From: an uncultured bacterium
Lineage (GTDB): Bacteria > Omnitrophota > Omnitrophia > Omnitrophales > Aquincolibacteriaceae
Assembly: GCA_964482725.1 (NCBI GenBank)
Contig: CAYZYT010000013.1
Span: 1,465-65,464, forward strand
Reading direction: 5' to 3'
DNA length: 64,000 nt
Shown: positions 1 through 64,000 of the stretch, piece after piece
Position numbering within the stretch: position 1 is the first letter of the stretch
Layout of the letters: the number at the start of each line of letters is the position of its first letter
The notes under the pieces: model-generated
What the model saw: the letters and a program-made list of their open reading frames with translations, nothing else
Database searches by the model: none
What the model was told of the DNA's origin: nothing
Translations under genes and position numbers: made by a program

Positions 1-3000
1 AATCCATGCCTTCCCAGTTCACACCCGCCTTGGAAAGCACCCCGAGATCCGACCAGTTCACGCCCGCCTTAGAAAGAACATCCATGCCAATCCAGTTCAT
101 ACCCGCCTTTGACATCACATTGAGATCCGACCAATTCACACCCGCCTGCGTCAAAACATTCAGGTCTGCCCAGTTCACGCCGGCCTTCGACAGAACATCC
201 ATGCCGGTCCAATTCACTCCAGACCGCGACATCACTTGAAGATCCGTCCAATTGACGCCCGTCTTCGAAAGAACATTCAGGTCCCCCCAATTCACGCCCC
301 CCACGGAGAGTGCCTGCATCCCGCTCCAGTTCACTCCGGTTCTGGACAGAACACCCACATCCAACCAGTTGACACCCGAACTCAACATGGCATTAAGATC
401 GCTCCAATTCAGACCCGCCTGGGTCAGAACGTTGAGATCCCCCCAATTGATCGCTGCTTTTGAAAGAGCCTTGATGTCTTGCCAATTCACGCCCGCGCGA
501 GAAAGCACCTGAATATCGTCCCAGTTCACCCCTCCTTCCGAAAGCGCCTGAATCCCGCTCCAGTTCACGCCCGCCCTCGACAGGACATCCATCCCGCTCC
601 AGTTCACTCCGGCCTTCGAGAGAACATCGATCCCGCTCCAGTTCATACCCGCTTTCGAAAGCACCCCCATATCCGACCAATTCACTCCGGCCCGCGACAT
701 CACATTGAGATCCGACCAATTGATCCCTGTTTCCGAAAGGACATTGAGATCCCCCCAATTCACTCCCGCTTTCGAAAGAACATCGATCCCGATCCAGTTC
801 ACGCCCGCCTTGGAAAGAACTCCCATATCCAGCCAATTCACACCAGCTTTTGACATCACATTGAGATCCGACCAGTTGACACCCCCCCGGGACAGAACAT
901 TCAGATCCGTCCAGTTCACTCCTGCCTTGGAAAGGATCCCCATATCAAGCCAATTCACTCCTGCCTTTGACATCACATTGAGATCCGACCAATTCACGCC
1001 CCCCGAAGAAAGCTCCTGGATCCCATTCCAATTCACCCCCGCCCGCGACATCGTCTGAAGATCTGCCCAATTCAAGCCTGCCCGCGTCAGCACGTTGAGA
1101 TCAGACCAGTTCACGCCAGCCTTAGAAAGGACATTAAGATCCGACCAGTTCACGCCGGACTTCGACAGCGCGCTCATATCCGACCAGTTCAAGCTGGCTT
1201 TGGACATGACATCCAGATCCGACCAGTTCACCCCGGCCCTTGAAAGAACATTCAAATCCGACCAGTTCACCCCAGCCCTTGAAAGAACATCGATGCCGCT
1301 CCAGTTGACTCCCATTTCAGACATCACATTAAGATCCGACCAATTCACGCCCGCTTTAGAAAGAGCGTCGATGCCGTTCCAATTCACACCCGCTTTTGTA
1401 AGTACTCCCATATCGAGCCAGTTGACCCCTGCTTTCGACATCACATTCAAATCGGCCCAGTTCACACCTCCCGCCGAAAGCGCCTGCATCCCGCTCCAAT
1501 TCACACCCGCTTTTGAAAAAACATTGAGATCCGCCCAGTTCACGCCACTTCGCGTGAGAACATTCAAATCCTCCCAATTCAAGTGAGCTTGGGTCAAGAT
1601 ATTAAGATCGGTCCAATTAATGCCCGCCTGGGATAAGGCTCCCATATCCAGCCAGTTCACACCGGCACGCGACAGCACATTTAGATCCGACCAATTCACA
1701 CCCGCTTTCGAAAAGATCCCGATGTCCGTCCAATTCACACCGGCGATCGACATCGCTTGGATCCCACTCCAGTTCACGCCCGCCTGGGAAAAAACATTTA
1801 GATCGGCCCAATTCACGCCGGCTCTTGAAAGAGCATCGATGCCACTCCAATTCACGCCCGCCTTGGAAAGCACCCCCATATCCAACCAATTCACACCCCC
1901 GACTGAAAACGCCTGGATCCCGCTCCAATTCACTTCCGCCCTTGAAAAAATATTAAGATCAGCCCAATTGATGCCCGCTTTGGAGAGAACATCGATCCCG
2001 GTCCAGTTCACGCCCTCTTTGGAAAGCACGCCCATCTCGGTCCAATTGATCCCGGCTTTAGACAATGAATCGATCCCGCTCCAATTCACTCCAATTCCCG
2101 AAAGGACATTGAGGTCCATCCAATTGACACCGGCTCGGGAAAGAGCATCGATCCCGCTCCAGTTGATCGCAACTTTGGACATAACACTAAGATCGATCCA
2201 ATTAACTCCGGCCCGGGAAAGGGCATCAATCCCGCTCCAGTTCATCCCCGCCTTAGAAAGCACACCGATATCCACCCAGTTCACACCGGCTTTGGAAAAA
2301 GAATCGATCCCGTCCCAATTCACACCCGCCTTCGACAATACATTTAAATCGGTCCAATTCACGCCCGATTTTGAAAGAATGTCGAAATCCGCCCAGTTCA
2401 CGCCGGCCGCCGAGAGCGCTTGCATCCCACTCCAGTTCACGCCCGCTTTCGAAAGCACATTAAAATCGGACCAATTCACACCCGCCTTCGAAAGCACATC
2501 GATACCGTTCCAGTTAACACCCGTTTTCGACAACACATTCAAATCGGACCAATTCACGCCCGCTACCGATATCACCTGAAGATCCGTCCAATTCACGCCC
2601 GCTTTGGAAATAGCATCCACACCGCTCCAATTCACACCCGCTTTTGTAAGCGCTCCAATGTCAAGCCAGTTCATACCAGCCTTCGACATCACATTAAGAT
2701 CTGACCAGTTAATCCCCCGGGTGGAAAGGGCATTCACATCGGACCAATTGATCCCGGCGTTCGAGAAAACACTCATATCCATCCAATTCACGCCCGCTTC
2801 CGAAAGAGCATCGATACCGCCCCAATTCACACCGGATTTTGAGAGAACATCGATCCCAATCCAGTTCACGCCCGCTTGCGAAAGAGCATCGATGCCGTCC
2901 CAGTTCACACCCGTGCGCGAGATCACCTGGAGATCCGTCCAGTTCACACCCGTCTTAGAAAGAACGCCCAAATCGGACCAGTTCACGCCCGCTTTAGAAA

Positions 3001-4915
3001 GGGCCTCCATATCGCCCCAGTTGACACCGGTCTGCGTCAACGTACTCAAGTCCGTCCAGTTAACACCCGCACGAGTTAAGACGTTGAGGTCCGCCCAATT
3101 GATCCCCTCTTTCGAGAGAATATCGAGATTTGCCCAGTTCACGTTGCCATCCGAAAGCGCCTGAATCCCGGACCAGTTCACACCGGCAGTCGAAAGGATA
3201 TCAAGATCCGCCCAATTCACTCCCGCTTTCGAAAGCACACTAAAATCGGACCAATTCACTCCCGCTTTCGAAAAGACTCCGATATCCAACCAATTGACTC
3301 CCGCTTGTGACATCACATTCAAACCGTCCCAGTTCACATTCGCGGAACTCATAACACGCATATCGGTCCAGTTCACATTGGCTTTTGTAAGCGCCGCCAA
3401 GTTATCCCAATTAATGGTCTCCGACCAATCGACATGAGCCCCGGTCATCTTCGCGAAATCATCCCAGTTCGCGCCGGCCTTGGACATACGTTGAATGTCT
3501 CCCCAGTTCACTCCCGCCTGGGACAGAACTTCGATATCGTTCCAGTTGATCCCAAGACTTGACATCCGTCCCACATCAAGCCAGTTCGTTCCGGCCACGG
3601 ACAAAGCCTCAATGCCGCTCCAATTCACCGCGGAAGCCGAAAGCGCTTCGATGCCGCTCCAGTTGACTTTCGCTTGACTCATTTTTGAAAGATCGGACCA
3701 ATTGACTCCGGAGACCGATAACAGGCCGAGATTTTCCCAATTGATCCCGGCCTTGGCCAAACGCCCGATATCTTTCCAGTTCACTCCCGCCAGCGTCAGC
3801 TGCTCGAGGTCAAGCCAGTTGATATTGGCCGTGCTAAACGACATGATCTCCGACCAACGGATGCCGGCCCTCGTCAGGGTCCGGACATCTTCCCAATTCA
3901 TACCTTTTGAGGACAACTCCGCGATATCATTCCAATTAACGCGAGCCTCCGACATCGCCTTCAAATCGTCCCAGTTCGCCTTGGCCACCGCGATCAAAAT
4001 ATCCCCGGTTTTTTTGTACAACGTCTCGGATTGGTTAGCTCCGACCGCGGTCTTGATCGCCTGGATATCCGACCAGTTCATGTCTTCCATTTTAGTTTTC
4101 ATCGAAGAAACATCCGTCTTGATCCCGGAAACATCCGAAGCCATCGAACCTGCCAGCGAGGGAGTAAGAACGTAGGTGCTCCTATAATTTGCACCCATAT
4201 AATTGATCTGGGTGGTAACGAGATACGAGGCATTCACATCGCCCGGGATCCAGGTTGACGAGAATACGCCACCACTGACAGCCGTGGCGGTTGTGAAGTT
4301 GAGACCCGAGTACGTACAGTCGCCTGGCACATAATCACCGTCGATCAGGATCTCGCGGGTTTGGTCATTCTCGTACCAGCTACTGACTGTAAAAGTGCCA
4401 TCGCTATAAGTCAGAACAGTCATCACATAGGTATGGTGATCCGCGACATTAAAAGCATCGGACGTGGCGGAGGTAAGGCCGGCGGCGCTCGCCTGCAGCG
4501 TATACATTTCTCCAGACTTATTCATGAACAAACCCTTCCCCGCGAAATCAGCCACGCCCCCGACGGCGTCCATGGTAATGGTACCGCCAAGCGTGGCTCC
4601 GGAGGGGTTGTTCGAAAGAGCCAGCGTAACGGTATTCGTCGCCGTCGCAAATAACTCATCATTCCCGTCCCGAATCTCCACAATGGGGTCTCTCGAGAAC
4701 ACCTGTCCGACAATTTGGTCTCCGGGATGAGCCGTAAAGACGAGGTGGGTGGGCACCTGCACGCTACCTTCCGCGGAAGAAGAACCCTCTCCGTCCCCGC
4801 CGGTGTAAATCGCGGCATTGCCTGTGTTCATTCCCAAAAAGAAAATAGCGGTCACCAGCCAGACCATGCTCCGGTAACCGGGATTTTTTTTATGGAAAAA
4901 GGAGAGGAAGCTCAT
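1..4915 (-). CDS. Giant secreted 13-aa tandem-repeat protein (partial; C-terminus beyond window start). Signal peptide + Ig-like domain + >100 'NWxD[LI]xx[LM]SxAGV' repeats
   Basis: Manual minus-strand translation from ATG at 4915: MSFLSFFHKKNPGYRSMVWLVTAIFFLGMNTGNAAIYTGGDGEGSSSAEGSVQVPTHLVFTAHPGDQIVGQVF... then ...MNWSDIQAIKTAV.., VNWNDIAELSSKGMNWEDVRTLTRAGIRWSEIMSFSTANINWLDLEQLTLAGVNWKDIGRLAKAGINWENLGLLSVSGVNWSDLSKMSQAKVNWSGIEALSASAVNWSGIEALSVAGTNWLDVGRMSSLGINWNDIEVLSQAGVNW... Open continuously down to ~3290 by hand; units sampled at 1-400 give the same frame (SDLGVLSKAGVNW, IGMDVLSKAGVNW, SDLNVMSKAGMNW). Strictly conservative substitutions (L/M, K/R, N/D/Q). Absent from ORF track because no in-window stop. 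Confidence 0.75.
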   Translation of the reverse strand, partial: MSFLSFFHKKNPGYRSMVWLVTAIFFLGMNTGNAAIYTGGDGEGSSSAEGSVQVPTHLVFTAHPGDQIVGQVFSRDPIVEIRDGNDELFATATNTVTLALSNNPSGATLGGTITMDAVGGVADFAGKGLFMNKSGEMYTLQASAAGLTSATSDAFNVADHHTYVMTVLTYSDGTFTVSSWYENDQTREILIDGDYVPGDCTYSGLNFTTATAVSGGVFSSTWIPGDVNASYLVTTQINYMGANYRSTYVLTPSLAGSMASDVSGIKTDVSSMKTKMEDMNWSDIQAIKTAVGANQSETLYKKTGDILIAVAKANWDDLKAMSEARVNWNDIAELSSKGMNWEDVRTLTRAGIRWSEIMSFSTANINWLDLEQLTLAGVNWKDIGRLAKAGINWENLGLLSVSGVNWSDLSKMSQAKVNWSGIEALSASAVNWSGIEALSVAGTNWLDVGRMSSLGINWNDIEVLSQAGVNWGDIQRMSKAGANWDDFAKMTGAHVDWSETINWDNLAALTKANVNWTDMRVMSSANVNWDGLNVMSQAGVNWLDIGVFSKAGVNWSDFSVLSKAGVNWADLDILSTAGVNWSGIQALSDGNVNWANLDILSKEGINWADLNVLTRAGVNWTDLSTLTQTGVNWGDMEALSKAGVNWSDLGVLSKTGVNWTDLQVISRTGVNWDGIDALSQAGVNWIGIDVLSKSGVNWGGIDALSEAGVNWMDMSVFSNAGINWSDVNALSTRGINWSDLNVMSKAGMNWLDIGALTKAGVNWSGVDAISKAGVNWTDLQVISVAGVNWSDLNVLSKTGVNWNGIDVLSKAGVNWSDFNVLSKAGVNWSGMQALSAAGVNWADFDILSKSGVNWTDLNVLSKAGVNWDGIDSFSKAGVNWVDIGVLSKAGMNWSGIDALSRAGVNWIDLSVMSKVAINWSGIDALSRAGVNWMDLNVLSGIGVNWSGIDSLSKAGINWTEMGVLSKEGVNWTGIDVLSKAGINWADLNIFSRAEVNWSGIQAFSVGGVNWLDMGVLSKAGVNWSGIDALSRAGVNWADLNVFSQAGVNWSGIQAMSIAGVNWTDIGIFSKAGVNWSDLNVLSRAGVNWLDMGALSQAGINWTDLNILTQAHLNWEDLNVLTRSGVNWADLNVFSKAGVNWSGMQALSAGGVNWADLNVMSKAGVNWLDMGVLTKAGVNWNGIDALSKAGVNWSDLNVMSEMGVNWSGIDVLSRAGVNWSDLNVLSRAGVNWSDLDVMSKASLNWSDMSALSKSGVNWSDLNVLSKAGVNWSDLNVLTRAGLNWADLQTMSRAGVNWNGIQELSSGGVNWSDLNVMSKAGVNWLDMGILSKAGVNWTDLNVLSRGGVNWSDLNVMSKAGVNWLDMGVLSKAGVNWIGIDVLSKAGVNWGDLNVLSETGINWSDLNVMSRAGVNWSDMGVLSKAGMNWSGIDVLSKAGVNWSGMDVLSRAGVNWSGIQALSEGGVNWDDIQVLSRAGVNWQDIKALSKAAINWGDLNVLTQAGLNWSDLNAMLSSGVNWLDVGVLSRTGVNWSGMQALSVGGVNWGDLNVLSKTGVNWTDLQVMSRSGVNWTGMDVLSKAGVNWADLNVLTQAGVNWSDLNVMSKAGMNWIGMDVLSKAGVNWSDLGVLSKAGVNWEGMD

Positions 4916-6501
4916 GACGCGGTCCTCGCGCAACGCCCGCCATAATCGGCTCCACGCGTCGTGTCGGCCGTGGCGGCTCGATCACGATCTGAAACTGCAA
5001 GCCGCACGACATCTGCGGAAGCAACAGACCAACCGCCGCCTTTCAAGCCACTCCCCACGGCATCGCTCAATCCCGGCCATGATTCATTGGCATCGCCTTG
5101 CGCAGTCAATCCGCCATCTCCGTGAGCTCCGTTAAACCCGCGGCCTTCTGAATTTCCGACAGTCACGACACGCTCCCACACATTTCCGGAAAGGTCCAGA
5201 TTGCCGTAATAACCCGCTCCCGAAGCAACGCGAGTCGTTGTGGAAGTCGTCGCAAAAATACCCACCCGAAGAGGACCGGTCCCCGACTCCGTAACGCCGG
5301 TAAAATTGACATTGCCATATAAAGCATTCGCACCGCTCGTGGTGATCGTTTCCCCGCCGGTCTCGGGCCCCGAAATCCCACTGCCCGCCGGTTTCATAAT
5401 GCTGTCATTGCCCCAGGCATATTCTCCCGCCACGGGAGCATTCCCCGCTCCGCGGCAGGCTTTTTCAAATTCAAGTTCCGTCATAGGTCTCAAACCAGCC
5501 CAGTCCGCATAGGCCGCAAGATCCATCCATGAAAGAAAACCGCAAGCTCGGGGCGAGCGCGTCGTCCGTGCGTCTCCAGACTCCCAAAAGATCGTATTTC
5601 GGCTCACCACGCCATCGCTGTTTTTCCCCGAAGCGGCCGTGATATCGCGCGTGGCCTTCTGAGTCGCGGTCAGTGTATTGAAAAAACCGACCCATTGCCC
5701 TTCCGAGATTTTATATTTCATCAGATAAAAAGGTGCATAACCTTTAGGGAACGCTGCCGCGAGCGGTCCCGCGCCGCCGATGCCACTCGGACCACCGTTC
5801 GACCAAAGGTTCCCCTCGACGGCGTTGATGGTAAGAGCTGCTTCCGAAGTAACCCGGTAAGGGATCGTAGCCCCATCGATCCACGACCCGTCCGTCAAAC
5901 TGTTCGATTCTGTTCCTCCGGAACCAACATAAAACGCCCCTTCAGGGATATAGACCATTTCGATTGCAAAAACATTGACCCGCGTCGACGTCGCACGAGC
6001 ATTCGCGTCACTCACACCATTCGCGGCATAATCCCAAACCAGTTTGATTCCGCTGGTGGAAACAGTCCCCGTCCCCGCACTCGAACGCCGGATAAAACAA
6101 CCCTTAAGATCCCCGGGGACCACCAGATCGATAGTCGTCCCGGTGCCGCGCTCAAAACCGGCGGGATTGGCGCCAGCAGTTTTGAGGATCGCGTGATGCC
6201 AAGAGGATCCGGAATCCGTGGAATATTTGACGAAAATCCAAACCGCATCATAATTGGCGGCATCGTACCAAGAGTTGTCCCACGAAATATTAAGACCGAT
6301 TTTTGCGGTATGGGTTCCGCTATCCTGATCCGCTACGACCACTCTGGAAACGCGTACATTATTGGCGAGAGCCGAAAGAGGAAAGGAGAGAACAAGGAGC
6401 GCTAAGGCCAAGGATATCTTCCAATTTCTTCCCCTGTCTAACTCCTTGCAGCAGAAGAGACTACCACCACTTACTTGTCTTAAAAAAGCTCTAAGCATCA
6501 A
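4912..6501 (-). CDS. FGE-sulfatase / DUF323 (SUMF1-like, C-type-lectin fold) domain protein with N-terminal signal/TM segment
   Basis: 529 aa ORF. Motifs VYIPEGAFYVGSGG, LMKYKISEGQWVGFF, GFLSWMDLAAYADWAGLRPMTELEFEKACRGAG, YAWGN, GNVWERV, GGGWSV match the formylglycine-generating-enzyme family. Stop TGA overlaps the start ATG of the downstream giant gene (ATGA). Confidence 0.8.
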   Translation of the reverse strand: MMLRAFLRQVSGGSLFCCKELDRGRNWKISLALALLVLSFPLSALANNVRVSRVVVADQDSGTHTAKIGLNISWDNSWYDAANYDAVWIFVKYSTDSGSSWHHAILKTAGANPAGFERGTGTTIDLVVPGDLKGCFIRRSSAGTGTVSTSGIKLVWDYAANGVSDANARATSTRVNVFAIEMVYIPEGAFYVGSGGTESNSLTDGSWIDGATIPYRVTSEAALTINAVEGNLWSNGGPSGIGGAGPLAAAFPKGYAPFYLMKYKISEGQWVGFFNTLTATQKATRDITAASGKNSDGVVSRNTIFWESGDARTTRSPRACGFLSWMDLAAYADWAGLRPMTELEFEKACRGAGNAPVAGEYAWGNDSIMKPAGSGISGPETGGETITTSGANALYGNVNFTGVTESGTGPLRVGIFATTSTTTRVASGAGYYGNLDLSGNVWERVVTVGNSEGRGFNGAHGDGGLTAQGDANESWPGLSDAVGSGLKGGGWSVASADVVRLAVSDRDRAATADTTRGADYGGRCARTAS

Positions 6502-6753
6502 CTGAACCTATCTCAATTTTGCGCATCCTGGGCGAAAGGCGCGCTGTTTTCAGAAATTCTTCGATGCGTCAATGAGCATTTTAACTTAACCTCAAATGGC
6601 TAAGCAACTTACACAATAATTATAGCATGAATCCCTCTTTGGTGTAGGAGAATTAGATAGATTTTTGTCAATACAATGGAGGATAAAAACTGCAGGGATT
6701 CTCAGATCAAAACTACCTAAAAAAAACAACGTAACTACATTGCCCTAAACAGG

Positions 6754-7680
6754 TTACATCTCTTTTTGCATTTTCTCGAAATCTCTCTTGAGAGGCTCAT
6801 CCGGCGCTACTCGAGACAATTGATTCAAATCCCAGAGCCGCATCCTGATTTTCTTAGACTCTTCACTCGGCGGTTTTAGATTCAGATATTGTTGATAATA
6901 GGTCCTCGCCTCGATTTGTTTCGCCAAATGATAGTCGTAAATAATAGCAAGATTATGATAAGCCCATGCCAATTTCGGATTCAGATGGAGGGCTTTTTTA
7001 TACTGACCGATCGCATCTTCGTATCGCCCAAGATCGTAATACACATTGCCAAGATCAAAACAGGCTCCGACCAGCTGATCCTTGAGGCTCAAATTTTCGG
7101 AATTCACCCCGGCCACCATCCCCACCGAATTTTTTACGGACTCTTCATTCTTTTTCGCAACGTCAATGATCCGGCTACGTTCCGGCTCCAGAACCGACTG
7201 GTTCAAAAGCCCTTTTAATTTTTCATTGGTGTCGTTCAACTCTTGATTTTTTGCTGTGATCTCCTGACGCTGGACCGCCGTATCCAGGCTGCCGCCTTCC
7301 AGCTTCGCGATCTCTTTGCGCGATGCCTCGAGCTCAGACTTCAGCGTTTCGACCTGGGAGCTGATCTCACGCTCTTTCGCACCCCCACCGCTCTGCGTTT
7401 GCTGGGCCTGTAGCGCAAGGTCGTTCTTCTCCGCGGTAAGCTTCTCATAAGAATCCTGGAGATCTCGCATATTCTGGCGAACCCTGCGGTTTTCCTTCAA
7501 AGTTTCATTCAACGTATATAATATTTTCTCGACATTTTGTCCTTCCGGAGTCGAGGGGCCGACAGAAGCAGGGTCCTTCTCCTTGGCCGCAAACGCCAAA
7601 TTCGCATTGAACCCCAAGGACAAAACCAACACGCCCAGCCCGAAAATCTGAAAACTTTTAGGGAAGAAATTCCTCGTCAT
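6754..7680 (-). CDS. Secreted coiled-coil + C-terminal TPR protein (possible secretin-associated / pilotin-like)
   Basis: 308 aa; N-terminal signal peptide; long heptad-rich region (LKSELEASRKEIAKLEG...); C-terminal TPR (YYDLGRYEDAIGQYKKALHLNP, AWAYHNLAIIY). Start overlaps secretin stop (ATGA). Confidence 0.6.
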   Translation of the reverse strand: MTRNFFPKSFQIFGLGVLVLSLGFNANLAFAAKEKDPASVGPSTPEGQNVEKILYTLNETLKENRRVRQNMRDLQDSYEKLTAEKNDLALQAQQTQSGGGAKEREISSQVETLKSELEASRKEIAKLEGGSLDTAVQRQEITAKNQELNDTNEKLKGLLNQSVLEPERSRIIDVAKKNEESVKNSVGMVAGVNSENLSLKDQLVGACFDLGNVYYDLGRYEDAIGQYKKALHLNPKLAWAYHNLAIIYDYHLAKQIEARTYYQQYLNLKPPSEESKKIRMRLWDLNQLSRVAPDEPLKRDFEKMQKEM

Positions 7681-9413
7681 CGCTGCGCCCTTTTAATGTC
7701 TGGTATTTTTTGCAACAAAGTCGCCGACCCATCCATGAGCGGTGGGGAGTAATCTCCACCCGTTCCTTGCTGCTTCCCCACATCAAAAGCCCCAATCCCA
7801 AGCATGCTGAGCGTATCCGTCGGCATACTTCGCGCCGACCGCGACGTAGGATTTCTGGTTTTGATCGCGATCGGCTCATCGAGATAATCTTCTTCTCCCG
7901 TCACAATGTGCGGAGTGATAATAACCGCGATCTCCGTTTTTTTGAAGCTCTCATTACGCGCCTTGAACATATGCCCCACGACCGGAATGTCCATCAAATA
8001 AGGGACTCCCTGATTACTCCGGGTCTGTTCATCCCGAATGAGCCCTCCCAACACCACCGAATTCCCATCTTGGATGATGACGGTCGATTCCACGAAAGTG
8101 GTATTCACTTTTGGGATCACGTTCTTAGTGGGCGTGACCAACTCACCGATCTGGCTTGAAATCTCCGGCCGGATCTTCATGGTCACAAAACCCTTGTCAT
8201 TAATGACGGGCGTCACCACAAGCACAAGACCGATGTCAATAAAACGGATGTCTTCACTGACGGAAACATTATTCCCGGTCCCCGTCGACGTGGTCACCAC
8301 ATACGGGATCCGGTCTCCGATGTTGATCTTTGCCTCCTCGCGGTCCATGATCATGACGCGCGGGTTCGCAAGCAACTTCGTATCCTCGATCTCCTTGACC
8401 GCTTTCAAATTAGCCGCGATCTCATCTGTCGCAAAATTCCCGACCACGATCTTTCCGAATTTCCCAAGGTTGGAGGCCGTAGTCTCCATGGGAAACGAAC
8501 TTGCAATGCTCGAATTGTCGAGCCTCCGAAAGACCTTTTGCCAATCGATCCCCCAATTGTATTTAGGATTGAGCGTGAGCTGCAGGATTCTTGTTTCGAC
8601 CATCACGGCCCGGGTCTGCCGGTCGAGCGCCTTGACAAGCCGGACCGCTTGCTCCATCCGTTCAGGATACGCGCTGATCATGATCTGGTTCGACCTGACA
8701 TCCGCCGCGACCGTCCCGACCCCTTTCCCGTCGATCTGCGGTTTCAGCTGCGCCGCAATGTCCTCCGCTTTCGCAAATTGAAGCTTGATCACTTGCGTGG
8801 CAATGTTGTTCTCCACTTGATCCAAAATGGTGTTCATCTGCATCAACTTCTCCGCAGTGTCGATCATCACCACCGTCCCTGCGTCTTCGTCGATAATGAC
8901 TTTCCCGATCGCGCTCTGAATGGATTGCAACGTCGCAAGCACGTAGCTGGGTTTGGCGGTTTTCAGCGTACGGATCGAGATCTTCCGGTTGTCATTGAAA
9001 GTTTTACCGTGCGTTAACGCGTACTCATCTTCGGTCATGATGAGAATGATGCCGTTCCGGATCTGGTAGGCAAGCTGGTTGGAAATGACCAGAATATCCA
9101 ACGCATCTTTGATCTTCACGTTTTTCAGCAACAAAGTCGAACGTCCCTGGACATTGCGACTTGTCACAATATTAAGGCCCCCTTGAACTGCGATAAACTT
9201 GAAAACATCAATGACATTGATATCGCGAAGATCGAGGAAGATCGTTTTTTCAAGGCCGGATTGGGGATCCTTGGCGGCGGCCACTGTCCCCGGAGCTTTG
9301 TCTTCTGGAAAAGCGCTCGGAGCCACAGGGAAACTCGCCGCGATCATGACGGCCAGCAGCACCTTGCCCAGCTTAGAAAATTTCTCTCGCTTTCCCATAG
9401 TCGCGTTTCTCAT
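7677..9413 (-). CDS. Secretin (GspD/PilQ family outer-membrane channel)
   Basis: C-terminal secretin domain: LLANPRVMIMDREEAKINIGDRIPYVVTT..., VTPVINDKGFVTMKIRPEISS, VPYLMDIPVVGHMFKARNESFKKTEIAVIITPHIV. N0/N1-like domains upstream. Start chosen at the MRNATMGKREK methionine just after the upstream stop. Confidence 0.85.
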   Translation of the reverse strand: MRNATMGKREKFSKLGKVLLAVMIAASFPVAPSAFPEDKAPGTVAAAKDPQSGLEKTIFLDLRDINVIDVFKFIAVQGGLNIVTSRNVQGRSTLLLKNVKIKDALDILVISNQLAYQIRNGIILIMTEDEYALTHGKTFNDNRKISIRTLKTAKPSYVLATLQSIQSAIGKVIIDEDAGTVVMIDTAEKLMQMNTILDQVENNIATQVIKLQFAKAEDIAAQLKPQIDGKGVGTVAADVRSNQIMISAYPERMEQAVRLVKALDRQTRAVMVETRILQLTLNPKYNWGIDWQKVFRRLDNSSIASSFPMETTASNLGKFGKIVVGNFATDEIAANLKAVKEIEDTKLLANPRVMIMDREEAKINIGDRIPYVVTTSTGTGNNVSVSEDIRFIDIGLVLVVTPVINDKGFVTMKIRPEISSQIGELVTPTKNVIPKVNTTFVESTVIIQDGNSVVLGGLIRDEQTRSNQGVPYLMDIPVVGHMFKARNESFKKTEIAVIITPHIVTGEEDYLDEPIAIKTRNPTSRSARSMPTDTLSMLGIGAFDVGKQQGTGGDYSPPLMDGSATLLQKIPDIKRAQR

Positions 9414-9414
9414 T

Positions 9415-10092
9415 TTAGTGAATTTCCACCGTATCTTCGCCCGATGAGAGGACCACATGATCCTCAAAGATCTTTGAGACTTTTAGAAGCCCGACCGGAT
9501 CTCCTTCGCGAAGGAACGTCGTGATCCCCTTCTGAACGTCCTCAATCATGCAAAAAACCTTTTTCGGATCCGCTGGATTATAAGAGATCCCGGTCAGCTT
9601 CAGGGTCTTCGTCATGTCAACGAGCTTTGAAGACTGCTCCTTTTCAAGCTTCTGGGCATCCTCCGCACGCTTGTTATACGGCATGAACATCTTTCCAAGA
9701 TCCCAGCTTTCGATCGGCTCAACTTCCTTGGCCGGCTCACTGACCGGCGGAAGCTCCAGCATCTTGGGCTCGGAATTTTCAATCGCCCCGATAACATCCT
9801 TCTTGAGATCCATCGCTCCCAACAAAAGGACCGTAATGAACGCCACCGCCAACAGGGTGACCAAGTACCGTAAGATCCGGTTCAATTCTTTAACGCCAAA
9901 GGAAGTCCTGATCCGTTCCAGGGCATCGTTCGATGTTTTAAGAAATCGGTCTTTCAGCGCCCCTGCAGAAAATCGAGCGCCCTGCTGAACTTTTTTAGCC
10001 CCGGCATCAATATCTTTTTGATGAGCGCTCGGCTCCTCAATGAGATCCAGAAGCCGCTTTTCCGGCGTTAATGAGGAATCTGGCTGAGCCAT
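9415..10092 (-). CDS. Bitopic membrane protein, GspB/ExeB-like (hypothetical)
   Basis: 225 aa; cytoplasmic N-terminus, one TM helix (LRYLVTLLAVAFITVLLLGA), periplasmic C-terminal domain. Sits between the ExeA-like ATPase and the secretin with overlapping ends. Confidence 0.45.
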   Translation of the reverse strand: MAQPDSSLTPEKRLLDLIEEPSAHQKDIDAGAKKVQQGARFSAGALKDRFLKTSNDALERIRTSFGVKELNRILRYLVTLLAVAFITVLLLGAMDLKKDVIGAIENSEPKMLELPPVSEPAKEVEPIESWDLGKMFMPYNKRAEDAQKLEKEQSSKLVDMTKTLKLTGISYNPADPKKVFCMIEDVQKGITTFLREGDPVGLLKVSKIFEDHVVLSSGEDTVEIH

Positions 10093-10940
10093 CCGGCACG
10101 CATTTCCTCGGAAACGATTTCCTCGATAATCTCCTCATCTACGATCCACTTCCGTTTCATCACGAGCTGTTTCAAAGACCGGTGACAAAGCATGGTGATC
10201 TTTCGGGGATACCCCTGGGAGATCTTATGGATCATTTCTATAGCGTCGTCCTGAAAAAGCCGGACGTTCGAGCAATAATTCGCCTGCCGGATACGAAAAA
10301 GGATCATCTCCCGGGTCTCGTCCAAACTCAAAGGGTTCAAAGTGTATTTAAAACTGATCCTATCCATAAAATTCGGGATCTTCATGATCTTGGAGTGAAG
10401 CTCCAACTGTCCGAAAAGAGCCAGCTGCAAGAGCTTCGTGTCGTTGGTCTCATAATTCAGGATCACACGCAACATTTCCATCGAAGCTTCATTGAGCTTT
10501 TGCGCTTCGTCCACAATAAGCACCACGGTCTTATTGCCGATAACGGTTTTCTCATAAAGGAACTTCTCCACCGCCTCTTTGAGGTCCATCACGCTCGGAC
10601 GGCTCCCCTCCATGCGACTGCCGGTATATTGATCCACATTGATGGAAAAGTTCCGGACCAGGGAATAAAGAAATTCGTATTCGTTCTCAAAACAAGGGTC
10701 CAAGACATAATGGACAATAAAGTCCCCGCGCTCCTTGAGCGATTGGATCAACTTGCGGGAAAGCGTGGTCTTTCCGGTCCCGACATCCCCCAACACCACG
10801 GACAATCCGCGCCGCAAACGCAACTCGATCAGGACGTTCGTAAGCGTCGCCTGGTGCCCTTGCGACAAGTAGAGGAATTCAGGATCCGGGCTTGTCGAAA
10901 ACGGCTCCTTTTCGAATCCCAGCATGCGGTAATAGCTCAT
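10068..10940 (-). CDS. ExeA/GspA/MshM-family AAA+ ATPase (secretin assembly factor)
   Basis: MSYYRMLGFEKEPFSTSPDPEFLYLSQGHQATLTNVLIELRLRRGLSVVLGDVGTGKTTL (Walker A), VVLIVDEAQ (Walker B). Typical ExeA N-terminus. The ORF track extends further upstream (11012); internal Met taken as start. Confidence 0.8.
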   Translation of the reverse strand: MSYYRMLGFEKEPFSTSPDPEFLYLSQGHQATLTNVLIELRLRRGLSVVLGDVGTGKTTLSRKLIQSLKERGDFIVHYVLDPCFENEYEFLYSLVRNFSINVDQYTGSRMEGSRPSVMDLKEAVEKFLYEKTVIGNKTVVLIVDEAQKLNEASMEMLRVILNYETNDTKLLQLALFGQLELHSKIMKIPNFMDRISFKYTLNPLSLDETREMILFRIRQANYCSNVRLFQDDAIEMIHKISQGYPRKITMLCHRSLKQLVMKRKWIVDEEIIEEIVSEEMRAGWLSQIPH

Positions 10941-11118
10941 GGATCTCCTCGTCTTGACTTTGACACGTCCAAAGACAATTCGCCTGGGGACTTTAGTGCC
11001 AAAAAACCTCACACTATGTTTCGGCTGTTCCTCTGAAATCTATAGGGGTCCCTTTAAGAGGGGGCGGGGTTCACCGGAAGAGGGGGGACGCTTACAAAAC
11101 CATCCTTGGAAAATATTC

Positions 11119-11163
11119 ATTTCGTCTCGCAAGAGAACCTCGCGACGAAATTAAGTCTCGTCT
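11119..11163 (-). terminator. Putative hairpin + U-tract downstream of malQ
   Basis: Minus-strand reading: atttcgtcgcgaggttctcttgcgagacgaaat, followed by gaatattttcc. Confidence 0.3.
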
Positions 11164-11183
11164 TCAATGCCGGCTTTCCCTTA

Positions 11184-13019
11184 TTAGATTTCAACAAGCC
11201 GATGGGACGCTGCCACGATCTCATGGATGATCGGATTGACCCCAAGATTCTGAAGGGTTTCCAGAGAACAAGGGGCCAGCAAAGACCAATTGTGGGCTCC
11301 CACAGTCCCCGGCACGTTGATCCGGTAATCCCAGGAGTCCCTTCCGTTAAAATTGGCCAGAGAAATCCAGTCTTGGAGAAGTTGGAGATTGAAAATCGAA
11401 GTGGCCTGAGCCGCGCTCTCGAGCGCCTTTCTCATAAACTTCGTCGAAACATCTCGTTCCGGGCTTCCTGGAAGACCGAGATGTTCCCAATAAAAAGCTC
11501 GCTCCGGATAGGCGGACCGATAGGCCTCCACAAGAGGCCGCACCTGATCGTGAGTCCGCCCAAGGATCGCCAAAAGTTTTTCTTCGCTGTTGACCCCTTC
11601 GTTCCACCGAAGCCGCCCATGCTGAGAATGCTTCATATCGAAAAGCCGGTCCCGAATCAACTCAAAAGGGATCCCGTATCCCTCGCATTTTTTCTGAAAA
11701 AACCATTCATCCACCGTCCCTGCTTCATACTCCCACCAGGCGCAAAAAGGGCTCGTATCGTGAGTCGAAAGCATCGAAATAGAATTCTTCCGGTACATTT
11801 CGCTGCTCTTGAAATGGCCGTCTTTCTCCCAATATCGAACCCAGCGCTGGACATCCGAACCGGGGATCCCATATTCCCGCAAAATGTCATAAGAACATTC
11901 GGGAACAACCCCCAGATCTTCCGCACAAGGCATCATGCTTGAGGTTTGGACCATCACATCCAGGATACGTTTTCCATGATCTCTCCAAGAAAATTCATGA
12001 GGCGGATCAAAATGACCATTCTGTCCCGCAAAGATCTCCGGCTCCGAAAGGGGAATCGTCCAAAGCCGGAAGAGGCCCACAAAATGGTCGATCCGGTAAA
12101 GATGAAAAAAATATTCGGCATACCCTATTTTCCGGCGGAGGCAATCATAGTTCGCCGCCGCAAGATTATCCCAATTGTACGGGGGCATCCCCCATCGCTG
12201 TCCTTTCGAAAAATAAAGATCGGGAGGCGCCCCCGAAGCGAAATTGAGCTTATAATAATTCTGATGCGCCCAAACATTCACACTATCTCGGGCGACAAGG
12301 AACGGGATGTCCCCCATCAACAAAACCCCTTTTTGACCCGCGTAGGTCTTCACATGCGAGAGTTGCTCAAACGCTTGCCACTGAAGCCATTGATGGAAAA
12401 AGAAAGTCTCTTCATTTTCCCGGATGAGCGTTTCGATCGCCTCTTCATTTTTCGACTTGAACTCTTCGGGCCAATCGCCCCAACCACTGTTTTCGAATTT
12501 CTCTTTTAGGATCTTAAAAGCGGCATAGTTGACGAGCCATTGTCGGTGGGTTTTGAAAAAATTCACGAAATCCGCTTCATTTTTAGAGGTCGTGGGATCA
12601 TCAAAGATCTTCCGGAACAATGCCAGCTTTTCTTTTTTGAAAGCATAATTAATGTGCGTTCCCTGGATCGGGAATTTCTGGCGGAGGGCCTCAATATCTT
12701 CTGAGAACTTTCGAATGTTGTAACCGATGAGGTTCACTGGGGAAATATACATCGGATCCAAGGCAATACTGCTCTGGGCATCGTAAGGGCAGAAATCAAA
12801 ACCCACATCGTTGAGAGGGAGCAATTGAATGATTGAAAGGCCGGTTTTCTGGCACCAATCCACAAGCAGCTTAAGGTCCGGGAATTCGCCAATACCGACA
12901 CTTTTTGAGGAATGAAGGGAAAAAAGTGGCGCGATCACACCCGCGCGCCTTTTGGCGCCAATTCGTTGCCATATGGCCCCGCACTCCGAATCTAAAAACG
13001 ATGTGTAGTCTGTCTGCAT
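11184..13019 (-). CDS. malQ: 4-alpha-glucanotransferase (amylomaltase, GH77)
   Basis: 611 aa; GH77 motifs GVLLMGDIPFLVARDSVNVW, YRIDHFVGLFRLW, MPCAEDLGVVPECS. Confidence 0.85.
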   Translation of the reverse strand: MQTDYTSFLDSECGAIWQRIGAKRRAGVIAPLFSLHSSKSVGIGEFPDLKLLVDWCQKTGLSIIQLLPLNDVGFDFCPYDAQSSIALDPMYISPVNLIGYNIRKFSEDIEALRQKFPIQGTHINYAFKKEKLALFRKIFDDPTTSKNEADFVNFFKTHRQWLVNYAAFKILKEKFENSGWGDWPEEFKSKNEEAIETLIRENEETFFFHQWLQWQAFEQLSHVKTYAGQKGVLLMGDIPFLVARDSVNVWAHQNYYKLNFASGAPPDLYFSKGQRWGMPPYNWDNLAAANYDCLRRKIGYAEYFFHLYRIDHFVGLFRLWTIPLSEPEIFAGQNGHFDPPHEFSWRDHGKRILDVMVQTSSMMPCAEDLGVVPECSYDILREYGIPGSDVQRWVRYWEKDGHFKSSEMYRKNSISMLSTHDTSPFCAWWEYEAGTVDEWFFQKKCEGYGIPFELIRDRLFDMKHSQHGRLRWNEGVNSEEKLLAILGRTHDQVRPLVEAYRSAYPERAFYWEHLGLPGSPERDVSTKFMRKALESAAQATSIFNLQLLQDWISLANFNGRDSWDYRINVPGTVGAHNWSLLAPCSLETLQNLGVNPIIHEIVAASHRLVEI

Positions 13020-13093
13020 GGATCCTCTTTATTTCCTATCGCCTATCCCCAACCAAGCCTCGGACGAGATTTGCCGCAGGTTCAGCACAAAAC

Positions 13094-13630
13094 TCAAAAA
13101 GGGCCGGATCCTTTGAACCCATCAAAAAGATTCCGTACATCTCCTTCCGCGGAACGCGTGATCTGACCGCAAATAAAGATCAGCACCGAGAACTGCCAGC
13201 AATCCTCCGGGCCGATCACAAGCCCGGTCGAAACATTCTCTTGCCGCTCCAGCGCATGCGAAAAAAATTCCACGGCTTTCGCAAGCTTCTCCTCGCGAAT
13301 ATCCAACGACTCTATTCTATTCTCATATTTCATGGAAGGGAAGCGGATACCACGCACCAAAAGAAAGGTCGTCAGATAATCCTCCACCCCCGAGAACTTC
13401 TTATCGAATTCAAACCCTTCGAATTGCGGCAGATGCGGCGGCAAAATAATCGAGGGCTTTTCGACCGTGACTTCTCCTTTTCGCACCACCGTGTCGCCGT
13501 GGTTGACCGCAGACTCCGCCAAAAAAACATAAGGGATCTGCGTCGCCTCAAACGTCTGGAGCGGTTGAACCCGAGGTCGGATGATCTCGGTGGCTTTCAG
13601 TGCTTTCTCCCAGGAATCGTGGATGTCCAT
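13094..13630 (-). CDS. Hypothetical protein
   Basis: 178 aa ORF, no recognised motifs. Preceded by the GAGAC/GTCTC hairpin element. Confidence 0.5.
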   Translation of the reverse strand: MDIHDSWEKALKATEIIRPRVQPLQTFEATQIPYVFLAESAVNHGDTVVRKGEVTVEKPSIILPPHLPQFEGFEFDKKFSGVEDYLTTFLLVRGIRFPSMKYENRIESLDIREEKLAKAVEFFSHALERQENVSTGLVIGPEDCWQFSVLIFICGQITRSAEGDVRNLFDGFKGSGPF

Positions 13631-13644
13631 TTAAAAGGCTTCCT

Positions 13645-13712
13645 CAGACTACAGACCAGAGACTTGGGACTAGAGACAAGACATTAAGTCTACGGTCTCC
13701 AGTCTCGGGTCT
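13645..13712. repeat. GAGAC/GTCTC-rich intergenic hairpin element, copy 1
   Basis: ccagagacttgggactagagacaagac...gtctccagtctcgggtctcttgtcc. Related to the element at 27896..27960 (shared ccagagac and gtctctagtc blocks). Confidence 0.5.
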
Positions 13713-13734
13713 CTTGTCCTGATCGCGATAGCGA

Positions 13735-14175
13735 TCAATAAGAAATCCCATCCGGCAATTCGTTCTTATCATTCGCTTGATAAGGAAAATAGGTTTTTAG
13801 CTTCTCTCCGATACGAACCACCGCTTCCGAAATACCCTCGGCAAACTTATTCTCCTTGAAATGCTCTTGCATGATCTGGACCACATCGTTCCAGAATCCT
13901 TCAGGAACTTTTTCATTGATCCCGACATCCCCCAACACCGCGAACTTCTTGTTCCTGGTCGCAAGGAATATCAGGACTCCGTTCCTTTGGGCGGTCTTCG
14001 TCATCCCGATCTTCTGAAAGACTCTCTGGGCGTGACCGTACACAGGCTCGTGGGCGTTATATTCCAGATGCACGCGGATCTCTCCGGATGTGTTTTTTTC
14101 CGCATCCTGGACTGCGGCAAGAATCTGTTTTTTCTCTTTTCCCGACAAAAAGAACATCGGATAAGTTATACGCAT
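13735..14175 (-). CDS. TPM-domain protein (TLP18.3/Psb32/MOLO-1 phosphatase fold)
   Basis: 146 aa; GEIRVHLEY..., VLIFLATRNKKFAVLGDVGINEKV pattern typical of the TPM domain. Adjacent to LemA. Confidence 0.65.
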   Translation of the reverse strand: MRITYPMFFLSGKEKKQILAAVQDAEKNTSGEIRVHLEYNAHEPVYGHAQRVFQKIGMTKTAQRNGVLIFLATRNKKFAVLGDVGINEKVPEGFWNDVVQIMQEHFKENKFAEGISEAVVRIGEKLKTYFPYQANDKNELPDGISY

Positions 14176-14265
14176 AATATCACCAGCCTCCTGACGCTCC
14201 GCCGCCCTGATCGCTATCTATTTTAAAAGCCAAAGAAATCAGGACTGCTTCGCTTTCCAAATAAA

Positions 14266-15018
14266 TCACCAGCCTCCTGACGCTCCGCCGCCGCCGAAAC
14301 CGCCGCCGCCTCCGCTAAACCCGCCAAAGCTACCGCCTCCGCTCCGGAATCCCCCCCCCATCGGCATAAAAAAACCGCCACGCCCGCGACGGCCTCCGAT
14401 GTTATTCGAATTTGAACGGACAAAAAAGTGGAAGAGAAAAAAGACGCCAAAAAGAACGATCAATCTCGCTAAAGCATCCGGATTGTCTTTCCGTGGGACA
14501 CCCTTAAATTCGCCTTGCGTGGCCTGCATGATCGCGGTCGTACCGGCCAGGATCCCTCCCGAATAATCACCTTTACGGAAATAAGGCGCAACCACCCGGC
14601 CGATGATCTGCCCCGCCAAAGCGTCCGGCAAAACACCTTCCAACCCGTAGCCGACTTCGATGCGCATTTTGCGATCATTTTTGAAGATGAGAAAGATCAC
14701 GCCGTTATTCTTATTCTTCTGTCCAGCCTTCCAGGCCTCGGCGAGGCGCATTGAGAAATCTTCGAGCGAATCCCCTTCCAGGGATGGAAAAGTAGCCACC
14801 ACGACCTGGGTGGAGGTTTTTTCCTCGAAGACGCGAAGGTTTGTTTCGAGAGTCGATCGATCGGGCGGAGATAAAAGCCCCGCTCGATCGGTCACATAGC
14901 CGTCAGCACGTTTCGGGACTTCGAGGGCAGAAAGAACGGTAGGGAATAAAACAAAAAAAAGAAAAAGGAGACAGGCTGCTTTTTCAAAGAATGGAGCCTG
15001 TCCCCTTTTCTTCATCAC
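14266..15018 (-). CDS. TPM-domain protein (YgcG-like) with C-terminal TM and Gly-rich tail
   Basis: 250 aa; signal peptide, TPM core (VVVATFPSLEGDSLEDFSMRLAEAWKAGQKNKNNGVIFLIFKNDRKMRIEVGYGLEGVLPDA), TM, GGGFGGGG tail. Confidence 0.75.
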   Translation of the reverse strand: MMKKRGQAPFFEKAACLLFLFFVLFPTVLSALEVPKRADGYVTDRAGLLSPPDRSTLETNLRVFEEKTSTQVVVATFPSLEGDSLEDFSMRLAEAWKAGQKNKNNGVIFLIFKNDRKMRIEVGYGLEGVLPDALAGQIIGRVVAPYFRKGDYSGGILAGTTAIMQATQGEFKGVPRKDNPDALARLIVLFGVFFLFHFFVRSNSNNIGGRRGRGGFFMPMGGGFRSGGGSFGGFSGGGGGFGGGGASGGW

Positions 15019-15021
15019 TGA

Positions 15022-15648
15022 TTAAAACTTGACCTGCGGAGCGGTCTTGGCGTCCTGATCGGCCTGAAAATAGGCTTTGTTCTTAAAACCCATGGCGCCG
15101 GCAACGATTACATTCGGGAAACGACGGCGGAAGGCGTTAAAATCCTGGGCCGCTTCATTGAAACGCTTGCGTTCGACCGTGATACGATTCTCGGTGCCTT
15201 CCAGCTGGGTTTGAAGCATGAGAAAATTCTGACTCGCCTTAAGATCCGGATACTTCTCCACCACAACAAGAAGCCGGCTCAGGGCTGAAGTCAGACCCGT
15301 CTGGGCTTCCTGGAATTTTGCGAGCTGTTCGGGATCATTGATCGGCGAGGGTGAGGTCCCCATTTGTGTGATCTTGGAGCGAGCGTTCACAACGTTCAGA
15401 AGTGTTTCTTTTTCATGGGCCGCGTAGCCTTTCACCGTTTCGACCAAGTTCGGCACAAGATCCAGACGCCGCTGATAGACGTTTTCCACCTGAGCCCAGG
15501 AACTGGTGACGCCTTCTTCTTTGGTCACAAGATTGTTATAAACGCCGCCGAACACGAGCGCCCCCAAAAACACGATAAGAACGATAACACCCAGCGTGAT
15601 GAACAAAGCCTTTTTCATGAACAAACCTCCTTGATGGTGGGGTGGCAA
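15022..15648 (-). CDS. lemA: LemA family protein
   Basis: N-terminal TM, then VTSSWAQVENVYQRRLDLVPNLVETVKGYAAHEKETL, characteristic of LemA. Confidence 0.8.
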   Translation of the reverse strand: MPPHHQGGLFMKKALFITLGVIVLIVFLGALVFGGVYNNLVTKEEGVTSSWAQVENVYQRRLDLVPNLVETVKGYAAHEKETLLNVVNARSKITQMGTSPSPINDPEQLAKFQEAQTGLTSALSRLLVVVEKYPDLKASQNFLMLQTQLEGTENRITVERKRFNEAAQDFNAFRRRFPNVIVAGAMGFKNKAYFQADQDAKTAPQVKF

Positions 15649-15727
15649 AAAGCAACGGACGTATTATAGCCTCTCGTAGAAATTCCTGGCAAACAATTAA
15701 AGCAGGAAGAAATTTCGGGGAAGCGTT

Positions 15728-17473
15728 CTAGTAATTTGTGTTGAACGAGAAATGAAGCTGAGACTTCCCGGCTTCCGTGATCGGTTTGTCCCCGAGAGGA
15801 ATACCCCACTCAAGACGCGCCGAAAAATCCTTCCGGAAACGAAGCTCAAAACCACCTCCGACACCCAGCAGGAAATCAGACCGGGGTTCTCCGGAACTCG
15901 CATTGGGATCATGCGTTCGTCCGTAACCCATATCGCAAAAAGTGATGATGCTGAGCTGATCCTTCAGAGGGAGGGTGTCAAAAGGAAGTTTCCAGTGATC
16001 GGGTAAGCCATAGACCGGCAGCATGTAATCAAATCGCGACTGAAAACCCTCGTCCGCTCCATAATCGCTTTCAGGATAACCACGAATAGAACGGGCACCG
16101 CCCAAGAACAACTGCTCCTGAGGCAAAAGCTTGTCCGGCGAGAACTGCCCCTGGACATCCCAGATCGCTTTGGTGCGCCATGGCAATTGCGTGAGGCGGG
16201 TTAGCGAATAGGTGTACTTAAAAAAGGACTGCACACCGCCACGGCTCGCAAGGGCCCAATCATCGGGAAAGGTCGGCAGCCCAAAATAAATGCCCTGCCC
16301 CAATCCCCAACCGCCCCAACGATCGCGGGCCTGAAAGTCTCCTTTGAGCGATATCACGCGCTCCTTATCCCATACCGTAGTAACACTTTGCGTCAAGGTA
16401 TGCTTTTCCTTAAAATCAAACCCGAACTGGACATTGCCAGAATATTTTTCTGTGCGGATCACCCGCTGCTGCAAGCCCAAGCTGTAAACTTCGGAAGTTC
16501 CGTTAATGCCATAGATCGAAAACTCTTTCTTGGGATTGACTTGCGCGTGACTGATCGACCAGATAAATTTCGTTCCAAAATTCGAGACCGGGATCACATG
16601 ATAAAGATAAAGAGCCCCAAAGGCTTTGCCAAAGGTCGTCCCGATCAGGAACGTATCGTCAAGCCCTAGCATATTATTGTTCCGGATCGTGAACCCTTGA
16701 CGATCCTTCCCTGTCAGCTTGACCCCTTGGTTATCGAAGGAGTAGCCCAAGTGAAGGGGAAAATGATCTTCGACATCCAACACCACATCCGTCGTCCCTT
16801 TTTCAGCGCCCGCTTTAAGAACCGGCTTCACGGTCCGGTCAGGATTCTCGTTCATGTTCATGACATTCTCACGGATCTTATCGTAGCGGAGAACCTCGCC
16901 CTTGCGGATCTTCCAGTAGGATCGCGTGCGCCATTTGCTGTAATAGCGATTCTTCTCGATTGAAAGCTCTCCCATCCTCGAAGTCACCGCCTTGAGATGG
17001 ACCTCCTGGTTTTCCATTTTTTGGGGTGGGAGCAGAACGACCGCAATATAGCCCTTCGCGCGATACATTTGTTCAAGGGCATTGATAAGCCTCTGAAGTT
17101 CATCAAAATGAACTTCCCTATTCTCATATTTAACGAAAAGCGGCTCGTACTCTTTAGGATCGAGCATCATATCCCCTTCGAGGACGATCTTTTTGATAAA
17201 AAAAGAAGGACCTGTCGCCGGAGCTTCTGGGAGAGGCTCCTCCTCGAACGCTATGGGTTTGGTCGCTTTGGGTTGGAATAATTTCTCGCGGGCTTGATCA
17301 TCGATCTTGGATAACTGGACGGCGGCAGAAGCTCCAAAATTGCCGATCCGGTCTTCACTGGCCGCGAAGAGATGCCCGCTCTGGGCAAGGAAGCCCACAG
17401 AGAAAAAGAGAACGCCTAAAGACAAGATCTTAACTTTGAGTCGGCTCATAGGAGAAAAGACGACACTTTCCAT
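15728..17473 (-). CDS. ShlB/FhaC/HecB-family two-partner-secretion outer-membrane transporter (TpsB)
   Basis: 581 aa; signal peptide; POTRA region (FIKKIVLEGDMMLDPKEYEPLFVKYENREVHFDELQRLINALEQMYRAKGYI); C-terminal beta-barrel ending ...SQLHFSFNTNY with aromatic terminus. Confidence 0.75.
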   Translation of the reverse strand: MESVVFSPMSRLKVKILSLGVLFFSVGFLAQSGHLFAASEDRIGNFGASAAVQLSKIDDQAREKLFQPKATKPIAFEEEPLPEAPATGPSFFIKKIVLEGDMMLDPKEYEPLFVKYENREVHFDELQRLINALEQMYRAKGYIAVVLLPPQKMENQEVHLKAVTSRMGELSIEKNRYYSKWRTRSYWKIRKGEVLRYDKIRENVMNMNENPDRTVKPVLKAGAEKGTTDVVLDVEDHFPLHLGYSFDNQGVKLTGKDRQGFTIRNNNMLGLDDTFLIGTTFGKAFGALYLYHVIPVSNFGTKFIWSISHAQVNPKKEFSIYGINGTSEVYSLGLQQRVIRTEKYSGNVQFGFDFKEKHTLTQSVTTVWDKERVISLKGDFQARDRWGGWGLGQGIYFGLPTFPDDWALASRGGVQSFFKYTYSLTRLTQLPWRTKAIWDVQGQFSPDKLLPQEQLFLGGARSIRGYPESDYGADEGFQSRFDYMLPVYGLPDHWKLPFDTLPLKDQLSIITFCDMGYGRTHDPNASSGEPRSDFLLGVGGGFELRFRKDFSARLEWGIPLGDKPITEAGKSQLHFSFNTNY

Positions 17474-17545
17474 GCATTTCTAAAGTTTTTTTTGCTCAGA
17501 AACCCTTATGCCCCAGAAAAACTTCGTCTCTCTTCAATATATACC

Positions 17546-18667
17546 CTAGACAACCTGCGAGGTCATGACTCGGCCAAAGCCGGATTTTTCATGCTGAAAA
17601 GGCTTATAGAAATCACCCTGAACGGGAAGACGCAGACGTTTCAGGAGCCGGGAGACAATCAGGGTCTCGGCCTCCCGCCAACGGGTGTCGTCTTTGTCCT
17701 TGCCACGCACGTGAAAACTGCCACCCGCAACCATATCGTGGCCACCGGCTTCTTTACGATCGTCAAAGATATCACGGAGGATCTCAGGCGTTTCATCCGT
17801 TGGCCGGTTGCTCCTGAGTGACACATGCAGCTTGTCTTTATAGCGCCCGGTACAAAGCGACCGCTCCATCCCTTTATAAGTCAGCAGAAAATCCGCGATC
17901 TCTGAGACAAGATCCGGATGCTCGACTTCCCCGAGGTGCGACACGATCACGCCCCGGAAGGCGCGCGCTCCCTGAAGCCCCCGGTTCAGCGTGCTAAAAA
18001 ATTTCTTGGACTTCGGGGGGTTCTGGATACGGATCAAAGCCCGCATGTCGCAAAGAGGCAGGATATCCAGATAGGTCTGAATGATATCCGTCCGGTGCGC
18101 CCGGTAGAGATTGAGCGTATCCGAAAGGATCCCGTACGCCAGCGCGGTCGCGATCCTTTTCGGGATCTCAAGGCCGCTCAAGAGCAACGCCTGCGTCAGA
18201 ATCACACTCGTAGCGCCGCAATCCGGGTCGATGATGGCAAGTTCCGCGAGCGGACGCTTCACATAAGGATGCTGATCGATCACCAGAGTTACTTTTTTGT
18301 TTCTCGGGTAGGGGTTATTCTCAAATTCAGGCTGCGTATCGATCAACGCAGCGCTCTCATAGCTCTTGATGTCGGAAGGACGGAACTTGTGGATCGGGAC
18401 TTTGAGAAGATCCACCATCGCCCGGTTCTCGACGCGTCCAATGATTCCTTTGTACACGATCCTGGATTTGATCCCCTGGAGACGCTCCGCGAGATACTGA
18501 AGCGCCATGGCTGTTGCGATGGCATCCGGATCGGGATAATCATGCGTCACGATCAAAAGAGGCGATATCGAATCTTTTTTCTTTTCAAGGAAGCGGAGCA
18601 ATTTCCGGCCGTGATGAGCCGCAATATGTTCCTGCTTCTTATTTTTCAATTTGAGGGAAAGGGCCAT
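17546..18667 (-). CDS. DHH/DHHA1 phosphoesterase (NrnA-like nanoRNase / pAp phosphatase)
   Basis: Motifs LLIVTHDYPDPDAIAT, LVIDQHP (DHH), AGGHDMVAGGS (DHHA1 GGGH). The ORF track starts at 18724; internal Met MALSLKL taken as start. Confidence 0.75.
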   Translation of the reverse strand: MALSLKLKNKKQEHIAAHHGRKLLRFLEKKKDSISPLLIVTHDYPDPDAIATAMALQYLAERLQGIKSRIVYKGIIGRVENRAMVDLLKVPIHKFRPSDIKSYESAALIDTQPEFENNPYPRNKKVTLVIDQHPYVKRPLAELAIIDPDCGATSVILTQALLLSGLEIPKRIATALAYGILSDTLNLYRAHRTDIIQTYLDILPLCDMRALIRIQNPPKSKKFFSTLNRGLQGARAFRGVIVSHLGEVEHPDLVSEIADFLLTYKGMERSLCTGRYKDKLHVSLRSNRPTDETPEILRDIFDDRKEAGGHDMVAGGSFHVRGKDKDDTRWREAETLIVSRLLKRLRLPVQGDFYKPFQHEKSGFGRVMTSQVV

Positions 18668-18687
18668 GAGAGCTTTGGGATATCTTC

Positions 18688-19086
18688 TCAGGATTTCGTT
18701 TTTTGAGAAAGGGTTACAAGCCATTTCTGGAACGGAGGATACTCGCGCAGAGGCTTCAAGTCCGGATCTTTCTCGAGATGTCTCAGATCCGTAAACCCCA
18801 GGCGAACCGCTTGCCGAAGCGCCGTCAGGGCCTTCGCCGTATAGCCGGAAAGAACATAGCTGCAGGCAAGGTTGTAATGAACGACCGGATCGTCTTGACA
18901 GAGAAAAGCCAGCCGCTTGTCGATTTCAAGGCCCTTTTCAAAAAGACCCCGGCGCGTATAGGCCTCCGCGAGCGGAGCCAGGGCATCGATGTAGTTAGGA
19001 CGGTGTTTGAGGACGCCTTCGAGGAATGAGATCTCAAAATCCAGATCGTTCGATTTCATAGTCTCAATGCCTATCAATTTTAACAA
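18688..19086 (-). CDS. TPR-repeat protein
   Basis: 132 aa with TPR-like helices (PLAEAYTRRGLFEKGLEIDKR, HYNLACSYVLSGYTAKALTALRQAV). Confidence 0.6.
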   Translation of the reverse strand: MLKLIGIETMKSNDLDFEISFLEGVLKHRPNYIDALAPLAEAYTRRGLFEKGLEIDKRLAFLCQDDPVVHYNLACSYVLSGYTAKALTALRQAVRLGFTDLRHLEKDPDLKPLREYPPFQKWLVTLSQKTKS

Positions 19087-19089
19087 AGT

Positions 19090-19210
19090 TGAAATTGGGG
19101 CTGTCCCAATTCAGATCAATCGAAGCAAATTTGAGATCGGGGCTGCCCTGATTGCCATACCAGAAAAAGAAAACACAAATCAGGGCTGTCCCCACTACCC
19201 CTGATGTAAA
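19090..19210. promoter_or_regulatory. Three tandem small stem-loops sharing a GGGGCTGYCCC core (~42 bp spacing)
   Basis: aattggggctgtcccaatt; atcggggctgccctgat; atcagggctgtcccc...ccctgat. Located between the PEBP-gene stop and the TPR-gene start. Confidence 0.4.
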
Positions 19211-19301
19211 AAAATCAAAAGTTGGGATGGCTGCATGATACCTTATCCAGCACCGTTTTCCATTTGTTTTTAGGGGTTACCGTCTCAAGGAACGAGGCGC
19301 C

Positions 19302-19847
19302 TCAGGAACGCTTGTAGGTTCCTCTCAACATTCCTTCTGCTAAAACACGCCCTTCCATCGTCTTGAGCAGGTCCCGCTTGGTGGCACCGGGCTTTAAATG
19401 AAGCATCGTATCCAGCGCGTAAACCATAAAAGCATAGCGATGCGTGCCGCTTGGGGGACACGGCCCCCCATACCCGATCGCTCCGAAATCATTCTTCCCT
19501 TGAAGCCCTCCCATGGAGAGTTTTTCATCCTTAGGAATTCCGGCAGGAAGCTGCGTCAAAGACGGCGGCAGATCATAAACCAGCCAATGCACCCAATCTC
19601 CGGCCGGAGCATCGGGATCCTCGGCAACGATCACAAGACTTTGCGTTTGGGTCGGAACGCCGGACCATGCGATCGGCGGTGACCTATCGGCTCCGTCGCA
19701 GGTAAAATCTGACGGAATGCTGCCCCGATCCTCGAACGCGGAACTGCGGACTTCGAGCTGTTCCATAAAAAACTCCTCCGTTTGCCCCAAAACAGGAGAG
19801 ATAAATAGCAGACCTAAAACAATAACCGTCATCCTGAGCATCGCGAA
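19302..19847 (-). CDS. YbhB/YbcL-family PEBP (Raf-kinase-inhibitor-like) periplasmic protein
   Basis: Motifs DGADRSPPIAWSGVP, LVIVAEDPDAP, HRYAFMVYALD. The ORF track starts at 19898; the likely start MLRMTVIV lies inside the MITE terminal repeat. Confidence 0.75.
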   Translation of the reverse strand, partial: FAMLRMTVIVLGLLFISPVLGQTEEFFMEQLEVRSSAFEDRGSIPSDFTCDGADRSPPIAWSGVPTQTQSLVIVAEDPDAPAGDWVHWLVYDLPPSLTQLPAGIPKDEKLSMGGLQGKNDFGAIGYGGPCPPSGTHRYAFMVYALDTMLHLKPGATKRDLLKTMEGRVLAEGMLRGTYKRS

Positions 19848-19918
19848 GGATCTCACATTAAAATTCTTCGCCCTGCTGTCCCGCCTCTGGCGGGACAAGC
19901 ATCAGGCTCAGCATGACG
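19826..19918. mobile_element. MITE/REP-like nested palindromic element, copy A
   Basis: ccGTCATCCTGAGCatcGCGAAGGATCTCacattaaaATTCTTCGCCctg[ctgtcccgcctctggcgggacaag]catcaggCTCAGcATGACG. Termini and inner arms are inverted repeats shared with copies B-E. Confidence 0.6.
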
Positions 19919-19993
19919 TGTTTTTTAGAGGCGCTTAAGATTCCTTTCATTCCTTCCTCTATTCGCCGTTCCACGTTACCCGTTCCCCGAATT

Positions 19994-20560
19994 TTACGAC
20001 ATACTCCTGACAGAGATCCGGTCGAGGTAACTCAGATCGTCGGTATTGAGACGGATCGTTTCACCCTCGCTGACAAATTGCGGCACGAGAACGATGAGCC
20101 CGTTCTCGAGTTCAGCCTCCTTGAAATTCGCATCGGATCCCAGCCCCTTCGGCGTGCTCACCACCTTGAGCTCGACGATCTTTGGGAACGCAATACTCAG
20201 GACTTTCCCTTCCCCAAAAAGCACCTCGATCACTTCATTCTCCCGCAGGAACACCTCGTGTTTGCCGACCGCCTTGGCCGACAGGGGAAACTGATCGTAG
20301 CTCTCCATATTCATGAACATGAAATGGTCGCCTTCACGGTAAAGATATTGCATCTTCACAACATGGACATCCACTTCCTCCGCGTTCGCGTCCGCGGACA
20401 TTTTTTTCTCGATCACATTTCCTTCATCAAGGCTCCGGAGCTTCAACATCGCGCTCTTGCCGAATTTCCCTGTCCCGCGAATCTCCTGCGTCAAGACCTT
20501 GCAAAGCTTCCCGTCCACGCGAATCACATTCCCTACCCGTATTTCTGATGCAATGACCAT
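19994..20560 (-). CDS. efp: Elongation factor P
   Basis: 188 aa; MVIASEIRVGNVIRVDGKLCKVLTQEIRGTGKFGKSAMLKLRSL..., typical EF-P length with KOW and OB domains. Confidence 0.9.
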   Translation of the reverse strand: MVIASEIRVGNVIRVDGKLCKVLTQEIRGTGKFGKSAMLKLRSLDEGNVIEKKMSADANAEEVDVHVVKMQYLYREGDHFMFMNMESYDQFPLSAKAVGKHEVFLRENEVIEVLFGEGKVLSIAFPKIVELKVVSTPKGLGSDANFKEAELENGLIVLVPQFVSEGETIRLNTDDLSYLDRISVRSMS

Positions 20561-20596
20561 TTTTATTCCTCCGATTCATTAATCCTTGGCAAGAAA

Positions 20597-21289
20597 TTAC
20601 TGCAAAGGAGTCCAATTCACACTAGAGTTAGAAAAGCCCGTTAAACTACTCGAAATAGCCACTATCCAATAATTTCCTTTCTTGACGGAAAAAGAAACGG
20701 TTCCGTAATAAACTTTTATAGCAGGAGAGACGAGTATACTCATCTGAACGCTATCAACAGCAATGGGGGTGCAATCGCTTAAAGGGCTCGAGCTGCTGCA
20801 GGTGATCCCTTGAATAATGCCGTCCTTTGCAGTGGTGTTTATCTGCACCCATGCAGCCACAAACCCATCGCTCGCCGCGGGGCCATAAGTTGTGTTAGCG
20901 CTCTTCAAACTCGAAGACCCCAGAGACACGCCACCCCCGAGATTCTTCCAGGTGGTACCATCGGTCGTATACTTAAAATTTTCTGAGCCTGATGTATTAT
21001 TATAATAAATACTACCTGCTGCACCGGAGGGGTTCGATACCCCTCCCACAAATGTAAGAACCCCTGTTTGCGGCGTAGTCCCAGTATAGCCTAAGGTAAG
21101 TATCGTGCTTTGGAGCGCGGAATATTCCCCCATCGGCGCGGGATAGTAGGTCGTCAGCTCGATCTTTCCGGCGTAAGCCGAAGGCGCCATCGCTAGAACC
21201 CAAACGATCAGGCTGAATAAAACAGTGGTTTTTAACATAGCAGATCCTTTTTGTTGTTTTATGGCTTTTTTTGAATCCCCTCCGAGCAC
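20597..21289 (-). CDS. Small secreted protein, paralog A of the conserved-N-terminus family
   Basis: Signal peptide MLKTTVLFSLIVWVLAMAPSAYA, then GKIELTTYYPAPMGEY; Ser/Thr/Gly-rich C-terminal domain. N-terminal ~45 codons near-identical at DNA level to 21447..22133 and 24504..25178. Confidence 0.7.
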   Translation of the reverse strand: MLGGDSKKAIKQQKGSAMLKTTVLFSLIVWVLAMAPSAYAGKIELTTYYPAPMGEYSALQSTILTLGYTGTTPQTGVLTFVGGVSNPSGAAGSIYYNNTSGSENFKYTTDGTTWKNLGGGVSLGSSSLKSANTTYGPAASDGFVAAWVQINTTAKDGIIQGITCSSSSPLSDCTPIAVDSVQMSILVSPAIKVYYGTVSFSVKKGNYWIVAISSSLTGFSNSSVNWTPLQ

Positions 21290-21343
21290 TTAGAATCCTC
21301 AGGGACAGGTCTGCTTCGATTTTCCAGACCTGTCCCTGCAGTC
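21241..21343 (-). promoter_or_regulatory. Conserved ~105-bp 5' leader (copy 1) with perfect 10-bp inverted repeat GGACAGGTCT/AGACCTGTCC
   Basis: ...tgttgttttatggcttttttt...cttagaatcc...ggacaggtctgcttcgattttccagacctgtccctgcagtcaa; near-identical copy at 22134..22240. Confidence 0.6.
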
Positions 21344-21415
21344 AAGACCTTGCAAAGCTTCCCATCCTCCCGGATCACATTCCCCACCCAAATATCCGAT
21401 GCACCGATCGTTTAT
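21340..21415 (-). pseudogene. Degenerate duplicate of the efp 5' end (first ~25 codons plus a few upstream bases)
   Basis: 21342-21412 (agtcaagaccttgcaaagcttcccatcctcccggatcacattccccacccaaatatccgatgcaccgatcg) is ~80% identical to efp 20489-20560 (cgtcaagaccttgcaaagcttcccgtccacgcgaatcacattccctacccgtatttctgatgcaatgaccat). Confidence 0.6.
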
Positions 21416-21446
21416 GCCTACTCAGCTTAAGAACACGATCCGATGA

Positions 21447-22133
21447 CTAATACTTAATGCAGTAAACCACCGCCCGATTTTTGGGCCGAGTTTCTGTACC
21501 GCCCGTCCCCTCCGTAGTACCCCCTTGTCTTCCATAATGGACCGTAGAACCACTCGAGAAATAAAAGACAGGACTGCTTGTCCCCCATATAGCGCCGTTT
21601 GCAGTATGCGCATGTGATTTGAAATCATCGGTTTGGATTGACCCGAGGGTCCGTGTCGCGACGTCAGGGTCCACCCCGCCCAATCCGCGCAGGAAATAAC
21701 CGCGATAATCCGGAAGATTAAATGTGGAACTTCCGTCGCCCGTTCCATGGGTCGTCCCAATAGCGGCAAAAAGAGCCGCGTAGTTCGATCTTGATACCGC
21801 CGCGCCGTTACAAACCAGCCATCCAGACGGAGCCGCGGACATGGCAAAAGCCGAAACCATACCGGGAGGATTCCCGCCTGTGGTTCCCCAAGAGCTTCCA
21901 TCGCAAACCTGAACCTGATTGGTCGAGGAATCGTAGTACATCATCCCTTCTGCCGCGGCATTACACACGGGCTGTGACTTCGGAACAAGCTTGAGGGTGT
22001 TACTCTGCAACGTATCATACTCTCCCATGGGTGCGGGATAGTAAGTCGTCAGCTCCACTTTCCCGGCATACACGGACGGCGTCATCGCCAGAACCCAAAC
22101 GATCAAGCTGAATAAAACCGTGTTTTTAAACAT
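21447..22133 (-). CDS. Secreted phage tail-collar (MdpB-like) domain protein, paralog B
   Basis: Signal peptide + GKVELTTYYPAPMGEY; C-terminal LVCNGAAVSRSNYAALFAAIGTTHGTGDGSSTFNLPDYRGYFLRG...ETRPKNRAVVYCIKY matches the tail-collar / microcystin-dependent-protein fold. Confidence 0.75.
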   Translation of the reverse strand: MFKNTVLFSLIVWVLAMTPSVYAGKVELTTYYPAPMGEYDTLQSNTLKLVPKSQPVCNAAAEGMMYYDSSTNQVQVCDGSSWGTTGGNPPGMVSAFAMSAAPSGWLVCNGAAVSRSNYAALFAAIGTTHGTGDGSSTFNLPDYRGYFLRGLGGVDPDVATRTLGSIQTDDFKSHAHTANGAIWGTSSPVFYFSSGSTVHYGRQGGTTEGTGGTETRPKNRAVVYCIKY

Positions 22134-22240
22134 TGGAGATCCTTTTTGTTGTTTTATGGCTTTTTTCGAATCAACTTCGGATACTTAGAATCCGGAAGGA
22201 CAGGTCTACTTCGCTTTTCCAGACCTGTCCCTGCAGTCAA
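22134..22240 (-). promoter_or_regulatory. Conserved 5' leader (copy 2) with GGACAGGTCT...AGACCTGTCC palindrome
   Basis: ggagatcctttttgttgttttatggcttttttcgaatc...cttagaatcc...ggacaggtctacttcgcttttccagacctgtccctgcagtcaa; the CYTH-gene stop codon lies in the terminal tcaa. Confidence 0.6.
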
Positions 22241-22743
22241 CGCTTCCATCCAAACATCATCTGAAGATAAGATCTTTCTTCTCGATCTGTACGCGTGAGG
22301 CCCAGTCTCTTTTCAATCTTTTTGATGGATTGAGACTGCCCTTCGATCTCAAGAAAACGGCCGAATCCGGGCAATCGGTCTAATGTGATATGACTCTTGC
22401 CGAGGCGGTAAAGCTCTCTTTCTTTTTTGTAACACATGACGACTTTGAACCCCGCAAGGCACAGAATCTTTTTCATCAGAATATAATCCACAGGCGTTTC
22501 GATCTCCAGGCGCTTCGTAAATTCGGCTTTCATCCGCGACCCTTTAAGCGTCAGCGTAGCATCCTTCCCGTACTTCCGGAGCCGCATAGCAAGGCATTTC
22601 CCTCTGAGGTCTCCGTCCCGGTCAAAGAACTCGTTCGACTCGAATCCTCCGGCAACCTTCTTAGCGCCTATTTTTTGAAGCAGACCCCGAACCCGTTTCG
22701 GATCCTTCAGACGATATTTCTGTTCGATCTCAAAAAATCTCAT
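22237..22743 (-). CDS. CYTH-domain protein (CyaB-like class IV adenylate cyclase / triphosphate tunnel metalloenzyme)
   Basis: 168 aa; MRFFEIEQKYRL... N-terminal EIE.K motif, basic residues and the LEIE motif typical of CYTH. Confidence 0.65.
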   Translation of the reverse strand: MRFFEIEQKYRLKDPKRVRGLLQKIGAKKVAGGFESNEFFDRDGDLRGKCLAMRLRKYGKDATLTLKGSRMKAEFTKRLEIETPVDYILMKKILCLAGFKVVMCYKKERELYRLGKSHITLDRLPGFGRFLEIEGQSQSIKKIEKRLGLTRTDREERSYLQMMFGWKR

Positions 22744-22845
22744 AGACTCTAAACGCCTCGCTATAACAGCTTATCCCGTAGGGCAGGTTTTCCGCCTGCA
22801 AAGCAGGACGGATTCGTCAAACACCAAGCCGTCCGCTGAAAAACT

Positions 22846-22925
22846 CCGTCATCCTGAAACGATGCGCTGCATCGCGAAGGATCTCCGCTCGAGATTCTTC
22901 GCCCTCTCCGGGGCTCAGAATGACG
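22846..22925. mobile_element. MITE/REP-like nested palindromic element, copy B
   Basis: ccGTCATCCTGAaacgatgcgctgcatcGCGAAGGATCTCcgctcGAGATTCTTCGCCctctccggGGCTCAGAATGACG. Confidence 0.6.
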
Positions 22926-22949
22926 CGGGCCGGATTTTTCAGCAACCAG

Positions 22950-23504
22950 CTACGCCTGGATCAACATTTTATCGCGGACATTGTCGGCCAGGTCTTTTCC
23001 CACAAGTCGGGTAGCGATCACAAGCGCAAATTCCAGAGCCGTACCGGGGCCCTGGCTTGTGATAATATTCCCGTCCACCACCACTCGTTCCTTGGAATGA
23101 ATGGTCGTACTCGAAAAATCCGCTTCACAACCCGGATAGCAGGTCGCCTTCTTACCCTCGAGGATACCCAACGGCGCTAACACAACCGCCGGAGCGGCGC
23201 AGATCGCGGCCACGAGCTTTCCTTCGGCATTCATTCTTTTGATAAATTTCGAAACTTCTTCGGACTTGGCGAGATTCGTAGCTCCCGGAAGCCCTCCGGG
23301 AAGGATCACGACGTCGGGAAGGTCCTGGATATCTTTCAGAAGTGCGTCCGCGTGAATTCCGATCTTCCTTGAACTCGAAACAAGTCTGGAGTCTACGCCG
23401 GCCAAGGTCACCCGGACCCCTGCACGCCTCAGGACATCGATCGGCGCGATCGCTTCAAGTTCTTCAAACCCCTCTGCGAGAATCACAACCGCTGTTTTTG
23501 GCAT
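22950..23504 (-). CDS. DJ-1/PfpI family protein
   Basis: 184 aa; VAAICAAPAVVLAPLGILEGKKATCYPG (nucleophile-elbow Cys), VVILPGGLPG. Confidence 0.8.
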   Translation of the reverse strand: MPKTAVVILAEGFEELEAIAPIDVLRRAGVRVTLAGVDSRLVSSSRKIGIHADALLKDIQDLPDVVILPGGLPGATNLAKSEEVSKFIKRMNAEGKLVAAICAAPAVVLAPLGILEGKKATCYPGCEADFSSTTIHSKERVVVDGNIITSQGPGTALEFALVIATRLVGKDLADNVRDKMLIQA

Positions 23505-23515
23505 AGCCGCCCCTT

Positions 23516-23941
23516 TTACTGAGGTCCTGGATTTTGCGCATTCGGATCAACTTGTTCCACCACAAGCTTCTTCTGCCCGAAGATCCTGTCATTGGCAAAG
23601 ATCCGGAATTCATAATTCCCCGCGTGCATGAAACGCACCCCCCGGAGGTTAAACACCAGCTCATGTGCGTCGAGAGGACTCGGGACGCGCACTTCTTCCG
23701 GCATTTCGCTTTTGCCGATCATAGCATCACTTTGCAGGTCTACGAGTTCCAGCCGGAAGTGATAGCCCCCCTGCGCATCCGTCAGCTTGATATAGACGGA
23801 CATCGCAAAATGTGTGCAGGGAAACGTGGCCGCGCCGATATTCTCAAAAACCCCGATCAGACTTTTTTTGTTCGTGCCGCGCTCCGTGATCACGTAATCG
23901 CAGATGAGCATGGCGTTCGTTTTAGGTGTAGGAGATGTCAT
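23516..23941 (-). CDS. Hypothetical protein
   Basis: 141 aa ORF, no recognised motifs. Confidence 0.45.
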   Translation of the reverse strand: MTSPTPKTNAMLICDYVITERGTNKKSLIGVFENIGAATFPCTHFAMSVYIKLTDAQGGYHFRLELVDLQSDAMIGKSEMPEEVRVPSPLDAHELVFNLRGVRFMHAGNYEFRIFANDRIFGQKKLVVEQVDPNAQNPGPQ

Positions 23942-23974
23942 AAAACCCTTTCGTTAGGCCGCCCAACATAATGA

Positions 23975-24040
23975 CCGTCATCCTGAGCGAAGCGAAGGAT
24001 CTCGCTTCGGGATTCTTCGCCCTACGGGCTCAGAATGACG
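23975..24040. mobile_element. MITE/REP-like nested palindromic element, copy C (compact form)
   Basis: ccGTCATCCTGAGCgaaGCGAAGGATCTCgcttcgGGATTCTTCGCCctacgGGCTCAGAATGACG. Confidence 0.65.
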
Positions 24041-24076
24041 CATTTTGTTAATGGCTCTTAATAGTTTTTTAAAAAT

Positions 24077-24364
24077 CTATCCAAATTTATAATGTTTCTT
24101 AACAGCTCGCTTGATATTCCAAACGCATTTCAGCCCCTGGGGGAATGTCACAAGATCCCCTTTGCCAAACGAGACCTCGCCCTCTGGAGTCTTCACAATC
24201 ACCTCGCCCTCCAGAAAATAGCAAATCTCTTGCTCATCGTAATACCAGTCAAAGCTCGAGACCTCTTTCGTCCAGATGGGCCATGAAAACACTCCCAGGG
24301 CATTCAGCTTTTCGCTCGTGGGTTTTTCCACCAAAATCTTCAAGGTCGCTTTTCCTGCCGCCAC
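24077..24364 (-). CDS. Cupin-domain protein (small, single barrel)
   Basis: 95 aa; ...WPIWTKEVSSFDWYYDEQEICYFLEGEVIVKTPEGEVSFGKGDLVTFPQG..., cupin-like strands. Confidence 0.55.
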   Translation of the reverse strand: MAAGKATLKILVEKPTSEKLNALGVFSWPIWTKEVSSFDWYYDEQEICYFLEGEVIVKTPEGEVSFGKGDLVTFPQGLKCVWNIKRAVKKHYKFG

Positions 24365-24503
24365 GATACGCCTCTCGCGTTTTTAAGAGGAACGCCGTTA
24401 AGCCCCGGACTTAAAAAGATTTTCAAAGTGGGTTCATATTTCCGGCTTTTAAGTGCCTTTGGCCTGTCTGTCCCATAGGAGTATTTCTACTTTGGTTGGA
24501 CAC

Positions 24504-25178
24504 TTATTCCCATAAAAGAAGGCGCCAATAGCCTGTGTTATATGTATTCTCAGCATAAGTAGTTTCATTGTAATATCTAAACAGTGGCGTGCCGGTTTTA
24601 ATAGTAAATATAACCGTAGAACTGGTTAATCTGACGGTTACGGGATTGGATAATCCATATGTGTTTATTGATCTGGAATAAATAGAAGCGGGTGAAGAAG
24701 AAGTAGCAAAAAACAATTCCGTTCTCCTGGGGAGGACCCCGAGCTGATGCGAAAAAGTGGTTAAATGGTCGTCAGTTGTATTATCCGCAACCCAGCCCGA
24801 ATCATAATCTGGCTCTGCCCCTCCCAAATTCTTCCAGCTAGAACCGTCGCTGTAAAGCATCCCGCCAACACCCGCTCCATTGCCGTCTGAACTGTATCTT
24901 ATTGAACCCGCTGTGCCGCCACTTTGAGCGCCGGCGTTGCCGGTGACCGGAGCCAGCGTCAGAGTATTATCCACAGCTAGAATCGCATGATTCGTGGTCG
25001 ATCCCACATTAACACCCCCCGACGTAGAAGCAAAAGCTGCGTTCTCCGTAGTGCTTAATGTTTTATATTCTCCGTACGGCGCAGGATAGTAGGTCGTCAG
25101 CTCCACTTTCCCGGCATAAGCAGATGGCGTCATTGCCAGGATCAAAAAAATCATGGTTGTTTTTTGGATCAGGCGCAT
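24504..25178 (-). CDS. Small secreted protein, paralog C of the conserved-N-terminus family
   Basis: Signal peptide ...MIFLILAMTPSAYA + GKVELTTYYPAPYGEY; shares a G-[SM]-[IM]-[YR]-Y...DGS[ST]W[KG]NLGG-type motif with paralogs A/B; unrelated C-terminus. DNA 25085-25140 is ~90% identical to 22030-22085. Confidence 0.7.
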   Translation of the reverse strand: MRLIQKTTMIFLILAMTPSAYAGKVELTTYYPAPYGEYKTLSTTENAAFASTSGGVNVGSTTNHAILAVDNTLTLAPVTGNAGAQSGGTAGSIRYSSDGNGAGVGGMLYSDGSSWKNLGGAEPDYDSGWVADNTTDDHLTTFSHQLGVLPRRTELFFATSSSPASIYSRSINTYGLSNPVTVRLTSSTVIFTIKTGTPLFRYYNETTYAENTYNTGYWRLLLWE

Positions 25179-25211
25179 GCAACTCCCCCTTTTTTACTTC
25201 ATTTGCAGCAT

Positions 25212-25883
25212 TTATTTCCTGAACTTTTCAAGCCACCCGCAGTATTCACACTCCGGCGCAGCCTTGGGCGCAGGACCTGTGAGGATCGCGAGCGCCTGGT
25301 GGAACAATTCCTTCGCGCGTTTAACGTCCGTTGCAATCCGAATCGGTTGGATCTCAAACCCCACCTTACCGTGCTCCCCGACCTCTTTGGGCGAGTAATA
25401 AAGAAGAAATCCGTAGCCGGCGGTTTTGAGTCCGTTCCCCTCGAGCATCAGCGCGTAACAATCCAGCTGGGTTTGATAATACTTGGTCGCGTCCTCTTCA
25501 TTCGTGGGCGAGCCCTTGGTCTTGTAGTCGAACGGAACATAAGCACCCTCCTTCACAAGCAGATCATCGAGCATGCCTGAGAGCACTTCCCCGTTCTCAT
25601 GGTATTGGAGCCCGGTACGCCAGGCACGCCATCTCTCGAGCTGGGCCTGATCGTCATAAAGATGAATGCCTTTGAAAGCGTCAATGCGAAGTTCCGGAGG
25701 AAGTATTCCCTTGGCGCGAAAGGTATCGAAATAGGTCTTGATCACGCGGTCCATGCCTCCCGGAAGCGAGGGGAAAATACCGCGAGGCCGCTTGATTCCC
25801 TTCACCTTCTCCAGCCAGAAACACCGCGGACAATTCTTGAAAAGGCTCAACGCAGATGGAGATAACGTGACTTTCTTTGTCAT
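25212..25883 (-). CDS. PD-(D/E)XK nuclease family protein (RecB-like exonuclease domain with Cys cluster)
   Basis: 223 aa; N-terminal SPSALSLFKNCPRCFWL, DYK catalytic triad region, C-terminal CEYCGW, pattern of the PDDEXK_1 / Cas4-like fold. Confidence 0.6.
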   Translation of the reverse strand: MTKKVTLSPSALSLFKNCPRCFWLEKVKGIKRPRGIFPSLPGGMDRVIKTYFDTFRAKGILPPELRIDAFKGIHLYDDQAQLERWRAWRTGLQYHENGEVLSGMLDDLLVKEGAYVPFDYKTKGSPTNEEDATKYYQTQLDCYALMLEGNGLKTAGYGFLLYYSPKEVGEHGKVGFEIQPIRIATDVKRAKELFHQALAILTGPAPKAAPECEYCGWLEKFRK

Positions 25884-25951
25884 GGGCTCCTCAAAAATGG
25901 AATGGCGTGATTATATATCTGCAGTCTGCCCAATAGCCAGCGATTTACAAT

Positions 25952-26027
25952 CGGATGGATGGGATCGGAGGGTGGATGGAGAAAAACCAAGCCTGTCGCC
26001 ATCCGTCATCCGCCATCCTCCATCCGT
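25952..26027. repeat. GGATGG/CCATCC-rich long hairpin element, copy 1 (distal arm overlaps 3' end of the PflX-like gene)
   Basis: ggatggatgggatcggagggtggatggag-aaaaaccaagcctgt-cgccatccgtcatccgccatcctccatccg. Confidence 0.5.
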
Positions 26028-27013
26028 CTTTTGTTTCCAGGGAACGGATCTTCGGGATCCTTGAAATCCGGCAGAAAGGCGGTCTCTTCTTTCAATTCCT
26101 GCGTGTAAACTTTTTCAAACCCGAGCTTCTCCACGAGTTCCAGAACCTGTTCGTATTCCCCGGAGCTGAGGGCCCGCTGAAGTTTGTCCCTCTGGAAACA
26201 GCCCGGCACCGGCCGGAATTGGCTCATGATCGAGAGCGGGAGTCCGGAGCCGAACTCCCTGTGAAGAATCCTCAGGACTTTCAGACTGTTTTCGACATAG
26301 CCCGGTAAAACCAGATGACGAACAAGGACTCCGCGCCGAGCGGTCTCCGCGCCCAAAACATCCCACGGCTCCAGAAAACCTTTGAGCTTCACCATTTCGT
26401 GAATGGCTTTTAAAGCAATCTCCGGATATCGCGCGTCCCCCATACAGATTTTCGCAAGCTCCGGCTCCGCGAATTTAAAATCCGGAAGGAAAATATCCAT
26501 GAATTCGGAATACTCTTTCACCATTTCCGGCTTCTGATATCCGGAACAGTTGAAGAGCTTTTGCACTTCAACCCCTTCTTCCCGCAACGCATGACAGAGC
26601 GACTGGATATGCGGCCAGAAATGGTCCGGCGTTACGAAATTCAGATTATGGACGTTTTTCAGAAGAAGCGCCCGAACCTCCGACAGAAGTTCCGCGGGCG
26701 TGATCGTGCGCCCGTCATGCTGGATCGAGATCTGGTAGTTTTGGCAGAAAAAGCACTGGCTGGAGCAACCGCTAAAGAAGACCGTCCCGGAACCCCGGGA
26801 TCCCGTGAAGGAAGGTTCTTCTCCGAAGTGAGGCCCTATGAAAGAAACGCGGCAGGCCGGAACCCCTTGCTTCCGGCACGCTCGCGGGAACTTGATGTTC
26901 CCGGCTTCGCAGATCGCGCTCTCCCCGCAGAAACCTAAAGGGCCTTTCGTGCGATCAACTTTACAATCGCGAGGACACAGAGTGCAATGCTGATAGGCCT
27001 CAAAAGAGCTCAT
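26006..27013 (-). CDS. Radical SAM protein, PflX-like (putative pyruvate formate-lyase activating enzyme family)
   Basis: 335 aa; N-terminal CTLCPRDCKVDRTKGPLGFCGE motif; radical SAM CSSQCFFC (CxxxCxxC). Confidence 0.75.
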   Translation of the reverse strand: MSSFEAYQHCTLCPRDCKVDRTKGPLGFCGESAICEAGNIKFPRACRKQGVPACRVSFIGPHFGEEPSFTGSRGSGTVFFSGCSSQCFFCQNYQISIQHDGRTITPAELLSEVRALLLKNVHNLNFVTPDHFWPHIQSLCHALREEGVEVQKLFNCSGYQKPEMVKEYSEFMDIFLPDFKFAEPELAKICMGDARYPEIALKAIHEMVKLKGFLEPWDVLGAETARRGVLVRHLVLPGYVENSLKVLRILHREFGSGLPLSIMSQFRPVPGCFQRDKLQRALSSGEYEQVLELVEKLGFEKVYTQELKEETAFLPDFKDPEDPFPGNKRRMEDGG

Positions 27014-27019
27014 GGAGGA

Positions 27020-27883
27020 TCAGGAAGGAATAAGCGATTTGAAAGCTTCCGGAAGAAAACGCAAGAGATCGCCCGCGATCAGACTCGTCGGCCCCATCTT
27101 TTGGGCAGCCCTGTCACCGGCCAGTCCATGAACATGAACAGCCAAGCATGCAGCTTCAAAATACGACAGGCCTTGGCCCACGAGCGCCGTGATCACCCCG
27201 GTCAGCACATCGCCCGAGCCCGCAGTCGCCATACCGGGATTGCCGGTCGTATTGATATGACGATCTCCTTCGGGCGCAGCGATAATCGTACGATGTCCTT
27301 TGAGAACGATCACCACGCCATATTTTTGTGCTATGTCCAGGGCCCGTTTTTTCCTCAACGCATCCGAATCATCAAGTTTGCCGCCGAAAACACGCACAAA
27401 TTCTCCCGGATGCGGCGTGAGAACCGCACGCCCACGACAGGCCTCCAACACCTTGAGATGTCCCTTCAAAGCATTGAGGCCGTCAGCATCGATCACGAGA
27501 GGAAGTTCCGTCATTTGGAGGACCTTGCGGATCAATTTTTGCGTCGTACTATGTTGGGAAAGTCCGGGACCGATCGCGAGTACGTCTTGGGTGGCGCACA
27601 GTTTTCCGATCTCGGAAAACCCTTGGAGCGAAAGCGTCCCTTTATTTGTTGAAGGAAAAGGCCGGATCATTAGCTCCGACTCGCGCTTGGCAATGACGAG
27701 ATAGACGGCATCCGGGATACCGATCGTCACGAGTCCGGCACCGGAACGAAGCGCTGCCATGCCCGTCAGATGCGCCGCGCCCGTCATCCCGCGAGAACCC
27801 GCAAGAATGAAGACGCGCCCCATGTCGCCTTTGTGGACGGTAGGAACTCTTTTAAGCTTTTTTGCCACTGAGGAAATATTCAT
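27020..27883 (-). CDS. nnrD: ADP-dependent NAD(P)H-hydrate dehydratase (YjeF C-terminal domain)
   Basis: 287 aa; GDMGRVFILAGSRGMTGAAHLTGMAALRSGAGLVT, GPGLS, GSGDVLTG motifs. Confidence 0.75.
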   Translation of the reverse strand: MNISSVAKKLKRVPTVHKGDMGRVFILAGSRGMTGAAHLTGMAALRSGAGLVTIGIPDAVYLVIAKRESELMIRPFPSTNKGTLSLQGFSEIGKLCATQDVLAIGPGLSQHSTTQKLIRKVLQMTELPLVIDADGLNALKGHLKVLEACRGRAVLTPHPGEFVRVFGGKLDDSDALRKKRALDIAQKYGVVIVLKGHRTIIAAPEGDRHINTTGNPGMATAGSGDVLTGVITALVGQGLSYFEAACLAVHVHGLAGDRAAQKMGPTSLIAGDLLRFLPEAFKSLIPS

Positions 27884-27895
27884 AAATTTGAAAAG

Positions 27896-27960
27896 GACCA
27901 GAGACTGGAGACATGAGACTCGAGATAGGCTGTGGTCTCTGGTCTCTAGTCTCGTGTCTG
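27896..27960. repeat. GAGAC/GTCTC-rich intergenic hairpin element, copy 2
   Basis: ggaccagagactggagacatgagactcgagataggctgtggtctctggtctctagtctcgtgtctg; sits between the pdxJ stop and the nnrD start, followed (minus sense) by ttttcaaattt-ATG. Confidence 0.5.
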
Positions 27961-28683
27961 AATGATTTTCTTCATTTCCTGAACAGCCTTGGCCAGCCCG
28001 ACAAAAACGGCGCGGCTGACGATAGAGTGTCCGATATTAAATTCAATGATCTCAGGTATCGAGAGCAGCGGAAAAACATTCTCATAGTTAAGGCCGTGCC
28101 CGGCATGGACATGGAGCCCGAGTTCGAGACCCAATCGCGCGGCCTCACGAACACGAAAAAGCTCCTTTTCTTTTTTCTTCCCCACGGCATTCGCGTAAGA
28201 CCCTGTGTGGATCTCGATGGCATACGCGCCGAGCCGGGCGGCTTCCCGTACCTGGCTCTCCGCCGGATCGATAAAAAGGCTGACCTCGACTTTTTTCGCC
28301 AGTAACGCGTCGATCGTCCGGATCAGAGGAGCTCTTTTGGAAAAAAGGTCCAGTCCGCCTTCCGTCGTCAGTTCTTTCCTCTTTTCGGGAACCAGGCACG
28401 CCTTTTCCGGTTTTACTTTAAGCGCGATCTTGAGGATCTCAGGTGAGACGGACATCTCGAGATTAAGAGGGACATAGATCTTTTCCATGAGTTCAAAAAT
28501 ATCTGCGTCCTGGATATGGCGGCGATCCTCGCGAAGATGGACCGTGATGCTGTCGGCCCCGCCTTGCTCTGCCTCAAGTGCGGCTTCCATAACAGAAGGT
28601 TCTTCCCCAAGCCGTGCCTGGCGAAGTGTTGCAATATGATCGATATTAACACCGAGTTTTTTTTGCAAAAGACGGGCTGGCAT
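27946..28683 (-). CDS. pdxJ: Pyridoxine 5'-phosphate synthase
   Basis: 245 aa; LGVNIDHIATLRQARLGEEPSVMEAALEAEQGGADSITVHLREDRRHIQD. Confidence 0.9.
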   Translation of the reverse strand: MPARLLQKKLGVNIDHIATLRQARLGEEPSVMEAALEAEQGGADSITVHLREDRRHIQDADIFELMEKIYVPLNLEMSVSPEILKIALKVKPEKACLVPEKRKELTTEGGLDLFSKRAPLIRTIDALLAKKVEVSLFIDPAESQVREAARLGAYAIEIHTGSYANAVGKKKEKELFRVREAARLGLELGLHVHAGHGLNYENVFPLLSIPEIIEFNIGHSIVSRAVFVGLAKAVQEMKKIIQTRD

Positions 28684-28690
28684 CAGGCGG

Positions 28691-29629
28691 TCACTTGGTG
28701 AGGGACCGAATCGCGGCTTTGACCTTGATCGGTTCTTTGTCCTTCAAGCTCACGTTTTCCGGGAGGACGACCTGAAGCAACAGGTCATAATCCCCTTTTG
28801 TCAGGTCCGCGAGGTCGACATACGCCAAGAGAGTCTCGGGTGCGAGTTTTTCCAGAGAGAGCTTGGACCCCTTGAGGACCAAGGTCACTTTATCAGGGTT
28901 GAGATCCACCACGCCGCTCGCTGTCGGAGATCTCACAATGCGTACCGGAACATCCTTGAACTCCTTTTCACCAAATTCTTCGCGGATAGGGATATAAACA
29001 TTCACAAGCGATTCGCTCATAGGCTTAACGCCCGGAGGCAACTTCACCTCCACGGTCCGGTAAAAAGAGCGGATCCGACCGACCAGATCGATCGGTGCGG
29101 TCTTCGCGGATTTCATTTTTTCCAGAACCCCTTTGGGTCCCTTCGTCAGAATGGCATTCGGGTCCATCCGCAAATCCTCCGCGAGAAGTTTGTAGCCGAC
29201 CGCGGGCTCTCCCACAAAATCCGGCTGGATCTCGAGCTTTTGGACGATCAGCTCATCCAGTTTCACCGTCATGATCTCAGGCACGATCTTGATGACGCGG
29301 ATCTGAAAGCTCGGCACACTGATCTCGGCCGGCTCCAGGCGGAAAGAATATTCTCCCGCGGTCTTGATCTCAGGACCGATCTTGTGCACCGCCTGGATAT
29401 CCTGACTCGCCAGGTTCACGATCAGCGCGCGCGGCGCGGACAAAGAGACCTGCACGACCTTTGTGGAGATCTCGGAAACGGTCATTTGCGTGCTGCTCAT
29501 CTGGATCTTGAGCGGGATCACGCGCATGACTTCGATATTCTCCTCCCCGACGGCGTAATACCACGTCCCGACCGCAAGCACGAGGGAGATGATCTTGAGA
29601 CCCCAGTTATGAACAAGCCAATGTTTCAT
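28691..29629 (-). CDS. cdaR: YbbR-domain protein (CdaR-like regulator of diadenylate cyclase)
   Basis: 312 aa; N-terminal TM, repeated YbbR-like beta domains; immediately downstream of, and overlapping, cdaA. Confidence 0.7.
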   Translation of the reverse strand: MKHWLVHNWGLKIISLVLAVGTWYYAVGEENIEVMRVIPLKIQMSSTQMTVSEISTKVVQVSLSAPRALIVNLASQDIQAVHKIGPEIKTAGEYSFRLEPAEISVPSFQIRVIKIVPEIMTVKLDELIVQKLEIQPDFVGEPAVGYKLLAEDLRMDPNAILTKGPKGVLEKMKSAKTAPIDLVGRIRSFYRTVEVKLPPGVKPMSESLVNVYIPIREEFGEKEFKDVPVRIVRSPTASGVVDLNPDKVTLVLKGSKLSLEKLAPETLLAYVDLADLTKGDYDLLLQVVLPENVSLKDKEPIKVKAAIRSLTK

Positions 29630-30447
29630 GCTCCGGGTTCCTTCCCGTGAAACTGGAAAAGCCTTTTATTCTTATCAATGAAGTCCTTGAAAACATTCTT
29701 GTTCTCCGCCGGCTTGAAAAGCCCTTCGAGAATCCTCTTCATATCTTCCAGATCAAGCGCCTTCGTCAGCTTCCCGAAGACTGACACTGAGATATTCCCA
29801 GTCTCCTCGGAAACCACAACGCATACCGCGTCATTCTCTTCCGTAAGACCGATCGCGGCCCGGTGGCGCGTCCCTACCGAAGTCGGAAGATCCGTCATCT
29901 GTGTGAGAGGGAAAAGCGAACCGCAGGACGCGATCCGGTCCCCTGAAATGATCACAGCGCCGTCATGGGTCGGGGTATGCGGGTCAAAAAGGCTGAGCAG
30001 GAGCTCCGCACTCATTTTCGCATCGAGCATCATGCCGCTTTCGATATAATTCTTGAGGCCCACATCCCGCTCAAGCGCGATCAAAGCACCGGTCCGATGA
30101 CGCGACATATGGTCGCAGGCGCGGATCACTTCGTCAATCACCCCGCCTTTGCTTAAGAAGCCGCTCGACATCGTGGTCCCGATACGCGCCAGCACACGTC
30201 GCATTTCCGGCTGAAAAATAATGAGGAAAGCCACAACCCCCACGGCGAAGACCTTGGAGAGAACCCAGATGATGCTGTTGAGCTCAAAAAATTTCGCCGC
30301 AAGAAAGATCACCACGAGGATGACAAGTCCCAGGAGCACCTGCATGGCGCGCGTGCCCTGGAAGAACCGGATCACGGAATAGATCAATACCCAAATAAAG
30401 AGGATCTCGATCAGCGGCCGCCAGAACGAGGTCAGAAGTTCAAACAT
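29626..30447 (-). CDS. cdaA: Diadenylate cyclase CdaA (DisA_N domain)
   Basis: 273 aa; three N-terminal TM helices; DAC motifs DGAVIISGDRIASCGSLFP, TRHRAAIGLTEENDAVCVVVSEETGNIS. Confidence 0.9.
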   Translation of the reverse strand: MFELLTSFWRPLIEILFIWVLIYSVIRFFQGTRAMQVLLGLVILVVIFLAAKFFELNSIIWVLSKVFAVGVVAFLIIFQPEMRRVLARIGTTMSSGFLSKGGVIDEVIRACDHMSRHRTGALIALERDVGLKNYIESGMMLDAKMSAELLLSLFDPHTPTHDGAVIISGDRIASCGSLFPLTQMTDLPTSVGTRHRAAIGLTEENDAVCVVVSEETGNISVSVFGKLTKALDLEDMKRILEGLFKPAENKNVFKDFIDKNKRLFQFHGKEPGA

Positions 30448-30448
30448 G

Positions 30449-30664
30449 TCATTTTTTCCCGAAGAGAGTGAAGGCGAGTGTGAGGATCAGGCTGAGAAGA
30501 AGGCACGTCGTCATGGGAAAATAAAGGGTAAAGCTCCCTTTGCGGAGAAAAATATCGCCCGGGAGTTTCCCAAGCAAGGGCACTTTGGAAAAAAAAGTCG
30601 CGAAGATCCCCATGCAAATCAGGATCACACCGAAAAAGATCAGGGTTTTTGCAAGGTCGCTCAT
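30449..30664 (-). CDS. DUF2905-family small membrane protein
   Basis: 71 aa, two TM helices, conserved GKLPGDIF. Confidence 0.6.
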   Translation of the reverse strand: MSDLAKTLIFFGVILICMGIFATFFSKVPLLGKLPGDIFLRKGSFTLYFPMTTCLLLSLILTLAFTLFGKK

Positions 30665-30807
30665 GCTGGCTCCTGTTGAAATCTTCCGTAATATAACACG
30701 GCACGGAGGCGCCTTCCAAGAAATCTATGAGACGCCGTAAAAAAGCTGCTTGCCGGTACTCGCTCTCATTCAATATTTTATTGAAAGCTAGTACTGAACC
30801 AAACTTC

Positions 30808-31884
30808 CTATGAATTCCACAAGTTGTTCGGTGCGGAAGCGGGCGGCTTATGCCCAAAATGCTGGTAGGTAAGCTCGGTCACCACGCGGCCGGCTGAAGT
30901 ACGCTTCATAAATCCGCGCTGAATAAGGTAAGGCTCATAAATTTCTTCAAGAGTCTCGGCGTCTTCTCCCACGCCGACGGCGAGACTGTTAACACCCACC
31001 GGACCGCCCTTACATTCTTTGAGAATGTATTGTAGGATCCTTTTGTCCATGGGATCGAGACCTTCCTGATCGACCCCGAGCATCTTGAGCCCCTGGTCGG
31101 CAACCTCGGCCGTGATCTTCCCATCGGCTTTCACCTGCGCATAATCCCGAACACGCCGTAAAAGGCGGTTTGCGATACGGGGTGTGCCGCGAGCGCGACC
31201 GGCGATCTCGAGCGCGCCTTTTTCATCGATCTCGATATTCAAAAGCTTCGCGGAACGTTTCACGATCGTAGAGAGTTCTTCATTTTCATAGTAGTTAAGC
31301 CGCTCGATGATCCCGAAACGTGAACGCAGCGGCGCGGTAAGAAGGCCGCTCCGGGTCGTCGCGCCGATGAGCGTAAAACGCGGAAGCTGCATCTTGACCG
31401 AACGCGCGTGCGGCCCTTTATCGATCATGATTTCAATCGAATAATCCTCCATCGCAGAGTAAAGATATTCTTCCACGACATGGGGGATCCGGTGGATCTC
31501 ATCAATGAAAAGCACGTCACCTTTTTCAAGGTTTGTGAGAATGCCGGCCAGATCCCCCGCCCGCTCAAGAACAGGACCGGAAATCTGATGGATCTTGGCA
31601 TTCATGCGATTGGCAATAATATTGGCGAGTGTGGTTTTCCCGAGACCGGGGGGTCCAAAGAGCAGAATATGATCCAGCGATTCTTTGCGGCCCAGCGCGG
31701 CCTCGATCGAAACCTTGAGGTTGTCCTTCACCTGCCCTTGACCGATGAACTCATCGAGCGTGGCAGGACGCAGCGTGACCTCGATCTCGATTTCTTCCGG
31801 CTTGAATTCCTGATCTAACATTCTGTCGTCTGTCATAGTTTTGTCCCCAGGGACGGTTCTTGATAACTCCTTTGATCGCAACAA
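30808..31884 (-). CDS. ruvB: Holliday junction branch migration ATPase RuvB
   Basis: [31 protein letters not shown] (Walker A/B), winged-helix C-terminus. Confidence 0.95.
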
Positions 31885-31948
31885 CTTCTACGAGGACTGT
31901 CCCTTTTTTGACCTTTATGCTTCAAATCCTATAAGAACCGTCCCTTTA

Positions 31949-32551
31949 CTAGACGTGCTTCAACGCCGCTCTTATGATCTCCTCTACGGACGGCTTCTTA
32001 CCGAGCAGTGCTTTCAACGTCTTCTGGATCGCATCCTTCGCCTTTTGCTTAGTATAACCGAGCGACACAAGCGCCGAGACCGAATCCTCGACCATCTGGT
32101 CGGAGACGCTCGCGTCATGGATGAGTTCTTTGCCGGCCGAGATCTCGGCTTTTCCGATCTTGTCCTTGAGTTCGATGATCACACGTTCAGCCGTCTTCTG
32201 TCCGATCCCTGAGATCGCCGTGAGCACCGGAACATTTTTCTCCTGAATGGCGCGCTTCAGTTCCGGAAGCGTCACGCCGGACAAAAGCGTGATCGCAAGT
32301 TTCGGCCCGATCCCGGAAATCGAAATGAGAAGCCTGAAAGCTTCGCGTTCTTCTTCGGTCGCAAATCCGTAAAGGAGCTGAGCATCCTCACGCACCACAA
32401 AATGCGTGAAAAGCTTTACGGTCTCACCCAAGTTGGGAAGGCTCGAGAACGTGGAAAGCGACACACGCACCTCATAGCCGATCCCGTTCACATCCAGGAT
32501 CGCCGCCGTGGGCGTCTTCTCCGAAATCTTTCCAATCAAATAGTGGTACAT
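31949..32551 (-). CDS. ruvA: Holliday junction DNA helicase RuvA
   Basis: 200 aa; MYHYLIGKI..., HhH motifs ISGIGPKLA, SGIGQKTAERV. Confidence 0.9.
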   Translation of the reverse strand: MYHYLIGKISEKTPTAAILDVNGIGYEVRVSLSTFSSLPNLGETVKLFTHFVVREDAQLLYGFATEEEREAFRLLISISGIGPKLAITLLSGVTLPELKRAIQEKNVPVLTAISGIGQKTAERVIIELKDKIGKAEISAGKELIHDASVSDQMVEDSVSALVSLGYTKQKAKDAIQKTLKALLGKKPSVEEIIRAALKHV

Positions 32552-33027
32552 ACAACCTTTCTCTTAGAAGAATGCAAATGACACATCGCGAGCGCGAGAG
32601 CATCGGAGGCATCGAGCGCCGGAGCTTCTTTCAGATTCAAAAGACGTTTGACCATGAACTGCACCTGTTCTTTGGTCGCGCGACCGTTGCCGGTCACCGA
32701 CTTTTTTACCGCGGTCGGAGCGTATTCTATCACTTCGATTCCTTGTTTAGAAGCCGCGAGCATGGCGCAGGCTCGGGCCTCGCCGATCCGCTCAACCGCC
32801 CGGATGTCCTTGGCAAAAAAAAGCGTCTCAAGCGCCACGACATCGGGCTTGTAACTCTGGATATTTTTCTGGAGGGATTCGAAAATGTGAAGGAGTCGTT
32901 TCGCGATAGGGTCTTTGGAGGCTGCGCGAATGGTGCCGCAGATCACAAGCTTGTAGTCCCGGCCGATGGATTCGAGGATCCCAAAACCCATCCGGTGAGT
33001 TCCGGGGTCAATACCCATCACGCGCAT
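32536..33027 (-). CDS. ruvC: Crossover junction endodeoxyribonuclease RuvC
   Basis: MRVMGIDPGTHRMGFGIL..., VVALETLFF, DASDALALAMCH. Confidence 0.9.
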   Translation of the reverse strand: MRVMGIDPGTHRMGFGILESIGRDYKLVICGTIRAASKDPIAKRLLHIFESLQKNIQSYKPDVVALETLFFAKDIRAVERIGEARACAMLAASKQGIEVIEYAPTAVKKSVTGNGRATKEQVQFMVKRLLNLKEAPALDASDALALAMCHLHSSKRKVVCTTI

Positions 33028-33090
33028 GGACATCTCCAGGATCAAGACCCGGCCTTGACTGCGAAAGACCGGGTCTTTAAAGGGTGGAAA

Positions 33091-33840
33091 TTATGCGGAC
33101 AGTTCTTTCATCACTTCTTCAGGAATATCCGCATTGGAATAAACATTCTGAACGTCATCGTGTTCCTCGAGCGCTTCGATCAGATGCACCACCTTGCGAC
33201 CGGTGTCGGCAGACACGCTCACAAGATTTTTGGGAATCATGGTGAGATTGGCGCTCTCGATCTTAATCTTTGCTTTTTCAATGGCGTCGCGGACCGCCCA
33301 GAGGTCCTGGGGCGCCGTCGTCACCTCAAACATCGTCTCAGTTGAGGTCATATCCTCGGCCCCTGCGCCGAGAGCAATTTCCATCAGCGGGTCTTCGGTC
33401 GTCGCGGTTTTTGAGATCACAATAAATCCTTTTTTCTCGAACATCCAGGCCACCGTCCCGGCGCTTCCCATATTCCCGCCGTTCTTGTTGAAAAGGCTCC
33501 GGATTTCGGAAGCCGAGCGGTTCTTATTGTCCGTCAGGCATGCCACGAGGACCGCGGCGCCTTCGGGACCAAACCCTTCGTAGGCAATTTCCTCATAGGT
33601 CACGCCTTCGAGCTCACCGGTTCCCTTTTTGATCGCCCGATCAATATTATCCGCCGGCATGTTGGAATCCTTGGCGGATTGAATGGCCGTGCGAAGCCGC
33701 GGGTTGGTGTTCAGGTCCCCGCCGCCGGTTTTGGCTGCGACCGTGATCTCGCGAATGAACTTGGTAAAGACCTGGCCGCGCTTGGCGTCCACGATTGCTT
33801 TTTTATGTTTGATACTCGCCCATTTTGAATGTCCGGACAT
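33091..33840 (-). CDS. yebC: YebC/PmpR family DNA-binding transcriptional regulator
   Basis: MSGHSKWASIKHKKAIVDAKRGQVFTKFIREITVAAK.... Confidence 0.9.
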   Translation of the reverse strand: MSGHSKWASIKHKKAIVDAKRGQVFTKFIREITVAAKTGGGDLNTNPRLRTAIQSAKDSNMPADNIDRAIKKGTGELEGVTYEEIAYEGFGPEGAAVLVACLTDNKNRSASEIRSLFNKNGGNMGSAGTVAWMFEKKGFIVISKTATTEDPLMEIALGAGAEDMTSTETMFEVTTAPQDLWAVRDAIEKAKIKIESANLTMIPKNLVSVSADTGRKVVHLIEALEEHDDVQNVYSNADIPEEVMKELSA

Positions 33841-34034
33841 ATCTTTATTCTCCTGTTAGCATATTCATAAAATTAGAAATTTTAATTTTCCGAAATGCTT
33901 CGCGACCATGCTGGTTACGTTATCCGGTGACGGTAACGATGCCCGTTTCGTCTCTCGGCCAAGGTCACGTCACCGTCACCTTAACCGATACGGGCTTCGT
34001 GCCCGTTGCCATTACCGATTTCGTATTTTTAAAC

Positions 34035-34880
34035 TTAAGCCAACGGTTTAAGTTTTTTAATAGATTCCGTGATGCGTACCACATCGCGCATCGCCTTAAC
34101 ATCATGGACCCTGACGATCTGGATCCCGGTCATCACCGCCGCCGCGATGCATGCGGCAGTCCCGAACTCCCGCTCATCCGTCCCGCGCCCGGTCACCTGT
34201 CCGATGAAAGACTTCCGGGAGGGCCCGATCATAACGGGAAGCTCAAGCTTGTGAAACGCCCCAAGATTTTTCATGATCTCGAGGTTCTGTTCCGTGGTCT
34301 TCGCGAAACCCAGTCCCGGATCAATCACCATCTGTTCACGATCAATCCCTGCGTCCATGGCAAGTTTGAGGCTGTCGCGAAGTTCCGTCATCACATCCAC
34401 GACAACATCGCCATAATGGGCAAGCGTCTGCATCGTCTCCGGCGTCCCACGACTGTGCATCAGCACGAGCCCCGCACTGAACTTCTTCACAACTTTTACC
34501 ATCGCGGAACCGGACCGCTTCAGCCCGCTGACATCATTGATAATGTCGGCGCCGGCATCGAGGCACTTTTTCGCAACTTCAGGGCTGACCGTATCGATCG
34601 AAATGGGAACCTGAACATCTTTGCGAACCCGCTCCAGGACCGGCAGTAACCGCTCCAATTCTTCCCGGTCGGTGACCGCCGCGGCGCCCGGCCTCGTGGA
34701 CTGAGCTCCCAAATCTAGCAGGTCGGCACCTTCTTCAATCAACTTTATGGCTTGAAGACTCGCAGCTTCAGGATCCAGATAACGTCCGCCATCCGAAAAA
34801 GAATCCGGCGTGATATTCAGGATCCCCATCAAAAGGGTCCGGCCAAAGGAAACGGTGTTTTGACGGATCTTCCAGATCAC
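34035..34880 (-). CDS. folP: Dihydropteroate synthase
   Basis: LLMGILNITPDSFSDGG, DLGAQSTRPGA, VPISIDT, LINDVSG. Confidence 0.9.
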   Translation of the reverse strand: MIWKIRQNTVSFGRTLLMGILNITPDSFSDGGRYLDPEAASLQAIKLIEEGADLLDLGAQSTRPGAAAVTDREELERLLPVLERVRKDVQVPISIDTVSPEVAKKCLDAGADIINDVSGLKRSGSAMVKVVKKFSAGLVLMHSRGTPETMQTLAHYGDVVVDVMTELRDSLKLAMDAGIDREQMVIDPGLGFAKTTEQNLEIMKNLGAFHKLELPVMIGPSRKSFIGQVTGRGTDEREFGTAACIAAAVMTGIQIVRVHDVKAMRDVVRITESIKKLKPLA

Positions 34881-36823
34881 GCGATGGGCGTCCCAACTGG
34901 CAAAGGCCCGCCGCCAGCCGGCGGAAGTGTGCTCCCAAGGCCTGTAACATTTTTAATCTCGTCGGCATCTAATGTTTCTTTTTCGAGAAGCAACTTTGCC
35001 AGAGCCTCGAGCTTGCCACGGCTCTCCGTAAGGATCTTCTTCGCATGTTCGTAACCTGCCTCGAGGATCCGCTTCACCTCCCCATCGATCAACCGGGCGG
35101 TGTCCTCCGAATAATTCTTTTCATCCATGAGGTCGCGGCCCAAAAAGACCATCCCGCCTTCTTTACCAAAAACGATCGGGCCAATCTTCTCGCTCATCCC
35201 GAACCGGCATACCATCTCGCGAGCGATCTGGGTCGCTTTTTGAAGATCGTTGTGAGCGCCGGTCGTAATATCTCCGAAAATAATTTCCTCAGCCACCCTG
35301 CCACCCATCAAAACAGGGATCTCCGCTAAAAAGAAAGTCCGGCTATGGAGCGTGCGGTCTTCATCCGGCAAACTCACCGTATAACCGCCGGCCATCCCTC
35401 TGGGAATGATCGTCACTTTGTGAACAGGATCGGCCCCGGGCGTCAGGAGCGCCACAAGCGCATGCCCGGATTCATGATGCGCCACGATTTTTCTTTCTCT
35501 GTCCGAAACTTTTTTACTCTTGCGCTGCGGCCCCGCCATGACGCGTTCGATGGATTCCTGAAGCTCGCTCATCCCGACCGTTTCTTTATTGAGACGTGCC
35601 GCCAGAAGAGCAGCTTCGTTGACAAGGTTCGCGAGGTCCGCGCCGGAAAAATAAGTGGTTTGTTTCGCGATCGTTTTAAAATCAACGGTGGGATCCAATT
35701 TCACCTTGATGGCATGGACTTTCAGAATCGCTTCACGACCGACGAGATCCGGAAGCGGCACAACCACTTGACGATCAAAACGGCCCGGGCGGAGCAGCGC
35801 GGGATCAAGGACATCCGGACGGTTCGTCGAAGCGATCAGGATCACGCCGATATGTGTGTCAAACCCGTCCATTTCGACGAGAAGCGCGTTTAAGGTCTGT
35901 TCGCGCTCATCATGCCCGCCACCGATCCCGGCGAAACGCTGACGTCCCACCGCGTCGATCTCATCGATAAAAATGATCGCGCCTTTACCGCCCGCCTTGG
36001 CGGCGCGCTTGGCCTGTTCAAAAAGATCGCGCACACGCGCGGCGCCGACCCCCACGAACATTTCTACAAAATCCGAACCGCTGATGGAATAAAAAGGCAC
36101 TTCAGCCTCGCCGGCCACCGCCTTCGCGAGAAGCGTTTTCCCCGTTCCCGGGGGACCCATCAAAAGAACGCCCTTAGGAATGCGCCCCCCCAACTTCGTA
36201 AACCGCAGGGGTTCCTTCAGAAACTCGATGATCTCCTGGAGTTCTTCCTTGGCTTCTTCGACGCCGGCAACGTCTTTGAAAGTAATCAGGCTTTTTTCTT
36301 TATCCGCAAGCTTGGCGCGGGATTTCCCGAATGAAAAGACCTTGCCGCCGCCCTGCTGGACGCCGCGATAGACGAAAAACCAGAAAAATCCGATCAAGAG
36401 GAGGGTGGGGAAAATCCCCGCGAAGAAATTGCGCCAAAAAGTCTGTGGCGGGCTGACTGAAAAATTTGCGACATTTTTACGGATGAGCGGGATGATGTCG
36501 GGGTCATTGTAGGGAATATGGACCTGGAAATAAGAAAGCGTGGTCAGCTTCCCCTGCACCACGTTGTCCACCAGCTCACAGGAAAGGATCTCACCGGTCT
36601 CAGGATTACGCGTCAGCATCCGGTAGAATTCGGAATAGCTCAGCTCTTTAAGCTCAAAACTCGGGAACACGAACATTTGCAGGATGAGAAAGATCCCGAG
36701 GGGTATAAGAAAAAGCGCGATCAACCGCTTGCGGTCGGGTTCTCCGGGCTGGGGAGGCAATTTACGGCCATTCTTGGAACGCGGCGCGTTTTTTTTCAGC
36801 TTACCATTGACAGGAGTCGCCAT
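34877..36823 (-). CDS. ftsH: ATP-dependent zinc metalloprotease FtsH
   Basis: 648 aa; two TM helices, AAA ([27 protein letters not shown]), HESGH zinc motif ([10 protein letters not shown]). Confidence 0.95.
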
Positions 36824-36912
36824 AAAATCCGAGGATCTCTGTTGTTTTTTCCAGAAAAAAGGAGCCGTAGTCTAGCATGGGGAATTGAAGATATCAAACC
36901 TGATTATACGCA

Positions 36913-37929
36913 TCACCGCTTCTTGTAAATTGTTACATTTTTAGGGGTTAGCGCGAAGTCGATATCCTTGGGAAGCGACGAGCAATAGCGGGGCCTTGAG
37001 AGTCCTTGACGGATCCGCTCCCAGGCTTCAAACGAAAGCCCGCTTTGAGGATCCAGTTTTTTAAGCGCTCTTTCCACAATTCGAAATTGAAGCGCCGACG
37101 GGATTTTCAGAAAGACCGCGCGACGAAGCTCCACCTTTCTCCCGCAAATCTTTTTGAACGTCTTTTGCCAAGCTTTTGCTTCAAGCTCGACGATCAATGC
37201 GCTCTCCCCGGCCACGATCGCAGGAATGCGCGACAAAGCCTCCACGACCCGCGGATTAAACTCGCGCTGAAGCCTGGGAATAAGTTCGATGCGAATACGG
37301 TTACGCAGGAATTTCACAGAATCGTTGCTTTCGTCTTTCCTGTACGCAATTTTTTCCGCGCGGCAAAAGTCCAAGATCTCTTTTTTAGTGAACGCAAGAA
37401 GCGGACGGACCAAGGTCGTTCGGCCCCTCTTGAACTTTTCGCGGATCCCCTGAAGCCCCCGCAAGCCTGTCCCTTGAAGCAGCCGCATCAAAACCGTCTC
37501 GGCCTGGTCGTCCATGGTATGCGCCAGCGCGATCGCCTGGACTTTTTCCGCCCGCGCAGTCCGGAGGAAAAAATCGTAGCGCATTTGGCGCGCCGCTTCC
37601 TCGATCGAGGTCTTCGTCTTTTTCGTTTCCCTTTCCACGTTCCCCGTTCCCCGGAAAAAAGGAATCTTGTATCTCCGGGCAAGATTTCTCACGAACCGCT
37701 CGTCCTGTGTTGCGGCGCCAGGCCGGAGCTGATGATTAAAATGGATCAAGCCGAGTTTCCAGGAGTTTTGGGGGGCAAGCGTTTGGAGGAGATGAAAAAG
37801 CGAGACCGAATCCGGTCCGCCGGAGCAGGCGATAAGGATTTTTTGACGCTTTTTGAAAAATCGTTTTCCCTGGAGATGTTCCTCAAGGCGAGAAAGCAAT
37901 GTTGCTCTTGAGATCCGCTTTTTCTTCAT
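36913..37929 (-). CDS. tilS: tRNA(Ile)-lysidine synthetase
   Basis: PP-loop ILIACSGGPDSVSL; the ORF track extends upstream (38064), internal Met MKKKRIS taken as start. Confidence 0.8.
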   Translation of the reverse strand: MKKKRISRATLLSRLEEHLQGKRFFKKRQKILIACSGGPDSVSLFHLLQTLAPQNSWKLGLIHFNHQLRPGAATQDERFVRNLARRYKIPFFRGTGNVERETKKTKTSIEEAARQMRYDFFLRTARAEKVQAIALAHTMDDQAETVLMRLLQGTGLRGLQGIREKFKRGRTTLVRPLLAFTKKEILDFCRAEKIAYRKDESNDSVKFLRNRIRIELIPRLQREFNPRVVEALSRIPAIVAGESALIVELEAKAWQKTFKKICGRKVELRRAVFLKIPSALQFRIVERALKKLDPQSGLSFEAWERIRQGLSRPRYCSSLPKDIDFALTPKNVTIYKKR

Positions 37930-38002
37930 AAGGTATATCCGAGGAAGGACAAGATGTGCGATGCGATAAAAAACCGCAAAACCCGGAACGCCACGCGCCA
38001 GA

Positions 38003-38021
38003 GCGAAAATAGTGTCGGGGG
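38003..38021 (-). repeat. Direct repeat of the tRNA 3' end (possible att-site remnant)
   Basis: tgtcgggggccaggattgg (38003-38021) repeats tgtcgggggccaggattga at the tRNA 3' end (38151-38169). Confidence 0.4.
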
Positions 38022-38150
38022 CCAGGATTGGCGCCTCCGCTTCGCTCCGGTCGGCCACCCGCACTTACAAACATGACCTTTGTCATGTTTGTGAACAAGT
38101 GCTCCCTTCAATCCTTGGTACTTCCCTTTCCAAATCCTTCATGAATAAAA

Positions 38151-38224
38151 TGTCGGGGGCCAGGATTGAACTGGCGACCTAGGGCTTATGAGTCCCTCGC
38201 TCTAGCCAACTGAGCTACCCCGAC
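38151..38224 (-). tRNA. tRNA with CAT anticodon (elongator Met or Ile2/lysidine type), adjacent to tilS
   Basis: Minus sense: GTCGGGGTAGCTCAGTTGGCTAGAGCGAGGGACTCATAAGCCCTAGGTCGCCAGTTCAATCCTGGCCCCCGACA. 7-bp acceptor with G1:C72 pair (not initiator type), D arm, anticodon loop CTCATAA, T arm GCCAG/TTCAATC/CTGGC. CCA not encoded. Confidence 0.85.
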
Positions 38225-38431
38225 ATAATGATCTCAACAAAGAAGAGAAAGAAAAATCAGTCAGAATAAAATTGCCAAGAACCGTTTAAAATTCGAGACT
38301 TTCCCTCACCCCAGCAGATTCGAGGTCGGGTATATTAACATAGCTTCGCGCGAACACACAAGTACGGTTGCACGAAAAGAGGCGCCTAAATCATTCTTTA
38401 CAGGACCCGCTTCGAAGCGTAGACTGAACGC

Positions 38432-39424
38432 ATGAAACAGAAGGTTCCTTCGAAAGCACCCGTCCAGCACTCCTCGGTTGAAAAAATTCAAGCGGACGCC
38501 ATTATTTTCGACATCGACAATGTCCTTGTTGATACCCGTCAATCGTATCTTGAGGCTATCCGAAACACCGTGGAGCTCTATCTGACCCACGGGCCCATCC
38601 CTTTTTTCAGCCGCTCATCCGGGGGAAAGTTCCCGAGCCTGCTCACCCCGGGAGACGTAGACCAATTCAAACTTCTTGGCGGACTCAATGACGACTGGGA
38701 CTGCTGCTACGGCCTGCTCGTGTATCTCCTGTCGCTTCCGGTTAAGAACAGAACCCTCGAAGCTCTCAAAAAATCGGTCGCCATTGAAAAATTCGCAAAA
38801 AGCGTCAAACAACGGCCCCTCAGAGTCTCCGGCATAACGGCACTTTTCGGCCGTCCCACGACTGTCACTATCGAAAAAGTAGCCCGTATCTTCCAGGAGA
38901 TCTACCTCGGCAAGGACATTTTCCCGCGAGTAACGATGAACCGGATGCGCTATTGGAAAAAGCGAGGCCTCATCCACCGCGAAAAACTTATTTTTAAGCG
39001 CCCGATCCTTGAAAAGCTCAAGAGCCATGGCTTGAAACTCGGCATCGCGACCGGACGGCCGCTCTATGAAGCTTCCCACGCGCTCAAACATTTTGAGATC
39101 GCCGACCTTTTTGACGCCATGACCACCATGGACGACGTCAAAAAAGAAGAGCGGGAGAAAAAAGAATCCCTGCGAAAACCCCATCCTTTTTCCATTCTCA
39201 AAACGGCGCAAACCCTAGGCGCCAAAAAGAAATTTCTCTACGTGGGAGATCTTCCCGACGATGTCCTCGCCGCGAACCGCGCGAAATCCTCCCTCTCGAT
39301 CCGTTCCGTCGCTTTTCCAATGCTCGCTGCCAACCCCTTCCAGGCCACAAAAGAACTCGAAGCCGTCAAGCCAGATTTTTTCATCCGGACCCCCGCGGAC
39401 CTCTGCCGCCTTTTAAAGATCTAA
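38432..39424 (+). CDS. HAD-superfamily hydrolase
   Basis: 330 aa; DxD motif IIFDIDNVLVDT; C-terminal LYVGDLPDDV. Confidence 0.7.
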   Translation: MKQKVPSKAPVQHSSVEKIQADAIIFDIDNVLVDTRQSYLEAIRNTVELYLTHGPIPFFSRSSGGKFPSLLTPGDVDQFKLLGGLNDDWDCCYGLLVYLLSLPVKNRTLEALKKSVAIEKFAKSVKQRPLRVSGITALFGRPTTVTIEKVARIFQEIYLGKDIFPRVTMNRMRYWKKRGLIHREKLIFKRPILEKLKSHGLKLGIATGRPLYEASHALKHFEIADLFDAMTTMDDVKKEEREKKESLRKPHPFSILKTAQTLGAKKKFLYVGDLPDDVLAANRAKSSLSIRSVAFPMLAANPFQATKELEAVKPDFFIRTPADLCRLLKI

Positions 39425-39532
39425 CCTTTTGTTTGACTCTTCGATTGCATTTCGAAGATCGTGAAGTTAAAATCCCACAAGCTTTCAATTGCATTTCTAT
39501 TTTGCCTGAAAAAATTTCACGCCGGGGAGACC

Positions 39533-40345
39533 ATGAAACCATTTGCCATTGGATTCTTTTTCCTGGGGATCTTTTCCGCGGCCACCTTCCTCTGGGCCCA
39601 ATCCCAGGACGCTCCGATGACCGCCGATGAGCTGGGATGTCTTCAGAAAATGATCTTTTTCAATGAATGCTCGGGTCGTGTCGAGCGCATGGTCACCTGG
39701 AATGCCGATGAGGCTTTCCCCTCGTTCGGACTGGGACACTTCATCTGGTATCCCCAAGGAACGAAAGGCCCTTACCAGGCCCTGTTCCCGGACTTCCTCT
39801 CCTTCCTGGAGGCTCAAAAAACAGAGATCCCTGCGTGGATCAAGGCCTTGCCGACGCGGGAAGCCCCTTGGAAAAGCCGCGAAGAATTCTTGAGCGACTT
39901 TTCGAGCGAGCGCATGACCTCTTTAAGGAATTTCCTGGATCGAACCCAAGGATTCCAAACCCAATTCATTATCCAAAGAGTTAAAGGAATTCTTCCCCGG
40001 ATGCTGGCGGCAATTCCGGAGGGAAAACGCCCCGAGATCGAACTGAAATTTAAAGAGATCGCGGACGCTCCCAAAGGAATGTTTGCTTTGATCGATTATG
40101 TGAATTTTAAAGGCGAAGGCATCCTCGAGACAGAAAGATCTCAAGGGCAAGGCTGGGGGCTGCTTCAGGTTCTGGAAGAAATGCGAACGCCCGAAAAAAA
40201 AGAGGCTGCGTTGGAAGAATTTGTACGGGCAGCAAAAAAGGTCCTCGAGAACAGGGTCAAGAACGCCCCCCCGGAAAAAGATTGTTCCAAGCGCCTGGGC
40301 GGCTGGAAAACGAGGGTGAAGAATTATCTGAAGATCAAATGCTAA
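39533..40345 (+). CDS. Hypothetical secreted protein
   Basis: Signal peptide MKPFAIGFFFLGIFSAATFLWAQS; no recognised motifs. The ORF track starts at 39461. Confidence 0.45.
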   Translation: MKPFAIGFFFLGIFSAATFLWAQSQDAPMTADELGCLQKMIFFNECSGRVERMVTWNADEAFPSFGLGHFIWYPQGTKGPYQALFPDFLSFLEAQKTEIPAWIKALPTREAPWKSREEFLSDFSSERMTSLRNFLDRTQGFQTQFIIQRVKGILPRMLAAIPEGKRPEIELKFKEIADAPKGMFALIDYVNFKGEGILETERSQGQGWGLLQVLEEMRTPEKKEAALEEFVRAAKKVLENRVKNAPPEKDCSKRLGGWKTRVKNYLKIKC

Positions 40346-40427
40346 AAACAAACTCCAATAACCAAGATCCAAGAAATTGATTATTGGCGTTTGGTCCTTG
40401 TTGGGATCTTAAGATTTTCCTGAAATT

Positions 40428-41507
40428 TTAGGAAAGAATGGCTTTGCGGAGAAGGATCATCCCGCCCCCGATCAAAAGAATGTTCGGGAGCCAGAGGCTG
40501 ATCATGGGCGGCAGGCCACCCCGTGACGCAAGGGTCTGAGCGATGGCGAAAAGAATATAATAAACACTGGTTGCCGCCATGGAGATCCCAAAACTGATCA
40601 CGACCTCTCCGCGCTTAACGATCGTCGCGATCGGAATACCGATAAAAACGAACACCAGAGATCCGAAAGCAAACGCGATCCTCTGGTGGAAGACCGTCCA
40701 GAGGTCACGACGTTCTTTTTTCTCGGGCTTTTCTGAAACATCCACAAGGATCTCAGCCAGGGTCATGTCCTTTTTCTTTTTGCCCAGGTTGCGGATATCA
40801 TTCTCATCCATCGTCGGGAATTTATAGGTCTTGAACTGAACGGATTGGATCCCCTTGTCCTGAGATTCTGAAACGCTCCCGTTGAAAAGCTGGACTTCCA
40901 GCTGTCCGGTATTCGAGTCCATCACGATCTTGCCGCTTTCCGCAACGATCGTCCTCACGGGATTTTCAGAATCCACGCCCTCATGAGCCACGATATCTTT
41001 CATTTCGTTCCCTTCGACGCGTTTCGCGAGAAAAAGAATGCTGGGGCTGATCCTCACAAAACGGCCGGGCTCGATCAACGCCATCGGATGCTGCATAACC
41101 ATTCTCTTCGTCGCACGGCGCAATTCATAGCGAGCGGGCGGTCCGACCTGGTCATTAAAAACAAACATGCAGAGGCTTAACGCGAAACCCAGAATGAGCG
41201 GCGGCATCATGAACCTCAGCGGATGCACCCCGGAGGCTTTCATGGCGCGAAATTCATTATGCTGGGAAAAACTCCCAAACACGATCAGGACACCCGTCAG
41301 AAGACTCATCGGCGCGGTATAGCTAACGATCGAGGGTACCACCAGCAGCATCACATAGAGCGTCTGCATGAACGGAACCCCGCGACCGATGATCATATCC
41401 GCCGCTTTCACAAGATACCCCGCCATAAAAATAAAACTAAGCACCGTAAAACAAAGGAGGCACGGCAGAAGCAGTTCCTTAAGAACGTAACGCTGGAGAA
41501 TTTTCAT
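40428..41507 (-). CDS. LptF/LptG family LPS export permease
   Basis: 359 aa; MKILQRYVLKELLLPCLLCFTVLSFIFMAGYLV, six TM segments and a periplasmic beta-jellyroll. Confidence 0.8.
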   Translation of the reverse strand: MKILQRYVLKELLLPCLLCFTVLSFIFMAGYLVKAADMIIGRGVPFMQTLYVMLLVVPSIVSYTAPMSLLTGVLIVFGSFSQHNEFRAMKASGVHPLRFMMPPLILGFALSLCMFVFNDQVGPPARYELRRATKRMVMQHPMALIEPGRFVRISPSILFLAKRVEGNEMKDIVAHEGVDSENPVRTIVAESGKIVMDSNTGQLEVQLFNGSVSESQDKGIQSVQFKTYKFPTMDENDIRNLGKKKKDMTLAEILVDVSEKPEKKERRDLWTVFHQRIAFAFGSLVFVFIGIPIATIVKRGEVVISFGISMAATSVYYILFAIAQTLASRGGLPPMISLWLPNILLIGGGMILLRKAILS

Positions 41508-41619
41508 TTTGAGTCATTTCTCAGGGGTTCAACATACATGAGCGGTGGTATTGTATCAAAGAACCGGAGAACGGGGAACGGGAAACGGTATCGGCCCCTG
41601 GGAATGGGAAACGCCTGGA

Positions 41620-42831
41620 TCACTCATTCCCCGAGATACTTCCCAACGCGGACTCCCGAACAGCACTCACGAATTCTTCCGGCCCGACAAAACCATTCAT
41701 GCGAAGACTGGGAACCTCCCGACCTTTTTCATCTAGAAAAACGATCGTGGGGACACCCAACACATCGAACCGGCGCACGGCCTCGCGGGTCTCGTCCGTA
41801 TCCGCGGAAGTAGCGTCGACTTTGATCTTGCGAAAAGGTTGCAACATTTTGACGACCCTCAAATCCGAATAGGTAAATTGTTCGAGTTCGTGGCACGGAA
41901 TACACCAGTCCGCGTAAAAATCGAGAATCACCGGTTGTCCCGAGGCTTGGGCTTCCTCAAGAATCCCGGTGTGATATTTTTCCCAGGCTATCCCGCTCTT
42001 GGGTGTAAAAAAAAAGAAAAGACCGATCGCAACCGCAAGCGCCCCCAGGATCCACTGAAACGCAAAAAACTTTTTCGAAAACCTGGCGGAACGCTCGATC
42101 CACCCGAGATAAAGACCTCCGACCACAAAGGCCGCCGGAACGATCCCTTTCACGAAGGGCCACTTGAAGGCGATCGCAACATAAAAGATCCCAAAGGTCA
42201 AAAGCACCACGCCCATCAACCGCTCGAACCAAACGAGCCACGCCCCCGACTTCGGCAATTTGGAGAGAAGCCTGGAATAGGTCCCGAGCACCAGATACGG
42301 AAGGCCGAGCCCGAGCGCCATAACAAAAAAGAGGGAAAACCCGAAAACCATGTTCTGCTGTACGCTCACGAAGGCGAGGAGCCCCAACACGGCGGGTCCC
42401 ATGCACGGCGCCGCAACGATCCCCACCAAAAGTCCTGAAACAAAAAAGCTAAGAAGGGCGCCCTGGGCCGCTCCCGGACGGGACGGTACGAGCCACGCGG
42501 GCAGCCGGAATTGATAAAGCCCGAGCATGCTGAAGGCGAGGCCGATGACCAGGATCCCGGTCGCCAACTGCACCCAAAAATTCTGAAGCCAGTGGCCGAA
42601 AAAACTTCCGGTCATCGCCGCGACAAGGCCAAGCACACTGTACATCGTCACGATGCCGAGCACATAGGCTAAGGCTTTCAGGAACGCGCGGCCATGCGGC
42701 TCACCTTCCGTCCCCCGGAAAAGCGAGATCGTAATGGAGAGCATGGGATAGACACACGGCGTAAGGTTCAGGCCGAGCCCGAGGAAGAAAACGCTTATAA
42801 AGATAAAAGGCGAGTGGCTAAATTCAGTCAT
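41620..42831 (-). CDS. dsbD: DsbD/CcdA-type thiol:disulfide interchange protein with C-terminal thioredoxin domain
   Basis: 403 aa; TM core with conserved Cys pair (NLTPCVYPML..., VAAPCMGP); C-terminal PVILDFYADWCIPCHELE. Confidence 0.8.
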   Translation of the reverse strand: MTEFSHSPFIFISVFFLGLGLNLTPCVYPMLSITISLFRGTEGEPHGRAFLKALAYVLGIVTMYSVLGLVAAMTGSFFGHWLQNFWVQLATGILVIGLAFSMLGLYQFRLPAWLVPSRPGAAQGALLSFFVSGLLVGIVAAPCMGPAVLGLLAFVSVQQNMVFGFSLFFVMALGLGLPYLVLGTYSRLLSKLPKSGAWLVWFERLMGVVLLTFGIFYVAIAFKWPFVKGIVPAAFVVGGLYLGWIERSARFSKKFFAFQWILGALAVAIGLFFFFTPKSGIAWEKYHTGILEEAQASGQPVILDFYADWCIPCHELEQFTYSDLRVVKMLQPFRKIKVDATSADTDETREAVRRFDVLGVPTIVFLDEKGREVPSLRMNGFVGPEEFVSAVRESALGSISGNE

Positions 42832-42849
42832 CTTAAAACCCAGGGTGAC

Positions 42850-42915
42850 GAATGGTGGAGGGTGGATGGTGCAGCAACGGGCTCTCCGTCATCCGCCATC
42901 CGCCCTCCTCCATCC
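42850..42915. repeat. GGATGG/CCATCC-rich long hairpin element, copy 2
   Basis: gaatggtggagggtggatggtg-cagcaacgggctct-ccgtcatccgccatccgccctcctccatcc; intergenic between exonuclease stop and dsbD start. Confidence 0.5.
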
Positions 42916-42920
42916 TATGT

Positions 42921-43571
42921 TTAAAAAAGGCTCGTCGGGAATTCTGTCTTCGGCGCGCTCTTCTTCGTAAAAAATTCCGCCGTCGATTGCTTCCAATTCA
43001 CCGGGACCTCATGAGTCTTAAAATCCCAGGTCGAAGTAAAATAGATCTTTCCTTCGCGGCAGCCGTATTCATAGACATTCTTCGTCAGACGGACATCATC
43101 CAGGCAATATTTCTTGAGTTCCTCCATCCGACCTTCTTTAAAAAGCACCAAGGCCTCCGCCCCGTCGCCGGACTTCCCTTCCTTCACCGTCGCGCGCGCC
43201 ACGCTGTCAAGACTGACCCGGTGGCCGCGGGCCTTTTCAATATCATCTAGAAGGTCCAGCACCGGAAATTGGTCAACCGTTTTAAAAAGATAGGGCTGGA
43301 GCACCGCCATGTCGAAGCGCCGGATATTGAATCCGACAAGAAGGTCCGCGGTCTGGAGCCGCTGTTCGAATGTCACCATATCCTTTTCCTCATAGGAGAC
43401 ATACTCGTCCGTGAGGAAATCGTAGGTACACACGACCGAGACCTTGAGTTTCGAGAGGCTCATCGCCTTCGACTTCCCGATCTCCTTGAACGATTTCTGC
43501 GTCTCAACGTCCAATACGAGGATATTCTTACGTTCTTCCATAGGCCCTTTGGGTGAATGCTTATCAGCCAC
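42921..43571 (-). CDS. RNase H-like 3'-5' exonuclease domain protein (DEDD family)
   Basis: 216 aa; ILVLDVETQ (Exo I DxE), predicted RNase H-like fold. Confidence 0.55.
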   Translation of the reverse strand: MADKHSPKGPMEERKNILVLDVETQKSFKEIGKSKAMSLSKLKVSVVCTYDFLTDEYVSYEEKDMVTFEQRLQTADLLVGFNIRRFDMAVLQPYLFKTVDQFPVLDLLDDIEKARGHRVSLDSVARATVKEGKSGDGAEALVLFKEGRMEELKKYCLDDVRLTKNVYEYGCREGKIYFTSTWDFKTHEVPVNWKQSTAEFFTKKSAPKTEFPTSLF

Positions 43572-44514
43572 GTTTGGGTTTTAAAAGATTTTTTATGGTT
43601 TTAGCCGCTTTGTCAGCCTCCGGGCCTGTGTAAGAGCCCTCATATTTTACGAACACCTTGTACGCATCGGCGACACCTTTCGCATTCAATTTTACGGCTT
43701 TTTGATAATCGCCCAGAGCGGACTCGTATTCCGCAAGCCTGAAATAAGCAAGCGCCCGGTCATAATAAGCCCAGCTGTACTTCGGGTCCAGCGAAAGGGC
43801 CTCCGTGTCATCCGCCAGTGCTTTTTTGAGATCGCCCGTCTCCTGATAAGCCCATCCCCGGTCGCAATAAGCGCTGACATCTTTGGGATCCAGCTTGATC
43901 GCCTGGTCGTAGTCGGCGATCGCTTTGTCAAAGTTTTTTTGGGATAAGTAAGTTTTCCCTCTCAGGTAATAATCCGTGCTGGAGTTGGCCGCGCCGCGGA
44001 TCTCGATCGCCCTGTTAAAATCCGACAAAGCTTGCTCGAAATCCCCCTTTTTGGAATAAATAATCCCACGGCTGGAATACGCCGGCGCGAGATCCGGCGT
44101 TATTCCGATCGCTTTCGTATAATCCGCCAACGCTTGCCCCAGATCGTTCCGCGAATCATAGATGCTTGCCCGGTAAAAATAAGCTGCCGCAAGATCGGGA
44201 TTTATCTTTAAAGCTTTATTAAAATCCGCAAGCGCCTTTTCGCTCTTCCTCTTCACATAGTAAATAAGCCCCCGGTTATGGTAAGCCTCGGCGAAATCCG
44301 GCTTGAGCTCGATCGCTTTACTGAAGGATTTGATCGCCGCGGTGTAATTGCCTTTTTGTCCGTAAGCAACCCCCTTTGAAAAAAAATCTTTCTCGGATTC
44401 AGCGCCAGACGCAACGGGCCCAGAAAAAAGAAGGCCGATCATCACCATCGCTGCCATGTTTTTAAAAAAATTCCCCTGCTTCCCCATAATGCCCCCACCC
44501 TCGTTTTGCTGCAA
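43564..44514 (-). CDS. TPR-repeat protein with signal peptide
   Basis: 316 aa; many canonical TPRs (AIELKPDFAEAYHNRGLIYY, ALKINPDLAAAYFYRASIY, ...). Confidence 0.75.
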   Translation of the reverse strand: MQQNEGGGIMGKQGNFFKNMAAMVMIGLLFSGPVASGAESEKDFFSKGVAYGQKGNYTAAIKSFSKAIELKPDFAEAYHNRGLIYYVKRKSEKALADFNKALKINPDLAAAYFYRASIYDSRNDLGQALADYTKAIGITPDLAPAYSSRGIIYSKKGDFEQALSDFNRAIEIRGAANSSTDYYLRGKTYLSQKNFDKAIADYDQAIKLDPKDVSAYCDRGWAYQETGDLKKALADDTEALSLDPKYSWAYYDRALAYFRLAEYESALGDYQKAVKLNAKGVADAYKVFVKYEGSYTGPEADKAAKTIKNLLKPKRG

Positions 44515-44517
44515 GAC

Positions 44518-45318
44518 TTAGATCAATTCTCTCAGATCGCGGATCACCGTCACGAAATCCTGATGGTCTTTCGCCAAAGTCGCATGCCGAGCCGAACGGT
44601 CGAGCCAGATGGCCTTGATCCCGGCCAGATGCGCGCCGCGGACATCGTCTTCCAGGCTATCCCCGATATGAACAGCCTCGCCCGCCGAGACATTCGCTTT
44701 TTTTAAAGCTTCCTCAAAGATCTTCGGGTTGGGTTTGGCCGCGCCGAAAACCGCTGAGATAATTTTGAAATCGAAATACCGATCGATCCCAAGGCCCTCG
44801 CATAATTTCAAAAGACGGCTGTCCCAATTCGAGACCATCCCAATAATAAATTTTTTCTCCTTAAACGCCTGAAGCACGTCCTTAACTTCCGGATAAAGTT
44901 TCCAAACACCGGGTTCGGCGAAAAGAGTGTGGAGCTCGTCAAAAAAAGGATCGAACGCCCGAAGCCCTTTAAAATCCTGAAAGACGGCCGTCACGATCTT
45001 GCGCCAAAACTCCTTCTCAACCTTCTCATCCGATTGGCTCCTAAGATCGCCTATCCCGTCATGCTCGCTCCAGACCCGACGGAACGCGGCCTCGACTTCT
45101 TTGACACCCACTTGGCAGCCATGCTTCGCAGCCACTTCGCTGTAATAATATCCTACCGACGGGAACGGACGGAAAAGGGTCCCCCCCGCATCCAACAAGA
45201 TCGCCCGGGTCCCTGCGGGGATCTTCACGTTCGCCTTAATATCAGGGAAAGGTCTGCTTCCCTTTGGAAGACCCGTCCCTTGGGTGTCAAAATTGGAGGA
45301 ACTATTGCTGTGAGCCAC
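44518..45318 (-). CDS. HAD-superfamily hydrolase (start probably GTG at 45318; ORF track over-extends to 45780)
   Basis: AILLDAGGTLF (DxG), MVSNWD, HIGDSLEDDVRGA. GGAGGAG RBS 6 nt upstream of GTG at 45318; the upstream part of the track ORF overlaps the TPR gene in another frame. Confidence 0.65.
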   Translation of the reverse strand: MAHSNSSSNFDTQGTGLPKGSRPFPDIKANVKIPAGTRAILLDAGGTLFRPFPSVGYYYSEVAAKHGCQVGVKEVEAAFRRVWSEHDGIGDLRSQSDEKVEKEFWRKIVTAVFQDFKGLRAFDPFFDELHTLFAEPGVWKLYPEVKDVLQAFKEKKFIIGMVSNWDSRLLKLCEGLGIDRYFDFKIISAVFGAAKPNPKIFEEALKKANVSAGEAVHIGDSLEDDVRGAHLAGIKAIWLDRSARHATLAKDHQDFVTVIRDLRELI

Positions 45319-46138
45319 TTGAATCTCCTCCCCCACCGCCGAATTTCTGCATGAGCATTTGTCCCAGAGCGGGAAGAGCCTGCGCCACTCCCCCCGGATC
45401 CTGCGCATTAGGATCCTGCCCCATCGCGGCCGCGGTCTGTGGATTCGAGGAAAGGGAGCTTCCCATCGAAGGCATTCCAAACGAGGATCCGCCGCCTTTT
45501 TCCGGAGCCTTGCGCTTGACGTCCAGATCGCGAAGAGCTTCCTGAATATCCGGATTTCCGTAGTCAAACTCACGAGCCTTAAGATAAGCTTCTTTAGCCT
45601 CCTCGAAAAATCCCTGCTCCTCATAGACCGACCCGATCTGGAGCCAGGAAGCACACAAGAGATACGTATCCTGCTCCGGGTCACAAAGCCGGATCGCTTT
45701 TTTAAGCTCTTCACGCGAGCGTTCCATTTGAGCGAGCCTTTTATAGACGACCCCAAGATTGTAATGAGCGACCTTGTCATCCGGCTGGATCATCAGGACT
45801 TTTTCAAGAGCGTCCCGGCTTTTCACAAGCCATTCGGTGGACTGACTCCCCTTCTGCTTGCGCGTCCGGTCAAAAAGCGTGGCATAGACGGTCGAGAGCC
45901 GGGCGTAAAGCTCCGCGTTCCCGGGTTCCAGGCCAAGCCTCGCCTTGAGTTCCCGTTCCATGCCGACAAGCTCCACATCCGTTTTCCCGGAAAGATCTTC
46001 ACCGATCGAATCCCGTACGACCCTGGGATCCTCGGGTTCTTGATTTTCATAGGCGCAGGCCAAAGGAAGGATGAAATAAAAAGCAAGGGGCATCAGATAA
46101 AACGCTAAGACTCGTTTATAAACCACGAAAGTTCTCAA
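45302..46138 (-). CDS. TPR-repeat secreted protein with Gly/Ser/Gln-rich C-terminal tail
   Basis: 278 aa; signal-like N-terminus; TPRs (AELYARLSTVYATL, AHYNLGVVYKRLAQ, WLQIGSVYEEQGFFEEAKEAYLKA). Confidence 0.7.
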   Translation of the reverse strand: MRTFVVYKRVLAFYLMPLAFYFILPLACAYENQEPEDPRVVRDSIGEDLSGKTDVELVGMERELKARLGLEPGNAELYARLSTVYATLFDRTRKQKGSQSTEWLVKSRDALEKVLMIQPDDKVAHYNLGVVYKRLAQMERSREELKKAIRLCDPEQDTYLLCASWLQIGSVYEEQGFFEEAKEAYLKAREFDYGNPDIQEALRDLDVKRKAPEKGGGSSFGMPSMGSSLSSNPQTAAAMGQDPNAQDPGGVAQALPALGQMLMQKFGGGGGDSSGSQQ

Positions 46139-46456
46139 GGCCCGCAGGGGGGCCGGAAAGTTTGACGCGCGCGACGCGGCGGATCAGAAGACGATGCTTT
46201 TCCCCTTCCACGTAATCAATGTTCACGACCTGACCGGCGCGAAGCTCGGGGAGTTTATCAAAGCCGCTCAGCCCTGTTTGATTATCCGTATAAAAGGTAA
46301 GCCTCTGGATCTCCCCCGTCGCCGGGTGGCGAAAATCCACATCAAGACTTGCTCCGTCTTCGGCGACCTTCACCACATGCGCGGCAAGGGTTTTCATGAC
46401 AGGTTCGGCAAACAGACACTGCGGGCAGGCAAAAAGAGCGCCCGCTACCCACATGG
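46116..46456 (-). CDS. Small secreted hypothetical protein
   Basis: MWVAGALFACPQCLFAEPVMKTLAAHVVKV...; track ORF (46116..46694) likely over-extended. Confidence 0.35.
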
Positions 46457-46590
46457 CGATTATTATTTTGGGGCCGCCCCTTTTTGCCACAAAGCCACAC
46501 GCCCCACGCCACATGAAATTGATTATCTTGTGCCCTTGTGGCCTCGCGGCGTGTATCACTCGAAAAAAGGATGCTCCCCTGGGGGAGGTA

Positions 46591-47121
46591 TTACCCACAG
46601 CAACAGGACTTCGGCTTGAGAGCCTGGAGCGCTTTGTCGTAATCAGGATGCGTCGTGATTTCTTTGACGTACTCGACATACTGGATCTTATCATCCGGGC
46701 CGATCACAAAAACGGCGCGAGAGAGAAGTTTGAGTTCCTTAATGAGCACGCCATAAGCCTGCCCGAACGCGTGGTCCTGATAATCGGAAAGCATCTGGAC
46801 CTTGTCGGCCCCCGCAACGCCGCACCATCTCCCCTGAGCGAACGGAAGATCCATGCTGACCGTCATGACAACCACACTCGCCGGAAGTTTGGAAGCTTCT
46901 TGATTAAACCGCTTCGTCTGAAGATCGCACACCGGCGTATCGATCGAAGGCACCACGCTAATGAGCCGGGTCTTCCCTTTGGAATCCGCCAAAGTCACAG
47001 GCTTCAAGCCCGTATCGATAAGCTTGAAGTCCGGGGCTTTATCTCCCGCCTTAAGCTCCGGCCCGATCAGGGTCAGAGGCCCGCCTTGAAAGGTTGCAGC
47101 GTTCTTTCGTTCTTGTGACAT
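46591..47121 (-). CDS. tpx: Thiol peroxidase (atypical 2-Cys peroxiredoxin)
   Basis: [46 protein letters not shown]. Confidence 0.9.
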
Positions 47122-47146
47122 GGGATATTCCTCCTGAGAAGATGGT

Positions 47147-47518
47147 TTAGGAATTCTTTTTTCGGGGTTTGGAATAGTTGACGGAGATCACCGTATGGAT
47201 ACCGCCGCGCACATTGAAATCCGCATCAATCTCCATCCGCCGGGGTTTCGTCGCCTTGACCAGGGCATCGAGAATTTCGTTCGTGACCTTCTCATGGAAC
47301 GCCCCTTCATTGCGATAGCTCCAAAGGTAGAATTTCAAGCTCTTGAGCTCCACGCAAAATTCGTCGGGGATATAACGGATCCGGATCTCCGCAAAATCCG
47401 GCTGCCCGGTCTTCGGGCAAAGGCAGGTGAATTCCGGGCATTCGATATTGATCGTATAATCGCGCCCTGGATACGGATTCTTGAAGATCTCGATGTTTTT
47501 CGAAGGTTGTTTAATCAT
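47147..47518 (-). CDS. queF: NADPH-dependent 7-cyano-7-deazaguanine reductase
   Basis: 123 aa; [40 protein letters not shown]. Confidence 0.9.
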
Positions 47519-47725
47519 AGGGCTGAATTATAGCATCGTTTTGTGGACCACTCCATCCTTTCCCGCACCCCGGCGCGCGTAACGGGCAACGTTCAACGGT
47601 CAACGGGATGGTTTTTACACACTTTCCAGTTTTTGTTCCCTCGTGCCCGTTGTCCGAGTCTTGAATGATTTTATTCTGGATTTTCTAACCTTCTGACGAT
47701 ACAGTAACTCAACAGGAGGTTTTTT

Positions 47726-48865
47726 ATGGATATCCGAACAAAAGCCGTGTTCACAGGCACCGCCAAAGACGCTCAATATAATTCCGTCATCACGCCCATC
47801 TACCCGACATCCACGTTCCGCTTTGAAGAGCTGGGAAAACACAAGGGTTACGATTACACCCGGAGCGGCAACCCGACACGTGCAGCTTTAGAAGAGAACC
47901 TTGCTGCCCTGGAAGGTGGCCTTGGGGCCGCGGCCACAGCGACCGGCATGGCCGCCATCACAACCGTCCTCTTCCTTCTGGAACCGGGAGATCACGTGGT
48001 CACGGGCAATGATATTTACGGAGGCACTTATCGCCTCTTCAAAGATGTTTTTTCTAAGCGCGGGATCTCGTTCTCATTCATCAACATGATGGACCTTGGC
48101 GCGGTGAAAAAGGCCCTACGGCCGAGCACCCGCATGATCTGGATTGAAACTCCGTCAAATCCCCTGCTCCACATCGTTGATCTTGGAGCCGTGATCGCCC
48201 TGGCTAAAAAGAAAAAACTCCTGACCGTTGTGGACAACACATTTCTCTCCCCGTACTTTCAGCGACCGTTTGAGTCTGGCGCGGATATTGTCGTCCATTC
48301 CACCACTAAATATCTGAACGGACACAGCGATGTGGTCGGCGGCGCGGTCGTTTATAATGATAAAGCGCTCGGAGAAAAGATCCGCTATTTCGTGAATGCC
48401 CTAGGCGTAAGCGAAGCGCCTTTCGATGCCTGGCTCGTCCTTCGCGGGATCAAGACACTGCCCTATCGCATGGAAGCTCATCAGAAGAACGCCCTGAAGA
48501 TCGCATCGTTCCTCGAAGGCCATCCTTGTGTCAAACAGGTCTATTACACGGGCCTGGAAAGTCATCCGCAACAAGCCCTGATAAAAAAACAGATGAAGGG
48601 ATTCGGCGGCATGCTTGCCTTTGAACTGGATACCAAGAAGGTTCCGCTCAAGGGTTTCTTTAAAAAGATGCGACTCTTTCAGCTGGCGGAATCGCTGGGC
48701 GGCGTGGAATCACTGATCGAGCATCCGTGGAGCATGAGCCATGCCTCCATGGGACCCGACGGCCTAAAAGCTTCGGGGATTACAAAGGAAACCATCCGGA
48801 TTTCATCAGGCATTGAAAGTGCGGACGACCTGATCGAAGATTTAAAACGGGCCTTACAAAAGTAG
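47726..48865 (+). CDS. metB: PLP-dependent cystathionine gamma-synthase / O-succinylhomoserine (thiol)-lyase family enzyme
   Basis: 379 aa; Cys/Met-metabolism PLP fold, lysine motif HSTTKYLNGHSDVVGG. Confidence 0.8.
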   Translation: MDIRTKAVFTGTAKDAQYNSVITPIYPTSTFRFEELGKHKGYDYTRSGNPTRAALEENLAALEGGLGAAATATGMAAITTVLFLLEPGDHVVTGNDIYGGTYRLFKDVFSKRGISFSFINMMDLGAVKKALRPSTRMIWIETPSNPLLHIVDLGAVIALAKKKKLLTVVDNTFLSPYFQRPFESGADIVVHSTTKYLNGHSDVVGGAVVYNDKALGEKIRYFVNALGVSEAPFDAWLVLRGIKTLPYRMEAHQKNALKIASFLEGHPCVKQVYYTGLESHPQQALIKKQMKGFGGMLAFELDTKKVPLKGFFKKMRLFQLAESLGGVESLIEHPWSMSHASMGPDGLKASGITKETIRISSGIESADDLIEDLKRALQK

Positions 48866-48920
48866 TCGGCTCAAAGATGCAAAAGGATAGGGGCTGTTTA
48901 GAAAAAGCCTTTGTCTTTTT

Positions 48921-49514
48921 TTATTTCGTGATGACGAAGATGGCGTTCTGGGCGAAGAGATTGGGAAGGACGCGGATCTGTCCCTGAGAGTCGAGAAAAT
49001 GCGAGGAAAGAATTTTATAGCCTTTCGCTGAACAAAAAGATCTGAAATCCTTGATGGAGAGAAAACGCAGGTTCGGCGTACTGTACCATTCGTAAGGAAG
49101 CGAGGAAACGATAGGCGCCCGGCCCCCGAAGAACATCCGGATACGCGCTTCGAGATGCGCAAAATTAGGGAAACCGATAATGACCTTTTTTCCCACGCGG
49201 AGCGACTCTGAAATAACGGTCTCCACCTTTTTTACTTCCTGCAAACTTTGGTTCAGGATCACGTAATCAAACGACTGATCAGGATAGTACGGAAGCCCGC
49301 TGTCGATATCGCTGTGAAAAACGCTTAAGCCCTTTTCGACGCAGGCGGGAATGGCATCGTTATTAAGCTCAACACCTTGCGCCTTCGCCCCCCGCCGCTC
49401 CGCAAGCAGCTGGATCAGATCTCCGTTCCCGCAGCCAAGATCCAACACCTTAGAGCCCGGCTCCACGATATCGCAGATCACTTGATGGTCAAACCGCTTG
49501 ATAGTCGATTTCAT
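48921..49514 (-). CDS. metW: Methionine biosynthesis protein MetW
   Basis: 197 aa; VLDLGCGNGDL methyltransferase-like fold; adjacent to metX. Confidence 0.85.
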   Translation of the reverse strand: MKSTIKRFDHQVICDIVEPGSKVLDLGCGNGDLIQLLAERRGAKAQGVELNNDAIPACVEKGLSVFHSDIDSGLPYYPDQSFDYVILNQSLQEVKKVETVISESLRVGKKVIIGFPNFAHLEARIRMFFGGRAPIVSSLPYEWYSTPNLRFLSIKDFRSFCSAKGYKILSSHFLDSQGQIRVLPNLFAQNAIFVITK

Positions 49515-49634
49515 AGATGGAGATGTTATTCCCCCAGAATGATTTTTTCAAGGAAAAGAAAACCGTCCAGGGCTGAAAAAGCTTAAGAAACTAAAAAGGC
49601 CTAAGAGGCTGAAAGCTTTTTTGGCCTTTTCCGC

Positions 49635-50753
49635 CTATTTCCTCTTGGCGAGGAAGTGCTTGATAAGATGCGACTGTTTCTCGGCTTCGCTTTCGATCAG
49701 GAAGGTATCATGACCATAGGTAGAGTCCGTTTCGCAGTAGGTCGCGTCCACACGCCGCATCTGAAGCTGCTTAACCATGTCCTGCGATTGGACAGACGGA
49801 TAGAGCCAATCGGACTTGAAAGCGATCACGAGAAAGCGCGTGCCCGGAAGACCCTGCTCGGGGATCCATTTACTGTCGGAGAGATCAAAATAATCCATCG
49901 CCTTGGTGATATAGAGATACGTGTTCGCGTCAAAGCGCTTCGTGAAACTCATCCCGCGGTATTGGAGATAGCCCTCCACCTCAAAATCTGCGGAAAATTT
50001 GAAGCCCGTGTGATCATCCTTAAGACGCCGCGAGAACTTTTTCTCCATCGAGTCGTTGCTCATGTAGGTGATGTGCCCCAGCATCCTGGCCACCGCCAGA
50101 CCTTTTTCCGGAAAGATCCCGCTATAATAATTGCCGCCGTTCCACGCAGGGTCGGCCATGATCGCCTGCCGGCCGACCTCATTAAAAGCGATCTGCTGCG
50201 GGGAATGCTTGAGCGTCGCGGCGATCGGAATGACGCATTCCACAGAATCCGGAAAAGACGCAACCCACTGAAGCGCCAACATCCCGCCCATGGAACCCCC
50301 GATCACCCCCTGAAGCTTTCTGATCCCAAGATGATCGATCAGGATCTTCTGCGTGCGGACCATATCGCCGATCGTGATAAGCGGAAAATCCAGCGCATAC
50401 GGTTTGCCTGTTTTGGGATTGATCGACGACGGGCCGGTACTTCCTTTACAGCCGCCGAGCACATTGATGCAAATGACAAAATACTTGTCCGTATCAAGTG
50501 CTTTTCCCGGCCCCACCATGAAACCCCACCATGCGGGATCCTGATCCCCCGTGACGGGACCCGCAACGTGCGCATTCCCGGAAAAAGCGTGCATGACAAG
50601 AATGGCGTTGGACTTATCCGCATTCAGCTCGCCATAAGTTTCATACGCAAGCGTGATGGGGCCGAACGTCTTCCCAGACTCGAGTTTAAACTCGTGGGAA
50701 GGCTCAGCGAAGGTAAAATATTTCGTCTCTGTAGTGCCTATGTCTTTTTTCAT
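49635..50753 (-). CDS. metX: Homoserine O-acetyltransferase
   Basis: 372 aa; alpha/beta hydrolase, VIGGSMGGMLALQW (nucleophile elbow). Confidence 0.9.
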   Translation of the reverse strand: MKKDIGTTETKYFTFAEPSHEFKLESGKTFGPITLAYETYGELNADKSNAILVMHAFSGNAHVAGPVTGDQDPAWWGFMVGPGKALDTDKYFVICINVLGGCKGSTGPSSINPKTGKPYALDFPLITIGDMVRTQKILIDHLGIRKLQGVIGGSMGGMLALQWVASFPDSVECVIPIAATLKHSPQQIAFNEVGRQAIMADPAWNGGNYYSGIFPEKGLAVARMLGHITYMSNDSMEKKFSRRLKDDHTGFKFSADFEVEGYLQYRGMSFTKRFDANTYLYITKAMDYFDLSDSKWIPEQGLPGTRFLVIAFKSDWLYPSVQSQDMVKQLQMRRVDATYCETDSTYGHDTFLIESEAEKQSHLIKHFLAKRK

Positions 50754-50848
50754 TCCAAGAACCTCTTCGTCTTTAATAATCCCTTAGAAATAGGGTCCCA
50801 ACTACCCCTTTTATAAAATAATTTAAAGTTGCGATGGGGCGAATTATA

Positions 50849-51655
50849 TCACCGTTTCCCAGGCCGCTCCAAAACTTTCCCTCGAAGCCTCACGACATCC
50901 CCAACGACAAAAATCGCCGGTGCCACCAGCTTGGCGGCTCGGGCTTTTTTCACAATATCACGCAAGGTCCCAACAATCACACGTTCCTTGGGCGTGGATC
51001 CATTTTCAATGGCCGCGCACGGAGTTCCTCCGCTTCGCTTCTTCAAGATCTGCCTCACGGTCTTATCAAGATCGGAGACGCACATGACATAAACCAAAGT
51101 GTCGACATTAGGAACCGGGATGGGATCATTATCTTCCGTCACGTGTCCCGACGCGACCGCCAGGGTCATGGCAAGATAACGCTGCGTCAACGGGATCCCG
51201 GCTAAGGCTGGCACAGCAAAAACAGAGCTCACCCCAGGCACCACCTCGACATCGACGCCACGCCCCCTCAGGAAAAGGATCTCCTCTCCCCCGCGACCGA
51301 AGACATACGGATCGCCGCCTTTAAGCCGCGCGACTTTGTTTCCTTTCAAGGCTTCCTGAAACAAGAGTTCATTAATGGCGTCCTGGGAGAGCGAGTGGGC
51401 CCCATGTTTCTTGCCGACCGAAATGAGACGAGTAGAGCGTTTTAATTTTTGGAGTAACGCATGCGGCACTAGGTGATCATAAAGCACCACGTCCGCAGCT
51501 TTGAGAAGTTCCAGGCCCTTCACCGTGATGAGCCCCGGATCCCCGGGCCCCGCGCCGATAAGAAAAACTTTTCCGGACTTACCGCGAGTTTTCTTGTTTG
51601 TCATCGGTTGGATTGGAAAAGTTCCGTCATGGCCGGAAGATCGAAACGTTCGCAA
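50849..51655 (-). CDS. cobA: Uroporphyrinogen-III C-methyltransferase (siroheme branch)
   Basis: GKVFLIGAGPGDPGLITVKGLELLKAADVVLYDHLV. Confidence 0.85.
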   Translation of the reverse strand: MRTFRSSGHDGTFPIQPMTNKKTRGKSGKVFLIGAGPGDPGLITVKGLELLKAADVVLYDHLVPHALLQKLKRSTRLISVGKKHGAHSLSQDAINELLFQEALKGNKVARLKGGDPYVFGRGGEEILFLRGRGVDVEVVPGVSSVFAVPALAGIPLTQRYLAMTLAVASGHVTEDNDPIPVPNVDTLVYVMCVSDLDKTVRQILKKRSGGTPCAAIENGSTPKERVIVGTLRDIVKKARAAKLVAPAIFVVGDVVRLRGKVLERPGKR

Positions 51656-53166
51656 AAGGCGCTGAAACTTTCTCTCCTCATCCGTTTCTCAAGATAGACA
51701 CGAACCATCTTTTCGAGAAGCGCCGGAACCTCTTCGGCAGGAACGGATTGGAAGATCGTTCGGCCACACACTCCCGGCCCGCCCCCGATGGCAACGTGGA
51801 AAGCATCGCGGCGCGCACCCTCCACTACTTTTGACGCGCCCATCAACCCGATATCGGCAAGCTGGTACTGGCCGCAGGAATTCGGGCATCCCGTCACGTG
51901 GATCTTGAGCGTTTCCCGAAAATCCGGAAAAGCCTTCGTCAAATGTCCGATCAGATTCTTTGAAAAAACTTTGACTTCCACGAGCGCCAGATTACAGAAT
52001 TCCCGGCCCGTGCAGACCACAAGTGAACGGTAAAGGCCGTTCGCACCAAGATCGAAGCCTTTCGCAGCGAGCTCCTGTTTCAAAGGCTCGAGATTCTTCT
52101 CGGGGATATTGCTCAATAGAATATTTTGCCGGTTCGTGGTGCGGAGTTCTCCGCTACCGTATTTCTCGCTGAGATCCGCCAATTCCAAAAGCTGCCCCGC
52201 CTGAAGCCGTCCCGCCAGGACCGCGAGCCCTACGGCATAAAGCCCTTTTTGCTTTTGGGGGATCACGCCCCAGAAATGCTCCCTTTCATCCTGGACCGCC
52301 GGGACTTTTCCGTATCGCTCGAATGAATGCCCCGCCCGCTTCTCCATTTCCTGAAGAAATTTTTCTGCGCCCCATGATTCCACAAGAAATTTCATGCGAG
52401 CTTCGCGCCGGTTCCCTCGGTTTCCGAGGTCATGAAAGATCCCTATCGCTGCCATGACCGCGGAAATAATATCCTCACGCTTCAAGGCGACCGGGAGAGG
52501 TTGCGCAAACAAGGGGTGGGAGGAAAGTCCACCGCCGACCCGGATCGCAAAAGCCGGGATTTTCTTAGCCTCATCCTTCCAAAAGCCATAAACTCCGACG
52601 TCATTGATCTCAGGCTGTGCCGCATTCCTCAAGCTACCGGTGATGGAAATCTTGAATTTTCTCGGCAGATTCGCAAGGCTTGAGTCGCGGATCAGTCGCT
52701 CGTGCAGAGCTTCGATAATGTCCTGAAGGTCATCTATCTCGTCGGTTTCAAGGCCCGCAAGCGGCGAGCTTGTGATATTGCGCGTTACATCGCCGCAGGC
52801 TCCTCGCGTCGTGATCCCCACGGCTTCAAATCTTTCGAGGACCTCGGGAACTTTTTCGATCGTAAGCCAATGGAATTGAAAATTTTGGCGCGTGGTAATG
52901 TCCGTGATCCCGCGGCCATAGTCTCTTGCGACTTCCGCCACCACACGCAGCTGCGCCGCGTTCAAGCGCCCCCCCGGAAGTTTCAGCCGCAACATGAAGT
53001 AAGGATCTGTCTTGGGTCGCTGCTGGTAGATGCCGAACCAGCGAAAACGCAGAAAATCCTCAGGAGCTATCGAAGCAAATCCCTCACGGGACGCCCGGAC
53101 AAGATTGTCCCAAGCATCAAAGGGATGTTGATCCGCTTTGATCTGTTCTTCCCGGATCAGAGCCAT
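51601..53166 (-). CDS. Ferredoxin-dependent sulfite (or nitrite) reductase, siroheme/[4Fe-4S] hemoprotein
   Basis: 521 aa; siroheme-binding Cys motifs CTGREFCNLALVE and CPNSCGQ; duplicated NiR/SiR fold. Confidence 0.8.
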   Translation of the reverse strand: MALIREEQIKADQHPFDAWDNLVRASREGFASIAPEDFLRFRWFGIYQQRPKTDPYFMLRLKLPGGRLNAAQLRVVAEVARDYGRGITDITTRQNFQFHWLTIEKVPEVLERFEAVGITTRGACGDVTRNITSSPLAGLETDEIDDLQDIIEALHERLIRDSSLANLPRKFKISITGSLRNAAQPEINDVGVYGFWKDEAKKIPAFAIRVGGGLSSHPLFAQPLPVALKREDIISAVMAAIGIFHDLGNRGNRREARMKFLVESWGAEKFLQEMEKRAGHSFERYGKVPAVQDEREHFWGVIPQKQKGLYAVGLAVLAGRLQAGQLLELADLSEKYGSGELRTTNRQNILLSNIPEKNLEPLKQELAAKGFDLGANGLYRSLVVCTGREFCNLALVEVKVFSKNLIGHLTKAFPDFRETLKIHVTGCPNSCGQYQLADIGLMGASKVVEGARRDAFHVAIGGGPGVCGRTIFQSVPAEEVPALLEKMVRVYLEKRMRRESFSAFCERFDLPAMTELFQSNR

Positions 53167-53305
53167 CGAATAGATCTCCTTTACCCCGTTAGAGATAGGA
53201 AGCGCTTATCAAAGCGCTTCCGTAAACTCAACATATTCTTTTTAAAATCGTCCTCGCCATAAATCAAATAACAACGAATTGCTTTACATTGATCTCTAAC
53301 GGGGC

Positions 53306-55096
53306 TTAAAGATAATATTCTAGAATGATCTCTTTTTTCTTGAGAAAGGCGCCGATCTTCTCGACCGCCGCTTCCAAAGATTCATTTTCTTCTAAAACAA
53401 AAGACGGTTTAAACCCGGAAAACGTGTTGGGCCCCACCTGAATCACCAAAACCTCATTCGGACTATTCAAGATTCGGAGGGTTTCGATATCAAAATCATC
53501 CAGGTCCGATGCAGTGGTAATAAAAACCTGCCCGGATTCGGCAATGATCCTGCCGAGCTCCCCAAGATGCCGAACGATCTCTTCCTGGGAATCAACTCCT
53601 TGAGACAATTCGCTATCGAGGCCGGAAACAAGATTTGAAATGCCGAGGTAGAAAGCCTTCACTCCTTGCTTCAGGAGACGCGCCTCAAGCTCCCGTGCGA
53701 TCTTTTGCTTGCCGGTATTGACCTTGCCGGAGATGAGAATGAATGCCGGCCGGTGACCATAGATTGCTCCTCTTTCCGCAGAACTAACGCCGCTCCGCTC
53801 CCAGATCTGCTCGCGATGGCGAACATGGTCTTTTAGGATCGACCGGTCCTCCGGAAGCGCCTCCAAAACGATCCCGGCGCCTGCGATCTCATAGTTATCC
53901 ACGATCACGAAACGGCCTGTCTCACGAAGATCGCCCGCCTTATCGAAGGCAAGAGGTTTACCCGTTTCAAAAACGCACTCCGCAACATCATGCCGATCCA
54001 CTTGCGCCTTGTTGGCGATCGAAGTCAGCTCCGAGCTGTCCAGCACACTCAGGACTTCGACAAGTCGAACTGAAGGACGGCTCGCGCCGAGTTTTAATTT
54101 ATATTTTTTCCCTTTCACAAGCGGTGCATGGCCCATCCAAAAAATATTCGCCTTAAAACGCGTGCTCACGGACGGCAGAGGATCCGATGTTTTCACCATC
54201 AGCTCGCCCGGCTTGATATAAAGTTGGGTTTCAGTCGTAAAACCGATCGCTTCCCCGGCGGAGGCTTCTTGCTTCGACAGCGCATTGAACTCTTCGATCG
54301 TTTTAATCCGCGTTCTTTTTTTTGAGGGAAGGAACACCACTTCATCCCCGACCCGGATCGTTCCTGTAGCAATCGTCCCGGCCATGATGCGCCGGTCATC
54401 GGCGAGCTCTGTGAATTTGTAAATATCCTGCACCGGAAAACGGAAGGGATACGCTTCGCTCGTGGTTTCATGATGAAAAGAATCCAGCTGCCCCAACACC
54501 GAAAGCCCGGCATACCACGGCATTTCCGGCGACTTGGCGATCATGTTCACACCGTTCATCGCGCTCATTGGAATGAAAGCGCTCGGTTGAATGCTGAACC
54601 CTTTCAGGAAATCACCGTATTCTTTTTCGATCGCCCGGAAAACCTGTTCGCTGTAATCCACGAGATCCATCTTGTTCACAAGCACTGCCACTTGCCGGAT
54701 CCCGAGCATGGAAAGCAGGTAACCGTGTCGCTTGGAATTCTCGAGAATGCCTTCCTTCGCATCGATCACGAGGAGTGCGGCTTCGGCCCGGGACGCACCC
54801 GTGATCATGTTCTTCAAAAATTCAATATGACCCGGAGCATCGATCACGATGTATTCGCGCTTCTTCGTGTGAAAGAAGCAGCGCGCGGCATCGATCGTGA
54901 TCCCCTGCGACTGCTCATCCTTAAGAGCGTCGAGAAGAAACGCGTATTCGAAAGGTTTCGCGTTCTTCGCGCAGGTCGCTTTGACCTGTTCGAGTTTCCC
55001 TTCCGGCAACGATCCCGTATCGGCCAAGAGCCGGCCAATGACGGTGCTTTTGCCGTGGTCCACATGCCCGACGATCACAATGTTCATTCTGTCCAT
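53306..55096 (-). CDS. cysN: Sulfate adenylyltransferase subunit 1 (CysN GTPase) fused to an APS-kinase-like (CysC) domain with degenerate P-loop
   Basis: N-terminal [28 protein letters not shown] (CysN). C-terminal ~170 aa APS-kinase-like domain with non-canonical P-loop [10 protein letters not shown]. Confidence 0.8.
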
Positions 55097-55097
55097 A

Positions 55098-55979
55098 TCA
55101 CATGTACCCTTCGCGGCGAAGCGTCTCTAGCCCGCCGCCGTCTTCTTTGTCCTGGGCCCGGCCGGAACGCTCCGCGATGTTCGAAAATTTTCCGGTTTTG
55201 AGCTCTTCGATGATCTCTTTCACGTTCCGCGCATCCGACTTCACCGAGCCCGTGCAGGGATAGCAGCCAAGCGAGCGATAGCGAAGCCCCTTCCCGTTAT
55301 TGAAATAAAGCGGGATGATCGGGATATTCTCCCGGTCAATGTATTCCCAAATATTGAGCTCGGTCCAATCCAGGAGCGGATGAACCCGGACATGGGTCCC
55401 GGGCGCGAAATCGGTCTTGTACTGGCTCCAGAGCTCCGGCGGCTGATCACCAATATTCCAATCGCTTTGCTTATCGCGCGGAGAAAAATAGCGTTCCTTC
55501 GAGCGGCTCCCTTCTTCATCCGCGCGAACCCCCACGATCACGCCGGTATAAGGCTGCGGGTTCTTTTCTTGGACATATTTCCCAAGCTTGTGATCGAACG
55601 CGTAACGCGGCCACTCCCCTGACAGCGTGTGCTTAAGCGCCTCGCTTTTCAAAGATTTGCAGCAAGTCAGGCGGTCGACTTTCCCGTCCGGAAAGGTCTG
55701 CTTCGCCGCAAGCGCCTGGGCATTCTCGCCGTACAAAAGATTGAGATGCCAATCCGCTGCAAGTTTGTCGCGATAGGCGATCATTTCCGGGATCTTATAA
55801 TGCGTGTCGATATGGAGGAGCGGGAGCGGCACATGACCGAAGAATGCCTTTCGGGCCAGCCAGAGCAGAACCGTGCTGTCTTTGCCGATCGACCAAAGCA
55901 TGACAAGGCTTTTGAATTCCTTGTACGCTTCGCGCAGAATATGAATGCTCTGCGCTTCGAGTTTTCTTAAAGTGTCCAT
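55098..55979 (-). CDS. cysD: Sulfate adenylyltransferase subunit 2
   Basis: 293 aa; PAPS-reductase-like ATP-PPase fold ([12 protein letters not shown]). Confidence 0.9.
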
Positions 55980-56707
55980 TACGAACCTTTCTTCACGGCC
56001 TTGCCATCCTTAAAATGTAAGCCACATTCTTTTTTATCCGGGCTCTCCCACCACCACCGCCCGGCACGAATATCTTCACCCGGCTTTACCGCTCGCGTGC
56101 ACGGAGCGCAACCGATGCTCGGATATCCCTGATCATGCAATTTGTTATAAGGGACCTTGTGGGCATGAACATAATCCCACACCTGCTTTTCCGTCCAATC
56201 GATCAACGGATTGATCTTATAAAGACCGTTCGCTTCATCCCATTCGATAACATTCAGGTCTGCACGCGTCACAGATTGTTCACGACGCAGGCCGCAGATC
56301 CAGGCCTTCAGACCTTTCAGTGCGCGTTTAAGCGGCTCGACCTTCCGGACCTGGCAGCAAAGCTTCCGGTTCTCGACGCTTTCATAAAAAAGATCCAGCC
56401 CCTTCTCCGCTACCATTTTTTTAACTGCCGTGATATCCGGAGAATAAACCCGGTATTTGAAACCGTATTTTTTCTCCGTCTCCTTCACGCACTCGAGCGT
56501 TTCCTGAGGCAACCGCCCGGTGTCCAGCGTGAAAACAATCGCCTTCGGATCGATCCTGAGTAGCATATCCGTCAGAACCTGATCCTCCGCTCCAAGGCTC
56601 GACGCCAACGCGACCTGATCCACCCTGAAATGGCCGAAAGCCCATGACAAAACATCCTCGGGCCCCTTTCCCGCCAAATTTAGATTGAATGCTTTAAGAT
56701 TTTCCAT
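55979..56707 (-). CDS. cysH: Adenylyl-sulfate (APS) reductase, [4Fe-4S] type CysH
   Basis: Cys-Cys pair ([12 protein letters not shown]) and C-terminal ...CGLH motif typical of APS- rather than PAPS-reductases. Internal Met MENLKAF taken as start (track ORF to 56827). Confidence 0.8.
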
Positions 56708-56711
56708 AGCG

Positions 56712-56933
56712 TCAGATCTGATAATCGAGCGGCTTTCGCCCCAGCTTGATTTTGTTCCACGCGCGTTCATGAAGATAATAAACCAGGATCTTGATGAACA
56801 CGTCGGCAAGCCCGATTGAGAGAGCAAATTTCAGTTGCCGGGTAATACCCCAGGAAATAAGAATGGTAGTGATAGTTCCTGTGATCCGGTACGAAACGGC
56901 TTTGACGATACTTCTCAGATGGTGGTCTATCAT
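56712..56933 (-). CDS. DUF2061-family small membrane protein
   Basis: MIDHHLRSIVKAVSYRITGTITTILISWGITRQLKFALSIGLADVFIKILVYYLHERAWNKIKLG. Confidence 0.6.
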   Translation of the reverse strand: MIDHHLRSIVKAVSYRITGTITTILISWGITRQLKFALSIGLADVFIKILVYYLHERAWNKIKLGRKPLDYQI

Positions 56934-56947
56934 TGGGTTTTCAGCAA

Positions 56948-57883
56948 TCAACCCGCAAATTCCTGAAAGAGCCAGGTCGAGAGATAGCGCTCCCCAGAAT
57001 CGCAGATCACGGTTACGATCGTTTTGCCTTTGGACTCCGGCCGTTTCGCCACTTCCAGCGCGGCCCAAACGTTCGCGCCGGCCGAGATCCCTCCCAGGAT
57101 TCCTTCCTGGCGTGCCAACTGACGGGCTACTTCTCCGGCATCCTCATGACGAACCTTGATGATCTCGTCATAAACTTTTGTGTTCAGAACACCGGGGACA
57201 AAACCGGCACCAATCCCTTGAATCTTGTGAGGCCCCGCCTTCCCGCCTGACAACACGGGAGAGTCGACCGGCTCCACGGCGATGACTTTCGCTGAGGGTT
57301 TTCTCTGCTTCAAAACTTCGCCCACCCCAGTCAGCGTACCGCCCGTCCCGACACCGGCAATAAAAACATCCACGGCTCCGTCCGTATCTTTCCAGATCTC
57401 TTCGGCCGTTGTTTTCCGGTGGATCTCCGAATTCGCGGGATTGTTGAACTGTTGGGGAATAAAACTTCCGGGGACTGTCTTGGCGATCTCCTCAGCTTTT
57501 TCGACCGCGCCTCGCATGCCCTGTGCCCCCTCGGTCAGAACCACTTCCGCGCCCAGAATCTTCAAAAGCTGGCGACGCTCGACGCTCATGGTCTCCGGCA
57601 TGGTCAGAATAAGCCGGTAACCGCGCGCTGCAGCAACAAACGCCAGAGCGATCCCTGTGTTCCCACTCGTAGGCTCCACGATGACACTGCCAGGCTTGAG
57701 CTTCCCGGCCTTTTCGGCAGCCTCGACCATAGCGACCCCAATCCTATCCTTGACGCTTGAGAGCGGATTCGATGACTCGAGCTTCACCAAGATCGTCGCG
57801 GACAATCCCTTCGCGATGCGGTTGAGACGCACAAGCGGCGTATTGCCAACCGTTTGTGTGATATCGCTGAATATTTTAGCCAT
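56948..57883 (-). CDS. cysK: Cysteine synthase (O-acetylserine sulfhydrylase)
   Basis: 311 aa; PLP-lysine motif [23 protein letters not shown] loop. Confidence 0.9.
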
Positions 57884-58022
57884 GGGTCATTCTCCTTTAC
57901 CCCGTTAGAGATAGGAAACGCTTCTAGCGTTTCCGTCTGTTTTTGAATAGGTGTTCCTCAGCCCTACCTTTTCCATCTTCAAATCACCACAATAAATATC
58001 ACCCCAATAATCTCTAACGGGG

Positions 58023-59887
<1,865 letters not shown>

Positions 59888-60127
59888 AGTCTAGTAACCC
59901 CATAGATTAATAGCTGTAATATAACCCACTATCAAAAATCTGTCAAATTTATTTTAAAAGTTTTTTTTGGAAAAATCAGGGCAGAGATCCCCTCGAGCTC
60001 TATATTAAAAATAACCTTTAATCTATCCATAATAGATTCCTCGGAGAAGTTCCGGCTTCCTCCCTTTCAAAAATCGCCCCCACCCGCTATTGTTACGGGC
60101 GAGAGAATAATCAAAGGAGGTGTCGCG

Positions 60128-60373
60128 ATGAGCTTCGTCAACAAACAAACCTGGGAATATCTGGTGCGGGATTTTCTGGAGATCAAATGCACATTAAAAG
60201 AACCTGAGCAGGAATTCCTTCTAGATTTTTTGAAGGACAAGGGCGTCAGGGCCGAAGAGATCCAAATGCATCCGGCCTTCTCCGTGGACGATCACTTGGT
60301 GGTCATCATGGAGGATGCGGGCTCGAAGAAACGACTCTTTTATCACCCACAGAAAAAGACGATCGAGGAATGA
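60128..60373 (+). CDS. Hypothetical small protein
   Basis: 81 aa ORF, no recognised motifs. Confidence 0.35.
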   Translation: MSFVNKQTWEYLVRDFLEIKCTLKEPEQEFLLDFLKDKGVRAEEIQMHPAFSVDDHLVVIMEDAGSKKRLFYHPQKKTIEE

Positions 60374-60382
60374 TTAAAAACA

Positions 60383-60439
60383 GGATGGCGGAAGGCGAAA
60401 AACCAAAAACGCCCTCCTCCATCCATCATCCTCCATCCG
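60383..60439. terminator. GGATGG/CCATCC-rich hairpin element, copy 3; acts as likely intrinsic terminator for the rluB-like gene
   Basis: Minus sense: ggatggaggatgatggatggaggagggcg-tttttggttttt-cgccttccgccatcc followed by TGTTTTTAAT. Confidence 0.5.
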
Positions 60440-60440
60440 G

Positions 60441-61175
60441 CTATAAGTCAACCGCCTTGCGAAGTTCGCGGGCCTCGTAGGAAGTCAGAAAACGACCCTG
60501 CCCCGGCGCGAGATGCCCGAGCTTGAGAGGACCGAAGGAAAAGCGGTTCAGCATCACGACATCATATTCGAATCGTTGGAACACCCGCCGGATCTGACGC
60601 TTCTTTCCTTCGCGAAGCTCGACCATCACGATCCTCGGCGAGATCGGCCGGATCTCTTCCAATTTGAGAAAACCGTCGTACGAATGAAACCCCTCGAGCA
60701 CCCGGTTACGGTCCCGCTCGTCCCAGGCGCGATTGAGCTTCACCTGATACCATTTCTCCACGTGAAAGCGCGGATGGATCAGGCGGTTCGCAAGCTCACC
60801 ATCGTTGGTCATAAGAAGGAGACCGGAGGAATCCTTATCGAGGCGCCCCACGGGAAACACGCGAACGCGATTCGTGGAGGATTGGCGCGTTGCGACCACG
60901 AGATGCCTCGGCAAAAGGTCGAAAACCGTTTTCTTGGCATGCCGGTCCTCGGCCGTCACGACATACCCTTCGGGCTTATTCAAAATAAAATAGACATGCG
61001 GGGCGAGCTGAAGGACTTTCTGACGGTACATGATCGTATCGTTCTGAAAATCGACCTGCCGGCCCAGATCTTGCACAACTTCACCATTGACGGAAATAGC
61101 ACCGTTGGTGACAAAAACCTCGCATTTTCTGCGAGACCCAAGCCCTGCGCTCGCTAAGGCGTGTGCGATCCTCAT
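60441..61175 (-). CDS. RsuA/RluB-family rRNA pseudouridine synthase (S4 + PseudoU_synth_2)
   Basis: MRIAHALASAGLGSRRKCE... (S4), FPVGRLDKDSSGLLLMTNDGELANRL (catalytic Asp). Confidence 0.85.
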   Translation of the reverse strand: MRIAHALASAGLGSRRKCEVFVTNGAISVNGEVVQDLGRQVDFQNDTIMYRQKVLQLAPHVYFILNKPEGYVVTAEDRHAKKTVFDLLPRHLVVATRQSSTNRVRVFPVGRLDKDSSGLLLMTNDGELANRLIHPRFHVEKWYQVKLNRAWDERDRNRVLEGFHSYDGFLKLEEIRPISPRIVMVELREGKKRQIRRVFQRFEYDVVMLNRFSFGPLKLGHLAPGQGRFLTSYEARELRKAVDL

Positions 61176-61775
61176 CGTTTTTTCAGCTCCGCGTAATAAA
61201 GAGAACGGCCTTCGGCCGCCCATTTGATCTCATAACTCGTCTTATTCATTCCGCCCAGAATTCTTTCATTCACTGTTTCGCGCACATTCTCCCAGAGTTC
61301 CGCGGTAGCCGCTATGGTTTTCTTCATGGCATCAAAATAGTCCTTATCATCGGTCGCGATCTCCACCAACCCGCCCGGCACAAGCCGCGCGTGAAGCAGC
61401 TTAAGAAGCTCCGCTGTGAAAACCCGGCGAACCTGATGCCGGCGTTTCGGCCAGGGGTCCGGAAAGTAAATATGGAAGACACTCACGCTTCCGAGGGCGA
61501 TCGCCTCCATCAAAAAAACTCGCGCCTCGGCGCGGAGAAACCGGATGTTGGGAAGTACTCGCTTTTGAGCACGCGTCTTCCCGATATTCATAAACTTGCT
61601 GACCCGGTCGATCCCGAGAAAGTTGGTCCCCGGATTTTCGATCGAGCGCGCAACGAGGAATTTTCCCTTCCCGCACCCGATCTCGAGCTCCACCGGATGG
61701 GTGTTCCCGAAGAATTCGCTGAAAATAATGGGGTCGTGTTTTTCCTGCGGCATACCCGGCGACATTTTTGTCATC
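61172..61775 (-). CDS. trmB: tRNA (guanine-N7)-methyltransferase
   Basis: ELEIGCGKGKFLV, FPDPWPK. Likely start MTKMSPG, whose ATG is inside the terminal repeat of MITE copy E (track ORF extends to 61888). Confidence 0.8.
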
Positions 61776-61853
61776 CTGAGCGGCCCTGAAGGACTGCTTC
61801 GCTGAGCGAAGGATCTCTCTTTGGATTCTTCGGCCTTTGGCCTCAGAATGACG
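61770..61853. mobile_element. MITE/REP-like nested palindromic element, copy E
   Basis: GTCATCCTGAGCggccctgaaggactgcttcgctgaGCGAAGGATCTCtctttGGATTCTTCGGCctttgGCCTCAGAATGACgg. Confidence 0.6.
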
Positions 61854-61869
61854 GCCTTGTCAGATGTTC

Positions 61870-62922
61870 TTAAGCCCTCATCAGCCATACCAGGGTCTCC
61901 AAGTGCCTCGTCCGCGGAAAAAAGTCAAACGGCAGGATCTTCCGAACCTGCCAGCCGACCTGTGCCAGGTGTTTCAGATCGCGCGCCAGGGATTCGGGCG
62001 AACAGGATAAATAAAATAAAGACTGAAGATCTTTTGCTTGCCCGAGCGTCTCGATCGCGGAGCCTGCAAGCCCGCCGCGCGGCGGATCGATCAAAGCGAC
62101 GCAGGGTTTTCCGTCCAACTCCTTCAGAACCTCCGGCAAATGGATTTCGACCTGCCCTTCAAGGATCCTCACATGGTTCAGCTTGTGATGTTGGACATTG
62201 TAATGGGCCAGCTTCACAGAATCACACCCGGATTCGATCATCACCACTTCCGTGGCACGATCCGCCATAGCGATCCCGAAAAGCCCGACGCCCGAATAAA
62301 GATCCAGGAAAACCGTGTTCTCCTTCCATTCGATCAGGCTTTCGATCCTCGAGACGATCTTTTCCAGGATCGAGAGATTCGCCTGAAAGAACGTATCGAG
62401 CGAATAGAAGATCTTGCGGCCTTTTACGATCGTCCAAAAATAGTCTTCCTCCTTCATTCGAAGCGACCGGCGACCGATTCCTCCCCAAAACACTTTACCT
62501 TCATCGCCCACTCGAACCACCAGATTCGCGACTTTATAATCTTCAGGAAGCTTTCGAACCGCCTCTTCTTTTAATGTGGGAAGGAAATCATTGATCTCGT
62601 TACGGGCAATGGCGCAAACGGTAACTTCCTGGAGCCGCTGGGTCCCGGGCAGCATAAAACCCATCTGCCGTTCTCCGTTATTTCTTTTACGCAATGTAAG
62701 ATCGAGACGATTTCTGTAATGATAGAATTCCGGCGACGGCGTGATCGGTTCAAAGACATCCTCCGGAAGTCCGACTTCCTTTGCTAAAAGTTCCCGAAGG
62801 ATCGCCTCTTTTCGAGCAAGCTCTTCCTCGTAGGGAATGTCCTGATATTGGCATCCACCGCAAGTCCCGAAAAGCGAGCAGAGGGGTTTTACATTTGTGG
62901 ATACAGCTATTGGGGTCAACAT
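61870..62922 (-). CDS. rlmD: 23S rRNA (uracil-5-)-methyltransferase RlmD/RumA family
   Basis: 350 aa; N-terminal Cys cluster CSLFGTCGGCQYQ (TRAM/4Fe-4S), SAM-MTase DLYSGVGLF, C-terminal PPRGG. Confidence 0.85.
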   Translation of the reverse strand: MLTPIAVSTNVKPLCSLFGTCGGCQYQDIPYEEELARKEAILRELLAKEVGLPEDVFEPITPSPEFYHYRNRLDLTLRKRNNGERQMGFMLPGTQRLQEVTVCAIARNEINDFLPTLKEEAVRKLPEDYKVANLVVRVGDEGKVFWGGIGRRSLRMKEEDYFWTIVKGRKIFYSLDTFFQANLSILEKIVSRIESLIEWKENTVFLDLYSGVGLFGIAMADRATEVVMIESGCDSVKLAHYNVQHHKLNHVRILEGQVEIHLPEVLKELDGKPCVALIDPPRGGLAGSAIETLGQAKDLQSLFYLSCSPESLARDLKHLAQVGWQVRKILPFDFFPRTRHLETLVWLMRA

Positions 62923-63060
62923 GATGCGATAGTGTACGGAAGAGGCGTTGCCCCGTCGAGTGCTGTTTTGGGCCGAGCGAAGCTTCCAACTTTAGATCAT
63001 TAGATTTAGCACTTCGGTGGGAGGGATATTGCGCCATTGCAGCTTAAAACACTTCCCAGA

Positions 63061-64000
63061 TTATTGCGTCCCGCCAACATTCTTGAGTTTAGGATATTTA
63101 TTATCAGCCTTCCTGAATTCCCAGACAAGAGGATCCCAGGAACGCAAGGGTTCTTTAGTGGGATCGTATGCGTCGCCACTGACGGTGAACGCCAGAACGT
63201 TCGCCGACGCACAGCTCGAAACGCCGCACGGAACAACGGATGATAAATTTTTCGCTTTATCCCACCTGACCTTTGTGGCACTAAAGGTACTCATAACGAG
63301 TTGGCCAACCAAAGCGCCGCTATAATCAGCAGCAGTATTCGGCGGAGACGGAATGATCTTTGCTAAAACATCGCCCGCAGCAAATGAACGATTAAGGGAT
63401 AGCGTAGAATTAATTAAACCGACCAGGCCGCCCACGGCGGCATTACCAGTTGCGGTGCCAGTGGCATACGAATTATTGATTGTGACATTCCCCACACAAG
63501 CACCGACCAAGCCCCCAGAATCCCAAGTATTCGCTGTTGCAGCACCCGAAGCATACGAATTATTTATTGTGGATAAATTGCGCACCACACCGACCAACCC
63601 ACCAACAATATCCGGGCCAGTCACAGTAACTTTGCCGTACGAATTATTGATCGTGGAATTCGACAGTTGGCCGACCAATCCGCCAATATAATATTGCCAA
63701 CCCGACACAGTACCGCTGGCATACGAATTATTAATTGTAGAAGAATTGTACGCTAGACCGACCAATCCGCCGACATTAGTCACACCGCTTACGCTTTCGC
63801 CTATAAGCCCCACACCCGTAATCGTTGCCCCGCTTGTCCCGCCGAATAATCCCACGCTGTTAGTTTCGCGATTGATCGTAAGGCCTATGATCGGGTACCC
63901 CTTGCCGTCAAACCTGCCGGTAAACGGATTCGTGCAGGAATCCTCCGAAGCTCCAATCGAACACCCCAAAGGCTTAAATCCTTTGTCTCCAAGATCCTCT
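63061..64000 (-). CDS. GLUG-motif repeat protein (partial; N-terminus beyond window end)
   Basis: Repeats of GGLVG...TINNSYA(S/T)G (GLUG motif) x ~6; reading frame stays open to position 64000. Confidence 0.7.
   Translation of the reverse strand, partial: EDLGDKGFKPLGCSIGASEDSCTNPFTGRFDGKGYPIIGLTINRETNSVGLFGGTSGATITGVGLIGESVSGVTNVGGLVGLAYNSSTINNSYASGTVSGWQYYIGGLVGQLSNSTINNSYGKVTVTGPDIVGGLVGVVRNLSTINNSYASGAATANTWDSGGLVGACVGNVTINNSYATGTATGNAAVGGLVGLINSTLSLNRSFAAGDVLAKIIPSPPNTAADYSGALVGQLVMSTFSATKVRWDKAKNLSSVVPCGVSSCASANVLAFTVSGDAYDPTKEPLRSWDPLVWEFRKADNKYPKLKNVGGTQ

Follow-up and report, generated by a model that had tools for sequence, protein, structure and literature searches.

The window, by which we mean the whole 64,000-nucleotide stretch of DNA that we analyzed (GCA_964482725.1 CAYZYT010000013.1:1465-65464), opens inside a gene for a huge protein. 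The gene lies on the minus strand and runs off the left edge, so that only its first 4.9 kb are in view, and most of what can be seen encodes more than 100 copies of a 13-residue unit, N-W-x-D-[LI]-x-V-[LM]-S-x-A-G-V. Upstream of it lie genes for an FGE-fold protein, a TPR protein and a secretin. The initial annotation, made from the sequence alone, had reported the repeat but not its strand. The parts of the array gene, all on the minus strand, are as follows.

2 to 4915, minus strand: the 5' part (1638 codons) of the array gene, with its ATG at 4915-4913, GAGGA 7 nt upstream, and an ATGA start/stop overlap with the upstream gene.
4808 to 4915, minus strand: N-terminal signal-like segment, MSFLSFFHKKNPGYRSMVWLVTAIFFLGMNTGNA|AIYTGG, with a basic n-region, a hydrophobic core and small residues before the conserved AIYTGG; it was read by eye, and the same layout occurs in the related proteins P0015, P0123, P0124 and P0125.
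4436 to 4753, minus strand: first Ig-like β-sandwich domain (predicted; residues 55-160), collinear with residues 68-180 of P0015.
4151 to 4435, minus strand: second, less conserved, predicted β-rich domain (residues 161-255), aligned to P0015 residues 181-287.
3977 to 4111, minus strand: predicted helical leader containing an isolated first NW unit (4040-4078); helices 301-347 of the P0015 model map here, and relatives carry 15-residue "TDTINWTDI" leader repeats at this position.
3470 to 3976, minus strand: proximal array of 13 regular 13-residue units before the hinge.
3380 to 3469, minus strand: conserved "hinge," NWDDFAKMTGAHVDWSETINWDNLAALTKA, which contains the only irregular (6-residue) spacing in the array; the same motif, A[YK]M[ST]G[AS]GVNW[DT]ETINWDNLAELTTA, occurs in P0001, P0121, P0122, P0123, P0015 and P0125.
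20 to 3412, minus strand: distal array of 87 uninterrupted, in-register 13-residue units, continuing beyond the window (bases 2-19 start the next unit).

Upstream, and also on the minus strand, are the following genes. Two other loci help to describe them: L001, a separate short-read assembly that is 100% identical to the window over the part it covers, including about 2.5 kb of the array, and L004, a related locus that extends downstream of the array gene.

4912 to 6501, minus strand: FGE-sulfatase-fold protein with a signal-like N terminus, translationally coupled to the array gene and probably noncatalytic.
6754 to 7680, minus strand: TPR protein (coiled-coil N-terminal half, TPR C-terminal half by Pfam), resembling a secretin pilotin or PilW/Tgl accessory on weak NCBIfam hits.
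7677 to 9467, minus strand: secretin (PilQ/GspD-like outer membrane channel), the true start of which is probably internal; gene callers on the same DNA give 573-578 aa.
9415 to 10092, minus strand: 225-aa protein with one TM-like segment, no Pfam hit and, on weak evidence, a GspC-like C terminus (NCBIfam GspC_delta, 22 bits, far below its cutoff of 150).
10068 to 11012, minus strand: AAA_22 ATPase (Pfam, 74.6 bits), whose best NCBIfam match is the XrtA/PEP-CTERM-associated ATPase model (TIGR03015, 166 bits against a cutoff of 324); any ExeA/GspA/MshM-like role is our inference. The gene is present in the window and in L001 but not in L004.

The first issue was whether the repeat is real, and the observation made in the initial annotation holds. 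Tandem Repeats Finder reports a period of 39 and its multiples over 2..3338. Only one frame is open, for 1660 codons from 4981 down to the window edge, with 1638 residues from the ATG. Anchoring on Trp gives 103 units, and the Trp-to-Trp spacing is exactly 13 in 101 of 102 intervals, the exception being a 6-residue half unit at about 3400. The regular array runs from 3976 down to 20, and the frame is still open at base 2. The conserved positions are those listed in the initial annotation: N1 in 101 of 103 units, W2 in 103, D4 in 68 (G in 29), L/I/M5 in 93, L/M8 in 89, S9 in 86, A11 in 72, G12 in 88 and V/I13 in 90. All 103 units are distinct at the DNA level, with mean pairwise identities of 0.60 for nucleotides and 0.52 for amino acids. 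Identity at codon positions 1, 2 and 3 is 0.667, 0.775 and 0.44, respectively, a pattern that confirms the frame, and identical residues share the same codon in only 53% of cases. This is therefore an old, protein-level repeat under purifying selection, not an assembly artefact (as the initial annotation had also argued from divergence) or a recent expansion. Attempts to recover the rest of the gene were unsuccessful: an exact-protein lookup gave only short-read contigs that end inside the array, and an exact-match scan of metagenome contigs with the left edge of the window gave 0 hits. A promoter and terminator scan of the operon gave counts that do not exceed shuffled expectation.

Does the unit belong to a known family? 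Pfam, NCBIfam, PDB sequences, PHROGs and Foldseek give nothing credible. The initial annotation had named a clear match to a repeat family of known structure as the result that would overturn it, and we found none. Of the named repeats it had set aside on period (pentapeptide, LRR, RTX, PbH1, TPR and ice nucleation), only Pentapeptide_4 appears for the whole protein, at 16.5 bits against a cutoff of 38, and LRR_10 appears weakly in 10 of 118 five-unit segments (best E=0.013). The one above-threshold hit is to Pfam Lysostaphin_N (PF25533), itself a 13-residue repeat (AEVETSKAPVENT), which scores 83.7 bits against a cutoff of 60 for the 1638-residue protein; the same family is preassigned to P0001, P0121 and P0124. 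Controls show this hit to be an artefact of shared period plus an S-K-A-x-V coincidence. Forty native units score only 34 bits, about 0.85 bits per unit, against about 11 for a lysostaphin-type repeat (about 13-fold lower), so the score only accumulates with length. Permuting S-K-A to A-S-K abolishes the hit, whereas replacing all the hallmark residues (N, W, D, L, L, G) raises it to 80.4 bits, and random column permutations of the same array give 28-61-bit hits to unrelated families. An Ntox33 Pfam hit was rejected on the same grounds. The lysostaphin propeptide lacks the N, W, D, L or G hallmarks and is Pro- and Glu-rich, whereas this array is hydrophobic and virtually Pro-free. Nor is there an M23 peptidase in the visible 1638 residues, and the complete relatives P0015, P0125 and P0001 end in a helical tail instead. 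Literature searches on the motif, on 13-residue repeats, on FGE-fold proteins together with secretins and TPR proteins, and on the Velamenicoccus proteome found nothing relevant; no paper found mentions the repeat.

We then looked for relatives. Only about 17 array proteins turn up in a word-indexed search of 5.8 billion clusters, and an exhaustive profile search of 1.84 billion representatives gives 34 clusters at E<=1e-30. A genome scan returning 8-kb blocks found at least 61 loci with at least 10 units and 4124 units in all. Almost all are labeled Omnitrophota or automatically labeled Planctomycetales, so the repeat is essentially confined to Candidatus Omnitrophota, where more than 55 species-level genomes carry it with 23 to more than 204 units; four arrays fill whole 8-kb blocks with at least 204 units. 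The closest relative is the Omnitrophota MAG ELA295. One locus from Metamycoplasmataceae was excluded as an unrelated 39-nt repeat read in a chance frame. The complete relatives P0015, P0125 and P0001 share the layout seen in the window and end in a helical tail of about 140-290 residues with a terminal motif, [VI][VI][VI]K[TS]W[FY]E, that is conserved in 20 species. PHROG searches with the nonrepeat parts gave nothing significant, the tail hitting fibritin or tail proteins only at E about 3e-3 to 6e-3. Short versions of the array (8-15 units) sit between extracellular-type domains (Glug, M26_N, CARDB) in other Omnitrophota proteins.

The neighborhood is conserved too. The gene order is secretin, TPR protein, FGE-fold protein, array protein and then a protein with a signal and a C-terminal TM anchor, the last known only from relatives because the window lacks the 3' end of the array gene and everything downstream. 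The FGE-fold gene lies directly upstream in 17 loci, each from a different species, the TM-anchored gene is present downstream in 20 loci, the secretin and TPR genes in at least 15, and an F-type ATPase in 15; wherever downstream DNA was recovered, an ATPase operon of noncanonical order follows. The FGE fold is supported by Pfam PF03781 (58.8 bits against a cutoff of 23.3), with only distant similarity to solved FGEs (E about 5e-5). Catalysis by FGE depends on a cysteine pair, yet although 107 columns are conserved in at least 13 of 14 orthologues, no cysteine column exceeds 4/14. The secretin scores 160.3 bits for Secretin and 72 for Secretin_N, with STN weak at 20 bits. PilQ (222.5, cutoff 284), GspD (215, cutoff 351) and MshL (161, cutoff 250) all fall below their cutoffs, as do the subfamily models for the pilus-motor genes of L004, and so do not decide between T4P and T2SS. 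In L004 the array gene is followed by a 435-aa gene, the ATPase operon (alpha-epsilon-c-?-b/delta-gamma-beta, with divergent gamma, epsilon and delta subunits and no subunit a) and then PilB/PilC/pilin-like genes. Seymour et al. 2023 (PMC10066038) describe T4aP genes co-located with "symbiotic" F-type ATPase genes in every class of the phylum and propose a role in host attachment. Co-location of T4aP-like genes and a putatively non-respiratory F-type ATPase within 10 kb is found in relatives; in the window itself only the secretin side is visible.

What might such a protein look like? An AlphaFold model of P0015 gives two tandem β-sandwiches, the first at pLDDT 80-90 and the second all-β at 55-70, and Foldseek matches to the N-terminal domains include Fab-like, complement MG and adhesin-extender domains. 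Pfam itself does not detect the two domains, and about 130 database hits cover only the first of them. For the array we used non-overlapping blocks of units. Two AlphaFold runs place one short helix of 6-9 residues in every unit, but at low confidence (pLDDT 37 for 16 units and 40-50 for the array inside P0015) and with no confident packing, and Foldseek with the 16-unit model found no match (best E=0.7). Raw mutual information between units was confounded by species composition; against a within-locus shuffle null, the remaining inter-unit signals are weak. Within units the strongest couplings are 6-10, 4-7, 7-10, 3-6, 7-11 and 5-9, which is i+3/i+4 spacing and agrees with one helix per unit, and they include E6-K10, K6-E10 and R6-E10 pairs, although part of the covariation reflects unit subtypes inherited by block duplication (D6-D10, for example, is enriched 3.2-fold). 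Pro occurs 0.0075 times per unit and Cys 0.005. A 2- or 3-unit super-repeat is significant in only 8/34 and 5/34 long arrays, respectively, and so reflects lineage-specific block duplication rather than a universal structural period.

Several known systems come to mind. Giant surface adhesins with Ig-like extender regions (the Marinomonas ice-binding adhesin, whose extender, PDB 6xi3, is among the Foldseek matches, and LapA/SiiE-type proteins) are also very long secreted proteins with tandem repeats as an extender and repeat numbers that vary between strains or species. Their extender unit, however, is a β-sandwich of roughly 100 residues and their export is by type I secretion with a C-terminal RTX signal; here the unit is 13 residues and probably helical, the N terminus looks like a Sec signal, the C terminus is a helical tail with a VVIKTWFE motif, and the neighbor is a secretin. 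Mycoplasma mobile, a small, host-associated bacterium with a non-respiratory F-type ATPase, builds huge filamentous gliding "legs" (Gli349/Gli521) that work with a type-2 F1-like ATPase. Seymour et al. place the Omnitrophota ATPase alpha subunit with the Mycoplasma gliding ATPases (PMC10066038), and the alpha and beta subunits next to the array gene score 396 and 412 bits on the MMOB1660 and MMOB1670 models, below their cutoffs. There is no sequence similarity, Omnitrophota are treated here as diderm, and the module includes a secretin; with any coupling between the ATPase and the fiber hypothetical, this is an analogy only. Ice-nucleation proteins likewise have extremely long, strictly periodic arrays of a short unit (16 residues, dozens of copies) in an envelope-associated protein, with length variation and purifying selection, but with a different period, a TxT-type motif absent here and a β-solenoid fold, whereas the evidence here favors one helix per unit; there is no Pfam match. 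Type-4a pilus and type II secretion modules (PilQ-Tgl/PilW, GspD-GspC-GspA/B) share the upstream secretin, TPR accessory, weakly GspC-like protein and AAA_22 ATPase, with PilB/PilC/pilin-like genes nearby in L004, but no T4P or T2SS cluster is known to include a giant 13-residue-repeat protein, an FGE-fold protein and a tail-anchored periplasmic protein between the secretin and motor genes.

Our preferred reading, to which we give a probability of roughly 0.55, is that this single-copy chromosomal gene of a Candidatus Omnitrophota bacterium encodes a length-variable surface fiber or stalk. The analysis itself establishes the layout (signal-like N terminus, two Ig-like β-sandwiches, helical leader, at least 103 units and one hinge), the tail of complete relatives, the lack of a curated family, the variation in unit number and the conserved gene order. 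The rest we infer from sequence, prediction and gene context. Each unit would form one capped two-turn α-helix (positions about 4-11) followed by a G-[VI]-N-W turn, making the array a long regular rod or stalk whose length is set by unit number, although rod geometry, oligomeric state and even the helical state are not established. The protein would cross the inner membrane by Sec and then be exported or displayed through the co-encoded secretin (an inference from gene order alone), helped by the putatively noncatalytic FGE-fold protein and the membrane-anchored downstream protein. It would serve as a spacer or attachment fiber in contact with host or prey cells, as part of the type-4-pilus/"symbiotic ATPase" apparatus proposed for the phylum. 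The interpretation in the initial annotation is thus partly supported. Its claims that the unit fits no usual repeat and that the N terminus carries a signal (a signal-like segment, read by eye) and an Ig-like domain are supported (there are two such domains, as modeled in a collinear relative); a solenoid with a novel fold is not shown; and the surface fiber or adhesin remains an inference, strengthened by the secretin/type-4-pilus neighborhood, which it had not seen.

Other readings have to be weighed against this. The protein could be exported by Sec and yet stay within the envelope, as a tether or ruler between the inner membrane-anchored downstream protein and the secretin/FGE-fold complex. 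The anchored and signal-bearing neighbors are consistent with this, the conserved C-terminal motif suggests docking to a partner, and FGE-fold proteins such as GldK/PorK build periplasmic rings in type IX secretion. We consider it unlikely, since arrays of 100 to more than 200 units would, on any regular geometry, be far longer than a periplasm is wide, and since the Ig-like tip domains and the use of the same unit between extracellular-type domains point outward. Somewhat less likely still is that the low-confidence helices are wrong and the array is a β-rich solenoid or an obligate trimeric β-fiber (Asp-box-like hairpins, or a triple β-spiral as in viral fibers). About 40% of each unit is hydrophobic, which is high for a thin monomeric rod, and helical tails and leaders are typical of trimeric fibers. 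Weak BNR/Asp-box hits (PF02012, PF15899; best E=1e-4) recur in 40 of 118 five-unit segments because S-D-A-G-I-N-W resembles S-x-D-x-G-x-T-W. The match, however, covers only D-x-G-x-[N]-W and applies to the acidic unit variant, the Asp position (unit position 10) being D in only 17% of units family-wide and mostly K or R in the window; moreover, covariation peaks at i+3/i+4 and not i+2, both AlphaFold runs agree on one helix per unit, and Foldseek finds no β-solenoid match.

We also considered, and think improbable, a tandem helix-hairpin-helix-like array acting as a ComEA-like DNA receptor beside the PilQ-type secretin, secretin plus HhH protein being the DNA-uptake pairing. The idea came from the only PDB sequence hit, the HhH-containing N-terminal domain of DMC1 (DIDLLQKHGINVADIKKLKSVGI), which has the same 13-residue spacing and 10/23 identities but an insignificant E=1.2; a short helix (predicted here) followed by a G-hydrophobic-(G/N) hairpin is also the form of helix-hairpin-helix motifs such as that of the Rad51/DMC1 N-terminal domain, and G12 and N1 could occupy the two left-handed hairpin positions. 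No HHH family is listed at E<=10 for the whole protein or among the 25 most recurrent weak hits in 118 segments, and Foldseek with the low-confidence 16-unit model gives no HhH hit. The arrays are acidic (net charge about -1.1 per unit family-wide and -0.4 in the window), which disfavors DNA binding, and they are continuous, without the connector helices of (HhH)2 domains (tandem HhH arrays such as topoisomerase V offer another comparison). A lysostaphin-type propeptide is refuted at the sequence level by the controls above, and a disordered, low-complexity spacer, which low pLDDT could indicate, is very doubtful given an invariant W, conserved L/I/V/M and almost no Pro, the opposite of a disordered linker. 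Noncoding satellite DNA, a pseudogene or an assembly artefact, prompted by short-read assemblies that break inside the array and by several spurious ORFs on the other strand, is excluded by the single 1660-codon frame, the codon-position pattern, the identical independent assembly and an architecture conserved across more than 55 species. At the speculative end, and unlikely on present evidence though not excluded, the array protein could be the working filament of an undescribed envelope-spanning machine peculiar to Omnitrophota, in which a PilQ-type secretin, a noncatalytic FGE-fold protein, a tail-anchored periplasmic protein and the putatively non-respiratory F-type ATPase together display, and possibly move, a single-polypeptide fiber of a new 13-residue helical fold, tuned from about 20 to more than 200 units. 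It would be used for attachment to, or gliding on, host cells: a diderm analogue of the ATPase-driven "legs" of Mycoplasma.

There are lessons here for protein science. The 13-residue unit is among the shortest strictly periodic, strongly conserved repeats, and with no family assignment and no confident AlphaFold model, it is a good target for structure determination. Because the arrays break short-read assemblies, protein databases under-represent the family (the 17 or so clusters against more than 55 species found by DNA scan), and the Lysostaphin_N model of Pfam produces false-positive annotations on these proteins.

Omnitrophota are widespread, mostly uncultured, ultra-small bacteria thought to live attached to or preying on other cells. 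The only locus so far proposed for that contact is the type-4-pilus/"symbiotic ATPase" cluster. To the middle of that locus, our analysis adds three conserved, unannotated genes, those for the FGE-fold protein, the giant array protein and a membrane-anchored protein, the largest of which is a plausible physical link to the host and makes the question of how these cells attach one that can be put to concrete test.

Our starting point was the array itself, for which Tandem Repeats Finder reports a period of 39 and its multiples (78, 117, 156 and 195) from base 2 to about 3340. The repeat consensus CCAATTCAC is the reverse complement of GTG AAT TGG (V-N-W), so the coding strand is minus. Of the three minus-strand frames only one is open, and it runs for 1660 codons from the stop at 4982-4984 down to the edge of the window. 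The first ATG is at 4915, with GAGGA lying 7 nt upstream, and this ATG overlaps the TGA stop of the upstream ORF as ATGA. Anchoring on tryptophan gave us 103 units, in which the W-W spacing is exactly 13 in 101 of 102 intervals, the single exception being 6. The conserved positions listed in the initial annotation were reproduced: N1 in 101/103 units, W2 in 103/103, D4 in 68 (G in 29), L/I/M5 in 93, L/M8 in 89, S9 in 86, A11 in 72, G12 in 88 and V/I13 in 90. All 103 DNA units differ, with a mean pairwise identity of 0.60 at the nucleotide level and 0.52 at the amino acid level. Among the 87 uniform units, identity at codon positions 1/2/3 is 0.667/0.775/0.44, and identical residues use the same codon only 53% of the time. 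An independent short-read assembly is 100% identical over the part it covers. The repeat is therefore real, ancient and selected at the protein level, and the observation made in the initial annotation stands. Over the array (window 1-4000) the GC skew is much more negative (-0.33 and -0.27) than over the rest of the window (about -0.02 to -0.16), which presumably reflects the repeated codon set on the minus strand; the plus strand also shows spurious long ORFs inside the array, for example 1620-2579 (319 aa).

The visible part of the protein, encoded on the minus strand and numbered from the ATG at 4915, is laid out as follows.

aa 1-36: a signal-like segment (basic n-region, hydrophobic core, GNA|AIYTGG)
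aa 55-160 and 161-255: two beta-rich domains
aa about 269-313: a helical leader with one isolated unit
aa 314-482: 13 regular units
aa 483-512: a conserved hinge, NWDDFAKMTGAHVDWSETINWDNLAALTKA, holding the 6-residue half unit
aa 502-1632: 87 uninterrupted units, then the start of another at the window edge

Pfam finds nothing in the first 300 aa. This region is, however, collinear, at 41% identity overall, with a complete relative from the protein databases (P0015), of which AlphaFold models residues 68-180 as a beta-sandwich at pLDDT 80-90 and residues 181-287 as a second, weaker beta domain. Foldseek matches this pair to tandem Ig-like modules, namely Fab-like pairs, complement MG domains and the extender of a large adhesin, 6xi3, with E about 1e-4. 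The roughly 130 database hits that cover only about 6% of the query are to this domain, in Big_1/Invasin_D3-type multidomain proteins.

Was the repeat already known? The full protein scores 83.7 bits on PF25533 Lysostaphin_N, against a cutoff of 60, and 56 bits on Ntox33. The propeptide of lysostaphin is a 13-residue repeat (AEVETSKAPVENT), and a clear match to a named repeat family with known structure was the outcome that the initial annotation had set as fatal to its claim of an undescribed repeat, so we ran a series of controls.

Control sequences scored against Pfam
40 native units: 34 bits on PF25533, about 0.85 bits per unit
Lysostaphin-type repeat (positive control): 156.9 bits for 14 units
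S-K-A permuted to A-S-K in every unit: PF25533 hit removed
N, W, D, L, L, G replaced, S-K-A-x-V kept: 80.4 bits, a higher score
Four random column permutations of the same array: 28-61 bits on unrelated families (pre-PUA_NIP7 61, HetE-N 42, ssDBP 34, Erg28 31)

Whole-sequence scores on such arrays are therefore accumulation artefacts, and the PF25533 hit rests only on the shared period plus S-K-A-x-V. The same family is pre-assigned in the public collection to several of the relatives (P0001, P0121 and P0124), which the controls show to be a false positive caused by the shared 13-residue period; the BNR_6 assignment on P0121 is probably the same kind of artefact.

Other libraries took us no further. 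NCBIfam and PDB sequences give nothing for the whole protein, PHROGs give nothing, and a profile of 16 units against PDB sequences gives only the N-terminal domain of DMC1, at E=1.2. To avoid score accumulation, we scanned 118 independent five-unit segments from many species against Pfam at E<=10. The most recurrent weak hits are BNR/Asp-box (40/118, best E=1e-4), RecG_dom3_C (31), PBCV1_P7 (22), BNR_6 (19), Ntox33 (18) and Lysostaphin_N (10), and none is an HHH family. The Asp-box resemblance (S-D-A-G-I-N-W against S-x-D-x-G-x-T-W) applies only to units with D at position 10, which are 17% family-wide and few in this window. In the literature, two papers on Omnitrophota long proteins and the phylum-wide genomic study do not mention the repeat, and searches on the motif and on 13-residue repeats found nothing. 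We conclude that the repeat is undescribed, although the sequences do sit in databases as "hypothetical protein".

The search for relatives began with proteins. A word-indexed search of 5.8 billion clusters found P0001 and P0015 with the whole protein as query and 16 proteins with the array alone, about 17 array proteins in total, whereas an exhaustive profile search of 1.84 billion representatives found 34 at E<=1e-30 and 155 at E<=1e-10, many of them fragments. The relatives fall into two groups. The first, group A, has the architecture seen in the window: P0015 with 23 NW units, P0124 with 31, P0125 and P0123 with 33, P0122 with 42, P0121 with 74 and P0001 with 78. In the second, group B (P0126-P0133, and the genomic loci L010 and L042), arrays of 8-15 of the same units are embedded between Glug/M26_N-type N-terminal regions and Ig/CARDB-type C-terminal regions. 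Three of these eight proteins are labeled Omnitrophota/Omnitrophica by their source. The unit is therefore a portable module.

We then scanned one genome per species for four N-W codon pairs at 39-nt spacing, which returned at least 120 blocks of 8 kb. Of the 120 blocks taken, 61 loci hold at least 10 units, giving 4124 units in all. By record title they are about 25 Candidatus Omnitrophota/Omnitrophica, about 24 auto-labeled "uncultured Planctomycetales/Planctomycetia" with the same synteny, five unclassified "bacterium" records and five with other labels. The last comprise three short all-array contigs that are probably mis-binned, one 10-unit Flavobacteriales locus and one false positive, L123 (CBDHHR010000655.1, labeled Metamycoplasmataceae), where an unrelated tandem repeat of period 39 nt, read in one frame as ...CNWCKDFFFQCYL..., was picked up by the NW-spacing pattern; it is not the same family. 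Four blocks are array from end to end, with at least 204 units: L019 (from a complete 3.36-Mb Omnitrophota chromosome), L037, L114 and L124. Short-read assemblies systematically break inside the array, as in loci L001-L003 and in the contig pairs L013+L018, L044+L096, L084+L087 and L100+L117. Contig pairs from single MAGs show one gene broken by assembly; L117 (N-terminus plus 48 units) and L100 (162 units plus C-terminus), for example, together give at least 210 units. As a result the gene is split or truncated in most MAGs and protein databases strongly under-represent the family, with about 17 clusters in the word-indexed protein search against more than 55 species found by the DNA scan.

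The nearest relative of the window is the Omnitrophota MAG ELA295 (locus L093), about 82% identical at the nucleotide level and with the N-terminal region at 71% amino acid identity. The rest of the window is housekeeping (RuvB, FtsH, TilS, LptF/G, DsbD, CysN/C, sulfite reductase), and the gene is therefore chromosomal. A sulfur-assimilation cluster (51601-55096 and 47726-48865, 58023-59348) encodes a sulfite/nitrite reductase, a CysN/CysC-like fusion and two Cys/Met PLP enzymes; it is ordinary metabolism but helps identify the capabilities of the organism. A ShlB/FhaC-type two-partner-secretion transporter (POTRA_2 + ShlB; 15728-17473, minus strand) has no obvious TpsA substrate gene beside it, its neighbors being a DHH-family protein and a LemA/TPM pair. 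A protein with a phage tail Collar domain (85 bits; 21447-22133, minus strand), with unannotated ORFs at 20597-21289 and 22237-22743, sits among housekeeping genes, and no other phage genes were seen nearby.

Relatives also show what lies beyond the array. Complete genes have a tail of about 250-290 aa or, in one subgroup, about 140-165 aa, which AlphaFold models as long helices at pLDDT 60-74. Twenty species end with [VI][VI][VI]K[TS]W[FY]E followed by one to a few mostly acidic residues. The hinge motif is shared by all group A proteins.

Upstream of the array gene, and all on the minus strand of the window, lie the following genes.

10068-11012: AAA_22 ATPase
9415-10092: 225-aa protein with a weak GspC-like C-terminus
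7677-9467: secretin (Secretin 160 bits; PilQ and GspD models both below cutoff)
6754-7680: TPR protein
4912-6501: FGE-sulfatase-fold protein, whose stop overlaps the start of the array gene

Across the loci we retrieved, the FGE-fold gene is immediately upstream of the array gene in 17, at 40-82% amino acid identity, and so is better conserved than the N-terminus of the array protein itself, which is 27-37% identical apart from L093. A gene of about 435 aa follows the array gene in 20 loci; it encodes a signal peptide, a helix-rich middle and a C-terminal TM segment, and has no Pfam or NCBIfam hit. An F-type ATPase operon follows that in 15 loci, and secretin and TPR genes precede the module in at least 15. 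In one relative's locus, L004, the ATPase operon (13933-19336) has the unusual order alpha-epsilon-c-?-b/delta-gamma-beta, the unidentified gene encoding 75 aa. The gamma, epsilon and delta subunits score far below their NCBIfam cutoffs, no subunit a was detected, and the alpha and beta subunits also hit the Mycoplasma gliding ATPase models below cutoff. PilB/GspE-, PilC/GspF- and pilin-like genes follow directly. This matches the "symbiotic" F-type ATPase/T4aP locus that Seymour et al. (PMC10066038) found in every Omnitrophota class and proposed for attachment to, and motility on, host cells, in a paper that never uses the words "repeat", "PilQ" or "hypothetical". The FGE-fold protein has 107 columns conserved across 14 species but no conserved cysteine. 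Canonical formylglycine generation is therefore unlikely, and a structural or binding role seems more likely. FGE folds serve such roles in the type IX secretion proteins GldK and PorK.

What does a single unit look like? AlphaFold on 16 units, with a 15-row in-register alignment, gave pLDDT 37 and pTM 0.21, with one 6-residue helix per unit, and Foldseek with this 16-unit model finds nothing better than E=0.7. Within full-length P0015 each unit again holds one predicted 8-9-residue helix, at pLDDT 40-50. As an independent check we used the 4124 units with a within-locus shuffle null. The strongest intra-unit couplings are 6-10 (i+4), 4-7 (i+3), 7-10, 3-6, 7-11, 5-9, 6-9 and 3-7, and they include the opposite-charge pairs E6-K10, K6-E10 and R6-E10, but also D6-D10, which reflects unit subtypes. 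By inference, the conservation pattern fits standard helix capping: N-cap-type residues (S, T, D, N) make up 60% of position 3, W2 and V7 could form a hydrophobic staple, G12 could be a Schellman C-cap with L8 contacting I/V13, and N1 would sit in the turn. Pro and Cys are essentially absent. Higher-order periodicity is not universal, a 2-unit period being significant in 8/34 long arrays, including weakly in the window (z=3.1), and a 3-unit period in 5/34. The 13-mer is therefore the structural unit.

The architecture, the selection pattern, the restriction to one lineage, the length variation of at least 9-fold and the fixed gene order are what our analysis establishes. Sec export, passage or display through the adjacent secretin, a rod or stalk function in which unit number sets the reach, and a role in host or prey contact are all inferred. 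If one unit contributes roughly 0.5-1 nm, which is an assumption and not a measurement, 100-200 units would span tens to about 200 nm, comparable with the roughly 0.2-um cells reported for the phylum (PMC10066038). The use of the same unit in short runs between extracellular-type domains in other Omnitrophota proteins supports the idea of a spacer.

Other readings have to be weighed against this one. The protein could be a periplasmic scaffold, or a beta or trimeric fiber, the latter to be set against the helix predicted in each unit, at low confidence, and the i+3/i+4 couplings. An HhH-like DNA binder is suggested by the DMC1 match at E=1.2, but no HHH family is among the most recurrent weak hits in the 118 segments. 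The controls on PF25533 speak against a lysostaphin-like spacer, a disordered spacer being its variant, and the independent assembly, identical over the part it covers, and the codon-position pattern speak against an artefact.

The interpretation offered in the initial annotation, a surface or extracellular fiber or adhesin with a novel fold, is thus supported only in part. The repeat is undescribed and the protein is very probably a fibrous exported protein, but neither the novel fold nor the adhesin function is demonstrated. Giant tandem-repeat envelope proteins are already known, and this one differs in being built from an undescribed 13-residue unit. What our work mainly adds is context: the gene is a core part of a conserved five-gene module inside the pilus/ATPase symbiosis locus of Omnitrophota.

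Follow-up and report, generated by a model that had tools for sequence, protein, structure and literature searches.

An FGE-fold protein without the FGE active-site cysteines, encoded beside a giant repeat protein of Omnitrophota, may dock on a short N-terminal motif

The window, the whole 64-kb stretch of DNA from an uncultured Omnitrophota bacterium analysed here, encodes a protein with the fold of formylglycine-generating enzyme (FGE) next to a giant repeat protein. The FGE active site is lost, the pairing with the downstream gene is conserved, the downstream product carries a motif at its N-terminus, and the number of FGE-like paralogs matches the number of motifs. Our preferred reading, to which we give about an even chance, is that the FGE-like protein would be a secreted non-catalytic module that docks, at roughly one to one, on a YxGGxxDG motif at the mature N-terminus of its partner, as head or adaptor of a fibre. 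The two proteins may bind physically, may form a complex at the location proposed below, may be exported via a secretin and may serve adhesion. The features on which the discussion relies are the following.

1..4915, minus strand: giant repeat-protein gene, 5' part, at least 1638 codons, open to the window edge.
2..4096, minus strand: 13-aa NW repeats with the consensus LSKAGVNWSDLNV, of which the window holds about 100 (from repeat spacing).
4775..4813, minus strand: predicted mature N-terminus of the giant, AIYTGGDGEGSSS, with the [FYW]xGGxxDG motif Y37-G44 at 4784-4807; proposed recognition site.
4814..4915, minus strand: signal peptide of the giant, aa 1-34 (...LGMNTGNA/AIY), read by eye from the translation.
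4912..4915, minus strand: ATGA stop/start overlap of the FGE-like and giant genes.
4912..6498, minus strand: FGE-like gene, 528 aa, from ATG at 6498 to stop TGA at 4912-4914 (ORF list with translation, Pfam).
4915..5940, minus strand: FGE-fold (C-type-lectin-like) domain, aa 187-528, catalytic cysteine pair absent.
5941..6357, minus strand: N-terminal beta-sandwich domain, aa 48-186, bearing the family signature.
6364..6498, minus strand: Sec-type signal peptide of the FGE-like protein, aa 1-45 (...LSFPLSALA/NN), read by eye from the translation.
6499..6627, minus strand: extended -10 box TGCTATAAT (6627-6619), then a conserved leader of about 115 nt (four-locus alignment).
6502..6753, minus strand: AT-rich stretch separating the TPR and FGE-like genes, GC 0.35-0.39.
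6754..7680, minus strand: TPR protein, last gene of the secretin cassette (Pfam TPR families; weak PilW/Tgl-like match).
7677..9467, minus strand: secretin of PilQ/GspD type (Pfam Secretin E=4.4e-47, plus Secretin_N).
9415..10092, minus strand: 225-aa protein with no domain call, conserved in its cassette position.
10068..11012, minus strand: AAA_22 ATPase, ExeA/GspA-like or PEP-CTERM-system-ATPase-like (Pfam AAA_22 1.1e-20).

The FGE-like ORF opens at a TTG (4912..6501) and has an ATG inside at 6498. Residues 1-16 (MSFLSFFHKKN.GY.S) are kept in loci L001 and L008, with synonymous and conservative changes, and this conservation supports M1 as the start; the span of 4905-6501 given in the preliminary description does hold an FGE-domain ORF, which ends at 4912 and not at 4905. 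The signal peptide ends in LSALA/NN without a lipobox cysteine, and N46 and the junction, A.ANN in the family consensus, are nearly invariant across the family. Residues 256-526 match PF03781, FGE-sulfatase, in a Pfam scan (E=8.5e-16, 58.8 bits). The AF2 model has a pLDDT of 90.2 and a pTM of 0.89, with low pLDDT in its N-terminal helices, and FGE-fold matches came up in two separate searches; Foldseek against viral structures gave nothing meaningful (best match E=2.6e-4, TM 0.14). This secreted protein has, as modelled, two domains, the beta-sandwich and, after it, the FGE fold.

Full-length homologs number more than 4856, those carrying names being from Omnitrophota, and at 50% identity and E<=1e-30 the family comprises 2199 clusters. 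The window protein has its hallmarks: signal peptide, the signature SWxNSWRxxxNxDAAWVFxKY...WxH, and a C-terminal FGE fold ending in ...GGRxxRT. The Trp/Asn/Asp/Arg signature of the N-domain could bind a glycan rather than a peptide. Longer members carry the module at their N-terminus, with Pro/Thr-rich linkers to further domains (Lcl_C, Laminin_G_3, NHL, FG-GAP, DUF285, Fib_succ_major, PKD, PT-HINT), make-ups that are extracellular.

The preliminary description had considered FGE catalysis, with the giant as a C/S-x-P-x-R target, and neither idea survives. The catalytic Cu(I)-binding cysteines of FGE are C336/C341 in the human enzyme and C269/C274 in that of T. curvata. In a profile alignment to 6s07, 5nxl and 2aii, neither the window protein nor any of 121 aligned relatives has cysteine at either Cu-ligand position: the columns are occupied by variable Asp/Glu/Ser/Thr and Ala/Thr/Gly/Ser, and across 86 diverse representatives the FGE domain shows no conserved Cys or His cluster. 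Sites of the form C/S-x-P/A-x-R number zero in the 1638 aa of the window giant, which hold a single Cys, and in the first 3317 aa of its ortholog in locus L004. No sulfatase is found among the 41 window ORFs scanned; the set takes in the 7 genes closest by, 10 ORFs from 13-23 kb and, of the 24 ORFs with 250 aa or more in 26-64 kb, the 20 that lie in 26-56 kb. A genuine FGE, activating a sulfatase or modifying C/S-x-P-x-R sites of the giant, would agree with the Pfam match and with the automatic JGI and NCBI names, but the similarity to solved FGEs is weak and confined to the structural WAGxRLPTExEWE core. With the cysteine pair missing in 121 of 121 members and no target motif in a giant almost devoid of cysteine, we reject a canonical FGE and give this reading practically no credit.

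An EgtB-type enzyme was rejected as well. In EgtB, OvoA and SenA the iron-binding His triad lies in an N-terminal DinB-like domain, in place of which AF2 predicts an all-beta sandwich here, and the EgtB and SenA HMMs of NCBIfam score 15-17 bits against cut-offs of 360-420. The family, of some 2,200 clusters, is now annotated automatically as 'formylglycine-generating enzyme' or 'SUMF1/EgtB/PvdO nonheme iron enzyme'; both labels are unsupported, because it has neither the FGE active-site cysteines nor the EgtB-type N-terminal domain.

Diversification by a DGR, the other role suggested at first for this fold, fares no better. A sensitive blastn search for a template repeat, with 4881-5300 against the 64-kb window, finds only the query itself, and the same 41 ORFs include no reverse transcriptase (RVT family). 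In a windowed comparison with the 8 closest homologs, relatives at 76-93% identity, the C-terminal 48 residues have an identity of 0.70-0.82 versus 0.58-0.90 elsewhere in the mature protein, and no hypervariable C-terminus is found among these relatives. Homologs in all loci examined occupy a fixed non-DGR context. On these grounds a DGR target was rejected: that a retroelement diversifies the C-terminal lectin-fold surface of the FGE-like protein, making it a DGR variable protein, is extremely improbable.

The association of the FGE-like gene with its neighbour tells more. In 58 of 82 loci, drawn from Omnitrophota, Bacteroidota, Verrucomicrobiota and others, the next gene encodes a secreted protein with [FYW]xGG(xxDG) at its mature N-terminus, scored as [FYW]xGG in the first 110 aa; among other ORFs, 31 of 640 score likewise (Fisher p=3.5e-43). 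About 10 further loci, scored as motif-less, have a signal-peptide-plus-motif gene close by, and about 13 of the 82 have no partner within the locus DNA examined. Counted from the cleavage site, placed by eye with the -3/-1 rule, the aromatic residue of the motif falls at +2 to +4. Adjacency is kept in no fewer than 25 Omnitrophota loci and also in other phyla, where the partner proteins differ: the pairing is found in Omnitrophota, Verrucomicrobiota, Lentisphaerae, Ignavibacteriae, Elusimicrobia and Bacteroidota, the last including the isolates Kordia, Algibacter, Jiulongibacter and Lewinella. In the window, the giant, whose residues 1-16 are conserved in L001 and L008, reads A35-I-Y-T-G-G-D-G-E-G at this place, the sole match to [FYW].GG..[DGE]G in six frames of the 64 kb. 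The likely target, which the preliminary description did not foresee, is YxGGxxDG at the mature N-terminus of the giant, with the peptide AIYTGGDGEGSSSAEGS as putative ligand of the FGE-like protein.

The Omnitrophota secretin-plus-giant cassettes also allow paralogs and motifs to be counted. One FGE-like gene goes with one motif in 6 of 6 loci, window included; two tandem paralogs go with two motifs, 18-19 aa apart, in 19 loci (17 plus L038 and L012); and these 6 + 19 loci contain no exception. Genomic signatures of specific recognition are seldom so clean as this strict match, which proves recognition while leaving binding and modification undistinguished. The paralogs split by position into two clades, upstream (A) and downstream (B), the window copy falling with B, a pattern that points to an old duplication retained alongside a duplicated motif. 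No natural fusion of the module with the motif occurs among 269 family proteins (P0001-P0120, P0162-P0309), where the few regex matches mostly hit F-x-G-x-H-G-D-G or RGG segments internal to the family's own sequence.

There is the possibility that the FGE-like protein is a maturation enzyme of non-FGE chemistry. Acting in the periplasm ahead of export, it would covalently modify YxGGxxDG, for instance at Tyr/Phe or Asp, and each paralog, A or B, would serve a single variant of the motif. A lone FGE-like gene in Bacteroidota adjoins a partner with 4-10 motif repeats, an arrangement that fits an enzyme acting on repeated sites and multivalent docking equally well. However, the family has no conserved Cys, no His triad and nothing else that can be recognised as a metal or nucleophile site, and the DinB domain that houses an EgtB-type iron site is absent; an enzyme need not be duplicated each time its motif is; and the module is fused to adhesin-type domains, as a binding unit would be. 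Sequence divergence is rapid, too: between the window and L004, identity is 55% for the FGE-like protein and 45% for the N-terminal region of the giant, against 96% for the AAA_22 ATPase, 79% for the secretin, 71% for the TPR protein and 77% for the NW repeats, as expected for interacting, surface-exposed parts. We consider a modifying enzyme rather unlikely. Of the two roles first proposed, maturation enzyme or binding partner, the second suits the data better: the functional pair and its conserved adjacency stand, and canonical FGE chemistry does not.

The giant itself is only partly contained in the window; its L004 ortholog is called at 7153 aa. Successive NW pairs are 13 residues apart in 98 of 101 cases. 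An AF2 model of 18 NW repeats, from an alignment built of the window's own repeats, is all-beta with a 26-residue period at a mean pLDDT of only 61, and was kept out of the fold search. With its N-terminal 330 aa as query, the homologs obtained were all Ig-like fragments of at most 578 aa, with no full-length giant among them.

As first described, the FGE-like gene and the giant gene overlap as ATGA (TGA 4914-4912, ATG 4915-4913), with an AGGA 7 nt 5' of the giant's ATG. The translational coupling drawn from this could hold for part of the loci: the overlap is seen in the window and L001-L003, is broken by a 170-bp insertion in L008, and is replaced by gaps of 21-48 bp in L004, L006 and L007. 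Same-strand adjacency is conserved, unlike the overlap, and coupling through ATGA would be local to the window's clade, no conserved feature. A terminator between the genes would have spoken against coupling; no terminator-like site lies there, and the region 4500-7000 holds 2 such sites versus 2.6 expected from shuffles.

The spacer at 6502-6753 is indeed AT-rich (GC 35-39%, versus 52% in the window and about 56% in the FGE-like gene). Its proposed role as operon promoter is borne out by the extended -10 box and leader, conserved in an alignment of the window, L001, L008 and L004, but not by a sigma-70 consensus scan, whose sites are no more numerous than in shuffles. The promoter call is made because TGCTATAAT is conserved across loci; the leader is nearly invariant even in L004, for all the divergence of its FGE-like protein, and box and leader are restricted to the window's clade. 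A TTGACA at 6671-6666 was rejected as the -35 element, being 41 nt from the -10 box. An Rfam scan of 4400-7200, leader included, gave no match at E<=1.

Upstream, the cassette runs in the order AAA_22 ATPase, protein of about 225 aa, secretin, TPR protein, one or two FGE-like genes and NW-repeat giant, an order that recurs in about 25 non-redundant Omnitrophota loci. NCBIfam matches fall under the respective cut-offs: PilW for the TPR protein (E=1.6e-6), PilQ (9.5e-66) and GspD (1.5e-63) for the secretin, both under equivalog cut-offs, TIGR03015 (8.4e-49) for the ATPase and, far under it, a faint GspC-like match for the 225-aa protein (E=8.6e-5). A secretin with Secretin_N, an accessory ATPase and TPR proteins are features of a secretin-based export cassette (T2SS/T4P-like). 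No GspE, GspF or pilin gene is seen in the scanned part of the window, and hence no complete T2SS.

We propose the following course of events. The FGE-like protein and the giant would be made from one transcription unit, with promoter and leader at 6499-6627 and overlapping genes, and, each bearing a Sec signal peptide, would meet in the periplasm. There the FGE-like protein would bind, about one to one, the YxGGxxDG exposed on the mature N-terminus of the downstream gene's product, in the window a multi-thousand-residue fibre of 13-aa NW repeats. The complex would probably leave through the dedicated secretin encoded just upstream; since the FGE-like protein bears a Sec signal only, its export past the periplasm would need piggy-backing on the partner. 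The FGE-fold protein would then be the head or adaptor of the fibre, as adhesive tip or as cap or anchor, and no enzyme. A structural part of the secretion machinery, that is, a PorK/GldK-like periplasmic ring or a pilot on the secretin, the giant's motif being merely an export signal, strikes us as improbable.

Extending the docking proposal to other phyla is more tentative, and we would sooner doubt than assert it: the beta-sandwich plus dead-FGE module and YxGGxxDG might form an unrecognised, cohesin-dockerin-like docking pair for surface structures. The scaffold in Bacteroidota and Ignavibacteriota, anchored by T9SS and carrying 4-10 motif repeats, would display several lectin-fold modules, some with extra adhesin or enzyme domains; in Omnitrophota, a micrometre-scale NW fibre with a private secretin would bear one or two fast-evolving heads at its N-terminal tip, for recognition of host or prey. 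The giant proteins of Omnitrophota are a current puzzle, their functions mostly deduced from domain content. A small, well-folded and readily expressed partner, together with the motif of about 10 residues that it most likely recognises, would give a biochemical handle on one widespread class of their very long fibres.

We found no description in the literature of the FGE-like/giant pairing across several phyla, and searches for Omnitroph* with formylglycine, or FGE-sulfatase with secretin, returned nothing relevant. The closest precedent is given by PorK, GldK and GldJ of type IX secretion and gliding (PDB 9mzu), in which a cysteine-less FGE fold serves as protein docking hub, the former substrate groove having become a protein-protein interface (PMC12421860). 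The window protein shares the cysteine-less fold, and its family would add to PorK/GldK a second, independent instance of an FGE fold put to non-catalytic use in connection with secretion. It differs in several respects: PorK, GldK and GldJ are lipoproteins, and it lacks a lipobox cysteine; it has an extra N-terminal beta-sandwich, undescribed for PorK; genes for an ATPase, a secretin and a TPR protein lie beside its own, with no PorN, PorL or PorM partner; a short peptide motif at an N-terminus takes the place of a PorN-like protein as its proposed partner; and its family is tied to a secretin in Omnitrophota. NCBIfam has models for GldJ and GldK, and a scan at E<=0.01 matches neither, giving only weak SenA and EgtB hits. 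With no lipobox, no such match and other neighbours, a PorK ortholog was rejected.

Compared with SUMF1/FGE and its inactive paralog SUMF2/pFGE, the window protein has no Cu site and no CxPxR substrate, and has an added N-terminal domain and another genomic partner. With the DGR variable proteins of FGE-type C-type-lectin fold, TvpA (2y3c), TaqVP (5vf4) and Mtd (1yu0), it shares the fold and, as proposed here, a surface that binds a ligand without catalysis, on a protein that is secreted or sits at a fibre tip; it differs in having no retroelement among the scanned ORFs, no template repeat in the window and no hypervariable region.

Type II secretion-like loci 5' of giant genes are described for Omnitrophota in two reports (West-Roberts et al. 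2023, bioRxiv 10.1101/2023.11.21.568195; 2026 preprint 10.64898/2026.06.07.730766). The likeness is a very long secreted protein with a secretin-containing cluster directly upstream. There, the clusters exceed 10 genes and include GspE, GspF and pilins, and the giants carry TM helices, SecA-like or dockerin domains (10.1101/2023.11.21.568195; 10.64898/2026.06.07.730766); the window cassette is a minimal set of four genes (ATPase, protein of about 225 aa, secretin, TPR), with one or two FGE-like genes after it. FGE, formylglycine, sulfatase and SUMF1 are absent from the texts of 10.1101/2023.11.21.568195 and 10.64898/2026.06.07.730766, and the NW repeat is not among the repeat classes listed in the available part of the latter.

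Finally, the comparison with cohesin and dockerin is one of analogy, sequence and fold being unrelated and docking being a proposal here. The likeness lies in a scaffold with 1-10 copies of a short site, to each of which a module encoded by another gene may bind, and in the extra functional domains that some FGE-like modules carry.

The FGE-like gene, whose protein carries a single Pfam domain (PF03781 FGE-sulfatase, E=8.5e-16, residues 256-526), and the gene of the giant NW-repeat protein follow each other on the minus strand. The preliminary description had them overlapping as ATGA and named a terminator between them as what would refute coupling. The overlap holds: at 4912-4915 the TGA stop of the first gene shares bases with the ATG of the second, which is preceded 7 nt upstream by AGGA and followed by 1638 codons open up to the window edge, and there is no credible terminator between the genes. 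The features of the locus are the following; L001, L004 and similar labels stand for homologous loci fetched from other genomes.

4912-6501, minus strand: FGE-like ORF, 528 aa (TTG start, ATG at 6498)
6499-6612, minus strand: leader of ~115 nt, after the extended -10 box (box and leader together span 6499-6627)
6627-6619, minus strand: extended -10 box TGCTATAAT of the window, conserved in L001, L008 and L004
6754-7680, minus strand: TPR protein with a weak PilW-like match, fourth in transcription order, directly before the spacer
7677-9467, minus strand: secretin, PilQ/GspD-type, third in transcription order
9415-10092, minus strand: 225-aa protein without domain call, second in transcription order
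10068-11012, minus strand: AAA_22 ATPase (ExeA/GspA-like), first in transcription order, upstream of the FGE-like gene

The AT-rich region announced upstream of the FGE-like gene is also present: the spacer 6502-6753 has 252 bp and 35-39% GC, versus 52% for the window. Its last ~130 nt hardly vary between the window, L001, L008 and L004, although the FGE-like protein of L004 is only 55% identical. The conserved -10 box and leader support a putative transcription unit proper to the FGE-like and giant genes in the window. They speak for the proposed operon promoter, and co-expression would fit such a unit. The ATGA overlap is limited to the window and L001-L003, the genes lying 21-48 bp apart in other loci except L008. 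In the leader, RNAalifold pairs GCAUCGA with UUGAUGC across the start codon, with an alternative GAUGCGC partner upstream; compensatory changes affect only two pairs of the predicted stem, and the leader has no Rfam match. The element is limited to the window's clade, where it could serve in the control of translation.

The FGE-like and giant genes of L008 are separated by a 170-bp insertion. It sits exactly at the ATGA junction (4478-4650) and uncouples the two genes; with the direct repeat CAGGAC(C)GCGCCATGA on its flanks and an inverted repeat, GGACTGCCCCAA...TTGGGACAGTCC, inside, it resembles a small element of MITE/REP type.

Of the roles suggested for the FGE-like protein, maturation of the giant by FGE chemistry and DGR diversification (by a diversity-generating retroelement) are not borne out. 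None of 121 aligned family members has a cysteine at either position of the Cu-binding pair (FLCHESYCNRY in T. curvata): in a profile of these 121 aligned to solved FGEs, the ligand columns hold variable Asp/Glu/Ser/Thr and Ala/Thr/Gly/Ser. The target motif [CS]x[PA]xR is absent from the 1638 residues of the window giant and from the first 3317 residues of its ortholog in L004, sequences that contain one cysteine and none, respectively. A catalytic FGE is rejected on these two grounds. A DGR target is rejected as well: the window holds no other copy of segment 4881-5300 that could be a template repeat, the 41 window ORFs scanned include no reverse transcriptase, and in relatives at 76-93% identity the C-terminal 48 residues, far from being hypervariable, match the remainder of the protein in conservation. 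The window also contains an assimilatory sulfate-reduction cluster (50849-55979, minus strand; a PAPS_reduct-domain protein of CysD/CysH type, a CysN/APS-kinase-like GTPase, sulfite reductase and uroporphyrin methylase), which has nothing to do with the FGE-like gene, even though the Pfam family label contains the word 'sulfatase'.

AlphaFold2 applied to the family alignment yields a confident FGE-like model (pLDDT 90.2, pTM 0.89). With signal-peptide cleavage sites read, here and throughout, by the -3/-1 rule, the FGE-like protein is divided as follows.

Residues 1-45: signal peptide (...SALA/NN), no lipobox
Residues ~48-186: all-beta sandwich in the AlphaFold2 model
Residues ~187-528: FGE fold in the AlphaFold2 model

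Neither Pfam nor NCBIfam has a model covering the N-domain. An exhaustive HMM search gives a family of 2199 clusters at 50% identity (E<=1e-30). Some members reach 700-1800 aa, with the module at the N-terminus, then Pro/Thr linkers and extra domains (Lcl_C, Laminin_G_3, NHL, FG-GAP, DUF285, Fib_succ_major, PKD, PT-HINT); judged by their domains, these are architectures of extracellular surface proteins.

The order ATPase, ~225-aa protein, secretin, TPR, one or two FGE-like genes and NW-repeat giant is shared by independent contigs, and is found in ~25 non-redundant loci of the 80 fetched from GTDB species genomes; in L005, unlike in the window, the TPR gene and the first FGE-like gene overlap. 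More than 4856 proteins match the FGE-like protein, mostly over the full length and at ~50% identity, the named sources being Candidatus Omnitrophota/Omnitrophica. The family extends beyond Omnitrophota: full-length homologs with 40-45% identity are present both in the cultured Bacteroidota Kordia, Algibacter, Jiulongibacter, Lewinella and Winogradskyella and in genomes labelled Verrucomicrobiota, Lentisphaerae, Kiritimatiellia, Ignavibacteriae, Elusimicrobia and Bdellovibrionota (MAG labels as deposited). The secretin cassette is absent from the non-Omnitrophota loci examined. Two other minus-strand genes lie 10-16 kb upstream of the window's cassette: a ShlB/FhaC-type two-partner-secretion transporter (POTRA_2 + ShlB, 15728-17473), with no TpsA-like cargo gene identified adjoining it, and a 228-aa protein with a phage tail collar domain (21447-22133).

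We now turn to the partner. Directly after the FGE-like gene, the Bacteroidota loci examined have a gene for a protein of 270-535 aa with a C-terminal T9SS sorting domain in 3/4 cases and a GCX_COOH domain in L041. After the signal peptide, these proteins read Q-YTGGIDDGSDYS, Q-FNGSNGDGFD, Q-YWGGEADGYS or Q-FGGGGGDGLD. The Omnitrophota giants start alike: GNA/AIYTGGDGEGSSS in the window, AQA/AIYTGGSYDGSSS in L004 and VYA/QYTGGGYDGSSS in L015; in the window giant, peptide AIYTGGDGEGSSSAEGS carries the motif residues Y37, G39 and G40. The pattern [FYW]xGG occurs within the first 110 residues of the downstream gene in 58 of 82 non-redundant loci, against 31 of 640 among all remaining ORFs of these loci (odds ratio 47, Fisher p=3.5e-43), and ~10 loci scored as negative have a gene with signal peptide and motif one or two genes off, or upstream. 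The stricter [FYW].GG..[DGE]G has one match in the six frames of the window, at the giant's N-terminus. In the partners examined, no Pfam or NCBIfam model covers the motif region; only the C-terminal sorting or GCX_COOH domains are matched. The FGE-like family has an inner segment of its own, F-x-G-(T/A)-H-G-D-G (F-N-G-A-H-G-D-G in the window, 5113-5136, residues ~455-462), which resembles the partner motif [FY]-x-G-G-x-G-D-G; the likeness may be due to chance, or may reflect a turn or Ca-binding element common to both.

In Omnitrophota cassettes, which the comparison of counts covers, there are as many N-terminal motifs as tandem FGE-like paralogs: one of each in the window, L001, L004, L008, L015 and L048, two of each, with the motifs 18-19 residues apart, in 17 loci plus L038 and L012. 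No exception was found among these cassettes. In L038 two small genes inserted at 13294-13899, one for a GIY-YIG-like protein and one for a 92-aa protein, separate the second paralog from the giant; that giant keeps its two N-terminal motifs. Some Verrucomicrobiota and Sphingobacteriaceae loci have three or four tandem paralogs (L080, 5006-12970; L064, 6357-11530), and the downstream protein of L080 reads WFLGGSYDGYD after its signal peptide. In a neighbour-joining tree, most upstream (A) and downstream (B) paralogs fall in separate clades, the window copy inside a B clade: the duplication is thus old, and was kept along with that of the motif. Between the window and L004, identity is 96% for the ATPase, 79% for the secretin, 77% for the NW repeats, 74% for the ~225-aa protein, 71% for the TPR protein, 55% for the FGE-like protein and 45% for the giant's N-terminal region. 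The two proposed partners are therefore the fastest-evolving parts of the locus.

The equality of counts implies a specific one-to-one recognition. For a secreted, cysteine-less protein of FGE fold whose gene has a conserved neighbour, with a conserved motif at the mature N-terminus of the partner and matching copy numbers, we infer that this recognition is non-covalent docking. The main rival is a non-canonical enzyme that modifies the motif. It would suit the Bacteroidota, where partners repeat [LY][FY]xGGxGDG[FY] every 25-29 residues and one FGE-like gene thus faces many motifs; however, the family has no conserved catalytic constellation, and both the joint duplication of paralogs and motifs and the fusion architectures of the long members argue against modification.

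On the docking reading, the FGE-like protein may sit on the N-terminus of a fibre as head, cap or adaptor. The giant, seen in the window from its N-terminal side only, the C-terminus lying outside, consists of a signal peptide, ~270 non-repeat residues, then 13-aa repeats of consensus LSKAGVNWSDLNV (2-4096, minus strand), with 98 of 101 NW-to-NW spacings exactly 13, an invariant N-W and a stronger super-period of 26 residues. The repeats have no Pfam match; their identity is 60-82% inside the window's clade and 35-54% across more distant Omnitrophota cassette loci. Their AlphaFold2 model is all-beta, a long then a short strand per 26 residues, which is suggestive of a beta-solenoid, but the model is of low confidence (mean pLDDT only 61). 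The ortholog in L004 (contig CAZSFZ010000001.1) is complete at 7153 aa, and the one in L007 is called at 4166 aa. The complex of the two proteins could leave through the adjacent secretin. That the FGE-like protein is instead a component of the machine, as PorK is, is unlikely: the motif partner is retained in phyla without a nearby secretin, and the FGE-like protein has a far higher rate of evolution than the secretin.

Two papers dealing with giant proteins of Omnitrophota describe giants neighboured by genes of type II/IV secretion; the passages covered do not mention an NW-repeat fibre, and the terms FGE, formylglycine, sulfatase and SUMF1 do not occur in the two texts. Literature searches yielded nothing on the pairing of FGE-like proteins with motif partners. 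New here are the cognate peptide motif at the partner's N-terminus, the match between paralogs and motifs, the association with a minimal secretin cassette and a giant fibre, and the occurrence in several phyla; that an FGE fold can be reused without catalysis in connection with secretion is known already. Docking has a precedent there, since in PorK, GldK and GldJ the cysteine-less FGE fold acts as a docking hub, its old substrate groove being now a protein interface (PMC12421860). The likeness of the FGE-like protein to these three would lie in that use of a non-catalytic FGE fold as a docking hub.

What the first reader, a model, noticed from the sequence alone, without database searches (positions are those of the whole stretch)
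6754..10940. Compact ExeA-like ATPase / GspB-like / secretin / TPR-coiled-coil operon with no GspE/F/G partners, adjacent to the giant-protein operon
Four co-directional genes with overlapping start/stop codons encode the peptidoglycan-associated secretin-assembly ATPase (ExeA/GspA/MshM family), a bitopic partner, a GspD/PilQ-type secretin, and a secreted TPR/coiled-coil protein (pilotin-like?). No traffic ATPase, inner-membrane platform or pseudopilins are in the window. It lies immediately upstream of the FGE-like and giant-protein genes, so the secretin could be the dedicated outer-membrane conduit for the giant repeat protein. That combination is not a described secretion system.
Basis: inference. 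Interest (0 to 1): 0.65.

Follow-up and report, generated by a model that had tools for sequence, protein, structure and literature searches.

The report
Secretin half of an Omnitrophota T2SS
The four genes are real, but they look like the outer-membrane half of a type II secretion machine found across the candidate phylum Omnitrophota, always encoded next to a giant repeat protein that is probably its cargo, rather than a new stand-alone secretion system.

Summary
Four minus-strand genes encode a 290-aa GspA/MshM-like AAA ATPase, a 225-aa bitopic protein, a PilQ/GspD-class secretin and a secreted coiled-coil/TPR protein. The bitopic protein's C-terminal domain models as the secretin-binding HR fold of GspC, GspB and PilP. 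An FGE-fold gene and a giant gene made of 13-residue repeats follow.

The organism is a Candidatus Omnitrophota. The order ATPase–adaptor–secretin–TPR–FGE–giant recurs in about 24 of 36 species-level loci, whatever lies upstream.

The "no E/F/G partner, therefore a new system" reading is not supported:
- Omnitrophota carry a conserved GspE-F-G-I-J-K-L/M locus, usually beside an F-type ATPase.
- That locus never holds a secretin, HR adaptor or GspA: 0 of 38 loci, and 0 HMM hits in 844 kb.
- The two gene sets are therefore complementary.
- Assemblies break inside the giant gene in 18 of 21 contigs that end within 10 kb downstream of the secretin.
- In the two contigs that span a short version of the giant gene, the F-ATPase operon lies directly downstream, and one of them continues into the GspL/M-like genes.

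Best reading: this is the outer-membrane half of a split or supercluster T2SS, with the giant fibre as its likely cargo. Whether the source genome itself carries the partner locus could not be checked.

The parts
10068..10940 (-). GspA/ExeA/MshM-like cytoplasmic AAA+ ATPase (290 aa). Walker A is GDVGTGKT and Walker B is VLIVDEAQ. No transmembrane segment and no peptidoglycan-binding domain.
   Evidence: Pfam AAA_22 9.5e-21 and AAA_16 4.8e-09. NCBIfam TIGR03015 at 167 bits, below the 324.5 cutoff. 58-97% identical across Omnitrophota loci and always first in the module.
9415..10092 (-). Bitopic inner-membrane adaptor (225 aa). It has a conserved cytoplasmic N-terminal peptide (MAxPDSSLTPEKRLLxLIEE), one transmembrane helix, a linker, and a C-terminal HR-type beta domain of the kind that binds secretin N0 domains in GspC, GspB and PilP.
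   Evidence: NCBIfam GspC_delta 8.6e-05 over residues 140-221. Family scan: T2SSB in 17/21 members (best 5.1e-06) and T2SSC in 12/21 (best 2.9e-06). The AF2 C-terminal domain has block-mean pLDDT of about 76-86. Its top seven PDB matches are GspC 3OSS_C (TM-target 0.75, rmsd 1.9 A), PulC 6HCG_e, GspB/OutB 4WFW, PilP 2Y4Y and 2IVW, LspC 7OIO, and PilP in 4AV2. Invariant residues E11, L14, L15, I18, E19.
7677..9398 (-). Secretin (573 aa): signal peptide, N0/STN-like domain, two Secretin_N domains, secretin core, and a C-terminal tail of about 70 aa.
   Evidence: Pfam Secretin 4.4e-47, Secretin_N 4.7e-20 (two stretches), STN 5.4e-04. NCBIfam PilQ 222 bits, GspD 215, MshL 161, all below their cutoffs. 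Profile against PDB: PilQ 168 bits, about equal to PulD 166, far above RcpA at 60.6. 711 homologues, the top 120 at least 52% identical, and the names sources give them are Omnitrophota/Omnitrophica.
6754..7680 (-). Secreted coiled-coil (about residues 45-200) plus C-terminal TPR protein (308 aa). No lipobox cysteine. Putative secretin accessory, MshN/TadD/pilotin-like by position only.
   Evidence: TPR_11 5e-12 and TPR_2 8.6e-10 at residues 206-270. Weak NCBIfam hits to PilW (27.8 bits) and Tgl (23.9 bits). Always directly after the secretin in related loci.
4912..6501 (-). Secreted FGE-fold (SUMF1/EgtB/PvdO superfamily) protein of 529 aa with an N-terminal beta domain. Probably not a catalytic formylglycine-generating enzyme. 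Its stop overlaps the giant gene's start by 4 nt.
   Evidence: Pfam FGE-sulfatase 8.5e-16. Profile against PDB matches FGE at 7.6e-08, over the N-terminal half of the domain only. No invariant cysteine in a 9-sequence family alignment. One or two copies sit in this position in most related loci.
1..4915 (-). 5' part (1638 codons) of a giant secreted protein: Sec-type signal peptide, Ig-like domain, a non-repeat region of about 200 aa, then about 100 nearly perfect 13-residue repeats (consensus AGVNWSDLNVLSK). Cut by the window end. Likely cargo of the secretin system.
   Evidence: Open frame from 4915 to position 2. 102 NW motifs, nearly all spaced at exactly 13 residues. Homologues follow the module in most loci. 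Called sizes are 7153 aa, 2809 aa and 900 aa (all three lie inside their contigs; the 2809-aa sequence was read through to its end) and 2761 aa for a copy cut by the contig end. One of five AF2 models is all-beta (pLDDT 84.4), with only non-significant beta-solenoid matches.

Best explanation
The four genes are the outer-membrane and secretin-assembly half of a type II secretion (type IV filament-class) machine conserved throughout Candidatus Omnitrophota.

Proposed mechanism:
- The secretin forms the outer-membrane channel.
- The 225-aa bitopic protein docks its C-terminal HR domain on the secretin N0 domain. Its conserved cytoplasmic N-terminal peptide probably engages the GspA/MshM-like ATPase.
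- The secreted coiled-coil/TPR protein assists secretin assembly or spacing.
- The rest of the machine is encoded in a second conserved gene block that never contains a secretin or an HR adaptor. That block holds GspE with a C-terminal PilZ domain, GspF, GspG, GspI/J/K-like pseudopilins, a PilM-PilN fusion equivalent to GspL, and a GspM-like protein, usually behind a type 2/3 F-type ATPase operon.
- The giant 13-residue-repeat protein crosses the inner membrane through Sec. It is then the probable cargo pushed out through this secretin. The FGE-fold protein(s) translationally coupled to it act as a non-catalytic or non-canonical accessory.
- In at least some genomes the two halves flank the giant gene in one supercluster. 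In draft assemblies they look separate because contigs break in the repeats.

Shown: gene identities, the HR fold, conserved synteny, complementarity of the two gene sets, contig breaks, and two spanning contigs.
Inferred: that the two halves work together, that the giant protein is the cargo, and the roles of the ATPase, TPR and FGE-fold proteins.
For: - Gene identities.
- Taxon and family breadth.
- Module-FGE-giant synteny holds in about 24 of 36 GTDB species loci and in four long metagenome contigs. Three unrelated upstream contexts occur: MalQ/TpsB, fatty-acid oxidation genes, and cytochrome bd.
- Partner locus: GspG scores 148.9 bits against an equivalog cutoff of 88.85. GspE 573 bits, GspF 356 bits, GspK 69 bits, weak GspI/J/M, and a PilM-PilN fusion.
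- The partner locus lacks a secretin, HR adaptor and GspA. By tblastn, 0 of 38 loci of at least 10 kb have any of them. A secretin-family HMM gives 0 hits at E<=10 in 844 kb, against 47 control hits in the secretin loci.
- Secretin loci lack E/F/G. The one exception is L037, where a PilM/N-like protein (hhalign 93.7%), a 169-aa protein and a T2SSE ATPase (1.2e-129) sit directly upstream of the GspA-like gene.
- Physical linkage. L047/L048 read: module, 2809-aa repeat protein, 427-aa protein, F-ATPase operon, PilZ, PilMN, GspM-like, TPR. The P0135 contig reads: FGE, 900-aa repeat protein, 466-aa protein, F-ATPase operon, cut gene.
- Of 21 contigs that end within 10 kb downstream of the secretin, 18 end inside the giant ORF.
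- Known biology: GspC, GspB and PilP HR domains bind secretin N0, and OutB anchors the secretin (PMC9239104 title and abstract). T4aP-class systems are commonly encoded in several loci, and MshM is a mandatory MSH component (PMC6668835).
Against: - The partner locus was not shown in the window's own genome. The window and its 66-kb contig end in the giant gene.
- Only one contig (L047/L048) carries both halves, and there the GspE core, GspF, GspG and GspK are missing from the expected place. So the secretin module and giant gene persist next to a degenerate inner-membrane block.
- In a close relative the giant gene (7153 aa) is complete inside a 230-kb contig. No PilMN protein listed comes from a contig of that length, so the halves may be truly distant there.
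- No experiment links the giant protein to this secretin.
- T2SS substrates of several thousand residues are unprecedented, to my knowledge.
- The secretin scores as well against PilQ as against GspD, so the filament could be a real pilus rather than a pseudopilus.
- HR-domain fold E-values are weak (0.04-0.5) because the domain is small, and the model was made from a single sequence.
Confidence: 0.6

Rival explanations
1. The ATPase, HR adaptor, secretin and TPR protein form a self-sufficient, pseudopilus-free export gate dedicated to the giant repeat protein. This would resemble the filamentous-phage pIV secretin working with the pI/pXI inner-membrane ATPase. Outside folding of the beta-rich fibre and/or the GspA-like ATPase would supply the energy.
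For: - Tight, phylum-wide synteny of the module with the FGE and giant genes, and translational coupling.
- In L047/L048 the module and giant gene are intact while the GspE core, GspF, GspG and GspK are absent from the adjacent block.
- No E/F/G lies within 10 kb in almost all secretin loci.
- The repeat region may be a thin beta-solenoid (weak).
Against: - A secretin-less, HR-less T2SS inner-membrane locus is conserved in the same phylum and needs exactly these parts.
- HR-domain adaptors are known only as connectors to type II or type IV filament assembly platforms (general knowledge).
- L037 places L/M/E-type genes directly upstream of the module.
- The isolation of the module is largely explained by contig breaks in the giant gene.
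Confidence: 0.15
2. The machine is a genuine type IVa (MSHA-like) pilus, as TXSScan-based work on Omnitrophota annotated it. The secretin would be its PilQ/MshL, the ATPase its MshM and the TPR protein its MshN/pilotin. The giant protein would then be a pilus-associated adhesin or merely a conserved neighbour, not a pseudopilus-driven cargo.
For: - The secretin scores slightly higher against PilQ models than GspD models (222 vs 215 bits; 168 vs 166 bits).
- GspE scores nearly the same against PilB (567 vs 573 bits), and PilM-PilN fusions resemble MshI (the MshI comparison is from memory).
- Seymour et al. report T4aP genes co-located with type 2/3 F-ATPases in Omnitrophota (PMC10066038).
- An ATPase, secretin and TPR trio mirrors MshM/MshL/MshN (PMC6668835).
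Against: - The major pilin-like protein passes the GspG equivalog cutoff (148.9 vs 88.85 bits). GspK- and GspI/J-like minor pseudopilins are present. GspF scores above PilC (356 vs 295 bits). No PilT-type retraction ATPase shows up in the 38 loci.
- MSH systems are almost always single-locus.
Confidence: 0.15
3. The giant protein is exported by the ShlB/FhaC-type two-partner-secretion transporter encoded about 5 kb upstream of the module (15728-17473). The secretin module would then be an unrelated neighbour.
For: A TpsB-like gene with POTRA_2 (1.9e-14) and ShlB (2.1e-24) domains is in the window, and no TpsA-type gene was seen next to it.
Against: - The first 500 residues of the giant protein have no Pfam hit at all, so no TPS (haemagglutination activity) domain.
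- The TpsB gene is syntenic only in the closest relatives (L004/L012, and the window's own duplicate L001). It is absent from the other loci, which keep the secretin-giant link.
Confidence: 0.02

Closest known systems
Type II secretion system with GspA/GspB (ExeA/ExeB, OutB) secretin-assembly factors and GspC-GspD coupling
   Same: It has a PilQ/GspD-class secretin. A bitopic protein carries an HR-fold C-terminal domain like GspC, PulC and OutB. An ExeA-type P-loop ATPase is encoded directly upstream. A partner block with GspE, F, G, I/J/K-like and L/M-like genes exists in the phylum.
   Different: - The ATPase is only the 290-aa cytoplasmic domain, without the transmembrane and peptidoglycan-binding parts of ExeA/GspA.
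- One protein seems to stand in for both GspB and GspC.
- The genes are separated from, or flank, the inner-membrane block instead of forming one gsp operon.
- GspE carries a PilZ domain, GspL is a PilM-PilN fusion, and the block sits behind an F-type ATPase operon.
- The presumed cargo is a protein of about 900 to at least 7153 aa built of 13-residue repeats.
MSHA-type type IVa pilus (MshL secretin, MshM ATPase, MshN TPR protein, MshE, MshI)
   Same: A short ExeA-like ATPase, a secretin and a TPR protein are encoded together. The traffic ATPase has an MshEN domain. A PilM/PilN-type fusion is present.
   Different: - Gene order differs.
- MSH systems are almost always single-locus (PMC6668835).
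- The major subunit here is GspG-like and a GspK-like protein is present.
- The MshL model scores lower (161 bits) than the PilQ or GspD models.
Secretion/pilus loci reported next to Omnitrophota giant genes (West-Roberts et al. 2023 bioRxiv 10.1101/2023.11.21.568195; 2026 preprint 10.64898/2026.06.07.730766) and the 'symbiotic' F-ATPase/T4aP loci (Seymour et al. 2023, PMC10066038)
   Same: Same phylum and the same theme: very long genes next to type II/type IV filament secretion genes. The F-ATPase plus T4aP-like block is the inner-membrane half found here.
   Different: - The published upstream locus has more than 10 subunits, including gspD/E/F and rcpC with class III signal-peptide genes. 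I read that gene set as Tad-like. It precedes multi-transmembrane giants of more than 30,000 aa.
- None of the three papers contains the words secretin, sulfatase or PilQ. The 2026 preprint, the only one searched for them, also lacks formylglycine, ExeA and GspA.
- The GspA-HR adaptor-secretin-TPR-FGE-13-residue-repeat cluster is not described there.
Filamentous-phage export (pIV secretin with pI/pXI inner-membrane ATPase)
   Same: It is a secretin plus a P-loop ATPase plus a bitopic connector that extrudes a long thin object without a pseudopilus. This is an analogy for the stand-alone rival only.
   Different: pIV scores only 101.6 bits against the secretin profile. The ATPase here is ExeA-type, not Zot/pI-type. 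No phage genes are present.

Membership tests
Secretin superfamily (GspD/PilQ class) | C-terminal secretin domain plus N-terminal ring-building Secretin_N domains and an N0/STN-like domain | tested here: met
   Pfam Secretin 160 bits, Secretin_N 72 bits (two stretches), weak STN. The profile matches PilQ and PulD structures at 2.5e-48 and 8.6e-48, and the Neisseria PilQ N0 domain (4AR0) at 4.8e-11.
GspD equivalog / PilQ subfamily / MshL equivalog (NCBIfam) | Score at or above the curated cutoff of TIGR02517, TIGR02515 or TIGR02519 | tested here: not met
   215 vs cutoff 351, 222 vs 284, and 161 vs 250 bits. The class is clear but the subtype is unresolved.
GspA/ExeA | N-terminal AAA+ ATPase domain | tested here: met
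   AAA_22 9.5e-21. Walker A and Walker B motifs are present in the sequence.
GspA/ExeA | Transmembrane segment and C-terminal periplasmic peptidoglycan-binding domain | tested here: not met
   The protein is 290 aa and shows only P-loop NTPase hits, with no PG_binding hit. It resembles the short MshM-type form. The length of MshM is recalled from memory.
XrtA/PEP-CTERM system ATPase (TIGR03015) | Score at or above the curated cutoff | tested here: not met
   167 bits against a cutoff of 324.5. No PEP-CTERM or exosortase genes turned up among the window ORFs that were scanned.
GspC/GspB/PilP HR-domain adaptors | Bitopic or lipid-anchored protein whose periplasmic HR beta domain binds the secretin N0 domain | tested here: met
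   Topology is read from the sequence. Pfam T2SSB in 17/21 and T2SSC in 12/21 family members. The top seven fold matches are GspC, PulC, OutB, PilP and LspC HR domains. Binding to N0 was not tested.
Complete T2SS | GspE, GspF, the GspG-K pseudopilins and GspL/M in the same genome | not testable with these tools
   They are absent from the window. They are present as a conserved secretin-less locus in other Omnitrophota. The rest of the source genome is not available.
Pilotin lipoproteins (PilF/PilW/Tgl) | Lipobox cysteine and a TPR array of about six repeats | tested here: not met
   There is no cysteine after the signal peptide. TPRs cover only about residues 206-270, preceded by a long coiled coil. 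PilW and Tgl models score 27.8 and 23.9 bits, against cutoffs of 154 and 225.
Formylglycine-generating enzyme | FGE fold | tested here: met
   PF03781 8.5e-16. The profile matches FGE structures at 7.6e-08.
Formylglycine-generating enzyme | Conserved catalytic cysteine pair | tested here: not met
   No cysteine column is invariant in the 9-sequence family alignment. The alignment to FGE structures does not reach the catalytic region. No CxPxR motif was seen in the giant fragment by reading.
Two-partner secretion substrate (TpsA) | N-terminal TPS (haemagglutination activity) domain | tested here: not met
   No Pfam family matches the first 500 residues of the giant protein.

The most novel reading that the evidence does not exclude
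The secretin module, the FGE-fold proteins, the giant 13-residue-repeat fibre, a conserved 427-466-aa protein, a Mycoplasma-gliding-type (type 2/3) F1-like ATPase and the secretin-less T2SS block together form one previously unrecognised Omnitrophota surface apparatus. In it a fibre thousands of residues long is extruded through, or anchored in, a secretin and used for attachment, motility or predation. In some lineages this may work without a canonical traffic ATPase or pseudopilus, as the L047/L048 arrangement hints.
Probability: 0.2. Interest if true: 0.8.

Novelty: new variant of a known kind. Interest (0 to 1): 0.5.

Why it matters
Omnitrophota are uncultivated, ultra-small, probably host-dependent bacteria. 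Their giant genes and pilus or secretion loci are the main genomic clues to how they attach to or attack other cells.

This locus ties one specific, phylum-wide secretin module to one specific class of giant repeat protein. It also ties both to the 'symbiotic' F-ATPase/T2SS block. That yields a concrete, testable cargo-machine pair.

The result also explains why draft genomes hide the connection: contigs break in the repeats. If the giant protein is confirmed as cargo, it would extend the size range of secretin-dependent substrates by about an order of magnitude.

Tried and rejected
- Two-partner secretion by the nearby TpsB. Rejected: no TPS domain, and no conserved synteny.
- PEP-CTERM/exosortase system, suggested by the best NCBIfam hit for the ATPase. 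Rejected: the score is half the cutoff and no such genes turned up nearby.
- T9SS GldK/PorK-like role for the FGE-fold protein. No GldJ/GldK model appeared in the NCBIfam scan, so this was not pursued.
- Catalytic FGE acting on the giant protein. Unlikely: no conserved cysteines and no CxPxR motif.
- Sequence searches of the 225-aa protein against the PDB, alone and as a profile, found nothing relevant. Only the family-wide Pfam scan and the fold search were informative.
- The homologue search with the giant fragment was swamped by unrelated Ig-domain proteins. Only P0121 and P0135 were true relatives.
- The Pfam hits Lysostaphin_N and Ntox33 on the repeats look like repeat or compositional artefacts.
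- The pseudo-alignment of internal repeats was partly mis-registered by MAFFT. Only one of five AF2 models was confident, and no significant fold match followed.
- I tried to find a single contig holding both the secretin and PilMN by comparing contig lengths in the two hit lists. Only the 52,925-bp contig qualified.
- The promoter/terminator scan gave nothing above background.
- The L037-type L/M/E triad was not found upstream of any other secretin locus.

Full report
**Observation**

The region holds four co-directional minus-strand genes at the stated coordinates.
- A 290-aa P-loop ATPase at 10068-10940. It hits AAA_22 at 9.5e-21. Its best NCBIfam model is the ExeA-related TIGR03015, at 167 bits against a cutoff of 324.5.
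- A 225-aa protein with one predicted transmembrane helix, at 9415-10092.
- A secretin at 7677-9398, with Secretin at 4.4e-47, Secretin_N at 4.7e-20 in two stretches, and a weak STN/N0 hit.
- A 308-aa protein at 6754-7680 with a signal peptide, a long coiled coil and C-terminal TPRs.

Two of the three junctions overlap, by 25 nt and 4 nt. The third is a 16-nt spacer.

After a 252-nt gap comes a secreted FGE-fold protein (4912-6501; PF03781 at 8.5e-16). Its stop overlaps the start of a giant ORF that runs off the window (at least 1638 aa).

The rest of the window is housekeeping: MalQ, LemA/TPM, FtsH, RuvAB, LptF/G and sulfur assimilation genes, plus an orphan TpsB-like transporter. No GspE/F/G/K/L homologue is present.

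**Taxon and conservation**

The secretin has 711 detectable homologues. The top 120 are at least 52% identical, and every source name among them says Candidatus Omnitrophota or Omnitrophica.

A scan of one genome per GTDB species returned 36 loci. All are titled Omnitrophota/Omnitrophica or simply "uncultured bacterium".

tblastn with the window proteins shows the same order in about 24 of those loci: ATPase, 225-aa protein, secretin, TPR, one or two FGE-fold genes, giant gene. Most of the remaining loci are simply too short to show the downstream genes. The same order appears in four long metagenome contigs whose upstream neighbours are unrelated: MalQ/TpsB, fatty-acid oxidation genes, or cytochrome bd.

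There are exceptions:
- One locus has lost the giant gene (L021).
- One has a different giant ORF in its place (L035).
- Two lack the FGE gene (L014, L047).

The real unit is therefore a cluster of at least six genes, and the secretin-giant link is conserved.

**The 225-aa protein**

On its own it gives only a weak GspC hit (8.6e-05) and nothing against PDB sequences.

Across 21 family members, Pfam T2SSB matches 17 (best 5.1e-06) and T2SSC matches 12 (best 2.9e-06).

A single-sequence AF2 model has a C-terminal beta domain with block-mean pLDDT of about 76-86. Its seven best PDB matches are all HR domains: GspC in complex with GspD (3OSS_C, TM-target 0.75, rmsd 1.9 A), PulC, D. dadantii GspB/OutB, PilP (three entries) and LspC.

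So it is a GspC/GspB/PilP-class connector to the secretin N0 domain. Its N-terminal cytoplasmic peptide is nearly invariant, and I infer that it contacts the ATPase.

**The partner machinery**

The only complete close homologue of the giant protein retrieved with its surrounding DNA is P0121, 2809 aa. It lies on a 52.9-kb contig that reads, in order:
- the module;
- the giant gene;
- a 427-aa gene;
- an F-type ATPase operon;
- PilZ, a PilM-PilN fusion, a GspM-like gene and a TPR gene.

Homologues of that PilM-PilN fusion are widespread in Omnitrophota.

Their typical locus (L049) is: F-ATPase, GspE (MshEN + T2SSE + PilZ), GspF, a Peptidase_MA_2 gene, GspG, two small pilin-like genes, a GspK-like gene, PilM-PilN, a GspM-like gene and a TPR gene.

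NCBIfam scores for this locus:
- GspG scores 148.9 bits, above its equivalog cutoff of 88.85.
- GspE scores 573 bits, against 567 for PilB.
- GspF scores 356 bits, against 295 for PilC.
- GspK scores 69 bits, with weak GspI, GspJ and GspM hits.

A metagenome scan returned 80 further such loci. Together with the L048 and L049 loci fetched earlier, 38 are at least 10 kb long. None of them has a tblastn match to the window's secretin, ATPase or 225-aa protein. A secretin-family HMM finds nothing at E<=10 in all 844 kb, against 47 control hits in the secretin loci.

The secretin loci, in turn, lack E/F/G. The exception is L037. There a PilM/N-like protein (hhalign 93.7%), a 169-aa protein and a T2SSE ATPase sit immediately upstream of the GspA-like gene.

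The two gene sets are thus complementary. One supplies A, B/C and D. The other supplies E, F, G, I, J, K, L and M.

**Split locus or assembly artefact?**

Of 27 secretin loci examined, 21 contigs end within 10 kb downstream of the secretin. Of those 21, 18 end inside a long open ORF, which is the giant gene. The window does the same.

Two contigs span a short version of the repeat gene, and both continue into an F-ATPase operon:
- L047/L048, described above.
- The P0135 contig, which reads FGE, 900-aa repeat protein, 466-aa protein, F-ATPase operon, then a gene cut by the contig end.

In typical loci that operon precedes GspE. So at least some lineages have one supercluster with the giant gene in the middle. 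The apparent lack of partners next to the secretin is partly due to fragmentation.

Three caveats apply:
- In L047/L048 the GspE core, GspF, GspG and GspK are missing.
- In a close relative the 7153-aa gene is complete inside a 230-kb contig, but I could not read what follows it.
- The source genome itself could not be inspected.

**The other components**

The secretin profile scores equally against PilQ (168 bits) and PulD (166 bits), and much lower against RcpA (60.6 bits). It belongs to the PilQ/GspD class, but the T2SS-versus-T4aP subtype is unresolved.

The ATPase lacks the transmembrane and peptidoglycan-binding parts of ExeA/GspA. It resembles the short MshM form. MshM, MshL and MshE are mandatory MSH genes, and MshN is a TadD homologue (PMC6668835).

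The TPR protein has no lipobox and only weak PilW/Tgl similarity.

The FGE-fold family has no invariant cysteine and matches FGE structures only over the N-terminal half of the domain. It is therefore probably not a formylglycine-generating enzyme.

The giant protein has four parts:
- a Sec-type signal peptide;
- an Ig-like domain;
- a short unique region;
- about 100 nearly perfect 13-residue repeats (AGVNWSDLNVLSK), marked by 102 NW motifs.

One of five AF2 models is a confident all-beta repeat structure, and its only fold matches are weak beta-solenoid hits. This is suggestive only.

**Comparison with the literature**

West-Roberts et al. describe a locus of more than 10 subunits upstream of Omnitrophota giants of more than 30,000 aa. 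It includes gspD/E/F, rcpC and class III signal-peptide genes, a gene set I read as Tad-like.

Seymour et al. describe T4aP genes co-located with type 2/3 F-ATPases. That is the inner-membrane block found here.

A 2026 preprint confirms T2SS/T4P flanks around giants in closed genomes.

None of these three papers contains the words secretin, sulfatase or PilQ. The 2026 preprint, the only one searched for them, also lacks formylglycine, ExeA and GspA. A search for Omnitrophota plus secretin found nothing relevant.

The specific cluster therefore appears undescribed, although its theme is known.

**Verdict**

The gene assignments and the link to the giant gene are supported.

The claim of a stand-alone, partner-less secretion system is not supported. 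The most likely explanation (about 0.6) is the outer-membrane half of a split or supercluster T2SS-class machine, with the giant repeat protein as its probable cargo.

The rivals are a truly autonomous secretin gate (about 0.15), a genuine T4a/MSHA-like pilus with the giant protein as adhesin or bystander (about 0.15), and TpsB-mediated export (about 0.02).

Noticed in passing
window 1-3950 (- strand): About 100 consecutive, almost indel-free 13-residue repeats (consensus AGVNWSDLNVLSK, with N and W invariant). They give the region a strongly negative GC skew (-0.33 at 1-2000). One of five AF2 models predicts an all-beta repeat structure. Pfam hits to Lysostaphin_N and Ntox33 look like repeat artefacts.
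   Followed up: partly
window 20597-21289, 21447-22133, 24504-25178 (all - strand): Three paralogous secreted proteins of about 225 aa share a signal peptide followed by the motif AGK[IV]ELTTYYPAP[MY]GEY. Their C-terminal parts differ, and the middle one carries a phage tail Collar domain (3.4e-24). The other two have no Pfam match. The motif occurs nowhere else in the 129 fetched loci.
   Followed up: partly
window 15728-17473 (- strand): A ShlB/FhaC-type two-partner-secretion transporter (POTRA_2 + ShlB). No TpsA-like gene was seen next to it. It is syntenic only in the closest relatives.
   Followed up: partly
L049 1-13561 (also L050, L053-L126): The Omnitrophota T2SS-type block has unusual features. 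GspE carries a C-terminal PilZ domain. A Peptidase_MA_2 gene sits between GspF and GspG. GspL is replaced by a PilM-PilN fusion. The block usually follows a type 2/3 F-type ATPase operon. A more distant subgroup has a 2-4.5 kb insertion between GspF and the peptidase gene, which I did not annotate.
   Followed up: partly
L048 9378-9998: In the one contig where both halves are contiguous, GspE is reduced to a 206-aa protein whose C-terminal part aligns to the PilZ-domain end of the L049 GspE. GspF, GspG and GspK are absent, yet PilMN, the GspM-like gene and the TPR gene remain.
   Followed up: no
L048 2453-3736; P0135 contig gene at 5614-7014: A 427-466-aa protein with no Pfam hit sits between the repeat gene and the F-ATPase operon in both spanning contigs. 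It may be a further conserved component of the cluster.
   Followed up: no
L037 143-3412: In one Tibetan MAG, a divergent PilM/N-like protein, a 169-aa protein and a 479-aa MshEN+T2SSE ATPase lie directly upstream of the GspA-like gene. This arrangement was not found in any other fetched locus.
   Followed up: yes
L011-L046 (3' ends): Of 21 contigs that end within 10 kb downstream of the secretin, 18 end inside the giant ORF. The repeat gene is a systematic assembly breakpoint in Omnitrophota MAGs, so its size and downstream context are generally unknown.
   Followed up: yes
L035 12760-21429: At the position of the FGE and repeat genes, this locus instead has a different giant ORF. It is at least 2890 aa, has no Pfam domains in its first 1200 aa, and has no similarity to the 13-residue-repeat family.
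   Followed up: partly
window 47726-59348: A cluster of sulfur-assimilation and cysteine/methionine genes: CysN/C-like GTPase-APS kinase, sulfite reductase, PAPS reductase, a PALP enzyme and two Cys_Met_Meta_PP enzymes. It seems unrelated to the finding.
   Followed up: no
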